64,000 nt of DNA, from NCBI GenBank assembly GCA_038131935.1, contig JAYPQH010000022.1, forward strand, positions 1 to 64,000, written 5' to 3'. The notes beneath the pieces are model-generated. The model had not been told where the DNA came from. It did not search any database and worked only from the letters and a program-made list of their open reading frames with translations. Position 1 is the first letter of the stretch, and each line of letters begins with the position of its first letter. The translations under genes and the position numbers were made by a program. Below, piece after piece: positions 1-64,000 of this stretch. The DNA comes from Alphaproteobacteria bacterium (lineage in GTDB: Bacteria; Pseudomonadota; Alphaproteobacteria; UBA8317).

Positions 1-3000
1 GCCGCTGGAAAGTATGATGCAGTGCCTGGTCTCATATCTCTGTGTAATGTGTCATTGGCAGTAGGTCGTGTACAGGACATGCCCTGGATAGTGCAGAATA
101 CATTCTCTGGCTTTTGAAGATAGGGTCAGCTTGGGATTTGTTTTACCATACTTTCAAGATGTGACATCTTCTGCCAACATGCTCATTACTGATTTGGTCC
201 TCAAACGCCTCGCTCTTCGGCGGGAGGTCAACAGTGATCATGCTCATATCCTGATGTTCGTACTTCCAGACGGCGTGACTGCAGCTTTGCTCACGAAATG
301 TGATACATGTCGAGCCAATGTCACGGGCAGCGTTATGGTCGGTAATAGAACAGTCCACACAGCGATGAGCGGATCTCTTTATCTCAATGGAATTCTTCTC
401 CGTTCGTTTACATTGTGGTTTCCGATAATACGGTTGTCGTGGATAGCGGTCTTCTTCAGTCTCGTGATCCAGGCACTCAATGTCACCCTTTGAATTGCGA
501 GCAGTTTGGATTTCAGCAGCGTTGAGTAATGTCTGGCACATTGCTCAATTCAATCGCTTCATGCGCTTGAGCTGGGGAAGGCCGTGACAGAGCATACCAC
601 CATGGTCCTTCTGCCCATACGGAGTTAACAGCTGTCCTTGCGAGTGTTGTAGGTGATGAGATACCTTGGTGATAAAGACATTAGTTTGGCGTAAATATGG
701 CGTTTAAGACACCAGCCTCAGATGAGTGTCTGACCGTCCCATTCGCACACTGCTCCTTGTTGTAGCTCTAAAGACGAGGCAGAGTTATGAGGGTCTGCGA
801 TATAGGCTTAGAATTGGTCACGCATTAACGAGATCACATACTCTGTTGTAGACGCAGCAAATGGCTGATGCCGTTGGCAATGCTGGCTGAGGTTTTAGCA
901 TGCCAAAACAGAATTGAAAGACATGTGTTATGGTAACATAACGCAGTCGGTATATTGCTTATGTTGACGTTTTCTGGGATAGCCCTCTTCTTTTGCCGTT
1001 ACATTAAGAATGCTCTGCCAAGCATCTGTTCGTTCTGATCGCCGAATACGCCAATACATAAATAGATGAATTATAGCTTTGCACAATAGCGAATGTGCTC
1101 GCGCCAATTTGGGCAAAATGCAGATCGACCCATATCGCCGCATACATCTGCGTACCACCTGAACACTCTCAGCCCAGGCACCATCGGCGGTCATCGGTTC
1201 GTCATCTGCGATTTGGCATAAGCAAAGGGCAAAGTTCTCGCGGAAACACGGTCATGCGAGTTCTTCGCGCCAGCAAACATGCTTCGACATAGCCTTGCTT
1301 GAACGGTTGAAGTAAGTGTTAAGATCATTAACCGAGAAGAATGATCATGACTCAGCCGCTGGCTTCTCCACCAGCGCCTGCGGTCCACCCAGCTTTTCAT
1401 GCCGAACGGCGCTGCGGAGTCGTTAATCATTACTTCGCCCAGGCTCAATAGCCTCGAGAGTCATGGCTTCAGGTACTGTATCGATCTGAACCGGTTTGAT
1501 AATCATCATTGGGTAAGACAACTGAACCATCGATATCTGTATTTTTGCAAAACTTCTCTAGTGCAAAACACGGCCTGAATTTCACTGCCCCAGACTTGCG
1601 TAGTGCAATGTTCAAAATCTTGCTTCAAATAACATAAGGGCAGGTCGATCTGTTAGCTAGGCTTGAGCTGATTTGTAATAATGTTTGTCTAGTGCATGCT
1701 ACTGCTTTATACGCCGCTGCTCGCCCATACCAAATTGAAATAGCATTACTGCCAGCCCTTCTGATGTCGAGCCAGTTCCAATTCGTCAGACATGGCACCA
1801 TGTTCGATAAGATTTAGCGATCATACACTGACATCCACGATTTGCGACATGGTCTTGTGCGCTTGTTCGACAACATCGTATTTATTGCCGACGGTCTTTG
1901 CTTGACCGTCAATAGATTGGGGTTGAATTTATCAGCATCTCAGCCCCGCCGCGCAATGATCTGTGAAGCCACTCCCGAATCGAGAGATCTAGATAGCCAC
2001 GGTGACATGTGTACTGCGATCTGCAGCTTGGGATAGAAGCAGTCCGAAAACTCCTTCACTTCAATTGTCATGCGATATCGCTGCGAAGATGGCCTGGTCC
2101 AACAGTCTTGCAATGCCAAATCAAACAGGTTTCCAGCTTGCCGTTACATCAACATTGATCAGCGTTTGGAATTTTCTTTCCACGTTTGCAAATTCATGAT
2201 GGTTCAGTTATGCCATTGGCCAATACATCAGTTTTTGCCATACCTGATGACCCAAACATAGCTGTTGAGCAAGCCTTGTCTCCTTTCGTGGTTACTCCTG
2301 ATCTTATTGGGATCTATTGTCTGGAGAGATTTTGCAGCCAGCGGTTCAATTACCTGTGTTTGATAAGTGAGCGCACTGCAAAGATCAGAACATATTCTGA
2401 ATGACTGGTTATTTACAGCCTGTTTCCTTAATTTGTTCCGAGGTTGAATCTCGCACTTAAAAGGTGTTCGCCTGGTGCAAATGTAGCTTGCAGTTTGGCT
2501 TGCCAGCACAAAATTCGAGCGAATTTCCATCGACAACAGGCCCTCTCTTCGTTTAGCCCAGCGATGAAGCCGATCGGCAAGGCGGGATCCTCGCGTACCT
2601 GAATAGTCTCACAGATATATTTGTTGTTTGTCTCGTAATGTGATCAGGACCAAATTCAACGATGATGGGTATTGTTTGCGGATAAAAAGAAGAGGCCAGT
2701 GTTTGCTCCCCTCGGGGTGACCATTTAGCTGGCATTTTGCTTGAGTTGCAGATGAAGCCTATATCCTTTGGTACAATTTATCGCAAGGTGCTATGGAAAT
2801 GATGAGGCACGACCATGATGAACCGTGAAGTCTTGTGTTGCCGCAGGGTATAAGAACCATGACGAATCCCAGCATACGCACGCATAGAGCATGTTGTGCC
2901 AAATGATCTGAGGAGCACCAAAGCAGTGGGATCGCACCTTCCCATCATGCGTCCTGACTCAGTGACATCATGACGCCGCAGCGAGAAATAAGTATCCATA

Positions 3001-4996
3001 CCATTTAGTAAAGTTAGTCTCACAGGCAGTGAATTCAAACCTCAAAATGTGGAACGGTATAGCGAGCGGATGGATCATCTGCCATGGATTCAAAGACACG
3101 TTGCTGGCACCTAAAATTCGGCAGTTAGTATGTTGCCCTTGAGCCATTTCTCACCATAGTATCGCGCAGCCCTCACCGCGTGACCACCGATAGCGTTACG
3201 TCGCAAAGATAATTTTGCCGCTGCCCTTCGTTTTTGACAGCAGCGCCAAGGAAATGGACAAGGCTTCGGTTTCACCACAAGGCGTCAGCAGATGCCAATG
3301 TTTAGCCGACTCCGGCAATTCTTCGTTGCTCATCAGACTAGCAGCCGGCGTTTGTTGCCCATTTAGGCCTACAAATCGTATGTTTACTCTTTCATTTGAA
3401 TGACGCTTTCATTGTATTAGCACAGATGGAAAGTGTAAAATACTCCTCCAGGGACAAGCATAACAAACGACACTGTTCGTGACAAAGCTTCATCGTTTAT
3501 TCAGCACGATTTGAGAAGCTTTGATAAGTGCTTTTCCGTCCAGGTGGCCAGCTAATCGTACTGGGGCAAGGCGGGTGATGAGGCGATAGCAGGTCTTTCA
3601 CATGGAATGATCCGAAATGCCCAAAGCCCACGGGTTATTCGGTAACAACTTACAGTAGTAATGTTCAGGATGGGCAGCTCGCGTTCGAAGAGCTCGAAGG
3701 GTTTGCATACTTGGGGAAGCCATAGCCAATCTACCGGGGAAAATTGCCCGCCACAGTATCAGCTTAAAACTTTGTATCAAAATATTTAAAATATTGATTA
3801 ATAACTATTGTACTGTGTCAATTGTCCCATATTAATGCGCCAAAGTCTTTAGTATTCAGCCCTGTCTTAAGAAGATCATCTGAGCAATACGGTTGTTGTT
3901 CGAGCATTCACAGTAAAATAAGCCTTACTCGTAATCATCAGTAATACAAGCTCATCATTTCTTTATCTAGAGCGACGTATGATGGTCCGATATGCAGGAA
4001 GCTATTTGTGTTTGCCTTTTGCCATGTTGTACAGATTCCAGGAACGTCTTTTGATCCTGAACTTTGTCAATGGCAGCAACAAAGACGTGATATGATTGCT
4101 GAAAGTCTGCCAATCCGCTCTATCATGCTGAGCATTTTAAAACGTCTTGCGCTGAGCAACGATCATTTTGGCCTGAGCGACGTTTCCCAATTCGTTATTG
4201 GTGACTAAAAACGCCTGGTGCCTGCCATATTCAGCCATCACATGTGACACAGATAACCAGCCTGACGTGAAACAATTCCAGTTCGACAAGCAGGTTCGAA
4301 TGACTGTGGCAAGATATTACCCAAAATCCGAGCAGAGCACTCGCTATATACAGTGCCGGCTTCCGTCATGGCCTTTATTCATGCTTTCTTGCCTTCATGA
4401 TACTGATCGCCCACAGCCAGCACTGCGAAAGTTTTATCTGCTCTGCCTCCTGCCAATAAGCGTCGGATGCAGTGGATGATGCAACATGGTAAAGAAAATT
4501 TGCACAACAAAACTGTTGGCTGCGGATGCTAAAGCTTCATACGTTACAGAATCCAACATCGCATCCAGCGTCATCTCGAAATACATCACAATAGCCAACA
4601 GACTTGTTCAAAGTGGTTTTGCTCCAACAAACTGGGTTTTCCGATGGGAAAGAGACTAGCTCATTTGTTAGAACAGACAGAAAGAGCTCCCAAAGCAACT
4701 TTGCCTGGTTGTGAAAAACTCATCGAAGATGATGCTGGCCAATGTACAGAGTATTTCCTTCCAGTGGGAAGCCGCATTCGGATATCCGCCATCAGCGTAA
4801 CCTGAGAATAATTATCCGAAGCCAGGTTACGGAAGATCACTGTTAGAACAGCGATAAGTCATGCAGTTGAGGAGCAAGAAGGTTTCGCCGGGCTTTCTCA
4901 GATGGTCGTAGCCTCGCAGCATCGATCCAGAAAGTCGGGCGAGAGTTGTGGAACAGTTCCTGCGACATCGTCTTAACAAGCGGTGTCGAAATGCAG
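1..4996. repeat. Highly degraded inverted copy of ~5255-11728 (probable long-read fold-back/chimera artefact)
   Basis: Exact reverse-complement anchors: 2301-2323 = rc(8645-8667) and 3781-3809 = rc(6737-6765). ORF 4008..4208 (FAFCHVVQ..PGT.FD.EL.QWQQQRRDMIA) mirrors 6226..6549. The copy is collinear throughout but roughly a fifth to a quarter shorter through many small deletions, with no intact genes. Confidence 0.92.
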
Positions 4997-6039
4997 TACA
5001 ATAAAAGCTCCTTTCTTTTAGAAAAATGATTGTCATTGCAGCAAGGAGATCTTGTAATCAGAACATGCAGGAGCATGCCTTCAGGCAGATCATGAGAACT
5101 TCCTATATTGGAAAGCTCTGAGCCAAGTGCACCCGTAACTGTGCTTTGTGTTATTCTATTCATGGCTTGATCTGACGGCCTTGAAGACGTGTAACTTGCT
5201 CCCCCCGCATAACTTACCAATTGATCAGCCAACATAATGGGCTTGATAAGAAGGCCTGCGGTTTCAACGGCCGCTTGACCAAGACGGCCGAGCAATCGCA
5301 AAGGCAAGGACGCTGTTCCCAACCTACTCGCTTGACTTTCTGGATCGATAGCGAATCCAGCTAGGGTAAAGCTACGACCATCTGAGAAAGCCAACTGATC
5401 AAACTGCAACCGAAAACCTTCTTGCTCCTCAACCACATGGCCTGTCAGCGTCGCTGGTCCTAGCAAGTGATCTTCTACCCGTAGCACAACCGGATAATTA
5501 TTCTCAGGTTGCACTTGATGAGCGAGATATCCCTGAATGCGGCTTCCCACTGGAAGGGAAATGCTCTGTACATTTGGCCCAACATCATCAATCCAACTGG
5601 TAGGTTTTTCTAATAGTAAAAGTTTAGCTTTGGGATGCTCTGTCTGTTCTAACAAATCAGAGCTAGGTATCTTTCCCATCGGAAAACCACGGATTTTTTG
5701 TTGGAAAAACCCACCTTTTGGGTCGTGTGATTTTGGCCCTGGTTGTGATAGCATTTCGGATGACGCTTGGGATGCTGATGTTGGATACAAACCAGCATGA
5801 AAGCTTTGCTTTTTATCCACAGCCAGAAGTTTTTGTTGTGCAAATTTTTCTTGCCATGTTGCATCATCCACTGCATCCGTTTGCTTATTGGCAGGAGGTA
5901 AGGGCAAATAAAAACTTTCCTTAGGTTTTTCGGCCCATAATGGCTGCAATACATAAAATGCTGAGGCGATCAGAATCATGAAAAACAAAAGCATGAATAA
6001 AAGGCCATGACGAAGCCAGCGCAACATATATCTGTTCAT
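4843..6039 (-). CDS. DotG/IcmE/TraO (VirB10/TrbI-like) type IV secretion core protein; residues encoded below ~4996 are chimeric
   Basis: ATG at 6039 (MNRYMLRW), single N-terminal TM, Pro/Gln-rich linker, C-terminal beta domain with G..I.G.L...V, F(A)IDP and terminal G..LHVLIT resembling the IcmE/TraO C-terminus. Confidence 0.65.
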   Translation of the reverse strand: MNRYMLRWLRHGLLFMLLFFMILIASAFYVLQPLWAEKPKESFYLPLPPANKQTDAVDDATWQEKFAQQKLLAVDKKQSFHAGLYPTSASQASSEMLSQPGPKSHDPKGGFFQQKIRGFPMGKIPSSDLLEQTEHPKAKLLLLEKPTSWIDDVGPNVQSISLPVGSRIQGYLAHQVQPENNYPVVLRVEDHLLGPATLTGHVVEEQEGFRLQFDQLAFSDGRSFTLAGFAIDPESQASRLGTASLPLRLLGRLGQAAVETAGLLIKPIMLADQLVSYAGGASYTSSRPSDQAMNRITQSTVTGALGSELSNIGSSHDLPEGMLLHVLITRSPCCNDNHFSKRKELLLYCISTPLVKTMSQELFHNSRPTFWIDAARLRPSEKARRNLLAPQLHDLSLF

Positions 6040-6052
6040 GAGGATGTTCTCT

Positions 6053-6549
6053 TCAGTTTTTGAGATTGATATCTTGCAATTCAACCAGGCTATGAGCCTG
6101 CTTGTCAGAACTAGATAGGTTGATGAGCCATGGGTCACGTCCTGGTAAATGAACAACAATATCTGTGGTCACGTAATCTGAGAGTGGCTGAATGCTGATA
6201 GCGCCCTCTGTTTGGGCACCCGATGTCACATGAAGGCGTTTTGGATCACCAATAATAATAGATTGGGGAAACAGTCGCTCACCATTTTTGGTAAAAATGA
6301 TCGTTGTAAGCCGTCCCTGTGCAAAGAAATATGAGTCGGAAATGCTGATCTTTTAACAACAAGACGTTTTAAAATATCAACATGATAGGCGGATTGGCGA
6401 ACTTTTTCTAAAGCAATCATATCACGTCTTTGTTGCTGCCATTGATAAAGTTCAGAATCAAAAGGCGTTCCTGGAATCACACGCACCTCTGCTTGAACAA
6501 CATGGCAAAAGGCAAACACAAGTAAGCCACTGCATATCCGGACCATCAT
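6053..6549 (-). pseudogene. DotH/IcmK/TraN-like exported protein, split by one frameshift at ~6309 (probably a sequencing indel)
   Basis: ORF 6226..6549 has a signal peptide and GAGGA RBS. Shifting frame after ISLHRDG gives TTIIFTKNGERLFPQSIIIGDPKRLHV...ISIQPLSDYVTTDIVVHLPGRDPWLINL...KN* (TGA 6053-6055), matching the IcmK pattern and ending just upstream of the DotG-like ATG at 6039. Confidence 0.6.
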
Positions 6550-6618
6550 ACGTCGCTCCTCAAGATAAAAAGTAATGAGCTTATTATTGCTGATGGTTAC
6601 GAATAAGGCTTATTTTGC

Positions 6619-6857
6619 TGTGGATAACTCTGTGAACAACAACCAGTATTGTAGATGATCTTCTTAAGATAGGGCTTGGGAATACTATAAGACTTTGGCG
6701 CATTAAGTATTATAAAGGGACAATTGTTTTAATTTTAATAGTTATTAATCAATATTTTAAATATTTTTTTATTTTTTAAAAGTTTTAAGCTGATCAAAAA
6801 ATTACATGTGGCAGACAATTTTTACAAATAATTAGCTTCCCAAAATATTGTGGGTAA
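6619..6857. promoter_or_regulatory. Divergent AT-rich intergenic region with DnaA-box motifs
   Basis: TGTGGATAA 6619-6627 (perfect), TGTGAACAA 6631-6639 and TGTGGGTAA 6849-6857 (near-consensus), flanking an almost pure A/T tract ~6722-6790. Confidence 0.5.
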
Positions 6858-6931
6858 CCCACCAACTTCCCCCCAAACATGCAAAACCCTTCGAACTCTT
6901 CAGGCCTTGAAGCGATCTACCATCCTGAGCA

Positions 6932-7723
6932 TTGTTACCTGTAAGGATTGTTACCATGGAATACCAACCCATTGAGGCTAGGCATGATCTGACACCCCTC
7001 CTTTGGGGATGCGTACATGGACTGGAAGACCTTTTCTTGTCACCTCATCACCCACCCAAAACAAAACCCAGTACAGTTAACTGGCCACACAAGTGGACGG
7101 AAGAAACTTATCAAAAGCTTCTCAAATCATTGCTGGGTCAAACTGATATGAGAGCCTTGTCACGAATGGGGTACTCAGACGGTGTGCGCCCAATCCCATC
7201 GATTTTTGGAGGAGGTATTTTACGCTTCCATGCATGCTTAATACGGCATGGAAGCGTCATTCGTGAAGAATTAAGCATACGATTTTGTAAATTTCATGGG
7301 CAAACCTTGGCTGCTAGATCTGATGAGCAACGGATAATTGTAGGTGCCACCGGGTCAGGTAAAACGACATTAATGGTAGGAAGGCTTCATGCTGCTATTC
7401 AAAAAAATACACGTGTACTGCTTGTCGAGGATGAGCCAGAAATAGAATTGATGCTTGGTCAACTCATACCAGTGGCGCCCTTTGTCAAAAACAAAATAGA
7501 GGACATGGCCTTAAGTATCTTGCGACGGCGGCCAGATATAATTGCTATCGGTGAGATACGCAGTGAGGAACTTGCGCGATTTGCTGTCAATTTGCTTCAA
7601 ACAGGTCATGGTGTTCTTGCTAGTATGCACGCGGGAAGCCGTCATGAAGCTCAAGAACGCTTATATTTGCTTACCGGATTTAAGGTTGCCAACAGCGTTA
7701 TCTTTGAATCCATAAGCAGATGA
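6932..7723 (+). CDS. Short secretion-system ATPase (VirB11/DotB/TraJ/PilT superfamily)
   Basis: Walker A GATGSGKTT, Asp box VEDEPE, Walker B RPDIIAIGEIR, His box TGHGVLASMHA; possible ATG start at 6956. Confidence 0.85.
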   Translation: MLPVRIVTMEYQPIEARHDLTPLLWGCVHGLEDLFLSPHHPPKTKPSTVNWPHKWTEETYQKLLKSLLGQTDMRALSRMGYSDGVRPIPSIFGGGILRFHACLIRHGSVIREELSIRFCKFHGQTLAARSDEQRIIVGATGSGKTTLMVGRLHAAIQKNTRVLLVEDEPEIELMLGQLIPVAPFVKNKIEDMALSILRRRPDIIAIGEIRSEELARFAVNLLQTGHGVLASMHAGSRHEAQERLYLLTGFKVANSVIFESISR

Positions 7724-8007
7724 TCCATCCAACCGCTCCTTCTATACCGTTCCATTTTACATTTTGGGGTTTGGATCCTGCCTGTTGGGTTCTTGCCTTC
7801 ATGGGATTATGGATACCCGATTGGTTGGGACGACTTTGTCAGGTTTTTTTTCTCACTGCGATCATGATGTCACTGCTTGGTCAAGGACGCATGATGAGAG
7901 GGTTAAAACTTTTGATCCCGCAAAACTTTGGTGCCCTTCAGGATCATTTGGCACAACGTAAATGTCTCTATCTTGATCACATTATTCTTAAGGATTCTAC
8001 GTCATGA
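7720..8007 (+). CDS. Small membrane protein, possibly IcmT/TraK-like
   Basis: 95 aa, hydrophobic core after FWGLD, basic tail, ATGA overlaps on both sides; position after the ATPase mirrors traJ-traK. Confidence 0.45.
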   Translation: MIHPTAPSIPFHFTFWGLDPACWVLAFMGLWIPDWLGRLCQVFFLTAIMMSLLGQGRMMRGLKLLIPQNFGALQDHLAQRKCLYLDHIILKDSTS

Positions 8008-8574
8008 TACATGGCCTCATCTTATCAATGGTTCTTATACCCCTCACGGCAACTGCTGCAGACTTCACGGTTCATCATGGTCGTGCCTCATCATTTCCAC
8101 TTAGCCTTGCGGCAAAAAACCTTGTACCAAAGGATATAAAACTTCATCTGCAACTCAAGCAAAATGCCAACAAATTGGTCACCTACGAGGGGGGCAAACC
8201 TTGGCCTCTTCTTTTGTTGAACATCACCAAAACATTACCCATCATCGTTGAATTTGGTCCTGATACTGTCACATTGCGAGATATCAGCGACAAGCCAAAA
8301 GAACATAAAGATCATATTGAGAACCTATTCAAAGGTTACACGAGGATCCACCTTATACGATCAACTTCATCACTGGGCTAAGCGAGAAGACTGGACGATA
8401 GAATGGAACGGTAATTGGGATTACCCTATTTTGTCCGATGCGGAATTCAGCTCAGATTTTGTGCTGGCAAGCCAAAAACTCTTAGAAGCATTTGCACAAG
8501 CGGAGCCACCTTTAAGTGCAAAGATTTATCCTCAGAGCAAAATTATAAAAGTAGATATAAATGCCAATCGTTAG
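8004..8574 (+). pseudogene. PilL/TcpQ-domain type IVb pilus protein, split by a frameshift at ~8332
   Basis: 8004..8381 (signal peptide, PLSLA..LVP, Y.GGKPW) joins 8248..8574 (G.TL...L..WA....W...W....DYPI...A.F...F..A...L...F), a TcpQ-like domain; one extra A in TTCAAAGG explains the shift. Confidence 0.7.
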
Positions 8575-10033
8575 AATATGGTTTCTGATCTTTTGCAGTG
8601 CATGCACCTATCAAACAGATAGTGAGCCGCTGAGCAAAATCTCTCAGACAATAGATCCCAATAAGATCCAGGAAGCTCTCCAACAGCCACAAGAAAAAGG
8701 AGACAAGGCTATTCAAATTTCTCAACAACAATATTTGGGTCATCAAGGTTTTAGCACAACGCATAATGATAACGGTATCCTAAAAAGCAATGTATTGGCC
8801 AATAGCTTAGGCCTTGGCTGGACCATCATGGATTTTGCACAAGCATTAGAAGAAAATTCCAAACGCCCAGTCAGTGTTGATGTAGCAGCAAGAAAGAGAA
8901 CACAAACCTATAATTTTGATTACAAAGGCAGCCTTAAGGGACTATTGGACCAGGCATCTTCACGCTTTGATATCACATGGCAATTGAGTGAAGGAGGCAT
9001 CATCCTCCACGGACTTGAAACAGAGAATTTTTCTATCCCAAGTTTTGCAGGTCAGCTCACCCGAAGTACACATGTCACCGCCGGTGTTGGTAGGGGGCAA
9101 CATGCAGAAACACAACGTGCTCTTCAAGATCTCTCGGTTCTTGATCCTTGGGGTGAGTTGACTTCACAAGTCATTGCTTTGGCAGGGGAGGATAGCAAAG
9201 TAAATTCCAGCCCCAGTCTGGGTTTGTTGACAGTCCAAGCAAGACCGTCGGCAATAAAACGCATACGACATGTTGTCGAACAAACTTTAAAGACCATGTC
9301 CACCCAAATCATGATGGATGTCGAAGTGTATGATCTTCATCTATCAGAACATAGTGCCATGTCTGTTAATTTGGAACTTGAAGCTTTGTTCCCCACCGCG
9401 TCATTTTCATCTCAGGGCTTGGCAGGGGTTAATGTGCCTAACCTCAATTTGGGCATGGGCGTGATGCAAGGCGCTCTCAAAGGTACCAAAGCCATGCTTG
9501 CTCTACTAGGCAAACACGGTAGCTTACAAATGCAACAAAAAGCTCGCCTAACAACTGTTTCAGGTCGACCTGCCCCTTTGCATGTTGGCCGAGAGGTAAG
9601 TTTTGTAGAGCAGTTGCGCCGCGGGGTGGAAGGTGACGGCGTCACAAGGTTTAGTGAAATTCAAGCCGGCAAAATCATGACTGGTTTTGCACTAGAAATT
9701 TTACCAAAAATTTTACGAGATTATCGATTGATGGTTCAGGTTGATGCCCAACTCACAGAACTACTTAATATTAGTGATTATCAAACCGGTTCAGATTCGA
9801 TACAATTACCTGAAATTGCCACCCGACATATTCTCGAAACTGTTATCATCAAGCCTGGGCAAAGTATGGTGGTTGCAGGCTTCCAGCAGCGCCGTTCCGA
9901 GCATAGAAAACAAGGCCCAGGATGGCACGAATTGTTTATGTTGCCAGGTGGAAGCCAGCAGCGGAGTCATGATCACATTCTCTCAGTTGTGATCTTAACA
10001 CCCTACCTTCAACCATTCAAAAACAAAATATAA
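8561..10033 (+). CDS. pilN: Type IVb pilus outer-membrane secretin lipoprotein (PilN/BfpB family)
   Basis: Lipobox-like FCSAC, N-domain G.L..LLD....FD..W, secretin motifs LTT.SG.PAPL.V, GF.L.ILP, G.S.VVAGF. Confidence 0.85.
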   Translation: MPIVRIWFLIFCSACTYQTDSEPLSKISQTIDPNKIQEALQQPQEKGDKAIQISQQQYLGHQGFSTTHNDNGILKSNVLANSLGLGWTIMDFAQALEENSKRPVSVDVAARKRTQTYNFDYKGSLKGLLDQASSRFDITWQLSEGGIILHGLETENFSIPSFAGQLTRSTHVTAGVGRGQHAETQRALQDLSVLDPWGELTSQVIALAGEDSKVNSSPSLGLLTVQARPSAIKRIRHVVEQTLKTMSTQIMMDVEVYDLHLSEHSAMSVNLELEALFPTASFSSQGLAGVNVPNLNLGMGVMQGALKGTKAMLALLGKHGSLQMQQKARLTTVSGRPAPLHVGREVSFVEQLRRGVEGDGVTRFSEIQAGKIMTGFALEILPKILRDYRLMVQVDAQLTELLNISDYQTGSDSIQLPEIATRHILETVIIKPGQSMVVAGFQQRRSEHRKQGPGWHELFMLPGGSQQRSHDHILSVVILTPYLQPFKNKI

Positions 10034-10039
10034 TCAAGC

Positions 10040-10924
10040 ATGTTTGCCCCAGCACGAGAACTCATATGGTGCGTGTTTCCCACCAAGGAACTTGCCATAC
10101 AGCATGCCAAATCCTTAGGTATTGAGGCCGATCTGATCACCATGATGGATACAGATGAGGGTGTTCAGGTTGGGTATGGATGGTATGCGAGCGGCCATTT
10201 TATGGGTCAATCTGCATTTGCCCAAAATGTGGCACGGGCACATTCTCATCTCTTATTGGTACAAAAACATAATTCATCTATTTATGTATTGGCTATTCGG
10301 CATGGAATTATCGATCCAAGAACAGACAGATGCTTAACACAAGAGCGTGCGGATATTCTTCTTAAGCAACTAAAAGAAGAGGGCTATCAAGAACGTCAAC
10401 ATAAAAATGTAACATGCCGTCATATATACCGACTGCGACCTCTATCTTCTCGCCGGATGCAGCAAGGTCGGCAAAAATATTTTCTCATGCTTGCATGTCT
10501 TTTAATTCTGATATCGATTTTTGTTTGGCATGCTCATGACTTGGTTTTAAAACCTCAACCAGCATTGCCAACACAGCATCCAGCCATTTTAGGTTATGAC
10601 GCCGTGCAAGCTTGGGATATGTGTCATTCGTTAATGCGTGACCAGTTCACAATTAAAAAGCCTATATCGCTTGAATGCAAAGCGCATCATTTCGCAAACT
10701 TATCTTCCTCATCCACCTCGTCTTCTAAATTTCTAACAAGGGAAGCAATTCCCTCTTATTTGAGATGGGACGGTCAAGACCTCATCACAAAGACTGGTGT
10801 CTTAGGCGCCATATTTTTACACCAAAACAATATCTTTATCACCAAAATCACCATCACCTACAGCATAGCAAAAGGACAGCTTGTTCGCTTCCATACGCTC
10901 AAGACAGAAAGGACTTTGCCATGA
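10040..10924 (+). CDS. PilO-like type IVb pilus accessory protein
   Basis: Follows secretin; central TM; YVLAIRHGIIDP..D segment typical of PilO2; position in R64-type pil order. Confidence 0.55.
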   Translation: MFAPARELIWCVFPTKELAIQHAKSLGIEADLITMMDTDEGVQVGYGWYASGHFMGQSAFAQNVARAHSHLLLVQKHNSSIYVLAIRHGIIDPRTDRCLTQERADILLKQLKEEGYQERQHKNVTCRHIYRLRPLSSRRMQQGRQKYFLMLACLLILISIFVWHAHDLVLKPQPALPTQHPAILGYDAVQAWDMCHSLMRDQFTIKKPISLECKAHHFANLSSSSTSSSKFLTREAIPSYLRWDGQDLITKTGVLGAIFLHQNNIFITKITITYSIAKGQLVRFHTLKTERTLP

Positions 10925-11337
10925 ATTGGTATGCTCTGTTATTCACAGCCTTGCTTGCCTCCCCCGCAGCATCGGAAAATAGCCACCCCGAAACACCATC
11001 CAAACTTTATGAAGCATTGGAGCGTTTTGCGCTGAGTGAGCAATATCTCCATGCCAAGGGCACATTACTCCAACAGCAATTACAAAATGCGCAAATCCAA
11101 ACACAACTCTCTGAACTAAAGGGGGTGACACAACATTGGGTGCCTGGATTGCGCAGCATCACGGGGCCTACAGAGGAACCTCTTCTGACCATACAATATC
11201 CTGACAACCGTATTATCAAAACCACAATGCGTGAATTGGGAGAAGAATTCCATTGGGATAAAGGATCCATTTCAACATCCTTGTGTGGACGTAATATTGT
11301 TCTATTACCGACCCCTCAAAAAGTAACCTGCCCGTGA
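10921..11337 (+). CDS. PilP-like type IVb pilus protein
   Basis: ATG 10921 overlaps upstream stop; signal peptide, coiled coil, then P.LRSI.G.......I.YPD motif. Confidence 0.6.
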   Translation: MNWYALLFTALLASPAASENSHPETPSKLYEALERFALSEQYLHAKGTLLQQQLQNAQIQTQLSELKGVTQHWVPGLRSITGPTEEPLLTIQYPDNRIIKTTMRELGEEFHWDKGSISTSLCGRNIVLLPTPQKVTCP

Positions 11338-12647
11338 CAGTAAGCCTCGACATACCATCACATTTCGTGGGTAAAATTGCAGTCACACCGTCTGGAGTAT
11401 TACAGGTATCCAAAGGATATGAGCATGATCCTTATTTACATGTTCTCCACCGAAGAGCAGAACGTTTGGGGATTAAACTCCATCAAGTTGAAATGAACGT
11501 AACCCAGCAAAGTGGTACGTCACATCTTGAAAGTATGGAGCAAAACCGTCCCCAAGAAACATTACAAATGTTGCTTAAAAATATTCTTCAAGCCAGGGGT
11601 AGTGATCTGCATATCCATGTCACGAAGGACGTATGTTATGTACGTGGCCGGTTTCACGGAAACATGCAAACAATGGCCACATTTACTGCAGAATATGGGA
11701 CCAGACTTTGCGCATCATGCTTTCAGCTTTGTGAAACAACTGATGCAACCTTTTCTCCACATCAGGTACAAACGGGACGATTGGATGGCAGACTCGTTAC
11801 CTCAAGCATGGCATCCGCAAGGGTGCAATTCACACCAACCCATAATGATGGTTTGCTGATGGTTATTCGTGTTCAACGCACATGCTCAGATCATATCACA
11901 ACGTTTAAAAATATCTGGGGTGATGAGCGATGGACGCAAATTTCTGCCTACCTGCAGCATGGTTTAACACTTATCACCGGTCCAACAGGATCTGGAAAAA
12001 CAAGCCTTGCTTATGGACTTATGCAGCAAACCGCCCAAGACAACAGCACAGTCATGACGGTGGAGGACCCCCCTGAAATATCTTTAGATTTTGCGCAACA
12101 AATGTTGTTGCCGCATACCGATGATCCAACCAAACGCGAGAAGCATCAAATTCAAGCTCTGGCAGCTGCGTTAAGATGTGACCCTGATTATCTTCTCGTT
12201 GGTGAAATTCGACATGCCAGCACAGCACGGCTTGCATGGGATGCAGCGCGCACTGGACATCCTGTTGTTGCCACCATGCATGCCTCAAATGCATCAGCTG
12301 CCTATGCGCGGCTCAGACAATTTGGCATCAACCAAGACGAACTCCCTCAAGTTATAAGTATCATGATTGATATCCGATTACTTGGAGAGCTCTGCTCATC
12401 CTGCGCGAAGCCAACCTCTGAATATGAAATGGATCAAGCAAAAAAATGGTTCGGTGGAAAAGTAGATCTCAGCGATTTAAAACAAAAAGGGACAGGATGT
12501 GATAATTGCAGAGCAGGTTATGTAAACCGTATACCCTTTGTCCGTCTTTCAAACCAAAATATCAAGGAACGCTGGGTAGATATTTTGGCGAAGCCACTCC
12601 TCAAGGGCTCTATCGCCATACCATCATGGCTTAACATGGAACTTTAG
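11334..12647 (+). CDS. pilQ: Type IV pilus extension ATPase (PilQ/BfpD/GspE family)
   Basis: SDLHI, GPTGSGKT, TVEDPPE, LRCDPD.LLVGEIR, TGH.V.ATMHA, zinc motif CSSC...CDNC. Confidence 0.9.
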   Translation: MTVSLDIPSHFVGKIAVTPSGVLQVSKGYEHDPYLHVLHRRAERLGIKLHQVEMNVTQQSGTSHLESMEQNRPQETLQMLLKNILQARGSDLHIHVTKDVCYVRGRFHGNMQTMATFTAEYGTRLCASCFQLCETTDATFSPHQVQTGRLDGRLVTSSMASARVQFTPTHNDGLLMVIRVQRTCSDHITTFKNIWGDERWTQISAYLQHGLTLITGPTGSGKTSLAYGLMQQTAQDNSTVMTVEDPPEISLDFAQQMLLPHTDDPTKREKHQIQALAAALRCDPDYLLVGEIRHASTARLAWDAARTGHPVVATMHASNASAAYARLRQFGINQDELPQVISIMIDIRLLGELCSSCAKPTSEYEMDQAKKWFGGKVDLSDLKQKGTGCDNCRAGYVNRIPFVRLSNQNIKERWVDILAKPLLKGSIAIPSWLNMEL

Positions 12648-13627
12648 ATGGTTAGAAGTTTAGATCCTGTTTTGATCACCTTGCAACAAGGTTTGCGGCA
12701 AGGCAGACCATTACCTAGCCTGCTGATCAGGCTTAGGCAGCATCCGCAGGTCGAAACCAGGCGGATTGCCCAAAAATGCCACCATCACATCATGTCAGGG
12801 CATAGTTTAAGCTTTGCTCTCAGACCTTTCTTAAGCTCAGATACGTATCTGTTGGTCGCTATATTAGAAAAGCGTGGTGCAATCGATAAAGCCCTGGCGC
12901 TCGTGATAGAAAGGCAGAGAAAATGGAGACAGTTGCGTGAAAGATGCTGGCCATTATTCATCACACCCCTGGTTCTTTTTATTGGGCTTCTTGCTATTTC
13001 TCTGATGCTAAAGCTATCCATTCTGCCCACGCTAAAGACTGTTCCAAACCTACCACAAGAGAGCCTTGCTTGGTTAGAATTTCTGGTACGCTCCTTCTGC
13101 GTGACCTTCCCATCCTTATTTGCATCAGCTTAACCCTAGCTGGCTTGGCACTGAAATTTCATGCGGTGTGGGTGGGGCCGGTTAGGACATTGGTTGATAT
13201 GTTCACCCCCATGAGCCTCCTTGCGCATATTCGAGGGTTGATGGTGAACCGCATATTAATGGAAAGTTTGGAACATGGAGGACGATTTGAGCCAACTTTG
13301 CGTACCCTCCTAGAACAAGCAGATCCTTGGCTTTCTTCAAGGCTACATCCATTACATAGCCGCATTATGGCAGGCCACCATATATCAGTAGCTTTACAAT
13401 TAATGCCCTGGAAAATGGTCCCTCAAAATCTGATCGATATTTGGGCTGTTACTTCATCAGAGCATTTGGATCTCATGCGTGATACCCAAAATGAGTGGGA
13501 AACATCATTGCTTACAAAACTTGAATATGCCGTGGCATGGCTTAGAACCGCCATGCTTATAGCTGCAGCAAGCCTTCTAGGCAGTACAGCTTGGATACTT
13601 CATGTTATCCAAACCAGTTTACGATAA
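12648..13627 (+). pseudogene. pilR: PilR/GspF-family inner-membrane platform protein, split by a frameshift at ~13080
   Basis: Two GspF-like repeats (G.SLS.AL; GH.ISVAL) in ORFs 12648..13133 and 12944..13627; one missing base at GAATTTCT restores a single frame. Confidence 0.75.
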
Positions 13628-13702
13628 GCGGTTATTCGTATCATCAATCAATATCTTCATACATTCATCCTTTCTTCTCCATGACAAATAAGGGATTCAG
13701 GT

Positions 13703-14230
13703 ATGTTGATAACATTTTCTCGCAAAAGACTGCGCCGTGGCGCGGATCTTGTTAACGCTATGTTTTATCTTGTTGTTGCTGCCACTGTGATGGCGGGAGC
13801 CAGTCTTGCTTTTCAAGAATCCATAGAGCGGCACAAACAACAAAATGCTGTTCGTCAGACATTGGCCATGGCCGAGGCGGTTCGCAACATCTTTCTGGTA
13901 CCACCCAGCCAAATCACCACTTTAGGTGCAGACCTCACAAATCTTCTGCTCCAATCAAACTTGGTACCACAAGATATGCAAAGCCAAACTGGTCTCGCAC
14001 ATGCCTTCGGTGGTTCGGTACATGTTACGCAAGCTGATGGTCATATATTTTTAGCATTTGACAATATTCCACGTGATAATTGTACACGCATGGCACTTGC
14101 CATTGTTGATGCCCTGGAAGTCAAAACCACAAATGGCAAATCCAACCTAGCACCACGAACACATAAAGAATTGATCATGGAAGATTGTTTGGCTGATGAA
14201 ACAACCAATCTTACATGGAAACTGCTTTAA
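13703..14230 (+). CDS. pilS: Type IVb major pilin (PilS-like)
   Basis: Basic leader RKRLRRG then hydrophobic helix, HAFGGSVHV and FDNIP..NC motifs, two Cys. Confidence 0.8.
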   Translation: MLITFSRKRLRRGADLVNAMFYLVVAATVMAGASLAFQESIERHKQQNAVRQTLAMAEAVRNIFLVPPSQITTLGADLTNLLLQSNLVPQDMQSQTGLAHAFGGSVHVTQADGHIFLAFDNIPRDNCTRMALAIVDALEVKTTNGKSNLAPRTHKELIMEDCLADETTNLTWKLL

Positions 14231-14233
14231 AAC

Positions 14234-14587
14234 ATGCGTGCATCCGGCTATATATCTAGCCTCACGTTGGTGATGACAATGACCATGGCGACAGCCATGG
14301 TTGCAGAGCAAGCTCGCTGGCAGGCAGAACAAGCAAAAGCAAGACAGCTTGCAGCACAGATTAACTTAGACTTGGAACTAGTTAATAGTGAGCCCCCACT
14401 TAATCCTGGTACAATTGTAAACCTCCCATCAGGACGTACAGCTAAGTCCTATAACCACCAGGATCAAACCTACACAGCGATCATTATCAAGCCAATGCCA
14501 ACATATATAAATGCCTTTGCAAGCTTGGTAACGGGTGCTTTGGTCCGCGATGGTGACCAGCTTCTGGTGCTGGGTGGCAAACGTTGA
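14234..14587 (+). CDS. Minor pilin-like protein (PilV N-terminus/PilM-like)
   Basis: MRASG followed by hydrophobic helix and A...A.Q amphipathic helix; located between pilin and peptidase. Confidence 0.5.
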   Translation: MRASGYISSLTLVMTMTMATAMVAEQARWQAEQAKARQLAAQINLDLELVNSEPPLNPGTIVNLPSGRTAKSYNHQDQTYTAIIIKPMPTYINAFASLVTGALVRDGDQLLVLGGKR

Positions 14588-15117
14588 TGTTGGGTCCCTG
14601 CGGTCTTGCTATGCGCATGCTGGATTCCACAAAAATGCGCGCACTTCCCTATCCATCATTGTCCCAAGAGATATTGATGATGGGCGTATTATTGTTCGTT
14701 GAAAAAAGCCTATTTGCTTGTGTTCTAGCACTTATTGCCCTTGAGGACGGATTTCGTAGGCGTCACCATGAATTTGTATGGCTGGGATCACTCGTTATGT
14801 TGTGGCTCACAGATCATACCTGGGATTATCTTGCTCCGTTTTGGCCTTCATTGGCACTACTTACCACAAGGGTATTAGGATCCTTTCAATTTCAAAGGCC
14901 AGGTTGGTCGGTTATAGGCATGGGCGATATTTTGGGCGCTGTACCCCTTGCACTTTGGATGGGTGGAACAGCCACATGTTTGGCCTTCGCTCTTTCATCC
15001 TTTATCGGCTCCTGCCTCAAACATCATCACCACCCTCTTTTACGCGATAGCATCATCATCCTCTGCATATTTGAAGGACTAAATATATTATGGTTCGAAC
15101 TCTTTTTGTCATCATGA
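14584..15117 (+). CDS. Prepilin peptidase (A24, PilU-like)
   Basis: Multi-TM; first Asp in LEDGFRR and GMGD catalytic motif. Confidence 0.7.
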   Translation: MMLGPCGLAMRMLDSTKMRALPYPSLSQEILMMGVLLFVEKSLFACVLALIALEDGFRRRHHEFVWLGSLVMLWLTDHTWDYLAPFWPSLALLTTRVLGSFQFQRPGWSVIGMGDILGAVPLALWMGGTATCLAFALSSFIGSCLKHHHHPLLRDSIIILCIFEGLNILWFELFLSS

Positions 15118-15398
15118 TCATCTTAACAGGTAAAGTATGGGCCATGTCCTGTGATCAAGAATGGTTGGGAAAACTATCCCATGCCAGCCGCCTTGGTGCT
15201 GAGGCACGTTATCGTTCCATCACAGACATCAGCCCACTTTTGTTACGCCAAAAGGATCTGAGATGTTTGGAAAAAATCAGCGGTTTGTCCTCAGAAATGC
15301 TCCAACAATTATCGAAGGGACTTCTTATTCCTGGCCATGACCTCAATACCGTCTGCCAAAACTGGCAAAAATTGGATGGGTTACCATGGGCAGATTAA
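15090..15398 (+). CDS. Hypothetical exported protein with 3 Cys
   Basis: Signal peptide ending VWA; overlaps both neighbours in the operon. Confidence 0.55.
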   Translation: MVRTLFVIMIILTGKVWAMSCDQEWLGKLSHASRLGAEARYRSITDISPLLLRQKDLRCLEKISGLSSEMLQQLSKGLLIPGHDLNTVCQNWQKLDGLPWAD

Positions 15399-16198
15399 TT
15401 CTATTCCTATCACTCCTGTTCACAAGCCAATCGATGGCGCAATATTTTCAATCACCCACCATGATAGAAACAAGTATTCAAGAGAGCATTCAAGGGCTTA
15501 CAGAAAACCTCATAGATCATGATGTCAAACAAAGTACCCAAGCCATTGTGCGCGAACATCACATGTCTGAGGCCTATTGTGCCTATTCCCAACAACAGGT
15601 TTTTCCACGACTTGATTCAGAAAACATTCGATCTTGGGCACAGTATCTCTCCGAAGATAAATTTTCCCAACAGCTTAGCCACCGTGGAACGAGAGCTCGG
15701 GCCCTCATCGAGCTTTATAAGGATATAGAGCAAGATGACATACATAATTTTTCAAACCATATCTTGGGCCATAGCATTCCAAGTACTCAGACCGTCAGTT
15801 ATTTGGTTCATGCACTTGCCGACCGAGGTCATCTTGCACCAAAAATGCTGCAACATACCCAAAGCCAAGAACTCTATCTTCAAGCTACATTACGGCGAAG
15901 CCTGGCCCGACAAGGGCTCATCACTCTTATTGGGTTAGGCCATCCAGAACCAAACAGCTCAAAACAGACTGCCTCATCCAAAGATGAAGAAATCCTCATG
16001 CTTGCAGGGATGAGTGAGCGGGAACTGCTCATGGCACTTGTTCTGGAACATAGAAAAAATCAAAGCTATTTGGCGAATATAGACGCAAGTCTAAGGCTTG
16101 TCGCCCTAACATCCATGGCACAACTTGCTGACACCTCTATACAGCTTCAACAAGGCATTCGATGGTCAGAATATCAAAGCAGTAAAGAGCAACAATAA
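15386..16198 (+). CDS. Hypothetical exported helical protein
   Basis: 270 aa ORF, signal peptide ending SMA, operon-coupled. Confidence 0.65.
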   Translation: MGRLILFLSLLFTSQSMAQYFQSPTMIETSIQESIQGLTENLIDHDVKQSTQAIVREHHMSEAYCAYSQQQVFPRLDSENIRSWAQYLSEDKFSQQLSHRGTRARALIELYKDIEQDDIHNFSNHILGHSIPSTQTVSYLVHALADRGHLAPKMLQHTQSQELYLQATLRRSLARQGLITLIGLGHPEPNSSKQTASSKDEEILMLAGMSERELLMALVLEHRKNQSYLANIDASLRLVALTSMAQLADTSIQLQQGIRWSEYQSSKEQQ

Positions 16199-16302
16199 TC
16201 ATAGTGGCCTCAGCGCTAAACTTTTTCTTGCCATATTTCAGACTCAAATTGCCACAAAGTCCTCATCATATTTCTTCTCATAACAAAAAAAAGGAGGATA
16301 TT

Positions 16303-16647
16303 TTGATCAACAAAGCTACCAACCAGAATCCAGCACCTGTTTCATCTCAGTGCATCATTCATAGATTAACAACCATTTATATTCGAGAAGCGCGGAAGCT
16401 TATTCCAGACGCATCTCCTTCATCAATCATGCTATTTGCCACCTTGGTGGAACGGCCTATTCCAGTGAGTGTTAGAGCATTGGCAAAAAGTACAACCATC
16501 CCTCACGAGACGGTGCGACGCCATCTTTGCAAGATGCATCAAGCTGGATTGCTCGAAAAAAACAGAGATCGAAAATATATTCCTACTGCCTTGGGTTTGG
16601 AGACCGCAGAGCGGCTCAATAGGGTTGTCCTTCAGTCTATTCATTAA
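16303..16647 (+). CDS. Winged helix-turn-helix DNA-binding protein
   Basis: PVSVRALAKSTTIPHETVRRHL..M...GLL; AAGGAGG RBS at 16291-16297 before TTG 16303 (ORF open from 16204). Confidence 0.75.
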   Translation: MINKATNQNPAPVSSQCIIHRLTTIYIREARKLIPDASPSSIMLFATLVERPIPVSVRALAKSTTIPHETVRRHLCKMHQAGLLEKNRDRKYIPTALGLETAERLNRVVLQSIH

Positions 16648-16818
16648 CAAAAAATTTCACCCAGCATTCCTCTGTGATGAGATATTGGGATGAATATTAA
16701 TTTTATCTGCAAAAAAGGTTGCATACTGATGATGTCCACGCCACCATCGCTTTATTATTTTCTAGTTAGAGATCACGAAGTGATCATGGTGTTTTCAAAA
16801 GTTAGATGAGGAAAAGCT

Positions 16819-17688
16819 ATGAAAAAATTACAACGATGGTATGACCTTTCATCAGAGGGATTAGAAGCGTCCTTTAACCCGCGTGCGACATTGGGCGAAG
16901 AGGTAGCTGCTCTTATTGAAGCTTGGATGAAGGGATCTGCTGCTACGACGCCTCAACTACCTGGACCTTTCGATCTCACGTATGGTGACCATTCATTATG
17001 CAATTTTGATGTTCATCCTGGTCGAGATAATCATCCCTTAATGATCTTTATCCATGGAGGAGCTTGGCGCGCTTTGGATAAATCCTCCATGAATCAACAT
17101 GTACTTGCCATGCACCAAAGGGGTTGGCACGTCATCAATATGAATTATCCATTATGCCCAGAGGTGAGCATCACCGAGATATATAATGGGTTACGCGACG
17201 GTATAATGAACATTCTTTCACGCCTCAGCGAATGGAATATTACGCCATCTGTCACCCTTGTAGGTGGCCATTCTGCTGGAGGTCATGCGGCATGTTGGCT
17301 AGCTCGTGAAGAGATTTGCCATGGAAAATTTGATGGCGTTGTCTCTGTAAGTGGTGTTTATGAACTGGGCGCTATTGCCGGGACAAGCATTCAAGATGAT
17401 GTTTCTTTTAGCTCCTTAGAGATCGCTAATATGGATCTTGTCACAAACCCACCACAGAACATTCCAATATTAGCCACCGTAGGTGGATCAGAACCTGAGG
17501 CATGGCTTGCAAGTCATGGTGACTTTGCAGCCTCAGCGGGACAATCAGGCTGCCAACTTGAGTTATTCGTCATCCCTAACACCAATCATTTTACAGTTAT
17601 GGACGCCACGGTAGAAGGTCCTAACAGCCAACAACTTGATGATTTTGCCAAGCGACTGATAGCCGCAAAGAACATCGCTTCATCTTGA
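16819..17688 (+). CDS. Alpha/beta hydrolase (arylformamidase/esterase-like)
   Basis: HGGAW oxyanion motif, GHSAGGH nucleophile elbow, NHF catalytic His. Confidence 0.85.
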   Translation: MKKLQRWYDLSSEGLEASFNPRATLGEEVAALIEAWMKGSAATTPQLPGPFDLTYGDHSLCNFDVHPGRDNHPLMIFIHGGAWRALDKSSMNQHVLAMHQRGWHVINMNYPLCPEVSITEIYNGLRDGIMNILSRLSEWNITPSVTLVGGHSAGGHAACWLAREEICHGKFDGVVSVSGVYELGAIAGTSIQDDVSFSSLEIANMDLVTNPPQNIPILATVGGSEPEAWLASHGDFAASAGQSGCQLELFVIPNTNHFTVMDATVEGPNSQQLDDFAKRLIAAKNIASS

Positions 17689-17764
17689 CAATTCCGGAGA
17701 CTCGTCAAAGGCTTTGAAAGGCTCAATTTTTCTCCCTTGGGCCTTTATTATAGGAGCAAGTAAG

Positions 17765-18730
17765 ATGAACAAAATGATCGTAGGGTCAGCTATCGCAGCA
17801 ACGATGTCAGCGACCATGGCAATGGCCGCATCTTGGGATATGCCAACACCTTACCCCGAAGCAGAATTTCACACCAAAAACGTCCAAATGTTTGTTGAAG
17901 ACGTTGCCAAGGCTACAAATGGAAGTTTAACCATCAAGGTACATTCTGGGCAGTCTCTGTTTAAGCACCCAGAAATCAAGCGTGCTGTGCAAACAAATCA
18001 AGTTCCCATTGGCGAAATGTTGATGGCCAACTTGCAAAATGATGATGCTATTTTTGGTGTTGATGCGGTTCCATTTTTGGCAACAAACTACGCTGATGCC
18101 AAAAAGCTATGGGATGCACAACGTGATTTGGTACAAGAAAGTCTTTCAAAACAGGGACTGCAGCTTCTCTACGCTGTACCCTGGCCGGGTCAAGGCTTTT
18201 ACGCCAAAAAGCCAATCAATAGTCTTAATGATCTGCAAGGTGTAAAATTCCGTACATATAATGCTGCTACTGCCAACATGGCTGAATTGATGGGTGCTGT
18301 TCCCACCATTGTTGAAGCTGTAGAAATTCCACAAGCCTTCTCAACTGGCGTGGTTGACGCGATGGTAACCTCAGGTGCTACAGGCCAGAGAACCAAGGCA
18401 TGGGATTTTTCCACCCACTTCTATGACCTGAATGCATGGATGCCTAAAAACATGATCTTCGTGAATAAGCGCGCCTTTGCAAAGCTCAGCTCAAGTGAAC
18501 AAAAAGCATTGTTGGACGCTGCAGCCACAGCAGAAACCCGTGGCTGGCAGATGTCTGAGGATATCGCTTCAGCTTCAACAAAAGCCTTGGGTGCCGCTGG
18601 CATGACAGTAGAAGCTGGCTCAGAAACCTTGGTTAATGGCTTAAAAGGTATCGGTGAAACACTCACAAAACAATGGCTGAAGAATGCCGGTGATCGAGGC
18701 GAAACCATCATGAAGGCCTACCAAAATTAA
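17765..18730 (+). CDS. dctP: TRAP transporter substrate-binding protein (DctP6/7-like)
   Basis: Signal peptide; WDMPTPYP, PWPGQG, KFRTY, MGAVPT..EIPQAFSTGVVDAM; GGAG RBS before ATG 17765. Confidence 0.92.
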   Translation: MNKMIVGSAIAATMSATMAMAASWDMPTPYPEAEFHTKNVQMFVEDVAKATNGSLTIKVHSGQSLFKHPEIKRAVQTNQVPIGEMLMANLQNDDAIFGVDAVPFLATNYADAKKLWDAQRDLVQESLSKQGLQLLYAVPWPGQGFYAKKPINSLNDLQGVKFRTYNAATANMAELMGAVPTIVEAVEIPQAFSTGVVDAMVTSGATGQRTKAWDFSTHFYDLNAWMPKNMIFVNKRAFAKLSSSEQKALLDAAATAETRGWQMSEDIASASTKALGAAGMTVEAGSETLVNGLKGIGETLTKQWLKNAGDRGETIMKAYQN

Positions 18731-18759
18731 AAATTTACCGCATGGATAAATAAAATGAG

Positions 18760-18785
18760 CTGGGCTGACTTGACCGTCAGCCCGG
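18760..18785 (+). other. Stem-loop after dctP (mRNA stabiliser/attenuator)
   Basis: GGGCTGAC-ttgacc-GTCAGCCC at 18762-18783 without U-tract. Confidence 0.5.
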
Positions 18786-18807
18786 TATCAAATTTAGGGA
18801 TTATTTC

Positions 18808-19311
18808 ATGGTATTAGATAGAATATTCCAAGCCTGCGGCGCACTATCTGCGTGCTTTTTGGCAGGAATTTGCGTCTTGGTGCTTGCACAAATCATCGCA
18901 AGGTTAATGGGTGCTATGATTCCATCCGCGGATGAATTCGCTGGATATTGTCTTTCTGCATCGTCATTTCTTGCTCTGGGTTATGCGCTCCGTTGTAACG
19001 CACATATACGTGTCACATTGATTTTAGACCGTTTGGGACCTCAATGGCGTCGCCCAATAGAGATCGGCGTGGTGTTGGCTGGTTTGTTTATATCTTCCGT
19101 ACTAAGCTATTACACGATAGAAATGGTGTATTTTTCGATCATTTTTAATGATATGACCCAAGGTCTTATACCTATCCCTCTCTGGATTCCACAAATGGGA
19201 ATGGTGTTGGGTGTTGTTATGCTCTCCATTGCATTTTTCGTGGATGCACTCACCTTATGCCGCGGCGGAACACCAAGTTACATGCGCACAACAATAGGAG
19301 GCCTATCCTAA
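18808..19311 (+). CDS. dctQ: TRAP small permease
   Basis: 4 TM, E.AGY, HIRV motif, P.WIPQ. Confidence 0.92.
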   Translation: MVLDRIFQACGALSACFLAGICVLVLAQIIARLMGAMIPSADEFAGYCLSASSFLALGYALRCNAHIRVTLILDRLGPQWRRPIEIGVVLAGLFISSVLSYYTIEMVYFSIIFNDMTQGLIPIPLWIPQMGMVLGVVMLSIAFFVDALTLCRGGTPSYMRTTIGGLS

Positions 19312-20615
19312 TGGATGCAGGGACACTTGGCATCATCATTGGTTTGGTTCTGCTGATCATTCTGGGAAGCGGCTTATGGGTGGCAATGGCCCTTTTCGGG
19401 GTAGGTTTTTTTGCCATTACAATGTTTTCATCTTCGCCAGCAGGAGCCATCATGGCAACAACAAGTTGGGGGCAATCATGGTCATGGTCGCTTACAGCCT
19501 TGCCGTTGTTTATTTGGATGGGAGAAATCTTATTCCGAACCCGACTTGCAGAAGATATGTTTCGCGGTCTATCCCCATGGATGAGCAAAATCCCGGGTGG
19601 ATTGATGCATGTTAATGTCGTGGGTTCAGGGATTTTTGCAGCAGTTTCAGGTTCATCAGCAGCAACAACAGCAACAATTGGTCGTATCACCATCCCTGAA
19701 TTGGCCAAGCGCGGTTATGATGACCGTATGACGTTAGGAACCCTAGCGGGTTCTGCAACATTAGGGTTGCTCATCCCACCTTCCATTATTTTAATTGTTT
19801 ATGGTGTGGCTGCTGATGTCTCTATAAGCCGACTTTTTATTGCTGGCATTTTACCTGGTTTGGTCCTCATTGGATTGTTTATGGCAACCATCATGATTTG
19901 GGCCCTACTAAACCCTGATAAAACACCACCACCTGAAGCAAGTATGTCACTTAAGGAAAAGTTAAAAGCGAGTGGCAGTTTGTTTCCCGTGTTGATGCTG
20001 ATCATTGGTGTCATAGGTTCTATCTACACAGGTATTGCCACCGCTACGGAGGCCGCTGCGGTTGGTGTCGCTGGCGCCTTGTTTTTATCTGCTGTCACTG
20101 GTTCCATGAGTTGGGCAAGCTTTCAAGAGAGTCTCATGGGTGCAACCAGAACATCTTGTATGATTGCATTCATCCTCGCAGGTGCAGCTTTCTTATCTGT
20201 TGCCATGGGCTTCACCGGCATTCCACGAGAACTGGCTGAATGGATTCGCGGCTTAGAACTCTCCCCCTTAATGTTATTGTTAGCTTTAACTGTTTTTTTC
20301 GCTGTTTTGGGATGTTTTCTTGATGGGATCTCCATTGTCGTTTTAACAGTAGCTGTGATTATGCCCATGATAGAACAAGCCGGCATCGATTTGATATGGT
20401 TTGGTATCTACATCGTTGTTGTTGTTGAAATGAGCCAGATTACACCGCCAATTGGACTGAACTTGTTTGTTATACAAGGCCTAACAAACCGAGACCTGCT
20501 CTACTTGGCACGAGCTGCTTTACCGTTTTTTGGGGTCATGATGATCATGGTTATATTGCTCATATTGGTGCCAGAATTGGCCACATTTTTACCCGACCAA
20601 ATGACCAGAAACTGA
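19311..20615 (+). CDS. dctM: TRAP large permease
   Basis: ALPLFI, GSS.AT, LIPPSI, TATEAA, ITPP.GLNLF; TAATG coupling to dctQ. Confidence 0.95.
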   Translation: MDAGTLGIIIGLVLLIILGSGLWVAMALFGVGFFAITMFSSSPAGAIMATTSWGQSWSWSLTALPLFIWMGEILFRTRLAEDMFRGLSPWMSKIPGGLMHVNVVGSGIFAAVSGSSAATTATIGRITIPELAKRGYDDRMTLGTLAGSATLGLLIPPSIILIVYGVAADVSISRLFIAGILPGLVLIGLFMATIMIWALLNPDKTPPPEASMSLKEKLKASGSLFPVLMLIIGVIGSIYTGIATATEAAAVGVAGALFLSAVTGSMSWASFQESLMGATRTSCMIAFILAGAAFLSVAMGFTGIPRELAEWIRGLELSPLMLLLALTVFFAVLGCFLDGISIVVLTVAVIMPMIEQAGIDLIWFGIYIVVVVEMSQITPPIGLNLFVIQGLTNRDLLYLARAALPFFGVMMIMVILLILVPELATFLPDQMTRN

Positions 20616-21374
20616 TGATCCATCAAATGTTTTGACCTCGATATCAGCGCGCTCAAGGCAAGACCGGACAGAACGTGCGATGGCAATAGCTTCGGGTCCA
20701 TCTCCATGTAAGCATACGGTATCAATGTGCGTGGGTATTTTTTTGCCTGATGCTGTAATAATGGCTCCCGCACGCACCATTTCCACGATCCGGGGACCTG
20801 CGATTTCTGGATCATGGATCATCGCACCGGGTTGAGATCTATCCACGAGTGTCGCATCGTCATTATACGCACGGTCCGCAAAAATTTCTGCAACATGAGC
20901 ACAACCCAATTCTTGCACAGCCTCAGCCTGTGCAGTCGCCGCCAGTACCATAATGATGATGTTTGGCTCGACACTCAACGCCGCTTGGTAAATATCTTTA
21001 GCCAACTGAAGGTCTTCACTTGCCATATTTCCCAAGGCACCATGTAATTTCAAATGCCTTACATGCCCACCTGCCGCGCGCGCCATCCCTTGAGCCGCTG
21101 CTACTTGATACCGAATTTGATTGCAGAGGGTTTTACGTGGCAAGCTAATGCGTCGACGCCCAAAACCCGCCAAATCATCAAAGCCTGGATGTGCACCAAT
21201 GCCAACATTTTTTGCCACAGCCATCGACATGGTTTTCATCATCACATCAGGATCACCTGCATGAAACCCGCAAGCAATATTGGCTGATGTCACAATATCC
21301 AGCAGCGCGTGGTCATCGCCCATTTGCCAGGCACCAAAGCTCTCACCCATATCCGCATTCAAATCAACACGCAT
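20589..21374 (-). CDS. pxpA: 5-oxoprolinase subunit A (LamB/YcsF)
   Basis: DLNADMGESFG, ANIACGFHAGD, GAHPG, HLKLHGAL, CLHGD. Confidence 0.93.
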   Translation of the reverse strand: MRVDLNADMGESFGAWQMGDDHALLDIVTSANIACGFHAGDPDVMMKTMSMAVAKNVGIGAHPGFDDLAGFGRRRISLPRKTLCNQIRYQVAAAQGMARAAGGHVRHLKLHGALGNMASEDLQLAKDIYQAALSVEPNIIIMVLAATAQAEAVQELGCAHVAEIFADRAYNDDATLVDRSQPGAMIHDPEIAGPRIVEMVRAGAIITASGKKIPTHIDTVCLHGDGPEAIAIARSVRSCLERADIEVKTFDGSSVSGHLVG

Positions 21375-21386
21375 TTTACTAGCCCC

Positions 21387-22391
21387 CTATATAGCCGAAA
21401 TAACCCCATCAATCAGATTATACTCCAACAAATTATCAATTGTCTCTAATGCTCGGTGCACATGTAGAAGCTTTTGAGGCAAGCTAAGCCAGATGGACTC
21501 TTGCGCTCTCAAAATATCACGTGCGTCACTATATCTCACAAGTTCAAATTCAAATTCTGCTCCTGTTTTGGATTGTGCAACCTTCACCAAATCTGGTGCG
21601 AGAACCGTTCCTATCCGAGGATAACCCCCAGTTGACTGGCATTCTTGCATCAGAATGAATGGCTGGCCATCACCCGTCATTTGCACATCACCCACCGTAA
21701 TCACTTCTGAAAGAATATGAAGTTGATTCTCTGTTCGGAAGCCTTCTCCCTCAAATTCTAAACCAACGCCCATACGATTGGCACGCTCAGTTTTGTAAAA
21801 TTTGGTTGATATAAATCTTTGGATATTTTGTTCACCGAAGAGATCTGTTTGGAATGAACGGACAAAGCGAAGTGTACCTCCTCCCCCACGCGTTTGAGCA
21901 TCAAGTTGGAGTTCTGCAAAGGATATTGGGTCTTCCCCGATCTCAAGCCATTGGCCTGGCTGGAGAGTTGTCCCTATGGAGGCAAACAAATGTGTTGCAC
22001 GCGAACCTAGAACCTTTGGTACTTCAATGCCTCCACCTAAATGCAAGTAACCAAATATCCCATCTTCACAGACACCAATGTCCAAGACATCACCATCACG
22101 TAAAAGGAAGCTTGTATTCATGGGATAGCTTTTTTGCCCTACCCTAATTGGCATACGGGCTCCAGTTACAGCAGCACGTATGTCACCATGGACCCGAAAG
22201 CGTCCTCCCACCATACACATTTCCAAAACAGCGCAACTTACATCTTGCTGCAATATTGCGGCTCCTTCATGCAGTGCATCGCGATCGGATACACCAGAGG
22301 CTGATAACCCATAAGCTAAGTACCCTTGACGCCCAAGATCTTGGATGGTTGCTGCTGGACCAATATTAAGAACTTCTAAACGAGACTTCAT
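21387..22391 (-). CDS. pxpC: 5-oxoprolinase subunit C (AHS2/KipA)
   Basis: TIQDLGR.G, NRMG, G.VQ...DGQP.IL..Q..GGYP. Confidence 0.88.
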   Translation of the reverse strand: MKSRLEVLNIGPAATIQDLGRQGYLAYGLSASGVSDRDALHEGAAILQQDVSCAVLEMCMVGGRFRVHGDIRAAVTGARMPIRVGQKSYPMNTSFLLRDGDVLDIGVCEDGIFGYLHLGGGIEVPKVLGSRATHLFASIGTTLQPGQWLEIGEDPISFAELQLDAQTRGGGGTLRFVRSFQTDLFGEQNIQRFISTKFYKTERANRMGVGLEFEGEGFRTENQLHILSEVITVGDVQMTGDGQPFILMQECQSTGGYPRIGTVLAPDLVKVAQSKTGAEFEFELVRYSDARDILRAQESIWLSLPQKLLHVHRALETIDNLLEYNLIDGVISAI

Positions 22392-23149
22392 GAAATAATA
22401 TCCACCAAGGCGCCACCAAAACCCCGTTCATCATTATTTTCATAATTTTCCAAGTCTCGCTTACCCACGGCACGATATTGGATTTCGTCACCTGGTTGCA
22501 ACGCAAAAACAGGGTCTCTTTTGGGTTGAAAACAACGAAATGCTGTTTGACCAATATGCCACCAGCCTGTTGGTGTAGGCCCTGAAAAAATAATCAGTTG
22601 TCTTATAGCGGTCACCAAAGCACCCGCCGGCACCATGGGGTTGAGTTGCGATAGTCTTGGGAGGTCCCAATGTTGATCAAGAAGCCCCGTGTAAGGTTGA
22701 CCAGGTGCATAACCAATCGTGAAAACCATTGACCTTACAGATGTTAATTCATGAATAGCATCATCAACATGTAAACCTACCGTCTGAGCTGCATCATGAA
22801 GCTGAGGGGCCAAATCTGTTCCAAAAACACAGGGTATTTCAAAAAGCCGACGCCCTTTGGGTAGAGGAGCATGATACCAATTTTGGGTATCGAGAACGTT
22901 CGATAGCCAAAGATCAACCTCCTTGTCATCATGAACAAATGGATTAACCGCAATAAAAACAGAAACAAGAGACGTAGATGTTTCTGTTACAAAATCTGGT
23001 CGATCTTGTTCCACATAGGACCGAAATGCCAAAGCAGCTTTATTGGCATCTGTCCGAAATTCATCCGCAAACTGAATGATAAAACCGGCCATTCCAAGCC
23101 GGGAGACCCGGGGGAATGGCTCGAGGCTCAACGCTGTGCTTCCTTCCAT
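22388..23149 (-). CDS. pxpB: 5-oxoprolinase subunit B (AHS1/KipI)
   Basis: IG.APG.PY, LPR..P.VPAG, PTGW..IG.T, L.PGD.I. Confidence 0.88.
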   Translation of the reverse strand: MEGSTALSLEPFPRVSRLGMAGFIIQFADEFRTDANKAALAFRSYVEQDRPDFVTETSTSLVSVFIAVNPFVHDDKEVDLWLSNVLDTQNWYHAPLPKGRRLFEIPCVFGTDLAPQLHDAAQTVGLHVDDAIHELTSVRSMVFTIGYAPGQPYTGLLDQHWDLPRLSQLNPMVPAGALVTAIRQLIIFSGPTPTGWWHIGQTAFRCFQPKRDPVFALQPGDEIQYRAVGKRDLENYENNDERGFGGALVDIIS

Positions 23150-24043
23150 GCTTGGACTTGAGCAGCACCGTCAGGATCTGCATTGGTAAACCAATCACCC
23201 ATCTGTGATGACGTAACAAAGACAGTATCATCACGCTGAATAAGCAGATCAATTGCTTTTTCAAATTGATGCGCCACATGGGGAACCCCAATAATATGGG
23301 GATGCAATCCAAAAGTGATAATGCGTACTTGGTGTTCCAATTCTCTCTCAAAAACATCGAGGGTTGCTTGTGTTCTTGTGAGAATTTCATCACTCGCACC
23401 ATGCTGAATAGCATAAATCGGCACATCATTGAGTTCAAATGTAAGGTAACCCCACCATGGGTCCATGTTCTGTCCACATCCAAAAAGGCAGATCATCAAG
23501 AACCCAATCATGAAGAAACTCTACACCATGCTTGCGTAACAAATCTGGTGTCTTCTCTGTCTCACCAAGACCAGCCCCAAGCCATGCTCTCGTTTTTTGA
23601 CCTGATAGTGCCTCCAAACGCTTTAAACAGCGGATAATGACTTCTTCTTCATCATCAACCTGCTTTAAACTTTGCTGGAACCAACCATGGCCCACCAACT
23701 CCCACTCAGCTTGCAGGACCCGATCAGTCAAACGCGGATATACATCACTTACCTGTGCATTCATAAAAGCGGACGCTTTGATGTTGCGTTCTGCCAACAT
23801 CCCCATGATGCGGGGCATACCGCAACGCAAACCATATTCCACCCATGAAAAATTAGGGACATCCGGAGGTGCTGCTGCCACACCATGAGGTGCGGGCAAC
23901 ACACCACGTGGCATTGGGCGTTCTATAGGCCAATATTCAATATTCATACATAGATGGACCAGCAATCTTTTACCATTAAAAGCTGGCAAAGATGGCCGAT
24001 CATCACCAAGTTGGAACGGTATTCGAGGGTTTGAAACAATCAT
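23128..24043 (-). pseudogene. Polysaccharide deacetylase (PuuE-like CE4) split by a frameshift at ~23442
   Basis: N-part (NIEYW, EYGLRCG, ELVGHG, WLG.GL.ET, DW..DDLP) ends GLPY; C-part continues FELND...LHPHIIG.PH; the join GLPY(T)FELND needs one small indel. Confidence 0.8.
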
Positions 24044-24052
24044 GTTTTTTCC

Positions 24053-24838
24053 TTAACGACCCTTAAATTGTGGTGCTCGTTTCTCCATGAAAGCACGACG
24101 CCCCTCAATATAGTCCTCTGAAGCAAAACATGCATTCACGCGTGCTTCGCAACCTTCAACATCTCTCTCATTGGAAGAAAGCAATGTTTGATTGATTATA
24201 TATTTGGTGTTGTTAACCGTCATGGGAGCGTTCGCTGCGATCAATTCAGCCATCTCCCGAACTGTATCAGCTACCTGACCCACACCAACCACGCGGTTAA
24301 CGAGCCCCATACGTAATGCTTCATCAGCATCGAAGCGTCGTGCGGTAAAGAATATTTCTTTGGCATAGGAAGGGCCCACCACATCAACGAGCTTTTTGAC
24401 ACCATCCAAACCATAGCCTAATCCCAATTTTGCGGCAGGAATAGCAAAGCGCGAACCTTCGTCACAAATACGAATATCGCATGATAATGCCACACCTAGA
24501 CCTCCCCCAACACAGTAACCATCAATTTGAACAAGGGTTGGTTTGGGAAATTCAGAGAGCGTTTTATAGGTCAATGATGTGGCTGCATTGTAATGTGCCA
24601 TTGCTTCTTGCGATGAACGCTCTGACTCAAATTTAGAAATATCAGCGCCTGAGACAAAAGCTTTTCCACCTGCACCACGCAATATAAGCACCCGAACACC
24701 GTCATCATCTGCCAATTTGCGTAGGTGTTCTGTTGTACCTTCCCACATCTCTAATGACATGGCGTTTCTTTTTTCTGGATTGTTAAAGGTAATGGTTGCC
24801 CCAGCTCCATCACGGTCAAAAATCAGTTTGTCGGTCAT
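24053..24838 (-). CDS. Enoyl-CoA hydratase/isomerase
   Basis: AFVSGADI, GYCVGGG, PAAKLGL, EG.RAF.EKR.P.FKGR. Confidence 0.93.
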   Translation of the reverse strand: MTDKLIFDRDGAGATITFNNPEKRNAMSLEMWEGTTEHLRKLADDDGVRVLILRGAGGKAFVSGADISKFESERSSQEAMAHYNAATSLTYKTLSEFPKPTLVQIDGYCVGGGLGVALSCDIRICDEGSRFAIPAAKLGLGYGLDGVKKLVDVVGPSYAKEIFFTARRFDADEALRMGLVNRVVGVGQVADTVREMAELIAANAPMTVNNTKYIINQTLLSSNERDVEGCEARVNACFASEDYIEGRRAFMEKRAPQFKGR

Positions 24839-26043
24839 ATGATTTCCTTTTTGCGAAATTGTTGAATGTCATCTTGGGAAAACCCAAGCTGTTGTAGGAT
24901 TTGCTCGGTATGCTGGCCACGGGTTGGGGGTGGAGATGCTATGGAACTGTTGGTCCTAGAGAGTACAAAAGGTTGTCCCACCAAATGCGTGTCTCCACGT
25001 TCCTGCGATTTTATGGGCTGTGCAATTCCCAAATGCTTTACTTGTGGGTTTTCAAATGCATCCTGGATATTATTGATCTCTCCACATGGTACCCCAGCAT
25101 CATTAAGAAGTGTAACCCATTCTTCCGTCGTTCGGGTTGCAGTGATCGCTGCGATTTCAGTATTTAACTCCTCACGATGGTCTGATCTGTCTTTATTTGT
25201 GAGGTAATGTGGATTGTCTATCCAATCTGAACGCTCAAAAGCATGGCATAATCTTTGCCAAATAACCTCACCAGAAACCGCCAAATTAAAATAACCATCT
25301 TTTGTTGGGAATACACCTGTTGGGATGGTTGTGGGATGATTATTGCCTGCTTGACCAGCGACCTCACCATCCATGAGGTAACGAGAAGCCTGAAAGTCCA
25401 GCATGAATAGTTGTGCTTGCAGCAGAGAGGTTTGTACCCACTGTCCTTGGCCCGAATGTTGTCGCTCGTGAAGCGCCACCATGATGCCTTGAAAGGCAAA
25501 CAATCCTGCACATAGATCAGCGATAGGAATACCAACCCGCATTGGCCCTTTGCCTGGCTCTCCCGTGATTGACATCAATCCACCCATGCCTTGTGCAATT
25601 TGGTCAAACCCAGGTCTATCTACATAGGGACCGTCTTGTCCAAAACCAGAAATAGAGGCCAGGATAATACCTTCATTCACCTTGTGAAGTTCCTCAAAAT
25701 TGATACCCAATCTCTTTTTTACGTTCGGACGAAAATTTTCAACGACAACATCTGCCTCTGCGACAAGCTTCATAAAAATCTTGAGGCCTTCAGGATCTTT
25801 CATATCTAATGTCATCGACTGTTTGTTGCGATGCAAATTTTGAAAGTCGAACCCCTCTCGAGGTCCACCAATATTGCCTGCCTCCTTATTTTCCGGTAGC
25901 TCAACCTTGATCACATGAGCCCCCCAGTCTGCGAGCTGTCTCACACATGTCGGGCCTGACCGAACGCGCGTTAAATCAAGAACAACGACGTCTGATAAAG
26001 CTTTGCTAGGTGCATCAATCATCCTCTGAAGCATTGTAACCAT
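24835..26043 (-). CDS. CoA-transferase family III (CaiB/BaiF)
   Basis: VLDLTR...GP, GA.VIKVE, RNK.S..LD.K, ENFRP, SGFGQ.GP. Confidence 0.93.
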   Translation of the reverse strand: MVTMLQRMIDAPSKALSDVVVLDLTRVRSGPTCVRQLADWGAHVIKVELPENKEAGNIGGPREGFDFQNLHRNKQSMTLDMKDPEGLKIFMKLVAEADVVVENFRPNVKKRLGINFEELHKVNEGIILASISGFGQDGPYVDRPGFDQIAQGMGGLMSITGEPGKGPMRVGIPIADLCAGLFAFQGIMVALHERQHSGQGQWVQTSLLQAQLFMLDFQASRYLMDGEVAGQAGNNHPTTIPTGVFPTKDGYFNLAVSGEVIWQRLCHAFERSDWIDNPHYLTNKDRSDHREELNTEIAAITATRTTEEWVTLLNDAGVPCGEINNIQDAFENPQVKHLGIAQPIKSQERGDTHLVGQPFVLSRTNSSIASPPPTRGQHTEQILQQLGFSQDDIQQFRKKEII

Positions 26044-26150
26044 TCCTCTTCATATCAATATCACTCAATTATCCATTTCACATTGTTGTGATGTTGGACC
26101 TTCCCCATTATCAACCAAACTCAATTTCCTAAAACCAACATGCTCCTCAT

Positions 26151-27758
26151 TCATGCGCAGTCCTCTAAAATATAAGACGATGCTTTTTCAGCGATCATGA
26201 TCGTTGGCCCATTTGTATTGCCTGAAGTTACTGTAGGCATAATAGACGCATCAACAACATAACAACCTTCAATGCCGTGAACCTTCAACCTTGGTGACAC
26301 AACAGCAAGACGATCATGACCCATCCGACAAGTCCCGGCAGGATGATACAATGTTGTACCCGTGCGGCGAGCATAATCAAGAAGTTCATCATCTCGTTGG
26401 AAATTTAAGCCTGGTTGAAGCTCCTGATCGATAATACTCGCCATGGTATCATGCGCTACCAGTTGCCTTGCGATTTTCATCCCAGCAACATGTACTGCAC
26501 AATCTCGCGGATCCGTAAGATAGTTATAATGCATAGCAGGAGGGATATGAGGATCTGCGCTTTGAATATGGATCGTACCCCTACTTTCTGGCCGCAATTG
26601 ACAAGGACCCATGGTAAGACCGGGGAACTTGTGAAACGTTCGTCGAACAGGATCATCAAATGTCGCATGAGCGATGGAATATTGTATATCTGGGGCTTCA
26701 AGACCCGGTTCTGTTTTCACGAAGCCCACCATTACTGCTGCAGGAATACTCAGTGCACCACGGCGGTTGTAAGCATAACGGGCCAACTCCCAAAGCAACC
26801 GTGGTCCTTGCACGCGCGTATTCAGCGAATTGGTCTTCTTCGCCTTCCAGCTTAATCTAGAGATGTAATGATCTTGTAAGTTTTCTCCGACCCCTGGCAA
26901 ATGAAGACTTACGGGAATACCAAAGTTGGAGAGGATATTTTTATCTCCTATTCCAGAGAGTTCTAAGATCTGTGGAGACTGAACGGCCCCAGCAGATAAG
27001 ACAACACTTCGTCCTGCTCGCATGTAATGACTTTTGCCATGGCGCGTGAAATGAACCCCCTCAACCCTTTTGCCCTGTAGTTGCAGTTTGGTGACCATCG
27101 CTTTTGTAACCACCGTTAAATTTTCGCGATTTCGAGCTGGTTTAAGGTAAGCCCGTGCAGTGGACATACGCCGTCCACCTTTCATGCTAACTTGCGAATA
27201 ATGCATCCCAGACAGATCACCATTATTGTAATCTGGCGATTGCGCATATCCCTCTGCCATAGACGCCATGGTCAAACGGTCTAGTAATTCCGCATGTTCA
27301 TCTACATCCACCAAATGCAGTGGGCCTTCATGGCCACGGTTTGGATTTTTTTTGTTGGCATAGCCTTCAAGAGCGCAGAATTGCTCTTGGACCTCATCCC
27401 AAGACCATCCGTCACAACCTTGTTGGCGCCACGTATCATAATCAACAGGAGCGCCGCGCACATAAACCATCGCATTGATAGAGCTAGAGCCGCCTAAAAC
27501 TTTTCCCCTTGGAACCGCTATTCTACGGTTCGCTGCCCCTGGCTCTGGTTCTGAGGAGAACATCCAATTCACGGATCCATCAACCATGGTTCTTATATAA
27601 CCCGCGGGAATATGGATCCATGGATGATGATCCGAACCACCCGCTTCCAACAGTACCACGTGATAGCGCCCATTTTGACTGAGCCGATTGGCAAGAACAC
27701 ATCCGGCAGAACCAGCTCCTACGACAATAAAATCAACTTCTTGTGGTAAATCACTCAT
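26151..27758 (-). CDS. GMC-family (choline dehydrogenase-like) oxidoreductase
   Basis: [39 protein letters not shown]...GNTN. Confidence 0.93.
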
Positions 27759-28804
27759 TACATTTTCAACCCATTAGACAAAATTTCCGCCCCCATTTTG
27801 GCAACAGGAATTGCCTGAGCCCCTACCTCTGAGGCATTGTCTGCAGAAGCATTACCATCAGCCACCCTCTTACGGATTCCTTGCAAAATGGCTGCAAAGC
27901 GAAAACAATGAAATCCAATCCAGATCTCCCAGTCATCTGGTATAGTGATGCCAGTTTTTTCTGCAAACCTACTGGTTAAATCGCTCTCAGAGGGTACCGC
28001 ACATTCAGCACGATCAATCCCCCCCAAGCCGCCAATTGGCCAATGCGCTTGCATGCGCAGCATGGTACACCAATAGGAGAGATCAACCAGAGGAGGGCCT
28101 AAGGTAGAAAGCTCCCAATCGATGACGGCCAATACATTTTGGTTGTCATCAAACAAAAGGTTATCCAACCTAAAGTCGCCATGCACAACACAACATGCAT
28201 GATCATATACAGGCATAACCTTAGGCAGGGTCTCAATAAGAAACTCCATCTCTGGAAGGGTTTCCATCTCACTGGCGCGGTATTGACGTGTCCAAACATG
28301 GTATTGTCGTTCCAAATATCCCGTTGGTTTGCCAAAACCTTGTAAACCCAAAAGGTCTGGATTTGTGTTGGCCAGTGCCGCCAACACATCAATTTGCGCA
28401 AAATATAGATCCGAACGCTGATGGGAAGGCAATGTTGATAAGGTAGGATCAGTGAAGGTGGTACCCTTTACAAAACCCATCAAAAACCATTTTACCCCAA
28501 GAACCCCTATATCCTCACAAACTGCAATCATGGATGGAACAGGTACATTTGAACCAGCCAAAGCTGACATAACACGATATTCGCGATCCACAGCATGGGC
28601 CGACTTAAGCAATGGACCTGACGGCTGGGTGCGTAAGACGAAGATGCCATGAGAAGTTGTAATTTTGTAAGTCGGGTTAGATTGGCCGACAGAAAACTTC
28701 TCTGTGCCCGTTATCGCGCCTATATCCGTCCCAGCTTGTACAAGCCATGCAGTCAGTTTGTCCCAGGCCCCTGGAACTTCAAGAGGGTTACGAGCATCTA
28801 CCAT
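27758..28804 (-). CDS. Phosphotransferase family protein (ACAD10/11 N-terminal-like APH)
   Basis: [35 protein letters not shown]; AAGGA RBS before ATG 28804 (ORF open from 28882). Confidence 0.9.
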
Positions 28805-29138
28805 CAAGTTATTCCTTTCGTTCCGCAAGCCTACATGCCGATCGGTAAGCAGATCAATTTGGGATACCGTTTGGTGTGACAAGACACCTGAGGTTTAGGT
28901 TAGATATGTCAACAAGCATTGATCATAAAACTCAATATTCATGGTCAATCATGCCATAGCAAGTGTAACTTGACGGTATTCATGAGAAAAGTCGATACTT
29001 CCCCCCAATACATTTAAAACTTAACTTTCTCGTGCTTTTATCTTGCAATTATAGCTTTGATAATTGATGTCAGGAAGATACTTTCTACGCGTAAAACATT
29101 TGTTTTTGTAATGGCTTACATTTTTCAAGAAGGAGCAA

Positions 29139-29876
29139 ATGATGCCAAATCGACTCGAAGGACAACGGATCTTGGTGACAGGATCATCACGTGGGCTAGG
29201 GTCATGCTTTGCAAAAGCTATAGCGGAGGAAGGTGGCCAAGTGGTTTTGCATGGTCGAGACGAAAAGAGACTGGCACAGATGGCCGCAAACCTGCCTGGA
29301 AAAGGCCATGAATTCGTATCCGTTGATATTACCGACTATCATGCAGTAAAAAGCGTCATCGGCTCGTTATCTGTGACGGGACTGGTCAATAATGCTGGTA
29401 TCGCTGATACAAAATCACTGCATGAAGCGTCAGAACAGGATGTACGAAACATCTTTGACACCAATTTTTTTGGCAACCTGTTTGTTCTGCAGGCCGTGGT
29501 GCCTCAATTGATATCTCAAGGCGGTGGCGCAGTGGTACATGTTGCCTCAGTTCTTGGGCATAGACCATTACCCCAGGTGGGTGCGTATGCAGCCTCCAAA
29601 GCAGCATTAATACAGATGACCAAGTCAAATGCCATGGAACTTGCGCGCCACCAAATCCGGGTCAATGCGCTGGCACCAGGCTATGTCGTAACGGATATTA
29701 ATCGCGAATTTTTGGAAAGCCCAGCCGCTGATGGCTTAAAGAAAAAGACATTATTGCGCCGCTTTGCCACAGCAGAGGAACTGGTCCCTGCTTTGATTAT
29801 GATGCTTGATCCCCGCAATAGCTATATGACAGGCACAACCATCACCATTGATGGTGGCATGGCCGCTGGACTGTAA
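29139..29876 (+). CDS. Short-chain dehydrogenase/reductase
   Basis: TGSSRGLG, NNAG, YAASK, NALAPG. Confidence 0.93.
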   Translation: MMPNRLEGQRILVTGSSRGLGSCFAKAIAEEGGQVVLHGRDEKRLAQMAANLPGKGHEFVSVDITDYHAVKSVIGSLSVTGLVNNAGIADTKSLHEASEQDVRNIFDTNFFGNLFVLQAVVPQLISQGGGAVVHVASVLGHRPLPQVGAYAASKAALIQMTKSNAMELARHQIRVNALAPGYVVTDINREFLESPAADGLKKKTLLRRFATAEELVPALIMMLDPRNSYMTGTTITIDGGMAAGL

Positions 29877-29889
29877 GAGGAGCCACAAA

Positions 29890-31098
29890 ATGGATTTTTC
29901 ACTGAACCAAAACGACCAAATTTTACATCAAAGAGTCAGAGAAATTGTACAACATCAGATTATTCCTCTCGAATCTGATCGGAGGAACTATGACGAACAT
30001 GGGAACATTGCACCTGAGCCATTGGCACGGATGCGAGACTTGATCAAATCAGAAGGTTTGTTTTCTCCACAAATGCCAAAAGAACGTGGTGGGTTAGGAC
30101 TAAAACCTATGGCAATGGCTTTGACATATGAGGAGATGAACAACTCGATTTTTGGGCCTGTATGTTTCAACTGTGCAGCACCCGATGATGGCAATATGTA
30201 TGTCCTAAATAGGCTTGCTACCGAAGAGCAGAAGCAATGCTGGTTGGACCCCATCATACGTGGTGATGTGCGATCATCTTTCGTCATGACTGAGCCTCAT
30301 CCTGGAGGTGGGTCAGATCCATCCATGATCAAAACAACCGCTTATCGAGAAAATGGGAAATGGGTTGTCAGGGGTCACAAATGGTATATCACAGGTGCCG
30401 AGAGTGCAGAGCATTTCATCCTTATGGCACGGACATCGGAAGGGGCTCGAGATGGTCTCACCGCATTTCTATTTCATCGCGATGAGCCTGGTTGGCATAT
30501 CAAAAGACGGCTTGAGATTATGGGTCCAGAAGAACATGGAGGACATTGCGAACTTATTTTTGATGGACTTACGCTTGATGACGATCGAATTCTCATGGGT
30601 GTGGGACAAGGGTTAAAAGTAACCCAGATACGCCTTGGTCTGGCTCGCCTTACACATTGTATGCGTTGGCTTGGACTTGCCAAACGATGCGTGGCCATCG
30701 CATCAGAATACGCCCAAGAGCGTGAAGGTTTTGGGATGAAACTGATTGATCGAGAATCTATCCAGATCAAACTTGGGAAAGCCGCAATGGATATAGACGT
30801 GGGTAGACTTTTGGTCATGCGCGCGGCGTGGAAATTGGAACAAGGTTCCAAAGCTCGTCAAGACATATCCATGGCCAAAATTCATGTGTCTGAATGTCTA
30901 AACCGTGTTGCTAGTGACATGCTCCAAATTTGTGGTGGCAAAGGTTACTCAACGGACACACCCATTGAATGGATTTACCGTTACGCCCGCCAAGCCCTTC
31001 TCGTAGATGGCGCGACAGAAGTACATCAAATGGTGATTAACCGCTTTTTGCAGCGTGATGAAGCAGCTTTCTGGCATTGGGGTGCCGGACCTGATTAA
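29890..31098 (+). CDS. Acyl-CoA dehydrogenase
   Basis: APDDGNM, MTEP...SD, GHKWYITG, R....DGA.EVH. Confidence 0.93.
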   Translation: MDFSLNQNDQILHQRVREIVQHQIIPLESDRRNYDEHGNIAPEPLARMRDLIKSEGLFSPQMPKERGGLGLKPMAMALTYEEMNNSIFGPVCFNCAAPDDGNMYVLNRLATEEQKQCWLDPIIRGDVRSSFVMTEPHPGGGSDPSMIKTTAYRENGKWVVRGHKWYITGAESAEHFILMARTSEGARDGLTAFLFHRDEPGWHIKRRLEIMGPEEHGGHCELIFDGLTLDDDRILMGVGQGLKVTQIRLGLARLTHCMRWLGLAKRCVAIASEYAQEREGFGMKLIDRESIQIKLGKAAMDIDVGRLLVMRAAWKLEQGSKARQDISMAKIHVSECLNRVASDMLQICGGKGYSTDTPIEWIYRYARQALLVDGATEVHQMVINRFLQRDEAAFWHWGAGPD

Positions 31099-31129
31099 TC
31101 AGTAACAATAACCGTAGACTTCTGGAGGT

Positions 31130-32767
31130 ATGAATATGGAACAATTGGGAAATGATATGCGGCGACAAACACCGCCTAATTCTCACCCGCTTTCGCCTGT
31201 AGATTTTCTCAGAAGAGTTGGACGCGCCTACAGAAACCGGACAGGCATCATAGATAATGATGAACATATAACCTACGGCACCCTTCATGATCGCGCCTTT
31301 CAGTTGGCCAGTAGTCTGGAGAAAGTAGGGCTTGTGGCTGGTGATTGCGTGGCAGTTTTATGCCCAAACACAGCCGCTATGCTAGAAGTTCATTTTGCTA
31401 TCCCTGCCTCGGGAATGCTTATCAACGCCATGAATACACGGCTCGACCCAGATACCATGGCCTATATCTTGGACCATTGTGAGGCCAAGATGCTTATGGT
31501 TCATCCTGATTTCGCTATGCATGTTGATGATATCGTTAAGGGGCTGTTGCATAAGCCTATCTTGATCTATCTTGATCGCGAACGAACAATTGGCCCAGCC
31601 CCATCACACTTCGATATGCATTACGAGGACTTACTGGCACAAGGCGACCAATATCCATCCTTTGTGTTGGACAATGAGCTACACCCCATAGCAATCAATT
31701 ATACATCAGGAACAACAGGTCGGCCTAAAGGTGCTCGTTACACGCATAGAGGCGCATATCTTAATGCACTCGGCAACGCCCTTACGCTCCAGCTAACCCC
31801 TGATAGTCGCTATCTTTGGACCTTGCCTTTATTCCATTGCAATGGATGGACTCATTCTTGGGGGGTTACAGCAGCAGGTGCAACTCATGTTTGTCTACCT
31901 AAAGTGGACGCTGCGGATATTTTTAAAAAAATTGCGGCGCACCAGGTCTCGCATATGGCAGGGGCGCCCATTGTTATGTCCATCATGCTCAACGCCCCTG
32001 AAGAAGATAAATTAACGTTTCCTCAGCGTGTTTTCTTCTACACTGGCGGCGCTCCCGCACCTGCTGCTGTGTTGGCTGCCATGAGTGCACTAAATTTTGA
32101 TGTCATGCATGCCTATGGCCTGACAGAAGTTTATGGACCAAGTTTGGCATGCTTTGACCAAGACGATTGGAAACAACTAGACTTTGAACAACGTGCTGAA
32201 TTCACAAAGCGTCAAGGTGTTCCCCATGTTACAGCTGGAGACAGCCGTGTCATTGACCCTGAAACCATGCAAGAAGTACCATGGGATGGCTCCACCATCG
32301 GTGAAATCATGCAACGTTCTAATACCGTCATGCTGGAATATTACAAAAACGAAGCTGCAACCCAGGAAGCTTTCTCTGGCGGCTGGTTTCATTCCGGGGA
32401 CTTAGCCGTCATGCATCCTGATGGATATATTGAAGTACGTGATCGTGCAAAAGATATCATCATCTCAGGTGGTGAAAATATTTCCTCCGTTGAAGTGGAA
32501 AATGCATTGTACAAGCACCCATCTGTTCATGCAGTTGCGGTGGTGGCAAAACCTGATGACAAATGGGGAGAAGTTCCTTGCGCATTTGTAGAACTCAAAG
32601 CTTCTATGGACGCAACAGAACAAGAATTGCTTGAATTTGCAAGGCAGAAATTGGCTGGATTCAAACGCCCTAAACATATCGTTTTTGGTGAGCTTCCCAA
32701 AACCTCGACGGGCAAAATTCAAAAATTCCAGTTGCGTCAGATGGCGCGAGATAACACAGCATTTTGA
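31130..32767 (+). CDS. Acyl-CoA synthetase (AMP-binding)
   Basis: YTSGTTGRPKG, YGLTE, GWFHSGD, DR.KDIIISGGENI, LPKTSTGKIQK. Confidence 0.93.
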   Translation: MNMEQLGNDMRRQTPPNSHPLSPVDFLRRVGRAYRNRTGIIDNDEHITYGTLHDRAFQLASSLEKVGLVAGDCVAVLCPNTAAMLEVHFAIPASGMLINAMNTRLDPDTMAYILDHCEAKMLMVHPDFAMHVDDIVKGLLHKPILIYLDRERTIGPAPSHFDMHYEDLLAQGDQYPSFVLDNELHPIAINYTSGTTGRPKGARYTHRGAYLNALGNALTLQLTPDSRYLWTLPLFHCNGWTHSWGVTAAGATHVCLPKVDAADIFKKIAAHQVSHMAGAPIVMSIMLNAPEEDKLTFPQRVFFYTGGAPAPAAVLAAMSALNFDVMHAYGLTEVYGPSLACFDQDDWKQLDFEQRAEFTKRQGVPHVTAGDSRVIDPETMQEVPWDGSTIGEIMQRSNTVMLEYYKNEAATQEAFSGGWFHSGDLAVMHPDGYIEVRDRAKDIIISGGENISSVEVENALYKHPSVHAVAVVAKPDDKWGEVPCAFVELKASMDATEQELLEFARQKLAGFKRPKHIVFGELPKTSTGKIQKFQLRQMARDNTAF

Positions 32768-32790
32768 TATGCGTGTATTGACGTTACTAC

Positions 32791-32818
32791 AAAAAAACCC
32801 AGCCAAGGCTGGGTTTTT
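32791..32818. terminator. Bidirectional rho-independent terminator
   Basis: AAAAAAACCCAGCC-aa-GGCTGGGTTTTT between convergent genes. Confidence 0.85.
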
Positions 32819-32841
32819 GAGATCTTAATGACATTAATAGA

Positions 32842-33636
32842 TCAAACCAATGCTTCGACCGCACGCTTTGTCATCACTTTAATTAAGTTTGCTCTGTAGG
32901 CAGCAGACGCATGAATATCGCTCATAAGCCCGTCCGATGAAACCTCAACATTTGCCACACCCGCTGGTGAAAAATCAGCCATAAGTGCTTCTTCGAGCCC
33001 TGCATGTCTTGTAACGCCATTTTCGTTTGCGCCCGTATAAGCAACCCTTACATGGTCTGCATGTTTGGCAACAAAAACCCCTGTCATTGCGTAGCGTGAT
33101 GCAGGATGAGGAAACTTCATATATTTTGCCTTTTCAGGAATCTTGAAATCAATTCGCGTGATGATTTCCCCCTCTTCTAAGGCTGTCATGAACAACCCAG
33201 CAAAGAATTCATCAGCAGGAATCACACGTTTTGATGTATGGACCTGAGCATCTAATGCCAATACTGCGGATGGGTAGCAGGCTGCAGGATCATTGTTTGC
33301 CACAGAACCTCCCAACGTCCCACGACGACGTACCTGGGCATCACCAATATGTGCTGCCAAATCAGCCAATGCCGGTATCGCATTCAAAACAACATCGGAT
33401 GTTTCTACTTCTACATGGCGCATGGTCGCCCCAATGCAAAGATGTGTTCCCTCTACGCTGATACCACGAAGTTCTTCGATAGATTTAAGATCTATAAGCT
33501 TCTCAGGCGCGGCAAGGCGTTGTTTGAGTGTAGGGATCAACGTCTGCCCGCCAGACAGCGCTTGGCTGCCTTCCTGTGCGAGCATACCCTTGGCATCTTC
33601 AAGATTGGTCGGTTTTCCAAATTCAAATTGATACAT
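32842..33636 (-). CDS. coxM: Molybdenum hydroxylase FAD subunit (CoxM-like)
   Basis: SGGQTLIP, IGD.QVR.RGT.GGS, Y.KF..PASR.A. Confidence 0.9.
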   Translation of the reverse strand: MYQFEFGKPTNLEDAKGMLAQEGSQALSGGQTLIPTLKQRLAAPEKLIDLKSIEELRGISVEGTHLCIGATMRHVEVETSDVVLNAIPALADLAAHIGDAQVRRRGTLGGSVANNDPAACYPSAVLALDAQVHTSKRVIPADEFFAGLFMTALEEGEIITRIDFKIPEKAKYMKFPHPASRYAMTGVFVAKHADHVRVAYTGANENGVTRHAGLEEALMADFSPAGVANVEVSSDGLMSDIHASAAYRANLIKVMTKRAVEALV

Positions 33637-33650
33637 TAGCTAAGCTCCTT

Positions 33651-36032
33651 TTATTCAGCGGCTATTGGGCGTTTATTATTCTGAATGGCATTCCAGATTT
33701 TCTCTGGGGTCAATGGCATATCGAGATGTTCAATACCATAGTCACTTAATGCATTCATGACGGCGTTTACAAAAGCAGGTGGTGATCCAATGGCACCAGC
33801 TTCTCCACATCCTTTGACACCAAGAGGATTATGGGTACAGGCGGTAACGCATGTTTCCACTTCAAAATTGGGCAAATCCGCAGCTCTCGGCATTGCATAA
33901 TCCATATATGACGCCGTCAAAAGTTGCCCTTTATCATCATAAACTGCTTGTTCAAGCATAGCTTGTCCCAACCCCTGGGCTAGGCCACCATGAACTTGAC
34001 CTTCAACAATCATCGGATTCACGATTTCACCAAAATCATCAGCCGCCCAAAATCCTACGATTTCCGTGACACCTGTCTCAGGATCAACTTCAACTTCACA
34101 AAGATATGAGCCTGCGGGGAACGTAAAGTTTTTTGGGTCATAGAATGCTGTTTCTTCTAACCCTGGTTCAACCTCATCTAGCGGGTATTGATGGGGAACG
34201 TAAGCCGCCAATGCAATTTCACCAAATGCCTTTGACTTATCTGTTCCTTGTGCCTTGAACGCACCATCTTCAAAGATGATATCATCCTCATCAACTTCCA
34301 ACAAATGTGCAGCGATTTTTTTGCCCTTGGCTATGACTTTATCGACGGCATTCACAATAGCAGTACCGCCAACAGCCAGTGATCTTGATCCATATGTTCC
34401 CATGCCAAAAGGAACACGGTCGGTATCACCATGGATAATCTCAATATTGTTGTAATCTATGCCCAAACGATCAGCCACCACCTGTGCAAACGTGGTTTCA
34501 TGTCCTTGTCCATGTGAGTGAGATCCTGTGAATACCGAGACTGACCCTGTGGGGTTAACCCGAATGGTTGCTGCTTCATACAAACCAGCCCTCGCACCAA
34601 GTGCTCCAACTAGAGACGAAGGTGCAATCCCACAAGCTTCAATATAGCAAGACAGTCCCAGACCTCTAAGCTTTCCACGAGAAGCCGCCTCTGCACGACG
34701 TGCTTCAAATCCGTCGTAATTGGCCATCTCTAAAACCTTGTCTAAAGTTTGGTCATAGTTGCCTGTATCGTAAACCAGTGCCACTGGTGTTTGATAAGGA
34801 AACTGATCTGGCTTGATAAAGTTCTTACGGCGGATCTCAACTTGATCCATACCCATTTCCAAAGCAGCTTTGTTAATCATGCGCTCCAAAAGGTAGGTTG
34901 CTTCTGGTCTACCAGCTCCACGATAGGCATCAACAGGAGTGGTATTGGTAAATACCGCACGTACGCGGCAATGTATTGCCGCTGTTGTGTATTGACCTGC
35001 CAATAAAGTTGCATGCAACCAAGTTGGAATACATGGAGCAAATGTTGACAAATACGCCCCCATATTTGCGAGCGTATCAAAACGCATCGCCAGGAAGCGC
35101 CCCTCCGCATCCATTGCCACTTCGGCCAACGAGCGATGGTCTCGTCCGTGAGCATCGGTCAAAAACGCTTCGGTCCGGTCAGCTGTCCATTTGACGGGGC
35201 AACCTACCTGAGAAGAAGCCCAAGTCACAAACGCTTCTTCTGCATAGTGATAAATTTTTGAGCCAAACCCACCGCCAACATCAGGAGCAAAAACGCGCAG
35301 TCTATGCTCAGGAATATTGAGGACAAATGCACCCATCAATAGACGAATAACGTGGGGGTTTTGTGATGTTGTATGCAACGTGTAACGCTCTGTGGAATCA
35401 TCATACTCACCAATGGCGCATCGAGGCTCCATGGCATTGGGTACCAAACGATTGTTCACAAGATCTATTTTGGTAATGTGATGGGCCTGAGCAAATGCTT
35501 CATTCGTAGCATCAGCATCACCAAATTCCCAATCATAGCAAATATTGTCAGCAGCTTCGTCATGAATCTGAGCGGCGCCTTGAATAGCGGCATTCATATC
35601 AACCACTGCCTCAAGTTCCTCAATATCTATCGAAATAGCATCGACAGCGGCGCGGGCTTCGCGAACGGACTCCGCCACAACCGCAACAATAGGGTCACCC
35701 ACATGTCGAACCTTGCCATCAGCCAAAATAGGATGAGCGGGTTCTTTCATGGGCTCACCATGCCGATCGGTAATCTGCCAACCACAAGGAATTCCACCTA
35801 ACCCTGCAGCCTTAATATCAGCTGATGTGAAAATCTTAATAACACCATCCATATTTTCCGCAGCCGAGCAATCAATGGCTTTGATATGACCATGGGCTAC
35901 TTGCGATCGAAGAAAAACCACATAGGCTTGTCCAGGTCTATTGATATCGTCTGTGTAGGTGCCTTTTCCACGCAAGAAACGTACATCTTCCCGCCGCTTG
36001 GTGGCTGATCCAATTCCACCTTGAATAGTCAT
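33651..36032 (-). CDS. coxL: Molybdenum hydroxylase large subunit, form II CoxL-like
   Basis: GGGFGSK, active-site loop AYRGAGRPE (form II), [15 protein letters not shown]. Confidence 0.9.
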
Positions 36033-36075
36033 GTTTTATCCCCCCTGCTTAATTTTTATAAATTGTGTTTTTTGA

Positions 36076-36552
36076 TTAGCCTCGCATCTCTGCAGCTGCC
36101 GCTTGAACCGCTTTCACGATATTGTGGTAACCCGTACAGCGGCAAATATTGCCCTCAAGCCACTCTCTGATTTCTGCGTCACTGGGATTGGAATTAACAT
36201 TAAGAAGATCCGCCGCACTCATCACCATGCCTGGTGTACAGTACCCACATTGCAAACCATGATGATCCTGAAAGGCCTTTTGAAGGATCCCCAAACTTCC
36301 GTCTTCATTTGCCATGCCCTCAATGGTCACCACATTTTTCCCATCTGCTTCAACAGCAAGCATGGTGCATGATTTCATAGATTCACCTTCCACATGGACA
36401 ACACAAGCACCACATTGAGATGTATCACATCCAACATGCGTGCCGGTTAAGCGCGCATGACTGCGTATGAAATCTACCAGCAAAGTATTCTCAGAAACGT
36501 CGGCTGTTTTGGTTTGACCGTTAAGAGTAATAGTGACGTTGGCCATATTCAT
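36076..36552 (-). CDS. coxS: Molybdenum hydroxylase 2Fe-2S subunit (CoxS-like)
   Basis: [27 protein letters not shown]. Confidence 0.92.
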
Positions 36553-36839
36553 GATCCCCTTTTATCAGATTGTCCGCGGCTCTCCCCACATGAGGACACC
36601 CTTCCCTATTTCTTTACTTCCAGCGCAACTGTTGAGCAACATCAGAATGTTGCAGACAAACAAGCAACAGAAGTTTTCTTCCTTAAAATGTGGCTTTCCA
36701 CGCCAACATGCAACAAAAATAAGGTCGGGAGTTCTGCGACCAGTTATCACCGACGATAGTCGGCATGACGAAAATATATTGCTTATTCATTTCTCATGGG
36801 TTTTAACGTTCGTGAAAAGAGGAAAAGGGGGTTAATTTT

Positions 36840-37670
36840 ATGTCATACGCTGATTGGTTGGGACGACAGGAATCGTCAGATTGTGTTCTGCAGTTACAAC
36901 AAGCGAATTTCATGGCTGCAAGCCTTGGGCAAGACCGGACGTTCAATCCCGGCGATCCCCTCCCTCATGGCTGGCATTGGTTGTATTTTTTACAAGCTGC
37001 GCCACGCGATCAATTGGGCCGTGATGGACATCCCAAACGCGGTGGATTTTTACCACCCGTCGACTTGCCAAGGCGGATGTGGGCAGGAGGACGCCTACAA
37101 TTCCATTCCGATCTGCCCTTAGGCGCGTTGTGCCGGAAAACGTCCACGATCACGTCAATTAAGGAAAAAGAGTCCCGTCAAGGACCTTTATGTCTTGTAA
37201 CCGTCACCCACGAAATATCTGTTGCCGAGAGTGTTGCTTTGGTAGAGGAACATGACATCGTCTATCTGCGTGATCGAGAGCCTCACGACCCAATTGCCGA
37301 TGGTGAACCACCAGCTACCATGCAATTTTCAGAATCCTTTAGCTCTGATTCCACACTTTTGTTCCGTTATTCAGCCCTAACTTTCAATGGCCACAAAATT
37401 CATTATGACTTGGATTATTGTCGAGACATCGAAGGTTATCCTGGCCTTCTATTTCACGGTCCATTAACAGCCACTTTGTTGCTTGACCTTGCATCGCGCA
37501 AATTGGGCCATCACAATGTTCAAAGCTTTGATTTTAGAGCCATGGCACCCATTTTTCATGATGAAGTCATTCTCTTTGAAGGTCGACGTGATGCCAACGC
37601 TTTAGAGTTACAAGCTGTCAATGCACGTGGTGGTGTTTCCATGCGTGCTCGGGTCAATAACGCTGTATGA
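36840..37670 (+). CDS. MaoC-like double hotdog dehydratase (HTD2/mesaconyl-C4-CoA hydratase-like)
   Basis: DGHP.RGGFLPP...RRMWAGG, LFRYSALTFNGH.IHYD, HGPL.AT. Confidence 0.85.
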   Translation: MSYADWLGRQESSDCVLQLQQANFMAASLGQDRTFNPGDPLPHGWHWLYFLQAAPRDQLGRDGHPKRGGFLPPVDLPRRMWAGGRLQFHSDLPLGALCRKTSTITSIKEKESRQGPLCLVTVTHEISVAESVALVEEHDIVYLRDREPHDPIADGEPPATMQFSESFSSDSTLLFRYSALTFNGHKIHYDLDYCRDIEGYPGLLFHGPLTATLLLDLASRKLGHHNVQSFDFRAMAPIFHDEVILFEGRRDANALELQAVNARGGVSMRARVNNAV

Positions 37671-38071
37671 ACCAGTCCCTAGATCCACAAGACAACGCAA
37701 AAAAAACAGATAGAGCACGTACCTTACTGCTTATTGGCTACATATTGATGGGTTTGGCCTGGCTTACGCTGTTCACCTATCTGATTGCTGGGGTCATGGC
37801 GCATGTTCAGCGTCGAGAACTGGTCTCGCATTCGTTTGAGCGTTCGCATTGGGATCATATTTGGTCGATATTTATTTGGTCTGCCACTTGGCTTCTGGTG
37901 CTCGTTATTTCTATCTTCATTCTTATCGGCCTTGGCTTGGGTCCGTTATCACTCATACCAGCACTTGGTTTCTTGGTTCTCCTCATCTGGTATTACGTGC
38001 AGACCATTCGCGGCTTCCTATGGGCTTTTTATGGAAAACCTTTCGCGGTGGCCGACGAAAACCAGCCATAA
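37667..38071 (+). CDS. Small membrane protein (DUF4870-like)
   Basis: 3 TM, SH.....F motif, W...Q.IRG tail. Confidence 0.65.
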   Translation: MNQSLDPQDNAKKTDRARTLLLIGYILMGLAWLTLFTYLIAGVMAHVQRRELVSHSFERSHWDHIWSIFIWSATWLLVLVISIFILIGLGLGPLSLIPALGFLVLLIWYYVQTIRGFLWAFYGKPFAVADENQP

Positions 38072-38753
38072 AGCGTTTGAGTAGAACTTTATCTGTCGCA
38101 AAACAACCTGCGGTGTAATCCCCAACTTTAACATGGAGGAATAGGGCGCTTCCCTGACCTTTTTTCGTATAAAAATCGCGATCCAAAATTCCTACAAGAT
38201 CATAAAGATCATCTGAACGATGCAACACATCATCAGACCATCGGCTTTTTGCATGCACAAAACGGTTATAGGCTGGAACAAATGTCGATGGCTGATCACC
38301 AAAAGCATATGATGGTGAAATAGATTGAGCTTTTACACCATTTGGACAGAAAAATTTCCCTGAACGATAGAGCCACAGAACAACATGAAACCGCCCTGAT
38401 ACACTTGATCTATCACCCTCTCGTTTCACGTGCGTATCAACAAAGCCGTTCTGTCCAATTGCTGCTGGGAACATTGATTGACCATATTTGACAACGCCAT
38501 GCTCAAAACATAGTGCGCGTCCATTGGGTGCACAAATACGTGCATGTGGGCGTGGCGCGGATGGCGCGTGCACTCGGCGCATTGCGCGCGGAGCAGACCG
38601 AAATTGTGGGACCCTCTTAGGTCTCGATGACAGAGGTCCTCGTGGAGGCCAAGAAAAGTCTGCCAACAGTTGCAAATGATCTGGTTGACGGTTTTTTTTT
38701 TGTGCTAACCTCAATCGTCTCTTCACCATTGGTTTCATTTCCTGAATACTCAT
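37983..38753 (-). CDS. L,D-transpeptidase-like (YkuD family) protein with basic N-terminal extension
   Basis: IG.NG..KREGD....G.F, YNRFV, LYDL, GSALFLHV...YTAGC.A; start uncertain. Confidence 0.7.
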   Translation of the reverse strand: MSIQEMKPMVKRRLRLAQKKNRQPDHLQLLADFSWPPRGPLSSRPKRVPQFRSAPRAMRRVHAPSAPRPHARICAPNGRALCFEHGVVKYGQSMFPAAIGQNGFVDTHVKREGDRSSVSGRFHVVLWLYRSGKFFCPNGVKAQSISPSYAFGDQPSTFVPAYNRFVHAKSRWSDDVLHRSDDLYDLVGILDRDFYTKKGQGSALFLHVKVGDYTAGCFATDKVLLKRFMAGFRRPPRKVFHKKPIGSREWSARNTR

Positions 38754-38798
38754 TTAACCAATTTTTTCTCATACCTTATTTAAAATTTAGCATAGAAC

Positions 38799-39845
38799 AT
38801 GACTGAACCAAATTCTTTACACAAAAAATTGTTCGATATTTCCACCTGGTGGATAACTTTACGCACGCTTTTTGTGGGATTTATTGGTGGTATCATGATG
38901 ACTTTGGTGGGTTTTCCTGCTGCGTTCCTCACAGGTCCAGCACTCGTTGTATCCGTTTGTTCTTTTTCAGGAATGAAAGCCTTTATCCCAGTCTGGATTC
39001 GGCAAATATGTTTTTGTGTTATTGGCGTGTCGATAGGTAGTGGCGTCGACGAACAATCTATTGCGCAGATGGGCCAATGGCCTCTAAGCCTTGGTCTTCT
39101 TACCATCGCGGTTTTGAGCCACTTTTTGCTCTCTAGCTACCTTGTTCAAAGGGTTTTTGCCTATGATCGACTGACCTCTATGTTTGCGACAATCCCCGGT
39201 CATATGTCTTTGGTGGTTGGTTTATCGGTAGAGAAAAATGCTGACGCGCAAATGGTTGTAATGGTGCAATCATTACGTATTTTGTTTCTGACTTTGCTGG
39301 TTCCAGCCTTCGTTTTGTTGGTCGGTATTCCTACTTACGGCCCAACAAATATCCAAAATATGGGTTTTGTAGAGACCGTGTTGCTTTGCTGCGTAGGAGG
39401 TATTTCAGGCTGGCTATTTATGAAAATTGGCTCGCCAGCTCCCATGCTGGTAGGCCCCATGGTGGCCTCAACTATCGCCCATTTAACTGGTTTTGCCACA
39501 GGCGTAGTTCCCAACTCATTCGTAGATCCCGCTATTCTTGTTGTTGGATGCTTGGCAGGGAGCCAGTTTAAGAGAATAACCTTCTCCATACTTTGGAGTT
39601 ATTTAAAAATTGCACTCATAGTGCTTTTTGTCGCGACCTTAACCACGGTCATGTTTGCAAGTGTGGCTTCATGGTTCACCGCCATTCCCCTACCATCAAC
39701 CTTGATCGCTTTCGCGCCTGGTGGTTTGGAAGCCATGATTGCCATGGGTAGTGCAGTGAACGCAGATCCTGCCTTTATTGCATCACACCATCTTTTTCGT
39801 TTGTTTTTGTTGACCGCAGTAATCGCTTTTATCGTAAGGAAGTAA
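38799..39845 (+). CDS. AbrB-family duplicated membrane protein
   Basis: Two PA..L.GP repeats, Q.LR, APGGL.AM, HH..R. Confidence 0.85.
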
Positions 39846-40521
39846 AATGGTCTGCAACTGATTGTCTAAGTGCCAAAATATTACGCTCATAAACTTCCGT
39901 ATTATCTGGGCTTCCATGTTGGAACACCGCCGAACCCGCTACAAGTGCTGTAGCACCTGCTGCAACAACGCGGCCTGCATTTTGAGGCGTGATACCACCA
40001 TCAACCTCAATTTCTATATCCCGGTTACCAATCATTTGCTTGATCGAGGCAATTTTTTGCAACTGCCCTTCTATGAAGGATTGACCCCCAAAGCCGGGGT
40101 TAACCGTCATAACCAAAATCAAATCTACATTATCCAAAACATATTCCAGAGCCTGCTCTGATGTCCCTGGATTCAGCGAGACTCCTGCTTTTTTTCCAAG
40201 CTTACGTATCAATTGTAAGCTACGATCCAAGTGAGGGCCTGCCTCTGCATGAACAGTTATGATATCAGCACCAGCATCTGCGAAGGCCTCAATATATGGA
40301 TCCACGGGTGCGATCATGAGATGGACATCCATCACCGTCTGAACATGTGGACGCAATGCTTTCACCACCCCGGGTCCAATTGTCAAATTGGGAACAAAAT
40401 GACCATCCATGACGTCAATATGTACCCAATCGCACCCTGCCATCTCAATCGCACGGACCTCTTCACCGAGACGGGCAAAATCAGCGGCCAAAATCGATGG
40501 TGATATTTTTACATTGTTCAT
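39829..40521 (-). CDS. rpe: Ribulose-phosphate 3-epimerase
   Basis: [38 protein letters not shown]. Confidence 0.97.
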
Positions 40522-40531
40522 CAAAATGACC

Positions 40532-41656
40532 TTATTTTTGCATGACTGGAGGATTCCCTGGAACTGGCAAGCCTCGTAATGCTCTGTTGGTCCGCATATA
40601 TTGAGGAGCATATACGGCATCTGCATCCAAAACCTCTGCGGCATGCCACGCCCACCTTGGATTATACAACAATCCACGACCCAAAGCGATCATGTCTGCT
40701 TGTCCTGTGCGCACAATCGAGTCGGCCTGACGAGGCTCTGTAATTTGTCCCACGGCCATCGTAGGCAGACCTGAAGCTTGTCGGACTTGCGCTGCAAAGC
40801 CTGTTTGGTAACCGGGACCCACTTCAATTTCTTGTGCTGGTGAGTTACCACCACTTGATACGTCCACAAAATCACATCCGCGTTTTGCCAGTTCAACAGC
40901 CAACTGTGTTGATTCTTTTATGTCCCAACTGGAACTATCAACCCAATCAGTTGCTGAAAACCTAACACCCAAAGGCTTATTCCGCGGCCAGACCGCACGC
41001 ACGGCATCAAAAACCTCTAGGGGAAACCTCATTCTGTTCTCAAGACTTCCACCATATGCATCATTTCGGCGATTGCTTATTGGTGAGAGGAATTGGTGGA
41101 ATAAATACCCATGCGCCATATGAATTTCAATGAGATCGAATCCGATACGTAGACATCTTTCTGTTGAAGCGACAAAAGCATCTTTAAGTTTCTGCAAACC
41201 TGCATCATCTAGCGCCTCAGGCCGAGACCAACCATCAGCATAAGGCTCAGCAGAAGGTCCTATGGTTGACCAACCGTTTGGATGATCATGGGCTAGTGGC
41301 TTTCCACCAAGCCAAGGAAGGTCTGTGGACGCTTTGCGTCCAGCATGCGCCAACTGGATACCAACGGGGGCGTTGCCATAATGTTTGGCAAAGTCAACCA
41401 CACGCTTCATGCCTGCCTCGGTCTCGTCATCCCAAAGACCTAGACAGCCAGCCGTAATACGCCCCTCGGGCGTCACGCCAGTGGCCTCTAAAATCAAAAG
41501 TCCCAAGCCTGATACAGCAAATTGTCCAATATGCATCAGATGCCAATCATTCGGCACTCCATTCGCAGCTGAGTATTGGCACATAGGTGCAAGGATAATA
41601 CGATTACGCAACTCAAGATCGGCCAGTTTAATAGGTTCAAAAAGTTTGCTTTTCAT
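40532..41656 (-). CDS. NADH:flavin oxidoreductase (Old Yellow Enzyme, YqjM/NamA-like)
   Basis: [38 protein letters not shown]. Confidence 0.93.
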
Positions 41657-41871
41657 GATTATAGCCTTAAATTTTGTTCAGAACTGTTGAACGGATGGAA
41701 TATGCTCCCGAAGGAATTGTCAATCACAGTGTGGTGCGTTTGAGATATCAATTAAATCTTAAAAAGCCAATGAGGGAGAACTTTGCTCTTGCCCTAGCCT
41801 TCTTCATGAACGTTCCGCTATGAGCATAAGAGAAGATTGGCCTTTGCGATGATAGTGAAAGGGAATGATGC

Positions 41872-42624
41872 ATGTCTAACCTACCCTTAGATCAGGATGA
41901 CCTGACGTCATTCGGGTTCACGGAAATCCCACGTCATCAGAAAGCAAAAAAGGTTCAGGCCTTATTTGATCGCGTGGCAGATGATTATGACCTCATGAAT
42001 GATCTAATGTCCTTGGGCATCCACAGGGCATGGAAAGACCAATTCACTGGCTGGGTCAGACCATTTCGAGGCATGGATATTCTGGACTTGGCAGGTGGAA
42101 CGGGTGACATCATAAAGCGTTTGGCACCTTTCGTACAGGATCAAGGTCGCCTAGTTGTTTGTGATCTCTCAGAAGGGATGGTTCGCGCAGGTAAGAAACG
42201 TCTTGGAAATGACTACCAATGGGTTGTGGGAAATGGGCTCCATCTTCCTTTTCCCGAGCGAAGCTTTGATACTGTTACGATGGCATTTGGATTACGAAAT
42301 GTTTCCGATATTTCATCATGCTTACAAGATATTCACCGCGTACTGCGACCAGGTGGTCGGTTTTGTTGCCTAGAATTTTCAGCAGTTCAATGGCCTGTCT
42401 TTGATAAAATTTATGATGGATACTCATTTCGCTTAATCCCATGGATTGGAGAAAAGGTGGCGAAAGACCGCGATGCTTATCAATATCTGGTTGAATCTAT
42501 TAGGCGGTTTCCTCAACAAGAGCATTTGTGTGAACTCATGAGAGAGGCAGGTTTTGGCCAAGTCGACTTTCGGAATCTTTCTGGAGGTATCGCTGCCATG
42601 CATCGTGGCTTTAGGATTACGTGA
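41872..42624 (+). CDS. ubiE: Ubiquinone/menaquinone C-methyltransferase
   Basis: YDLMND.MS.G.HR.WK, DLAGGTGD, FGLRNV, Y.YLVESI. Confidence 0.95.
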   Translation: MSNLPLDQDDLTSFGFTEIPRHQKAKKVQALFDRVADDYDLMNDLMSLGIHRAWKDQFTGWVRPFRGMDILDLAGGTGDIIKRLAPFVQDQGRLVVCDLSEGMVRAGKKRLGNDYQWVVGNGLHLPFPERSFDTVTMAFGLRNVSDISSCLQDIHRVLRPGGRFCCLEFSAVQWPVFDKIYDGYSFRLIPWIGEKVAKDRDAYQYLVESIRRFPQQEHLCELMREAGFGQVDFRNLSGGIAAMHRGFRIT

Positions 42625-44117
42625 GGATGTGGACCAGTTTAAAAATATTACTATTGGTCACCCGCTTGAGTCGCTTGGGTGTTATAGACCTCATGGCGAG
42701 TCGTATAAAAATTCCCACCCTTCTGAAACCCTTTCTGATTATTTTACGCATATGCACCAGGGGACGATGGACAGCCAAGCCGTTAGCCATTGTTGATCTG
42801 CCGATCGTCATTGAAAATTTAGGTCCAGCTTTTGTAAAATTTGGACAATTCTTAGCTACCCGCGGTGATTTGGTTGGCCAGGACATTCAAACGGCTTTAG
42901 GACGTCTTCAGGATAGAATGGCTGCAACCCCAGAGCATGAAGTGCGAACGCGCATCGAAACTATATTGTCCCGCCCTATAGATGATATCTTTTTGGAATT
43001 TGGACCATCAGTTGCTGCAGCTTCATTGGCGCAAGTTCACTTTGCTATTCTACCTTCTGGTCAACAAGTTGCTGTAAAAATCTTACGCAAGGATATCCAG
43101 AAGCGATTTGAAAAAGACCTGCGCCTACTCAAAACCATCGCAACAATTGCTGAACTCATTATCCCCACCTGTCGAAGGCTTCGTCCTAGACAAGTGGTTG
43201 AAGTTTTACGATCTTGGGTTTTGGAAGAAACGGACTTACGCATGGAAGCCGCTGCAATGTCACATTATGCTGATGCACTGGCGGATATACCTGGATTTGT
43301 TGTTCCAGAACCTTTGTGGGATTATTGTGACCGAGAATTGTTGGTGACCACACGCATGGTTGGTGTTCCACTGACGCGCTGGGACGACATTGAAAAGATG
43401 GATGTCGACCATACCAAAATTGCGAATTCACTTATTGAATTGTTTCTTACAACTGCCACACGTGGTGGTATTTTTCATGGAGATATGCATCCGGGAAATA
43501 TATTTATCCGCGAAGATGGAATGATTGAACTACTTGATTTTGGTTTGATGGGCCGTATTGATGAGGCAACAAGTCGTTATCTTGCCGAGATCCTTCATGG
43601 TTTTCTTGAGCGCGATTATGATCGTGTGGCACAACTACATTTCGAAGCCGGATATGTTCCTGCTCACCAGTCACAGGCTGCTTTTGCGCAATCCCTGCGT
43701 TCAGTAGGAGAACCTATTTTTGGACGAAGTTCTAGCGAAATTTCCATGGGAAGAGTACTTCAGCAGCTTTTTTCCATTACCGAGCAGTACGGTATGGAAA
43801 CGCAACCACAACTTATTTTGTTACAGAAAACCATGATGACCATTGAAGGCGTTGCACGTAGTTTATCACCTAACACCAACATATGGGAAGCAGCACGCCC
43901 CGCTATTGAAGATTGGATGCGAAGGTCGCTTGGCCCAGTTGGCCGCGTTCGGCAACTTATAACGCTTACTGAGAAGGCGGGAACCTGGCTGGACAAAGAA
44001 CTATCACGGCAAAATACATATCAGAAAAAACACATACCAGAGTCCTTTTATGTTGGTCTTTTATGTGGCTTGTCTCTCGGATTATTGATAACCATCATTT
44101 TCCTATACCTTGACTAA
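42621..44117 (+). CDS. ubiB: UbiB/ABC1 atypical kinase
   Basis: LGPAFVKFGQ, AASLAQVH, VAVK, FHGDMHPGN, DFG. Confidence 0.95.
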   Translation: MRMWTSLKILLLVTRLSRLGVIDLMASRIKIPTLLKPFLIILRICTRGRWTAKPLAIVDLPIVIENLGPAFVKFGQFLATRGDLVGQDIQTALGRLQDRMAATPEHEVRTRIETILSRPIDDIFLEFGPSVAAASLAQVHFAILPSGQQVAVKILRKDIQKRFEKDLRLLKTIATIAELIIPTCRRLRPRQVVEVLRSWVLEETDLRMEAAAMSHYADALADIPGFVVPEPLWDYCDRELLVTTRMVGVPLTRWDDIEKMDVDHTKIANSLIELFLTTATRGGIFHGDMHPGNIFIREDGMIELLDFGLMGRIDEATSRYLAEILHGFLERDYDRVAQLHFEAGYVPAHQSQAAFAQSLRSVGEPIFGRSSSEISMGRVLQQLFSITEQYGMETQPQLILLQKTMMTIEGVARSLSPNTNIWEAARPAIEDWMRRSLGPVGRVRQLITLTEKAGTWLDKELSRQNTYQKKHIPESFYVGLLCGLSLGLLITIIFLYLD

Positions 44118-44190
44118 TTTACACAAATACCTTGTATTAAATGTAGAATTTTTTGAGCAATGTTGGCACAGGCTGTAGGAAAGGCAAATC

Positions 44191-45390
44191 ATGCGCGTTC
44201 TTCTGATCATTACGGGAGGGATTGCTGCCTACAAAAGTTTAGATGTTATACGTCAACTTAGGCAAAAAGGTCATGACATTCATGTCATATTGACCGAGGC
44301 TGCTCAGTCTTTTGTAACCCCTCTTAGTTGTGGTGCATTGAGTGAAAATCCAGTCCATCACGCCCTATTTGATATCAATGAAGAAGCAAAGATCGGTCAT
44401 ATTGCTCTTGCTCGCCTGCCTGATCTTGTGTTGGTTTGCCCAGCTACCGCACATTTTATACAAAAAATGGCTCATGGTGTGGCTGATGACCTTGCGACCA
44501 CTGTGCTTCTGGCGACTGATGCCCCCATTCTTGTCGCCCCAGCAATGAATCCAAATATGTTCCACCACAAAGCGACACAAAGAAATTTACGCCAACTATG
44601 TGAAGATGGTTGTCATATATTAACCCCAGACGAGGGGTTGATGGCTTGTGGGGAAACAGGACGTGGTAAATTGCCTTTGGTTCAAGATATTGTGTCCTTT
44701 GTTGAAGAGTTTTCAGCCGAAAAACCCCTTCAAGGACTTACCGCTATTGTCACTGCTGGACCGACCCATGAACCCCTTGACCCTGTAAGATACATAACGA
44801 ACCGCTCAAGTGGAAAACAAGGTTTTGCCATTGCGGCATCTTTAGGGCGTTTGGGTGCTGATGTGACCTTAATCACAGGTCCTGTACAGTTACCAACACC
44901 TGGGCAGGTGCAGCGCGTGGATGTTCTAACTGCAGCAGATATGTATGAAGCTGTCACCCAGAGAATTCCCTGCGATATAGCTATTTTTTGCGCTGCTGTT
45001 GCAGATTGGCGACCCGTTTCCTTTTCAGCGAACAAAATAAAAAAGACATCTCCGAACATATCGACTTCTATCTGTTTAACCGAGAATCCAGATATTTTGG
45101 CCACAGTTTCTCATCTGCCAGAAACAACGCGACCAAGATTGGTTATTGGATTTGCTGCTGAAACAGAAGATATAGAGCAGCATGCATTTGATAAATGGAA
45201 ACGAAAGGGATGCGATTGGTTGGTTGCCAATGATGTTTCTGGACAGGATATGGATGTATTCGGTCAGGATCATAATAAAGTGACCCTTTATCGCCATCAT
45301 CATGCTCAAGAACAGACAGATTGGTTAAACAAGAATGATATAGCATCTTGGCTATCAGATCATATTTTGGAATGGCATAGAAATGATTAA
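44191..45390 (+). CDS. coaBC: Phosphopantothenoylcysteine decarboxylase/ligase
   Basis: GGIAAYK, PAMN, ACGE.G.G, DPVRYITNRSSGKQG, GFAAET. Confidence 0.97.
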   Translation: MRVLLIITGGIAAYKSLDVIRQLRQKGHDIHVILTEAAQSFVTPLSCGALSENPVHHALFDINEEAKIGHIALARLPDLVLVCPATAHFIQKMAHGVADDLATTVLLATDAPILVAPAMNPNMFHHKATQRNLRQLCEDGCHILTPDEGLMACGETGRGKLPLVQDIVSFVEEFSAEKPLQGLTAIVTAGPTHEPLDPVRYITNRSSGKQGFAIAASLGRLGADVTLITGPVQLPTPGQVQRVDVLTAADMYEAVTQRIPCDIAIFCAAVADWRPVSFSANKIKKTSPNISTSICLTENPDILATVSHLPETTRPRLVIGFAAETEDIEQHAFDKWKRKGCDWLVANDVSGQDMDVFGQDHNKVTLYRHHHAQEQTDWLNKNDIASWLSDHILEWHRND

Positions 45391-45838
45391 CATTCCCATA
45401 CAACGCATTTCACAGAACCCCTCTCTACCTCTTCCAACTTACGCGACCCTTGGGTCTGCGGGGTGTGATCTATGTGCGGATATTGAGGAAACAATTTTCT
45501 TAAAACCTGGCATGCGGACCCTCGTTCCCACAGGATATGCCATAGCATTACCTGACGGATATGAGGCCCAAATTCGACCACGATCTGGGCTCGCCCTTCA
45601 TCATGGCATTACAGTATTAAATTCCCCTGGCACCATTGATGCTGATTATCGTGGTCTTATTTCTGTAATCTTGATCAACCATGGGGCCGATATTTTTGAA
45701 ATCACCTCTTGTATGCGTATAGCGCAGATGGTCATTGCTCCGATCATTCAAGTTACCTTTAACTCTGTTCAGACGTTGCCCAAAACAACAAGAGCAACTT
45801 CAGGATTTGGCTCGACAGGCACAGGAATCCTACCATGA
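45383..45838 (+). CDS. dut: dUTPase
   Basis: AGCDL, RPRSGLA, GTIDADYRG, RIAQMV, GFGSTG. Confidence 0.97.
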   Translation: MINIPIQRISQNPSLPLPTYATLGSAGCDLCADIEETIFLKPGMRTLVPTGYAIALPDGYEAQIRPRSGLALHHGITVLNSPGTIDADYRGLISVILINHGADIFEITSCMRIAQMVIAPIIQVTFNSVQTLPKTTRATSGFGSTGTGILP

Positions 45839-46293
45839 ATTTTCGCCTTACAAAAAGAACCATGCTTGCGATTGAAGCCGTACTTGATGTTGCCTACTAT
45901 GCGGAATCTCAGCCTGTCCAAGCAAAAGAAATCACGCAACGTCAAAAAATACCAATGAGGTATTTGGAACATGTCATGCAAATTTTGGTGCATAAGAATA
46001 TTTTACGAGGTGTTCGAGGGCCAAAAGGAGGATATGTTTTAGCCAAAGAGCGCCGTAAGATCAGTCTTGCCGATATTATCATCATTTTGGAACAATCTAT
46101 GCCCTCCGACGATGAAGATGATGGTACTGTTCACTCCGAACTTGGACAAATGGTTATCAGCCCTGTTTGGAATGATTTGTCATCAAAAATTGTAGATATG
46201 CTGTCAGAGATAACCCTGGAAGATCTTTGCAGACGTGGAGAGCATTTGGGTGTGGGCGGCCAAAACATTGAAACATCGGACTATATTATTTGA
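45835..46293 (+). CDS. Rrf2-family transcriptional regulator (no Cys triad)
   Basis: RYLE, GVRGPKGGY.LA. Confidence 0.9.
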   Translation: MNFRLTKRTMLAIEAVLDVAYYAESQPVQAKEITQRQKIPMRYLEHVMQILVHKNILRGVRGPKGGYVLAKERRKISLADIIIILEQSMPSDDEDDGTVHSELGQMVISPVWNDLSSKIVDMLSEITLEDLCRRGEHLGVGGQNIETSDYII

Positions 46294-46304
46294 GGGCAGA
46301 GCTT

Positions 46305-47264
46305 ATGGGAAACTTCACAAAACCACGTGGCAAAGTTTATCAATCCATTGTTGATACAATTGGTGGAACGCCACTTGTGCGCTGCCATCGCCTAGAAAAA
46401 CAATTGGGATTACACGCGCAACTTTTTGCCAAATTGGAATATTTTAATCCTATGGCCAGCGTGAAAGATCGCATCGGTGTTGCCATGATCCAGCAGTTAG
46501 AAGATCAAAATCTTATTGGCCCTGACACTCATATTGTAGAACCAACATCTGGCAATACAGGTATTGGGCTTGCCCTTGCTTGTACGTCTACAGGAAGACC
46601 CATTACATTGGTGATGCCAGAACATATGTCTGTGGAACGACGAAATATGATGAAGCTGTTGGGTGCAAACCTTCAGCTCACACCCGCCCATTTGGGTATG
46701 AAGGGCGCTATCGAAGAAGCAGAATCATTGGTGAAAATGATTGGCGATGCTTATATGCCGCAACAGTTCAAAAATATGGCGAATCCAGCCATCCACGAAG
46801 CCACAACTGGACCTGAAATTTGGACTGATACGGAAGGAAGCGTGGATTGTTTTGTTGCGGGTGTTGGGACAGGTGGAAGTATAAATGGTGTAGGTCGGTA
46901 CCTCAAATCCCAAAAAGAAGATGTGCTCTGTATTGCAGTTGAACCCGAAAATTCACCGGTTTTATCTGGTGGAAAGCCTGGCCCTCATAAAATTGAAGGT
47001 ATTGGAGCAGGCTTCATACCTGATACATATGACGCAAGCATTGTAGACGAAGTTATCACTGTTTCCCATGTAACTGCCGTTGATCATAGCCGATTGTTGG
47101 CGCGTACTGATGGTATCACAGGTGGTCTTTCTACAGGGGCCAACCTATGCGCAGCTGTGGAAATCGCCATGCGGGCTTCCATGGCGCAAAAAAATATTGT
47201 CTTCATGGTTCCTTCTTTTGCGGAACGCTACATGTCTACTTCATTATTTGAGTTTGATGCATGA
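46305..47264 (+). CDS. cysK: Cysteine synthase A
   Basis: SVKDR, EPTSGNTG, GVGTGG, HKIEGIGAG, ERY.ST.LF. Confidence 0.95.
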   Translation: MGNFTKPRGKVYQSIVDTIGGTPLVRCHRLEKQLGLHAQLFAKLEYFNPMASVKDRIGVAMIQQLEDQNLIGPDTHIVEPTSGNTGIGLALACTSTGRPITLVMPEHMSVERRNMMKLLGANLQLTPAHLGMKGAIEEAESLVKMIGDAYMPQQFKNMANPAIHEATTGPEIWTDTEGSVDCFVAGVGTGGSINGVGRYLKSQKEDVLCIAVEPENSPVLSGGKPGPHKIEGIGAGFIPDTYDASIVDEVITVSHVTAVDHSRLLARTDGITGGLSTGANLCAAVEIAMRASMAQKNIVFMVPSFAERYMSTSLFEFDA

Positions 47265-47989
47265 CGGATGAAGAGCTTCAACGGTATGCGAGGCAAATCG
47301 TGCTTCCATCTATTGGCTCAGGTGGACAGAAATTGCTTGGTCAGGCACATGTCACCATCATTGGTTGTGGCGGCTTAGGCACCATTGCAGCGGCTTATCT
47401 TGCAGCTGCTGGAATAGGTAGATTGCGCGTGATTGATCCTGGGCAAGTTGAACTGTCAAATCTTCATCGCCAATGGATTTATGCAGGCGCGCCTGAAGGT
47501 AGTGATAAAGTAAAAGTTTTTCAGTCACATGTCCGAGATAGCAATCCCCATGTTGACGTTGAAGCCATCTGTGCAAGCTATGATCAAAATCATCTCGCAA
47601 ACACCCAACTCGTTCTTGACTGTACGGACAATGGGAGGGTGCGTGCTCAGATAGCAAGAGATTGTTGGACAAAAAACCTCACCCTCATCTCAGGTTCGGT
47701 TTTGGGACTTAGTGGACAAGTTACCACCTTTAAAAACGGACCAACAAACCCTTGTAGAGAATGTCTCTTTCCAGACCAAGACGATCCAACCGACCAATGC
47801 GCGGCGTTGGGTGTATTAGGACCTGTTGTCGGTGTTATCGGTGCGTTACAAGCCACAGAAGCTATTCGAAACATCACAACATTTGGAACAAGTTTGGTTG
47901 GGAAACTTCTCCTCATTGATGCCTATGATTTTGAAATACGCAAAATTTCCGTAAAAAAGCGTTCTCATTGTCATTTTTGTCAAATTTAG
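47261..47989 (+). CDS. moeB: MoeB/ThiF adenylyltransferase
   Basis: RYARQI, GCGGLG, SNLHRQ, DCTDN, CREC...CHFC. Confidence 0.88.
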   Translation: MTDEELQRYARQIVLPSIGSGGQKLLGQAHVTIIGCGGLGTIAAAYLAAAGIGRLRVIDPGQVELSNLHRQWIYAGAPEGSDKVKVFQSHVRDSNPHVDVEAICASYDQNHLANTQLVLDCTDNGRVRAQIARDCWTKNLTLISGSVLGLSGQVTTFKNGPTNPCRECLFPDQDDPTDQCAALGVLGPVVGVIGALQATEAIRNITTFGTSLVGKLLLIDAYDFEIRKISVKKRSHCHFCQI

Positions 47990-48972
47990 AGCAGAGACGC
48001 AAAAACCCTGTCAGGTGGCGTGTGACCATCACAAAATGTCTTGATGTTGATGATCACTTTTTCACCCATATCAACACGTCCTTCCTGCGTTGCTGAAGCC
48101 ATATGGGGCAGCAAGGTTACTTTGTTATTATGTCTTAATTTTGGATTCACAGCAGGTTCATGCTCATACACATCAAGACCAGCTCCTCCTAGTTTGTCAT
48201 CCTCCAACAAACGAGCAAGCGCATTCTCATCAATCACTTCACCACGGGATGTATTTATAATGATAGCATCTGATGATAACATTTTTAGCCTTGGAGCAGA
48301 CAAAAGATGAAATGTAGCAGGCGTATGTGGACAATTCACTGAAATAATATCCATATGCGCGAGCATCTGGTTCAAACTATCCCAGTAGGTTGCGCCTAAT
48401 TCCTCGGATAAAGCCTTCGCAACGGGTTTTCTGTTGTGGTAGTTGATCTCTAAGCCAAAAGCCTTTGCCCGTCTGGCTACTGCCGAACCAACCCGCCCCA
48501 TGCCAATAATACCCAATCGTCTACCTTGCAGCCGTCTTCCTAGCATATGTGTAGGTGACCATCCGACAAAACGGTCTTCCTGCATCATGGCGATCCCCTC
48601 TGCCAACCGTCTGTGTGTCGCGAGAATAAGTGCCATCGTCAAATCAGCTGTATCTTCAGTTAGAACACCAGGCGTATTGGTCACTGTGATGCCGTGGGAG
48701 CGTGCAGTCGCAATATCAATATGATCAACTCCCGCACCATAATTGGCAATCAATCGACATCTTGGCGCACACCGCGCAATCACACCTGCATCAATATTGT
48801 CTGTAAGTGTGGGAACAAGAATATCCGCCTCTGACACGGCATCAGCAATATCTTTAGAGCTCATGGGGTGGTCAGAATGGTTAAACTTTGTGTCAAAAAG
48901 TTCTGCCATTCTTTTCTCTACCACATCTGGTAGCTTTCTTGTCACAATCACAACAGGCTTGCTAATGCTCAT
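47986..48972 (-). CDS. D-glycerate/2-hydroxyacid dehydrogenase
   Basis: NTPGVLT, GIIGMGRVG, INTSRG, GLDVYEHEP, LPHMAS. Confidence 0.92.
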   Translation of the reverse strand: MSISKPVVIVTRKLPDVVEKRMAELFDTKFNHSDHPMSSKDIADAVSEADILVPTLTDNIDAGVIARCAPRCRLIANYGAGVDHIDIATARSHGITVTNTPGVLTEDTADLTMALILATHRRLAEGIAMMQEDRFVGWSPTHMLGRRLQGRRLGIIGMGRVGSAVARRAKAFGLEINYHNRKPVAKALSEELGATYWDSLNQMLAHMDIISVNCPHTPATFHLLSAPRLKMLSSDAIIINTSRGEVIDENALARLLEDDKLGGAGLDVYEHEPAVNPKLRHNNKVTLLPHMASATQEGRVDMGEKVIINIKTFCDGHTPPDRVFASLL

Positions 48973-49009
48973 ACATACCTCTTCCACTCGTCAGCCAAGG
49001 CACAACCAC

Positions 49010-49549
49010 ATGAATTTCCATCCGGTAACAAAGCCCATCCTGGTCATTCTATTGGCCTCTTTACTATCGATTCATTTCTCTCACAAACCAGTTTTCGCTA
49101 CAAATGCTCAAAAAGTTGGCTCTGTAACGGGACTACCGATCCCTCGCTTTGTATCGCTAAGTGCTGATAAGGTAAATGTCCGCCATGGCCCAGGGCAGAG
49201 TTTTCCCATTGCATGGGTTTACCAGCGCAAGGGATATCCCGTTGAAATTATCGACGAGTGGGTAAATTGGCGAAAAATTCGAGACCCAGAATCTGAAGGA
49301 CTAGAAGGTTGGATCATCACAGGACTTTTGGTGGGAAAACGGACCGGTTTTGTGAAGAGAGACCTTGCGCCTATTCGTGATCAAGCCAGCCAACATGCCC
49401 GCACCATTGCTTTAGCCGGGCAGTCATTAATCGTACGCCTAGATTCCTGCGGCAGGGAGTTTTGTTATGTTCATGTTGATGACACAAAAGGGTGGGTTGC
49501 CAAGTCAGATTTGCTTGGAACCCACCCACAAGAAATTTTTGGTCGCTAA
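49010..49549 (+). CDS. SH3-domain exported protein
   Basis: Signal peptide, GLPIPRFVSL, N.R.GP, WRKIRD..GW; usual neighbour of the glycerate dehydrogenase in Alphaproteobacteria. Confidence 0.85.
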   Translation: MNFHPVTKPILVILLASLLSIHFSHKPVFATNAQKVGSVTGLPIPRFVSLSADKVNVRHGPGQSFPIAWVYQRKGYPVEIIDEWVNWRKIRDPESEGLEGWIITGLLVGKRTGFVKRDLAPIRDQASQHARTIALAGQSLIVRLDSCGREFCYVHVDDTKGWVAKSDLLGTHPQEIFGR

Positions 49550-49553
49550 ATCA

Positions 49554-50147
49554 TCAAAGATCTTTGACCAAAACGGAACGGCTTTCAGCTGGGATGATCG
49601 CCATATGCCCATAATTTGGGTGATCACATCCCAAGAAAACCTCAATTTGGTTATCTTTGAACTGTTCCGCCATATCTTCAGACATGACAAAGCGAATAAA
49701 ATGAACTGATGATGTTTTGCCATCAGCAGTTGTGCGTTCGATATCGTCTTCGTTGATTGTTGCATATAATTTTGTGCCACCAACAGAGAGGTAAAGGCGC
49801 TCATCTACCCCTCCTAACGTGCGCAAAATATCAACCCGACGTTCGACGTCTGTCACCTCGAACATCACCGTAGCAACCAATTCATTACCCTGCGGGATTA
49901 ATGGGTTGTAAGCTCGTAATTCGTCTTCAATTTGTTCTTCTCCACCACGTTCCACAAAAAGCATTTCGTGCACTTGGTGCCACATCGTATCGTAGCTTTC
50001 GAAGTAAAACGTACAGAATGGACCTACGGAGACTTGGCGAAGCTTCTTCTCTGGTCTTAATTCTGTTCTTTTTTGTGAGCGGATAGCGCCATAGGCTGTC
50101 ATATCCATAATATCATCATGCGCGATGATGCGTTGCTCTCGACTCAT
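49554..50147 (-). CDS. DUF3501 family protein
   Basis: FE..T...Q..EM..E, E..AYNPLIP, K.SSVHF..F, DHPNY. Confidence 0.85.
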   Translation of the reverse strand: MSREQRIIAHDDIMDMTAYGAIRSQKRTELRPEKKLRQVSVGPFCTFYFESYDTMWHQVHEMLFVERGGEEQIEDELRAYNPLIPQGNELVATVMFEVTDVERRVDILRTLGGVDERLYLSVGGTKLYATINEDDIERTTADGKTSSVHFIRFVMSEDMAEQFKDNQIEVFLGCDHPNYGHMAIIPAESRSVLVKDL

Positions 50148-50169
50148 TTTAATGCTCCAAAATTTATTG

Positions 50170-51513
50170 TTAGCTTGTAAGCCCGTAAGCACGGGCCAGA
50201 AGTTCAATAGGGTGAAACGCGCTTTGAGGTACTTGCTCTGCACCTTCAAGCTCCATCACTTGCAAAATATGTTTTGCTGCCAACGGACATTCAGACGCCA
50301 CATAACGGTTATCGGATCGCTTTGCTGCACGCGCTGCGTTTTTCCCCACCTTCACGGCTGCATCAAATGTGTCATGAAGGACCCCAAAAGTACCACCATG
50401 TCCAGAGCAACGCTCGATAACATCCACTTTGGTTTCCGGGACATATGAAAGCAATTCTGCACCTTTCTGACCCATATTTTGAGCACGCGCATGACATGCG
50501 AGATGGATCGTAACACCTCCTTCGAGAGGTTTCATGCCCTCGACCAAGCCCTCTTTTTTCGCAATATCAACCACATATTCATCAATATCAGCCACATGCT
50601 GGGCAAGCCGCGCAATATCCTTATCCTGGGGCAGCAAAAGAGGCCATTCAAACTTCATCATGAGAGAACATGAAGCCGTCAATGATATGATGTCGTACCC
50701 CTTATCGACCCACTCGAGAAGAATAGGCGCGACTTTCTTCGCTTGCTGGGCCACGTCCTCTATCGCACCTTGTTCCAATTTTGGCATACCACAGCAACCT
50801 GGATAAACCACCTCTGTATCAACGCCATTATGTGCAAGCACTTGGCGGGCCGCTGTCCCTGTCCGAGCCTGCTGATAATTTACGAAACAGGTTGCGTATA
50901 TGACAGCCTTGCGACCATAAGCTGGCGCTTGTTTGTTCACAACGGGAACTGATGTTTTCGCTTGTTTTGTAAATGGGCGTGATTCAAATTTTGGCAATTC
51001 GACCCGTTGATCAATACCTGCCACTTTCTCCATTAATGGGCGTGTCATCGAATTTTCGCGTTTTGAAGCCCAATTTGCCAATCCAGCTATTGGAGCAGCC
51101 AAAGCACCATTCCGGTCCGTAGCGGTAAGACGCTCTGCGGCTTTGTTGCGCACACCTTTTTGGCGCTCTGCAGCTCGATATCTGAGCATCAAATGCGGGA
51201 AATCCAAATCAAATTCATGAGGCGGCACATAGGGACATTTCGTCAAAAAACACATATCACAGAGTGTGCAGAGATCTACAACTGTCTTGTAATCTTTTTT
51301 CTTATCAAGACCATCGACTTCCCCTGTCTCTGACTCATCAATCATGTCGAACAAAGTCGGAAAACTATCGCAAAGATTAAAACAACGACGACATCCATGA
51401 CAAATGTCAAAGACACGCTCCATCTCTTCTTCGATTTTTTCAAGATCATAAAATTCAGGATTTTCCCAATCCACAGGGTGCCGCGTTGGCGCGTCTAAAC
51501 TTCCTTCGCGCAT
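50170..51513 (-). CDS. Fe-S oxidoreductase (GlpC-like, rubrerythrin-associated)
   Basis: CHGCRRCFNLC, CTLCDMC..KCPY, CCGMP, CSGHGG, SECP. Confidence 0.88.
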   Translation of the reverse strand: MREGSLDAPTRHPVDWENPEFYDLEKIEEEMERVFDICHGCRRCFNLCDSFPTLFDMIDESETGEVDGLDKKKDYKTVVDLCTLCDMCFLTKCPYVPPHEFDLDFPHLMLRYRAAERQKGVRNKAAERLTATDRNGALAAPIAGLANWASKRENSMTRPLMEKVAGIDQRVELPKFESRPFTKQAKTSVPVVNKQAPAYGRKAVIYATCFVNYQQARTGTAARQVLAHNGVDTEVVYPGCCGMPKLEQGAIEDVAQQAKKVAPILLEWVDKGYDIISLTASCSLMMKFEWPLLLPQDKDIARLAQHVADIDEYVVDIAKKEGLVEGMKPLEGGVTIHLACHARAQNMGQKGAELLSYVPETKVDVIERCSGHGGTFGVLHDTFDAAVKVGKNAARAAKRSDNRYVASECPLAAKHILQVMELEGAEQVPQSAFHPIELLARAYGLTS

Positions 51514-51575
51514 CGTCTCATGTCCTCAACAATATATGGTAAAAATGTCGGCTCACTGTGCCATCAGCCCAAGAA

Positions 51576-51605
51576 ATCCTACCCTCAAAGGTTTGAGAGT
51601 AGGAT
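51576..51605 (-). other. Stem-loop between rubrerythrin and Fe-S oxidoreductase genes
   Basis: ATCCTAC.CTCAAA-gg-TTTGAG.GTAGGAT inverted repeat. Confidence 0.55.
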
Positions 51606-51614
51606 CTTAGTTTT

Positions 51615-52034
51615 TTAGGCTTCGAGGTTATCGAGCGCCTTCTGGAAACGTCCTGCATGTGACTTTTCAGCTTTAGCAAGTGTCTCAAACCAATCAGCGA
51701 TCTCATCAAACCCTTCTTCACGTGCTTCACGTGCCATTGATGGATACATGTCGGTATACTCGTGGGTTTCACCGGCAATAGCAGAACGCAGGTTGTCGGC
51801 AGTTCCACCAATTTTTTCGCCAGTTGCTGGATCACCAACAGCTTCCATAAATTCCAAATGGCCGTGAGCGTGACCGGTCTCGCCTTCCGCTGTTGAACGG
51901 AAAACTGTTGCAACATCGTTGTAGCCTTCGATATCTGCCTTCTGTGCGAAGTAAAGATAACGACGGTTTGCTTGGCTCTCGCCAGCAAATGCAGCCTTCA
52001 AATTGTCAAAGGTCTTAGTGTTAGCAAGTGACAT
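51615..52034 (-). CDS. rbr: Rubrerythrin (short type, no rubredoxin domain)
   Basis: [20 protein letters not shown]...MYP, AEK.HA. Confidence 0.92.
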
Positions 52035-52117
52035 GAAAATCCTCCAAATCTAAACGCTGGGCCCAACATTTTGAACCCACACCCGATATATAGGAGGCTT
52101 TCAACAGAGGTCAACAG

Positions 52118-52134
52118 TTTAGAATAATTCTAAA
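52118..52134. promoter_or_regulatory. Iron control element (ICE, Irr-binding site)
   Basis: TTTAGAA-TAA-TTCTAAA perfect match to the ICE consensus, ~85 bp upstream of rbr. Confidence 0.85.
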
Positions 52135-52137
52135 TAA

Positions 52138-52578
52138 TTATTTTATACGGACCACAACTTGTACCATGTCCAATGTTCGGCCCTCAGGCAAATGGGGCAA
52201 GGAAACAGCAAGTTCGTCATGAGGAATATCAATAAGTTTTTTTTCGCCTTCAACATAAAAATGGTGATGTGGTTCCAAATTGGTATCAAACCAACTCCGC
52301 TGACCATCAACTGCAATGCGCGCCAGAAGACCGTGCTCTGCCAGCATATTTAAATTGTTGTAGACGGTTGCAAGAGACATAGCACTTCCAGATGCAATAA
52401 GCTCCTGATACAATTCTTCAGCTGTAAGATGCCTCGTGCCGAAAGCATGTATGTGCTCTAAAAGAGAAATCCTCTGTTTGGTAGGCCGAAGACCAGAGTT
52501 TCGCAGCAACAGCACGAAATCTTCTTCTCTTCCAACCGACAGGTCATCTTGTGACTGGTTCAGCTCCATGTTACCCAT
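52138..52578 (-). CDS. irr: Fur-family iron response regulator Irr
   Basis: [30 protein letters not shown]; divergent from fabA as usual in Alphaproteobacteria. Confidence 0.85.
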
Positions 52579-52671
52579 TACTCCAGCATTATGGTTGTTA
52601 TTGATACCGTAATATCAATAAGGAGTCAAAGGGGGCTCCCAAAAATGGCGCAGAGCGCTGCGGAGGTGATA

Positions 52672-53193
52672 ATGAGCAAGGCCGTTGATAGTTTTTCCTT
52701 CAATGATTTGATTGCATGTGGGGAAGGAAAACTTTTTGGTCCAGGAAATTGCAGACTTCCACTTCCACCAATGTTGATGTTTGATCGCATTACAAAAATT
52801 TCAGCAGATGGTGGTGATTTCGATAAGGGATATGTGGAGGCTGAATTTGATATAACACCTGACAGATGGTTTTTTGATTGTCACTTTAAAGATGATCCCG
52901 TTATGCCAGGCTGTCTTGGTCTTGATGCCTTATGGCAGCTTGTAGGATTTTGGATGGGGTGGAGTGGCCATCCAGGTTTGGGCCGTGCCCTAGGCTTGGG
53001 TGAACTTAAAATGCGGGGCATGGTACTTCCTTCAGCAAAAAAAGTTACCTATCGCGTTGATATTTTTAGAACGATTACCCGGCGCTTGATTATGGCAACA
53101 GCGACAGGACGCGTTTATTGTGATGGTGAAGAAATATATACTGCCACTGATTTACGTGTCGGCTTATTCAAACAAGAGGAACAGCATTCATGA
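52672..53193 (+). CDS. fabA: 3-hydroxyacyl-ACP dehydratase/isomerase
   Basis: [28 protein letters not shown]; GGAGG RBS. Confidence 0.96.
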
Positions 53194-54404
53194 CCCGGAG
53201 AGTCGTTGTCACTGGGATGGGAATCGTCTCATCAATTGGTAATAACAGAGCTGAGGTAACTGCATCGCTACAAGACGGGCGATCAGGCATCACGGCTGCA
53301 CCAGAATATACTGCTTTAGGTTTTCGTAGCCAAGTTCATGGAAACCCATCACTAAAACCGGAGGATGCAGCGGACAGACGTGTCCGGAGGTTTATGGGTG
53401 ATGGCGCTGCATGGAATTACCGTGCCATGCAAGAAGCCATCGAAGATGCTGGGTTGGAACCAGAGCATATTTCCAATCCACGCACCGGTATGGTCATGGG
53501 ATCTGGTGGGCCATCTACCCGAGCGATCGTCCAGGCAGCTGACGTGACGCGGGAAAAAGGACCCAAACGGGTTGGGCCATTCGTTGTACCTCAGGCCATG
53601 TCTTCAACCAATTCCGCAACACTCTCTACGCCGTTTAAGATAAAAGGAACCAGCTACTCTATTTCCTCTGCTTGCGCGACCTCAGCGCATTGTATTGGAA
53701 ACGCTGCAGATCTCATTAAACTTGGCCGTCAAGATATTATGTTCGCAGGTGGTGGAGAGGAATTAGACTGGACACTTTCTGTCCTTTTTGATGCCATGGG
53801 CGCGATGAGTGCAAAATATAATGATACTCCTTCAGTCGCTTCAAGAGCCTATGACCGTGACAGAGATGGATTTGTGATCGCAGGTGGCGCGGGGGTCCTA
53901 ATACTTGAAGAATTGAGCCATGCCAAAGCCAGAGGCGCAAAGATTTACGCGGAACTCACAGGATATGGCGCAACCTCTGATGGACATGATATGGTCCAGC
54001 CTAGTGGTGAGGGTGCTGTACGCTGCATGCGTGAAGCGCTCAGTACAGCTACACAACCGATAGGATATATCAACCCTCACGCAACCTCGACACCTATTGG
54101 TGATGAAAAAGAAGCTGAAGCCTTGCGCCAGGTCTTTGGTACGGACATTCCACCTTTGTCTGGAACAAAGTCCTTAAGTGGTCACTCTTTGGGTGCAGCT
54201 GGTGTGCAAGAGGCTATTTACAGTCTTATCATGATGCACGAGAAATTTTTATGCGCGAGTGCCCATATCGAAAACCGTGACCCCTTATTCGCCGACCTTC
54301 CCATCATCGAAGGACAAGCACGACAAGAAACAGTCAATGCTGTCATGTCAAATTCTTTTGGCTTTGGCGGCACAAATGCAACCCTTGTTTTTGAACGCAT
54401 TTGA
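53190..54404 (+). CDS. fabB: Beta-ketoacyl-ACP synthase I
   Basis: [29 protein letters not shown]. Confidence 0.96.
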
Positions 54405-54425
54405 GGTCTTTGAGAGGACAATACT

Positions 54426-55235
54426 ATGCATGGAATTCTAGCAGGAAAACGTGGCCTCATCATGGGCGTTGCCAATGACCATTCCATCGCTTGGGGCATT
54501 GCAAAAACATGTGCAGATCAAGGGGCATCTCTTGCGTTTACCTATCAAGGATCATCCTTTGGAAAACGTGTGGAACCCCTCGCCGAAAGCGTTGGATCAT
54601 CTCTTATTTTGCCTTGTGATGTATCCTCTGATGATGATTTAGATAGGGTTTTTTCAGAATTACAAACGCATTGGGACAACCTGGACTTTGTTGTCCACGC
54701 TATTGCTTACGCCAACAAAGAGGAACTAAAGGGCGAATATGTCAATACATCCCGTGCGAACTTTGCAATGGCTTTGGATATTTCTTGCTATTCGTTTACC
54801 GCAGTTGCCAATAGAGCCCGTCCCATGATGTCACAAGGTGGTTCTCTGCTAACGCTCAGTTATCTTGGAGCTGAGCGTGTGATGCCAAATTATAATCTTA
54901 TGGGTGTGGCCAAGGCAGCACTTGAAACATCCGTTCGTTATCTTGCGTCAAACCTTGGGCCAGAAGGTATTCGGGTTAATGCAATTTCAGCCGGACCGAT
55001 GCGAACCTTGGCAGGCTCCGCTATTGGTGATGCACGTGCCGTTTTCAAGTACAACAGAGACCATACGCCTTTACGGAACACCCCAGATTTAGATGATGTA
55101 GGCAATTCAGCACTTTATTTATTATCTGATCTTTCAAAAGCCGTAACCGGTGAAGTTCATCATGTTGATTGCGGTTTCCATGTTATAGGCATGCCAAATC
55201 CCAAAGATATTGCCCGTACAATTTTGGAACAATAA
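54426..55235 (+). CDS. fabI: Enoyl-ACP reductase
   Basis: GVAN..SIAWGIA, YN.MGVAKAALE, ISAGP.RTLA. Confidence 0.96.
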   Translation: MHGILAGKRGLIMGVANDHSIAWGIAKTCADQGASLAFTYQGSSFGKRVEPLAESVGSSLILPCDVSSDDDLDRVFSELQTHWDNLDFVVHAIAYANKEELKGEYVNTSRANFAMALDISCYSFTAVANRARPMMSQGGSLLTLSYLGAERVMPNYNLMGVAKAALETSVRYLASNLGPEGIRVNAISAGPMRTLAGSAIGDARAVFKYNRDHTPLRNTPDLDDVGNSALYLLSDLSKAVTGEVHHVDCGFHVIGMPNPKDIARTILEQ

Positions 55236-55255
55236 CAAAAACAAAAAGTTGGAAT

Positions 55256-55284
55256 AAAAAAACCCCGCAATTGCGGGGTTTTTT
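55256..55284. terminator. Bidirectional rho-independent terminator
   Basis: AAAAAACCCCGCAATTGCGGGGTTTTTT palindrome between convergent fabI and pnp. Confidence 0.9.
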
Positions 55285-55302
55285 GTAAAGGCTCAAACGT
55301 AA

Positions 55303-57414
55303 TTAGGAATCATCACCCTCGTCCTTCGCATAAGGGTCAACATAGCCCTCAACTTCTTTCATGGACAAACGTACTTTACCCCGATCATCGAATCCTACCA
55401 ATTTTACTTTGATCGTCTCTCCCTCTTTGACAAATTCCGATGGCTTATGCCCTCGTTCCGATGTCATTTGAGAGATATGAACCAGGCCATCCCGGGATCC
55501 AAAGAAATTAACAAAGGCACCGAAATCAACCACTTTCACCACGGTTCCATCATAGACCGCACCAACTTCTGGTTCCATTGTAATGCCCTCAATCCGCTTA
55601 CGTGCCGCATCAATGGACGCACCATCCGGTGAAGCTATTTTGATGGTACCATCGTCAGAAATATCAATCTTTGCACCGGTTGTTTCAACAATGTCCCGTA
55701 TGACTTTACCACCAGAACCGATAACATCTCGGATCTTATCAACTGGGATGGTCATTACCTCAATACGCGGTGCGTGGATTGAAAACTCATTAGCTGATGT
55801 CCGTGCTTTTGCCATTTCTCCAAGAATATGGAGACGTCCATCCTTTGCTTGAGCAAGAGCTTGTTGCATAATTTCTTCAGTGATGCCCGCGATCTTAATG
55901 TCCATTTGTAGACTTGTGACACCTGCTTCACTTCCCGCCACTTTGAAATCCATGTCACCAAGATGGTCTTCATCGCCAAGTATATCAGAGAGAACGGCAA
56001 ACCGGTCACCTTCTTTGATCAACCCCATTGCAATACCAGCAACCGGTCTTTTCAAAGGTACCCCAGCATCCAACATGCTTAGAGAACCTCCGCATACCGT
56101 CGCCATGGATGATGAACCGTTAGACTCAGTAATTTCTGAAACGACCCTAATGGTGTAAGGAAATTCATCAGCTGAAGGCAGAACAGCATTAAGAGCACGC
56201 CAGGCAAGTTTGCCGTGACCAATTTCACGGCGACCTGGACTTCCCACACGTCCCGTTTCTCCAACAGAGAACGGTGGAAAATTATAATGCAGCAAAAATC
56301 TTTGCTTACTGCCCCCATCAAGCCCATCAATGGTCTGTTCATCATCACCAGTGCCCAATGTTGCAACACATATGGACTGGGTTTCACCACGGGTGAACAG
56401 TGCAGAACCATGTGTCCGGGGTAAGATAGATGTCTCAGCCTCGATAGGACGTACTGTGGTCAGATCTCTTCCATCGATGCGGATCTTTTTGTCCAAAATA
56501 TCATTGCGAACAATATCAGCTTCAAGTTGCTTGAAAGCATCCATGACTTGAACCTGGTCATGTTCTTCAGCTGGGAAGCTCTCTATAACTTGAGCTTTGG
56601 CCACTGCAAGCTTTTCCTGCCTGGAAACTTTATCTTTGGTCGAGAAAGCCTCTCGTAGTTGATCACCAACCACTGCCTCTAGTTTTTCCTTCAAAGGCCC
56701 CTTGTCCTGTGGTGTCACCTGCCAAGGCTGTTTGCCTGCAACCTCAGCCAAATCAATGATGGCATCGATCACTGGTTGCATCTGCTGGTGGCCAAAAGTT
56801 ACAGCACCCAGCATCTCTGCTTCAGAAAGTTCTTTTGCCTCTGATTCTACCATCATCACAGCCTCAGCTGTGCCAGCTACAACAAGGTCAAGATCTGTGT
56901 TGGGAATATCATCATAGACAGGGTTTAAAATGTATTGTCCATTCTGATATCCAACCCTAGCACCACCGATAGGCCCCATAAAAGGAACGCCTGAAATAGT
57001 CAGTGCAGCTGACGCCGCAACCATGGCAACAATGTCAGGATCATTTTCATTATCAAAAGACATGACAGTACAAATAACTTGAACTTCGTTTCTGAACCCT
57101 TCAAAAAATAGGGGGCGTATAGGTCTATCAATAAGACGCGAAATCAAAGTTTCGCGTTCACTAGGTCTTCCTTCACGCTTAAAAAAGCCCCCAGGAATTC
57201 GCCCAGCAGCATAGGTACGCTCTTGGTAATTAACGGTTAAAGGAAAAAAGTCCTGACCTGGGTTGACATTTTTGGCAGCCACAACGGTTGCGAGTACCGA
57301 GGTCTCGCCATATGTTGCGAGTACCGCACCATCAGCTTGGCGTGCGATTTTCCCGGTTTCAAGTTTGAGCGTCCGCCCTCCCCAGGTAAGTTCCTTAACT
57401 TGGTGATTAAACAT
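55303..57414 (-). CDS. pnp: Polyribonucleotide nucleotidyltransferase
   Basis: [33 protein letters not shown] and S1 domains. Confidence 0.98.
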
Positions 57415-57522
57415 ATTTTTGATTTCCAATCCATCTGATCTGTTTTTCTCGTCAATCGCCCTCGATCAACGAAACCTGGCCTGCATTATCTCTATCAAAG
57501 GAGCACAGGCCAGATTATTTTT

Positions 57523-57792
57523 TTAGCGACGTAAGCCAAGTCGCTTAATTAACTGCGCATAACGGTCATGCTCTCGAACTTTCACGTAATCGAGAAGTTT
57601 ACGACGTTGATTAACAAGTTTGATGAGACCACGTCTTGAATGGTTATCTTTTGCATGTGTTTTAAAATGCTCTGTCAGGTTCACAATGCGTTCTGTAAGA
57701 ATAGCCACCTGTACTTCCGGCGAACCTGTATCCCCTTCCTTTGTGGCAAATTCCTTCATAAGTTCTTGTTTGCGTTCAGCTGTAATCGACAT
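57523..57792 (-). CDS. rpsO: 30S ribosomal protein S15
   Basis: [24 protein letters not shown]. Confidence 0.98.
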
Positions 57793-58706
57793 TATTTCTC
57801 TCCGACATCAAGGTTAAATTTTGTTTTTGGCTGGAACCTTCCCTCGCACACCGTGCCTAACGCAAGCGGGTTCCCATCTACACGAACCCATGCTTCGCCA
57901 TCAGGAAGGTCCAGATCAGCCGTTGTGATGGCTTGCCCATGTGCAACTTGCCAACCACGCCTACCATCGAGATCACGAACCGGGATGTCGTCCAGAACTG
58001 TCTCTAGTGGCAGGATGCTCTTTAAAGCATCTTCCCTATGGCGCATTTCTTCAAGTTTTTCTAGTCCCAAGGCCAATTCTTCAGAAAACCCAGAACTATA
58101 GACGCGCCGCAGCAATCCTACATGCGCGACACAACCTAAAGTTGCTGCCAAATCTTCCGCCAAAGCCCGTACGTAAAAACCTTTTGCACAGGTTACCTTT
58201 AATCTCGCTATGACACCGTCAAAATGCAAAAGTTCTAAGGAATCAACATGAACTTCACGGGAAGGCAACTCAAACTGCTCACCTGCCCGAGCGCGGTCAT
58301 AAGCGCGGCGACCATCTTGAAGAATAGCAGAATAACGAGGTGGCTGTTGAAAAAAAGTCCCGACAAACTTCGGTAATGCGTCCACAATTTGATCGCTCTT
58401 CGGTCTCAGGTGACTGGTCTTGATGGCCTCACCTTCACGATCGGCGGTGTCTGTTTGAACCCCAAAAATGACATCAAACACATAACTTTTTGAACCATCC
58501 ATAACACGATGGATAAGTTTTGTTGCCTCACCCAAAGCAATAACCAACAAACCTTCAGCCAAAGGATCTAACGTACCCGCATGACCTGCTTTTTGCGCGT
58601 CAAATATTCTTTTCACACGGGATACAGCTGGCGTTGAACCTAAACCAGACGGCTTGTCCAACAAAATCCAACCATGGATATGTTTTCCTTTTCGACGCCG
58701 TGCCAA
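57792..58706 (-). CDS. truB: tRNA pseudouridine(55) synthase
   Basis: [25 protein letters not shown]. Confidence 0.96.
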
Positions 58707-59069
58707 TTAGGAACGCCCTCTTGGGTTCAACAATTGGGTTATGCGATCAGCTTCAGCAAACGTGTTATCAGCAACAAAATGAAGTTCTGTAGCAAATTTC
58801 AAATGTACAGATCTTGCGACCTTACCCTTTAACTGATGCCTAAGTCGCGATAGCGCCTCAACGGCTTCTCTCGTTGCATCATCACCATGAGATGCCACAA
58901 AAACTTGTGCATGACGCAAATCTGGTGAAGGGCGAACCTCAGAAATCATGACGGCTCCACGCGTCAGGCAAGGCTCTTCATGCAAGTCTCCCCGCATGAG
59001 AAGTTCGCCAAGTACCCTTTTTATCAATTCGCCAACGCGCAACTGGCGTTGTGATGGTCCTGCCTGCAT
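58707..59069 (-). CDS. rbfA: Ribosome-binding factor A
   Basis: SQRQLRVGE, V..SPDLR.A.VFV, L.F..D. Confidence 0.95.
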   Translation of the reverse strand: MQAGPSQRQLRVGELIKRVLGELLMRGDLHEEPCLTRGAVMISEVRPSPDLRHAQVFVASHGDDATREAVEALSRLRHQLKGKVARSVHLKFATELHFVADNTFAEADRITQLLNPRGRS

Positions 59070-59086
59070 CGGTTTAACTCTTCAAC

Positions 59087-61723
59087 CTATGCTTCCAACG
59101 TCCGAGCAATGGTTTCAACTTCAAACAATTCAATCACATCGCCTTCATGGATATCTTGGTAATTTTCAAACGCCATACCACATTCCTGTCCCGCAAAGGC
59201 TTCTTTAACCTCATCTTTAAATCGTCTCAACGTTGACAATGTACCTTCGTGGATAACCACGGAATCACGTATAAGTCGCACTTTGGCGGAGCGTCTCGCA
59301 ACACCCTCCGTGATACGACAACCTGCAACTTTTCCAGTTTTTGAAATATTAAATACTTGCAAGATTTGAGCATTGCCAAGAAATGTTTCACGTAAAGTAG
59401 GATCAAGTAAGCCCTCAAGCGTGGCTTTGATGTCGTCAACCAAGTCATAGATAACGCTGTAGTAACGGACCTCTACTTGCTCCTTTTCTGCCAACTGTCG
59501 CGCAGGTGCATTCGCACGAACATTAAATGCAAGAATAGGTGCCTGGGATGCATTGGCAAGCGTCACATCAGATTCGGTTACCCCACCAACGCCCGAGTGC
59601 AAGACACGCACAGCGACTTCTTCTGTTCCCATTTTTTCAAGAGCTGCAACAATAGCCTCAGAAGAGCCTTGTACGTCGGCCTTGACCACCACTGGAACCT
59701 CTTTGCGCTCTCCTTCTTTCAATTGCGACATCAATTGGTCCAGAGATTTTGCAACAGGCGCGTTGATCCGATCACGTTCTTTTCTTTTTCTATATTCTAC
59801 AATTTCACGGGCTTTTGCCTCGTTTTCAACAACAAGGAACTCATCTCCCGCACTCGGTGCGCTATCAAGGCCTAGAAGTTCTACGGGAACCGATGGGCCT
59901 GCGTTGTCAATGCGTTCTCCAGTATCGGATACCAAAGCACGAACCTTACCCCAAGCTGCGCCTGCCACGACAATATCACCGGTCCTAAGTGTACCTTTTT
60001 GAACCAACATCGTTCCAACAGCACCGCGGCCTCGATCCAACTGTGCTTCAACCACGACACCTTGGGCGCGACGCTCTGGATTGGCACGCAGCTCCAGCAA
60101 TTCAGCTTGCAGCAAAATGGCCTCTTCCAACTTATCAAGACCCGTTTTTTTCAATGCCGAAATCTCAACATCAAGGATCTCACCGCCAAGGGTTTCCACA
60201 TAAATCTCATGCTGTAGCAATTCGTTACGCACCCGAGATGGGTCGGCTTCATGCTTATCCATTTTGTTGATTGCTACAATAATAGGCACACTTGCAGCTT
60301 TCGCATGTGAGATAGCCTCTATTGTCTGTGGCATAACACCATCATCAGCTGCAACAACCAAAATCACAATATCTGTAACCTTCGCGCCCCTTGCCCTCAT
60401 GGAGGTAAAGGCCGCGTGACCGGGTGTATCGATGAAGGTAATATGATTTTGATCTTCCGTGGTAACTTGATAAGCGCCAATATGTTGTGTGATCCCACCA
60501 GCTTCACGCGCAACAACATTTGCTTGTCTCAATGCATCAAGAAGTGACGTTTTACCATGATCAACATGACCCATTACCGTAACGATAGGCGCCCGTGGTA
60601 GAAGATCACCATCTTCATCATCCTCTCCTTGGATACCCTCTTCAACATCTGACTCCGCAACCAATTTAACCCGGTGACCCATCGTCTCTGCAATCAACTG
60701 GGCTGTCTCATTATCAATGACCTGGTTGATCGTGGCCATCACACCAAGCTTCATGAGCTCTCTGATCACATCTGCAGCGCGCTCTGCCATACGGTTCGCT
60801 AATTCTTGTACCGTGATGACTTCCGGTATCACAACATCTCTGGTGACCTTTTGTCGAGGCTCGTTGTTTAATTTTGTCTGTTTCAATTGACGTTCACGCT
60901 GACGACGCATAGACGCCATCGAACGCTGCCGCTCACCCTCTTCATTCAGTGCATCAGCAACAGAAAATTTCCTCTTGCTTTGCCTCTGTTCACCTCTCCT
61001 GGCAGACGCGGGTTTAACTGACTCGTCTTCATCGTTGTTTTTTACCCGCACCCGTTGCGGTTGTTGTGTCTGAATTGTTGGCAAGATTGGTTCATCAACC
61101 AACACAGTGTCTCGCAAAACATCCTTTGGTTTGGCGCTCACAGCAGGCTTTTTTTCCTCGACAGGTGGTGCTTGCCTTACTGCATCTGGACCAGACCTTC
61201 TACGCGGCAGTCCGGCACTACGTTCTGCAGCCTTTTCCGGTGCTTTTGGTTTTTCAACTGCTAATTTTTTCTCTGCTTCTTTTTCTTCAGCTTTTTGTTG
61301 TTCTTCAGCTTTTTTCCGCGCAGCTTCCGCTTCGCGCTCAGCCCTCTCTTTTTCTTCTTTGAGTTTTTGTTCCTTATCACGCGCTTCGCGATCGTCTTGT
61401 TCAGCCTTCCGCCGCGCCTCACCAGCTTGCCGCAAACGATCAAACGAACTTGTTGTAACACCAGATTTTGCGCGCTCAAGAACTTTTTGTCTGGCTTCCC
61501 ACTCTTCCTTGGTTAACCCACCGGGATAAGTCTTCTGAGCGGTTCTACTTTGTTGTGTGTCACCTTGTGCCACCACACGCTTACGCTTCTTCTGGACCAC
61601 AACCTGCGCACCACCATTGGCTCTAGAGCCACTCCTTGCACCTGCAGATCCAGCCCCTGGGCGCAAAGATAAGGTTTTGCGTCCTTCAGGTTTTGCCGGT
61701 GTTTTTTGTCCTTCATCACTCAT
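59087..61723 (-). CDS. infB: Translation initiation factor IF-2
   Basis: [21 protein letters not shown]. Confidence 0.98.
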
Positions 61724-62325
61724 GCTTGTTCCAGCCTGTCTTCCATATGTTCGTGTAACAATCCTCGTTCGAGGGCATCAAGACGGGTCACCTCGTCCAA
61801 GATCTGTGCCGTAAGCCCTGATGCGGTCAAGCCTACATGAACTACATGTTCCTGACCCAGTGCTTGCGATAGGTCTGATGATGTCATCAAACGACAAATC
61901 TCTGCTTCCGCTGTAACCGGTTTTAATTTTCGAATACTGTCATCTGCCGCCTCCTGCGCGTGAAACACAAGCGCATAAGGTCCATCTGCCAACATTTTTC
62001 CTGCTCCGTGTGTCAATTCCCCCGCTTTCCGAGACATTCCCAACAAATTTCTCACCCGCTGCATAAGCCCTTGCCGCACCCGCACAATATCTTCAAGTGC
62101 TATTGGCGCGATATGACGCATCTGTTTAGACGGCTTTGCCATAAGTTTGGGCAAACATTCATAATGTGTCCAATAGCCTTTACCTGGCAATTTCCTTGCT
62201 ACATCCACAACCCACTGATTTTGTTGCTCAGGATGCAAAACAAGACGTACCATCAATACGTGATCTTGGCTTTGAGCACAGACAATACATCGTCTCTCAG
62301 GTTTGCGCTGTCCCTTGTGATTGAT
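61720..62325 (-). CDS. YlxR/DUF448 RNA-binding protein fused to L7Ae-like domain
   Basis: [31 protein letters not shown]; between nusA and infB; start uncertain (GTG 62394 inside nusA, or ATC 62325). Confidence 0.85.
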
Positions 62326-62329
62326 AGCT

Positions 62330-63913
62330 TTATTCCTCTTCCACTTCTTGCTCACCCTCTTGCTGCTGCAAAAATGCTTCAAGATCTTCTTCACTCATCC
62401 AGCCAATGGCTATACGTGCTCGGATGATGAGCATTTCTGCCTCAGCTAGATCCAACATACCATCCAAAATAGGTGGCTCACCATCTTCACCCGTAGCCAA
62501 TTCCTCTGCCACCAACCCAGCAAAGTCATCCAAACTTTTGATATCATGTTCTGCCAGCTTAATCAGCATCGCACCTGTAAGCCCATCAAAAGATACCAAA
62601 TCTTCTTGAGCACCCAAATTTCTTGACTGGCTCCGATACTCTTCATCTTGGGCACTCAAAAACGCACGTGCCCTGTCTTGGAGAGCATCTGCTAGCTCTT
62701 CATCAAATCCATCAATACCAGCCACTTCTTCGAGTGCAACATAGGCAACTTCTTCAATATCGGTGAAGCCCTCAGAAGCCAACAGCTGGGCTATCATTTC
62801 ATCAACGTCAAGAGCGTTGATAAAGAGTTCTGTCCGCTGTCTAAACTCTTCCTGACGGCGTTCAGATTCCTCTTGTTCTGTAAGAATGTCTATTTCCCAT
62901 CCCGTCAATTGGCTAGCCAATCGTACGTTTTGGCCACCTCTCCCAATAGCGATAGATAAGTTATCATCTGCTACCACAACCTCAATACGACCTGCGTCTT
63001 CATCCATGACAACTTTTGCCACATTTGCAGGTGCTAAAGCGTTAATGATGAATGTTGCTGGGTCATCCGTCCAATTGATGATATCAATCTTTTCACCTTG
63101 CAATTCATTGACCACCGCTTGGACACGGCTTCCGCGCATCCCCACACAGGCACCCACCGGATCTATCGAGTTATCTCGGGACAAAACAGCAATCTTGGCA
63201 CGGCTTCCTGGATCACGCGCCACGGCCTTGACCTCAATAACACCTTCATAAATTTCTGGCACTTCCATACCAAAAAGCTTTGCCATAAAGTCCGGTGCTG
63301 TTCGCGAAAGAAAAATTTGATGGCCTCTACCTTCATTGGTGACTTTGCTTATAACAGCGCGGAAACGATCACCAACACGGAACGCTTCCCGGCGGATAAG
63401 TTGCTCACGTCGACAAATAGCCTCAGCTCTTCCCAAGTCCACAATCACATGGCCATATTCAACCCGACGAACAACGCCATTGATAATTTCACCAACGCGG
63501 TCCTTGTACTCATTATACTGACGTTCACGTTCTGCATCTCGAACCCTCTGCACAATCACCTGTTTGGCTGTTTGTGCAGCAATCCGCCCAAAATCAATTG
63601 GTGGCAACTCTTCGGTAATAAACTCACCAGTTTGTATCTCTGGATGATCAAGACGCGCGGTCTCTAAAGCCATTTGCTGCGCAGGATTTTCAACAACATC
63701 GACGATTTCCGTGAACCTCTTAAGACTTATTATTCCAGACCGCTCATCTATGATAGCACGAATATCATACTCCATACCGTAACGTGAACGTGCCGCCCGT
63801 TGGATCGCTTCCGCCATGGCTTCAAGAACGATAGTCTTATCAATAGATTTTTCACGAGCTACCGCATCAGCAATTTGTAACAGCTCAAGTCGGTTTGCAC
63901 CTACCACGCTCAT
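62330..63913 (-). CDS. nusA: Transcription elongation factor NusA
   Basis: FGRIAAQTAKQ, ARDPGSRAK, GACVG.RG.R, AIGR.GQNVRLA. Confidence 0.98.
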   Translation of the reverse strand: MSVVGANRLELLQIADAVAREKSIDKTIVLEAMAEAIQRAARSRYGMEYDIRAIIDERSGIISLKRFTEIVDVVENPAQQMALETARLDHPEIQTGEFITEELPPIDFGRIAAQTAKQVIVQRVRDAERERQYNEYKDRVGEIINGVVRRVEYGHVIVDLGRAEAICRREQLIRREAFRVGDRFRAVISKVTNEGRGHQIFLSRTAPDFMAKLFGMEVPEIYEGVIEVKAVARDPGSRAKIAVLSRDNSIDPVGACVGMRGSRVQAVVNELQGEKIDIINWTDDPATFIINALAPANVAKVVMDEDAGRIEVVVADDNLSIAIGRGGQNVRLASQLTGWEIDILTEQEESERRQEEFRQRTELFINALDVDEMIAQLLASEGFTDIEEVAYVALEEVAGIDGFDEELADALQDRARAFLSAQDEEYRSQSRNLGAQEDLVSFDGLTGAMLIKLAEHDIKSLDDFAGLVAEELATGEDGEPPILDGMLDLAEAEMLIIRARIAIGWMSEEDLEAFLQQQEGEQEVEEE

Positions 63914-64000
63914 TCATCTTCTCCTTCAACAAATTCCTTTGAAGATTCCATGGATAATCTTGCTTGTTCCATGAGATCATCATTCATTACCAACTTCGCT
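63910..64000 (-). CDS. rimP: Ribosome maturation factor RimP, 3' end only
   Basis: Reads AKLVMNDDLMEQ...EDE* with ATGA overlap into nusA; canonical position. Confidence 0.75.
   Translation of the reverse strand, partial: AKLVMNDDLMEQARLSMESSKEFVEGEDE

Follow-up and report, generated by a model that had tools for sequence, protein, structure and literature searches.

DNA uptake is a common function of type IV pili, and type IV secretion systems for DNA uptake or release also exist, as in ComB of Helicobacter and the gonococcal island, whose DNA release system uses a relaxase. DotF has a C-terminal domain similar to the domains with which GspC and PilP bind secretins. In the plasmid R64 a thin pilus makes contact in liquid mating. 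One study (PMC11338181) assigns DotL-type ATPases a role in protein translocation in Dot/Icm systems. Here we analysed a 64,000-nucleotide stretch (the window) of an alphaproteobacterial genome (G000; 89.9% complete, 67 contigs) alongside the genome of a genus-mate (G001; 84% complete, ~180 contigs). The apparatus described below is dispersed over three loci, the largest of which lies in the window. Judging from sequence comparison we consider it probable, if well short of certain, that these chromosomal loci together encode a machine of the type IVB kind (Dot/Icm, IncI Tra), much reduced and highly divergent, with a thin-pilus module. Such a machine would be akin to the secretion machines of Legionella and IncI plasmids but pared down, and within a small marine bacterial group it would provide an unusual natural minimal version of them beside a complete thin-pilus operon.

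As the initial annotation had supposed, the left part of the window is an assembly fold-back (Table 1). Positions 236-4912 align, at 73-92% identity and with numerous gaps, to the opposite strand of 5371-11430. This part has 24 inverted-repeat pairs and 19 minus-strand HSPs in that identity range, and the local alignment reaches the hinge near 5100. Moreover, no contig of three DNA runs (X1, X4, X10) covers 4000-5002; all leave the window at 5003, and their sequence past that point differs from that of the window. The three apparent frameshifts are likewise assembly errors, the genes being intact in three independent short-read assemblies, and X1, X4 and X10 share the indels by which the DotH-like, DotG-like, PilL and PilR genes regain their full frames. 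Each of these runs has one extra C at 6321, the point where an assembly error split the 165-aa DotH-like gene, and a 107-aa ORF once taken for a whole gene is only its first part. A one-base deletion at 8331 fuses two ORFs into the PilL-like protein, which has the same length in G001, and one base inserted at 13091/13092 joins the halves of PilR (326 aa, against 325 aa in G001). The DotG-like ORF had been given a length of 438 aa, which is wrong: a protein 97% identical to it and 335 aa long (P0001) supplies the true end, and read-supported indels at 5021 and 5044 give the ORF that same end.

Table 1. Features of the window and gene content of the three loci.
Feature	Coordinates	Strand	Remarks
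Fold-back assembly artefact	1..5002	.	noisy reverse-complement copy of ~5003-11430; not genome sequence
DotG/IcmE/TraO-like protein, 335 aa	5033..6039	-	
Short exported protein, 165 aa, probably a relative of the first part of the DotH/IcmK/TraN domain	6053..6549	-	
Divergent intergenic region between the two operons	6550..6931	.	
Short secretion ATPase, 263 aa, T2SSE/VirB11/DotB superfamily	6932..7723	+	only catalytic half recognisable
95-aa membrane protein, unplaced family	7720..8007	+	one hydrophobic segment; G001 homologue 28% identical
PilL-like TcpQ-domain protein, 189 aa	8004..8574	+	
PilN-family type IVb pilus secretin, 490 aa	8561..10033	+	
PilO-like bitopic protein, 294 aa	10040..10924	+	one transmembrane segment; 38% identical to G001
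138-aa exported protein, PilP position	10921..11337	+	position alone; start overlaps PilO stop
PilQ-like pilus assembly ATPase, 437 aa	11334..12647	+	Pfam T2SSE E 1e-50; 45% identical to G001
PilR-like platform protein (T2SSF), 326 aa	12648..13627	+	
PilS-like major pilin, 175 aa	13703..14230	+	43-45% identical to G001
117-aa protein, possible minor pilin	14234..14587	+	position and conserved N-terminal stretch
PilU-like prepilin peptidase, 177 aa	14584..15117	+	three hydrophobic segments; 39% identical to G001
102-aa exported protein	15090..15398	+	N-terminal hydrophobic segment; G001 homologue 33% identical
270-aa protein	15386..16198	+	signal-peptide-like N-terminus by eye
Winged-helix regulator, 147 aa, last gene of the operon	16204..16647	+	G001 homologue 38% identical
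Locus A, leftward			DotH-like, DotG-like, DotF-like, membrane protein with four hydrophobic segments
Locus A, rightward, first part			DotB/VirB11-like ATPase, small membrane protein, TcpQ/PilL, PilN, PilO, PilP-position gene
Locus A, rightward, rest			PilQ, PilR, PilS, possible minor pilin, PilU, two unknowns, wHTH regulator
Locus B (C67-C62-C16)			sigma-70-family gene, DotI, small ORF, DotL-type coupling ATPase, polytopic membrane protein
Locus C (C37)			TraQ/DotE-like (VirB2-related) membrane protein, HerA/FtsK-clan ATPase

Locus A, made up of the window and contig C63, consists of two operons pointing away from each other. The region between them carries four promoter-like sites where 1.6 are expected, three facing left and one right (consensus matches only). 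The rightward operon (6932-16647, +) is a complete and tightly packed type IVb pilus operon of the R64 type, as had been proposed, with family matches to secretin, TcpQ, T2SSE and T2SSF, a profile match to PilO, and weak matches to PilS and A24. Its short ATPase matches Pfam T2SSE at residues 134-247 (E 5.3e-26) and, among NCBIfam models, best ComGA and VirB11; it aligns with DotB of the class over 106 columns (hhalign probability 98.1%) and is 40% identical to its G001 homologue. The 95-aa protein sits where IcmT/TraK follows DotB in type IVB loci of the class and matches nothing in Pfam or NCBIfam; the earlier label of IcmT-like has to be dropped, as NF038220 gave no match and hhalign against IcmT returned E 0.05. 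In the PilL-like protein the TcpQ domain (8248-8574) scores 56.2 bits in Pfam (E 3.6e-15), and hhalign relates the protein to the TcpQ-domain gene found after icmT in class type IVB loci at 99.6% probability. The best secretin model for PilN is TIGR02520 (E 1.3e-44; 152.7 bits, below the 287.65-bit cut-off), with Pfam Secretin at E 1e-12 and 40% identity to G001, while the PilO-like protein aligns with seven PilO-position ORFs (hhalign probability 91.8%, E 7.6e-7). The PilQ-like ATPase matches GspE, ComGA and PilB models at E 1e-44 to 1e-46, and the PilR-like protein matches Pfam T2SSF in its first half (E 5.8e-10) and second half (0.012). Weaker are the matches of the pilin to Pfam PilS (E 6.3e-4, 20.2 bits against a cut-off of 22) and of the PilU-like protein to Peptidase_A24 (E 1.7e-4, 22.4 bits against 26.5). 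The pilin's N-terminus, ADLVN..MFYLVVA, is conserved, with Asn and not Glu at +5. Four products, namely the PilP-position, 117-aa, 102-aa and 270-aa proteins, match no Pfam or NCBIfam family; a 48-residue N-terminal stretch of the 117-aa protein is 52% identical to G001, and the G001 homologue of the 270-aa protein is 32% identical over 278 residues. The regulator matches several wHTH families at E 1e-5 to 1e-2, all under their cut-offs.

The core proteins of the apparatus are near-orphans, in keeping with the earlier impression of short and very divergent products: the DotG-like family has only two representatives among 1.84 billion. Sensitive methods alone support the putative DotG/TraO-like (VirB10-fold) assignment. 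In this protein an N-terminal membrane anchor is followed by a low-complexity linker and then by a TrbI/VirB10-like C-terminal domain. The protein aligns over 168 columns with 21 DotG-like proteins (hhalign probability 87.9%, E 3.3e-6; controls E 0.13-0.31), its family profile retrieves a TrbI protein, certified by Pfam, that adjoins a DotH gene in another genome (G159), and the TrbI set accounts for 27 of its 30 ESM-Atlas neighbours. Pfam and NCBIfam were empty even at E 10, as were PDB sequence searches, and both AlphaFold models are poor (pLDDT 47.0 and 44.2) and give no usable structural confirmation. Directly upstream lies the gene of the 165-aa protein, which is probably, although not provenly, DotH-like. 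Once corrected it is 36% identical to a 170-aa G001 protein, and against DotH it gives E 1.0e-4 to 2.3e-4 at 45-57% hhalign probability (controls E 0.17-0.73), in an alignment that takes in just the opening part of the DotH domain. The unfiltered DotH HMM scores 13.6-25.5 bits in three of four family members and 5.8 in the fourth, Pfam, NCBIfam and PDB sequence searches do not recognise the protein, and one source names a family member (P0005) DUF3625, which we take to be the older name of PF12293. Under profile search, then, the DotG label stands by sensitive methods and the DotH label is probable, while curated models are silent on both. The DotF-like protein is recognised by NF038218 (E 1.8e-7 in G001, 1.2e-9 on C63) and aligns with the product of the gene after dotG in class loci (hhalign probability 98.4%, E 9.8e-15); a comparison with PilO and PilP showed no relation to either. 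The resulting dotH-dotG-dotF order is that of 21/21 class loci examined.

The initial annotation had described a self-contained pilus with two core genes and a machine that lacks a coupling protein. The latter is true of the window only, and the former does not hold, the window having just one of the three loci. Locus B (C25 in G001) encodes a DotI homologue (PF11393, 51.2 bits, above cut-off) and a coupling protein of the DotL/TrbC type, which matches IcmO/DotL (PDB 6sz9, E 4.7e-47) and NF041447 (E 8e-53) and carries TrwB_AAD_bind (E 1.8e-9), a DNA-binding-domain signature. No membrane segment is predicted in this coupling protein. Locus C (C21 in G001) adds a TraQ/DUF6750-like protein (hhalign probability 95.6%) and an ATPase with HerA/FtsK/VirB4-clan Atlas neighbours (recognition 3434) and a match to AAA_10 in G001 (E 2.3e-5). 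Judged by sequence, no other protein found here is a candidate for the VirB4/DotO role; the match of this ATPase to DotO is confined to the P-loop surroundings (E 0.004). A canonical VirB4/DotO was not found in the two incomplete genomes with PF03135, TIGR00929 or a local five-row DotO profile, and neither were DotC and DotD; any of these missing genes could be unassembled. Of the genes that the initial annotation had suggested looking for elsewhere in the genome, then, a DotL-type gene was found, whereas a canonical DotO, DotC, DotD and relaxases were not.

At the lost left flank, where further genes had been thought possible, C63 and the corresponding G001 contig (C123) recover just the DotF-like and small membrane-protein genes, followed by GcrA-like and DsbA-like genes, with no tra region, relaxase or integrase on either contig. 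On the right the locus runs into an esterase and a TRAP transporter, where metabolic genes had been noted before. The gene order of locus A is kept in the second species at 28-52% protein identity, and that species has all three loci, each flanked on the compared sides by the same genes. None of the 20 window ORFs scanned matches a relaxase, integrase, coupling-protein or VirB4 family and no tRNA lies in 1-30000, so that the reported absence of these from the window holds within these bounds; four relaxase families were likewise not found in either of the incomplete genomes. Base composition of the locus is that of the rest of the genome. Together with the ordinary flanks and conserved gene order, this supports the earlier view of a chromosomal locus that is not a recent mobile element. 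On balance we favour a type IVB-like apparatus in reduced form, passed on vertically and equipped with its own pilus module, probably used for contact-dependent transfer. An IncI/Dot-Icm-like ancestor may have become fixed in the chromosome and then lost its mobility functions. The DotH-, DotG- and DotF-like proteins would form a periplasm-spanning core, and DotI, the DotL-type ATPase and the polytopic protein an inner-membrane substrate gate. The type IVb pilus would make and hold cell contact in the role that the thin pilus has in R64, and the cargo could be protein, or DNA without a classical relaxase, moved into or out of the contacted cell.

It is unlikely, in our estimation, that the pilus alone works, in adhesion, aggregation or surface motility, with the Dot-like genes as leftovers of an anciently integrated IncI-like element that decay or are kept as pilus accessories. 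In its favour, no part of the pilus set is missing and curated models identify the core parts, and VirB4, DotC and DotD functions were not found. PilN-type pilus operons lacking DotH are also found in many genomes of the class: by a hand count, ~58 of 401 genomes reach E 1e-40 or better for PilN, with DotH in only 24 of them. Of eight such loci examined, seven had no Dot-like gene within 10 kb, and the eighth gave just a weak DotF match on its PilO-position ORF. However, the Dot-like genes sit in tight operons, are intact in three independent assemblies and, being shared by two species at an identity of only 31-56%, have stayed open through long divergence; decay also explains poorly the survival of six or seven distinct type IVB-type parts at three loci. 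We regard as distinctly unlikely a chimeric machine in which the PilN secretin and TcpQ replace the missing outer-membrane cap (DotC, DotD and the C-terminal part of DotH) above a periplasmic ring of truncated DotH-like, DotG-like and DotF-like proteins, giving one envelope conduit common to pilus and secretion functions. The shared divergent promoter region would suit it, as would the failure to find DotC, DotD or the remainder of the DotH domain, the homologous TcpQ-domain gene after dotB-icmT in canonical class loci, and the likeness of DotF to secretin-binding domains. By itself, however, adjacency is a weak argument for contact between the parts, and the genomes are incomplete. Judged by eye, and in a model of low confidence, the DotG-like protein also appears to retain the VirB10-type outer-membrane-pore helical segment, so the secretin may be unneeded.

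The coupling-type ATPase with its TrwB_AAD_bind signature and the lack of relaxase matches could point instead to relaxase-free DNA uptake or release, that is, to competence or donation and not protein injection, with the pilus and ATPase moving the DNA. Pilus-mediated uptake, ComB and the gonococcal island are precedents, but the gonococcal release system does need a relaxase. Protein translocation is moreover the role that PMC11338181 gives to DotL-type ATPases in Dot/Icm, and we hold the DNA reading to be very unlikely. That the Dot-like labels reflect chance or fold-level resemblance, the leftward genes being lineage-specific envelope proteins outside type IV secretion, is highly improbable. 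The DotG-like and DotH-like proteins do fail all curated models and PDB sequence searches, and the structure models are unusable. Against this, three adjacent genes match dotH-dotG-dotF members respectively and in the same order, curated models or PDB sequences identify the proteins of the DotF, DotI and DotL types with E values of 1e-7 to 1e-53, and cross-family controls remain at E 0.1 or above.

The sequence recurs in public data, with 15 runs from 10 studies containing 74-87% of the sampled words. Contigs from an RNA library fall on 27 of 30 bins, possibly through DNA carry-over in the library. Within the regulator gene, a one-base difference at 16285 is seen in X4, X10 and X16 and is absent from X1.

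The left end of the contig, in the source metagenome-assembled genome (MAG) G000 (2.48 Mb, 67 contigs, 89.9% complete), is a fold-back chimera and not genome sequence, and the features called within it are spurious. It repeats sequence from further inside the window in reverse complement, with many gaps and at 73-92% identity. Part of it is without a contig in any of three DNA runs with independent short-read assemblies (X1, X4 and X10), and the contigs of these three runs diverge from the window at 5003 and continue into other sequence (see table). The same assemblies share a set of single-base differences from the window, and when these are corrected the open frames become 335 aa for the DotG-like protein (with the same end as P0001, a 97% identical protein), 165 aa for the DotH-like protein, 189 aa for PilL and 326 aa for PilR. 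Since these lengths agree with those of the intact genes of G001, a second species of the same genus, the apparent frameshifts are errors of the G000 assembly. Single-base errors split further G000 genes, namely acs, a DsbA-like gene and a coupling ATPase gene, so apparent pseudogenes in this assembly need a short-read check first. A narrower, practical lesson is that a fold-back and single-base errors in a long-read MAG imitated a lost flank and broken genes.

Coordinates of the features and sequence positions discussed in the text
Feature	Sequence	Coordinates	Strand	Remark
Fold-back copy	G000, window	1 to about 5002		reverse complement of about 5371-11430
Segment without contig in X1, X4 or X10	G000, window	4000-5002
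Divergence of X1, X4 and X10 contigs	G000, window	5003
Single-base differences common to X1, X4 and X10	G000, window	5021, 5044, 6321, 8331, 13091/13092
tRNA scan	G000, window	1-30000		none found
Pilus operon	G000, window	6932-16647	+
Major pilin	G000, window	13703-14230
A-run length difference	G000, window	16285		inside wHTH gene; X4, X10 and X16, never X1
A-run length difference	G000, window	16654		just after wHTH gene; X4 and X10, never X1
DsbA-like gene	G000, C63	1341-2172		split by assembly errors
Sigma-70/ECF-like gene	G000, C67	76-615
Coupling ATPase	G000, C62	183-1922		split by assembly errors
acs	G000, C37	42591-44528		split by assembly errors
HNH protein (215 aa)	G000, C30	109356-110003		L097:5357-6004
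Pilin	G001	L009:4896-5507
Sigma-70/ECF-like gene	G001	L099:185-817
Coupling ATPase	G001	L099:1694-3214
Plasmid region of Thalassospira xiamenensis M-5	NZ_CP004389.1	121561-162925		L102

The initial annotation had allowed that the lost left flank might carry a full tra region. That scenario does not hold: the flank recovered from a 2.4-kb contig of G000 (C63), contig C123 of G001 and a metagenome contig (L100) has a DotF-like gene and a small membrane protein gene followed by housekeeping genes. In C123 the order is a 170-aa DotH-like protein, a 349-aa DotG-like protein, a 256-aa bitopic protein and one of 125 aa that has four hydrophobic segments, then GcrA-like and DsbA-like genes; C63 carries the same genes as this flank and L100 the same set, its DotH-like gene being cut at the contig end. 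The dotH-dotG-dotF order is thus kept, in an operon that ends in housekeeping genes. The 107-aa membrane protein of C63 found no support as DotE/DotP (DUF6750; E 0.11).

The 335-aa DotG-like protein is a near-orphan, with one match in a search of 5.8 billion clusters and two representatives among 1.84 billion proteins, and among 401 class genomes its family was found in two, with two weak cross-family matches besides. One of the weak matches, in G159 of the same class, is to a Pfam TrbI protein (E 3.4e-17) whose gene directly follows that of a DotH protein recognized by Pfam (E 4.9e-58). Searches of Pfam, NCBIfam and PDB sequences with the 335-aa protein were blank, PF03743 gave no match, and PDB sequence/profile searches with the DotG-like query produced nothing but the match of a transmembrane helix to FtsL (E 0.49). 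We compared the family, as profiles of 2-4 rows like those of the other orphan families, with dotH-dotG pairs from 21 class loci, and by hhalign it aligned with the DotG-like proteins over their TrbI domain at a probability of 87.9% (E 3.3e-6, 168 columns), cross-family controls reaching E 0.13-0.31. In the ESM Atlas 27 of the 30 nearest clusters fell in the TrbI set, some of them named DotG/IcmE/VirB10 and TraO, at a low recognition value of 2060. Only profile-profile and embedding methods identified it as a DotG/TraO protein with a C-terminal TrbI/VirB10 domain. Structure models were poor (pLDDT 47.0 from the single sequence and 44.2 from a 3-row alignment), too low for a fold search, and a complex predicted for the G001 pair, between the DotH-like protein and the C-terminal portion of the DotG-like one, scored 0.15 against a mark of 0.32, which is evidence neither way.

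The small protein encoded upstream is probably DotH-like, at below half of the usual length. It aligns with the start of the DotH domain at hhalign E 1.0e-4 to 2.3e-4 (probability 45-57%, 84-86 columns; controls E 0.17-0.73), and the unfiltered DotH HMM gave 25.5, 14.2, 13.6 and 5.8 bits on four family members, PF12293 (DotH) finding no match in G000 or G001. One source labels a family member, P0005, as ‘DUF3625’, which we take to be the former name of PF12293. Members are 165-183 aa long, against open frames of 294-684 aa in the DotH genes of the class. The 256-aa bitopic protein is DotF/IcmG/TraP-like: it matched NCBIfam IcmG/DotF (NF038218) at E 1.8e-7 in G001 and 1.2e-9 in G000, over the C-terminal domain only and below the 200-bit cut-off, and the gene after dotG in the class loci at hhalign probability 98.4% (E 9.8e-15). 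As a paralogue of PilO or PilP it was rejected (E 0.08 and 0.17).

The pilus operon is the better recognized half of this locus. The secretin scored best, among 6 secretin models, with TIGR02520 (PilN family; E 1.3e-44 and 152.7 bits, below the equivalog cut-off of 287.65) and exceeded the cut-off of Pfam Secretin; just before it lies the TcpQ/PilL-type gene (Pfam TcpQ 56.2 bits, cut-off 27). Also above their cut-offs were the PilQ-type assembly ATPase, of PilB/GspE type (T2SSE 172.9 bits), and the PilR-type platform protein (T2SSF 39.7 bits), whose gene is intact after the read-supported correction. PilO was matched by profile at a probability of 91.8%, with weaker matches for the PilS-type pilin (20.2 bits, cut-off 22), the A24 prepilin peptidase (Peptidase_A24 22.4 bits, cut-off 26.5) and the wHTH regulator. 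The gene in the PilP position, the 117-aa ‘minor pilin’ and the two ORFs after it had no family match in Pfam or NCBIfam and bear names by position only, and a general Pfam/NCBIfam scan of the ORFs gave no match to a PilV tip adhesin, a shufflon or an Rci recombinase. The first gene encodes a 263-aa ATPase of which the catalytic half alone is recognizable. The second, a 95-aa ORF, had been labeled IcmT-like; its position alone fits, and we withdraw the label because NF038220 gave no match at E 0.1 and hhalign reached E 0.05. Every gene of the operon save the PilP-position ORF (no match) has a counterpart in G001, in the same order and at 28-52% identity. The major pilin has Asn at +5 after the predicted cleavage site, where Glu is usual, and the G001 pilin has Ala rather than Gly at -1.

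Further parts of the apparatus were found by searching profiles from ten wide type IVB loci of the class against all 12,554 ORFs of G000. Contig C62 encodes DotI, followed by a DotL/TrbC-type coupling ATPase broken into three ORFs by assembly errors. The G001 counterpart (C25) reads sigma-70-family gene, DotI, a 116-aa ORF, the coupling ATPase (506 aa), a protein of 533 aa in which about seven segments are hydrophobic, and a 108-aa protein; in G000 the locus spans C67, C62 and C16 and then gives way to housekeeping genes. The DotI/IcmL/TraM (VirB8-like) assignment is supported by PF11393 (51.2 bits in G001, cut-off 27.7) and NF038072 (E 1.8e-15 in G001, and 1.6e-10 for the G000 fragment), and that of the DotL/IcmO/TrbC-type ATPase by PDB 6sz9_A (IcmO/DotL; E 4.7e-47) and NF041447 (TrbC; E 8.2e-53). 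The coupling protein, which the initial annotation did not see in the window, lies elsewhere in the genome in both species. In G001 it has no hydrophobic segment and is without the parts matching IcmO residues 1-117 and 580-783. The 533-aa polytopic protein matched nothing in Pfam, NCBIfam or PDB and can be labeled a DotA/TraY/VirB6 analogue by topology and position only. A sigma-70/ECF-like gene (Sigma70_r2 E 7e-7) heads this locus in both species and is a candidate for a dedicated regulator of the system. A third locus, on C37 and flanked in both species by acs and an RND efflux operon, encodes a TraQ/DUF6750-like protein directly before a P-loop ATPase of 482 aa (499 aa in the counterpart), whose Atlas neighbors lie in the HerA/FtsK/VirB4 clan (recognition 3434), with a weak AAA_10 match. 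As DotO this ATPase was rejected, the match being P-loop only at E 0.004; DotB matched better (E 1.7e-4) and PDB gave nothing useful.

Both G000 and G001 are incomplete, and genes missing from them are best described as not found rather than absent. PF03135 (VirB4) had no match in G000, TIGR00929 had P-loop-level matches only in G000 and G001 (E 9e-4 or worse), and a local DotO-position profile found nothing in G000; no VirB4-family ATPase (TraU/DotO) was thus recognized in these searches, the candidate being the HerA/FtsK-clan ATPase beside the TraQ-like gene. NF033882 (DotD), which recognizes the DotD of the class genome G224 at E 1.7e-29, had no match in G000 or G001, and local DotC-position and DotD profiles (4 and 2 rows) gave nothing below E 0.036 in G000, leaving the DotC/DotD outer-membrane lipoproteins without a recognized gene in these searches, as is the case for IcmT/TraK. 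Pfam TrbI was not found in G000. The sole DotN match in G000 was an HNH/IscB-like protein instead, and this 215-aa protein matches the RNA-guided endonuclease IscB model NF040563 at E 1.1e-12.

What these parts amount to can be weighed against several readings. A conjugative element should carry a relaxase and, as an ICE, an integrase with a tRNA or att site. The initial annotation had noted no relaxase in the window, and the same holds across the incomplete genomes G000 and G001 for the four families PF03432, PF08751, PF03389 and PF07514; moreover, the locus is flanked by housekeeping genes in both species. Nor does the system look like one in decay, since its three loci and their neighbors are conserved in two species whose orthologues are only 31-56% identical, which argues for selection. 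Its parts are those to be expected if a type IVB machine had become fixed in the chromosome and been trimmed. In such a machine H, G and F would form the periplasmic core, DotI a VirB8-like scaffold and the DotL-type protein the substrate ATPase; a polytopic membrane protein would sit in the DotA/TraY position, the TraQ-like protein would stand for the VirB2-related small proteins (PMC4027160), and two or three further ATPases and the thin pilus would complete the set. It most likely works like an MPF-I machine with the pilus giving contact; as to its cargo and recipient we can only infer. Since searches for the VirB4-type ATPase by which MPF-I is defined did not find one, we do not class the system with MPF-I.

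The system is unusual in how far it is reduced and diverged, in the head-to-head joining of its two modules and in that no DotC, DotD or DotO is recognizable. We see a rather slim chance that the system is a true chimera, in which the pilus secretin and TcpQ form the outer-membrane gate for a stripped core below (truncated DotH, DotG, DotF, DotI, a membrane-less DotL-type ATPase and a HerA/FtsK-type ATPase replacing VirB4). Such a machine, if real, would be a naturally minimal type IV secretion apparatus that works without VirB4, thought universal, or DotC/DotD, thought structurally essential. Searches of open-access full text gave no account of a marine alphaproteobacterium with a type IVB core and a type IVb pilus operon joined together, nor of a type IVB system without DotC/DotD/DotO, and a check of PMC11104534 for MPF-I terms gave no relevant passage.

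The G000 system and that of R64 (IncI1, MPF-I) both pair a type IVb pilus of PilL/N/O/P/Q/R/S/U type with TraN/O/P (DotH/G/F), TraM (DotI), TraQ/R and TrbC (DotL) type parts, the H-G-F gene order is shared, and the NCBIfam IncI1 models TraO, TraP and TraQ match the class homologues that served as templates. PMC4027160 describes MPF-I as having two pili, one of them homologous to type 4 pili and required for liquid mating, with TraO homologous to VirB10, and names VirB4 as the sole ubiquitous T4SS protein. However, R64 has 49 transfer genes according to the same source, against about 26 (about two dozen) seen here, and unlike R64 the G000 system is chromosomal, split over three loci and without a relaxase found, with no TraU/VirB4-type ATPase, TraI/TraH (DotC/DotD) or PilV shufflon recognized. 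The description of its proteins as short and very divergent was confirmed, as they are much shorter than those of R64, with core proteins between a third and a half as large as usual, and 22-30% identical to plasmid homologues.

Similar to Dot/Icm of the Legionellales and relatives, the system is chromosomal, multi-locus and without a relaxase, has a DotL-type coupling ATPase, DotI (NF038072), the DotF C-terminal domain (NF038218) and the DotG TrbI domain, and keeps the icmK-icmE-icmG order. Unlike Dot/Icm, which PMC11338181 gives as about 27 proteins in Legionellales, some Francisellaceae and Piscirickettsia, it has no recognized DotC, DotD, DotO, DotN, DotM, IcmS/W or IcmT, its DotL homologue is shortened at both places already mentioned, it has a linked type IVb pilus, and its host, an alphaproteobacterium of metagenomes from seawater, estuary, salt lake and biofilm, is not known to be intracellular. 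A plasmid of Thalassospira xiamenensis M-5, likewise a marine alphaproteobacterium, carries in order an extra ATPase, a small ORF, TcpQ, PilN, PilO2, x, an ATPase, T2SSF and a pilin, adjoining a coupling protein 30% identical to that of the G000 system. This cluster differs in being plasmid-borne and in its coupling protein of 1276 aa, and DotG, DotH, DotF and DotI profiles found no match within 41 kb. MOB-suite types the plasmid as non-mobilizable.

Within the class, DotH was found in 28/401 sampled genomes, 24 of which also match a PilN-type secretin with an E value no worse than 1e-40, and 10-19 kb separate the secretin from dotH in 5 genomes (both from our reading of the tables). An unpublished genome, G040, counts once each among the 28, the 24 and the 21 template loci, and none of the claims depends on it alone. 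The canonical class loci (e.g. G224, G171 and G088) share the dotI-dotH-dotG-dotF-TraQ/DUF6750 series, and their dotB-icmT-TcpQ-gene order parallels the ATPase, 95-aa protein and PilL of G000, the TcpQ-domain gene being homologous to this PilL at a probability of 99.6%. Co-occurrence of PilN and DotH, together with the TcpQ gene in canonical loci, makes pilus and type IVB core habitual partners in the class, as they also are on IncI plasmids (PMC4027160). The class loci differ in having a Pfam-level DotH (145.9-270.5 bits), DotD, DotN, IcmT and a 1003-aa DotO-position ATPase, which are absent or unrecognizable in the source genus, where the shared proteins are 30-60% shorter. The loci of G224 (L081/L082) and 9 other class loci are chromosomal Dot/Icm-like type IVB systems. 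The alphaproteobacterial genomes that carry them are small, and the loci are surrounded by housekeeping genes (argS, rne, ileS, flagellar genes).

To our knowledge, type IVB systems have seldom been discussed beyond intracellular pathogens and IncI plasmids. The present one is chromosome-fixed and wired directly to a pilus operon, and if working it would set a lower bound on what a type IVB machine needs, would show how a conjugation apparatus becomes domesticated and would offer small proteins with which to study the structure of the DotF/G/H core. One may also ask what a marine bacterium of this kind makes contact with. As for its relatives, a secretin-based search of genome contigs gave 82 pattern matches, none of them a relative, and the DotG-like alignment found one locus in metagenome contigs, L100, whose ORFs are identical in reading to those of C123 and add no new diversity. 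Fifteen runs from ten studies, one of them maybe of the source sample, hold 74-87% of sampled words, under the labels salt lake, seawater, marine, estuary and biofilm. Contigs of the RNA library X16 cover 27/30 bins, which shows that the sequence is present in an RNA library and is at most a hint of expression, short of a proof of transcription. The A-run length differences in and just after the wHTH gene are strain-level.
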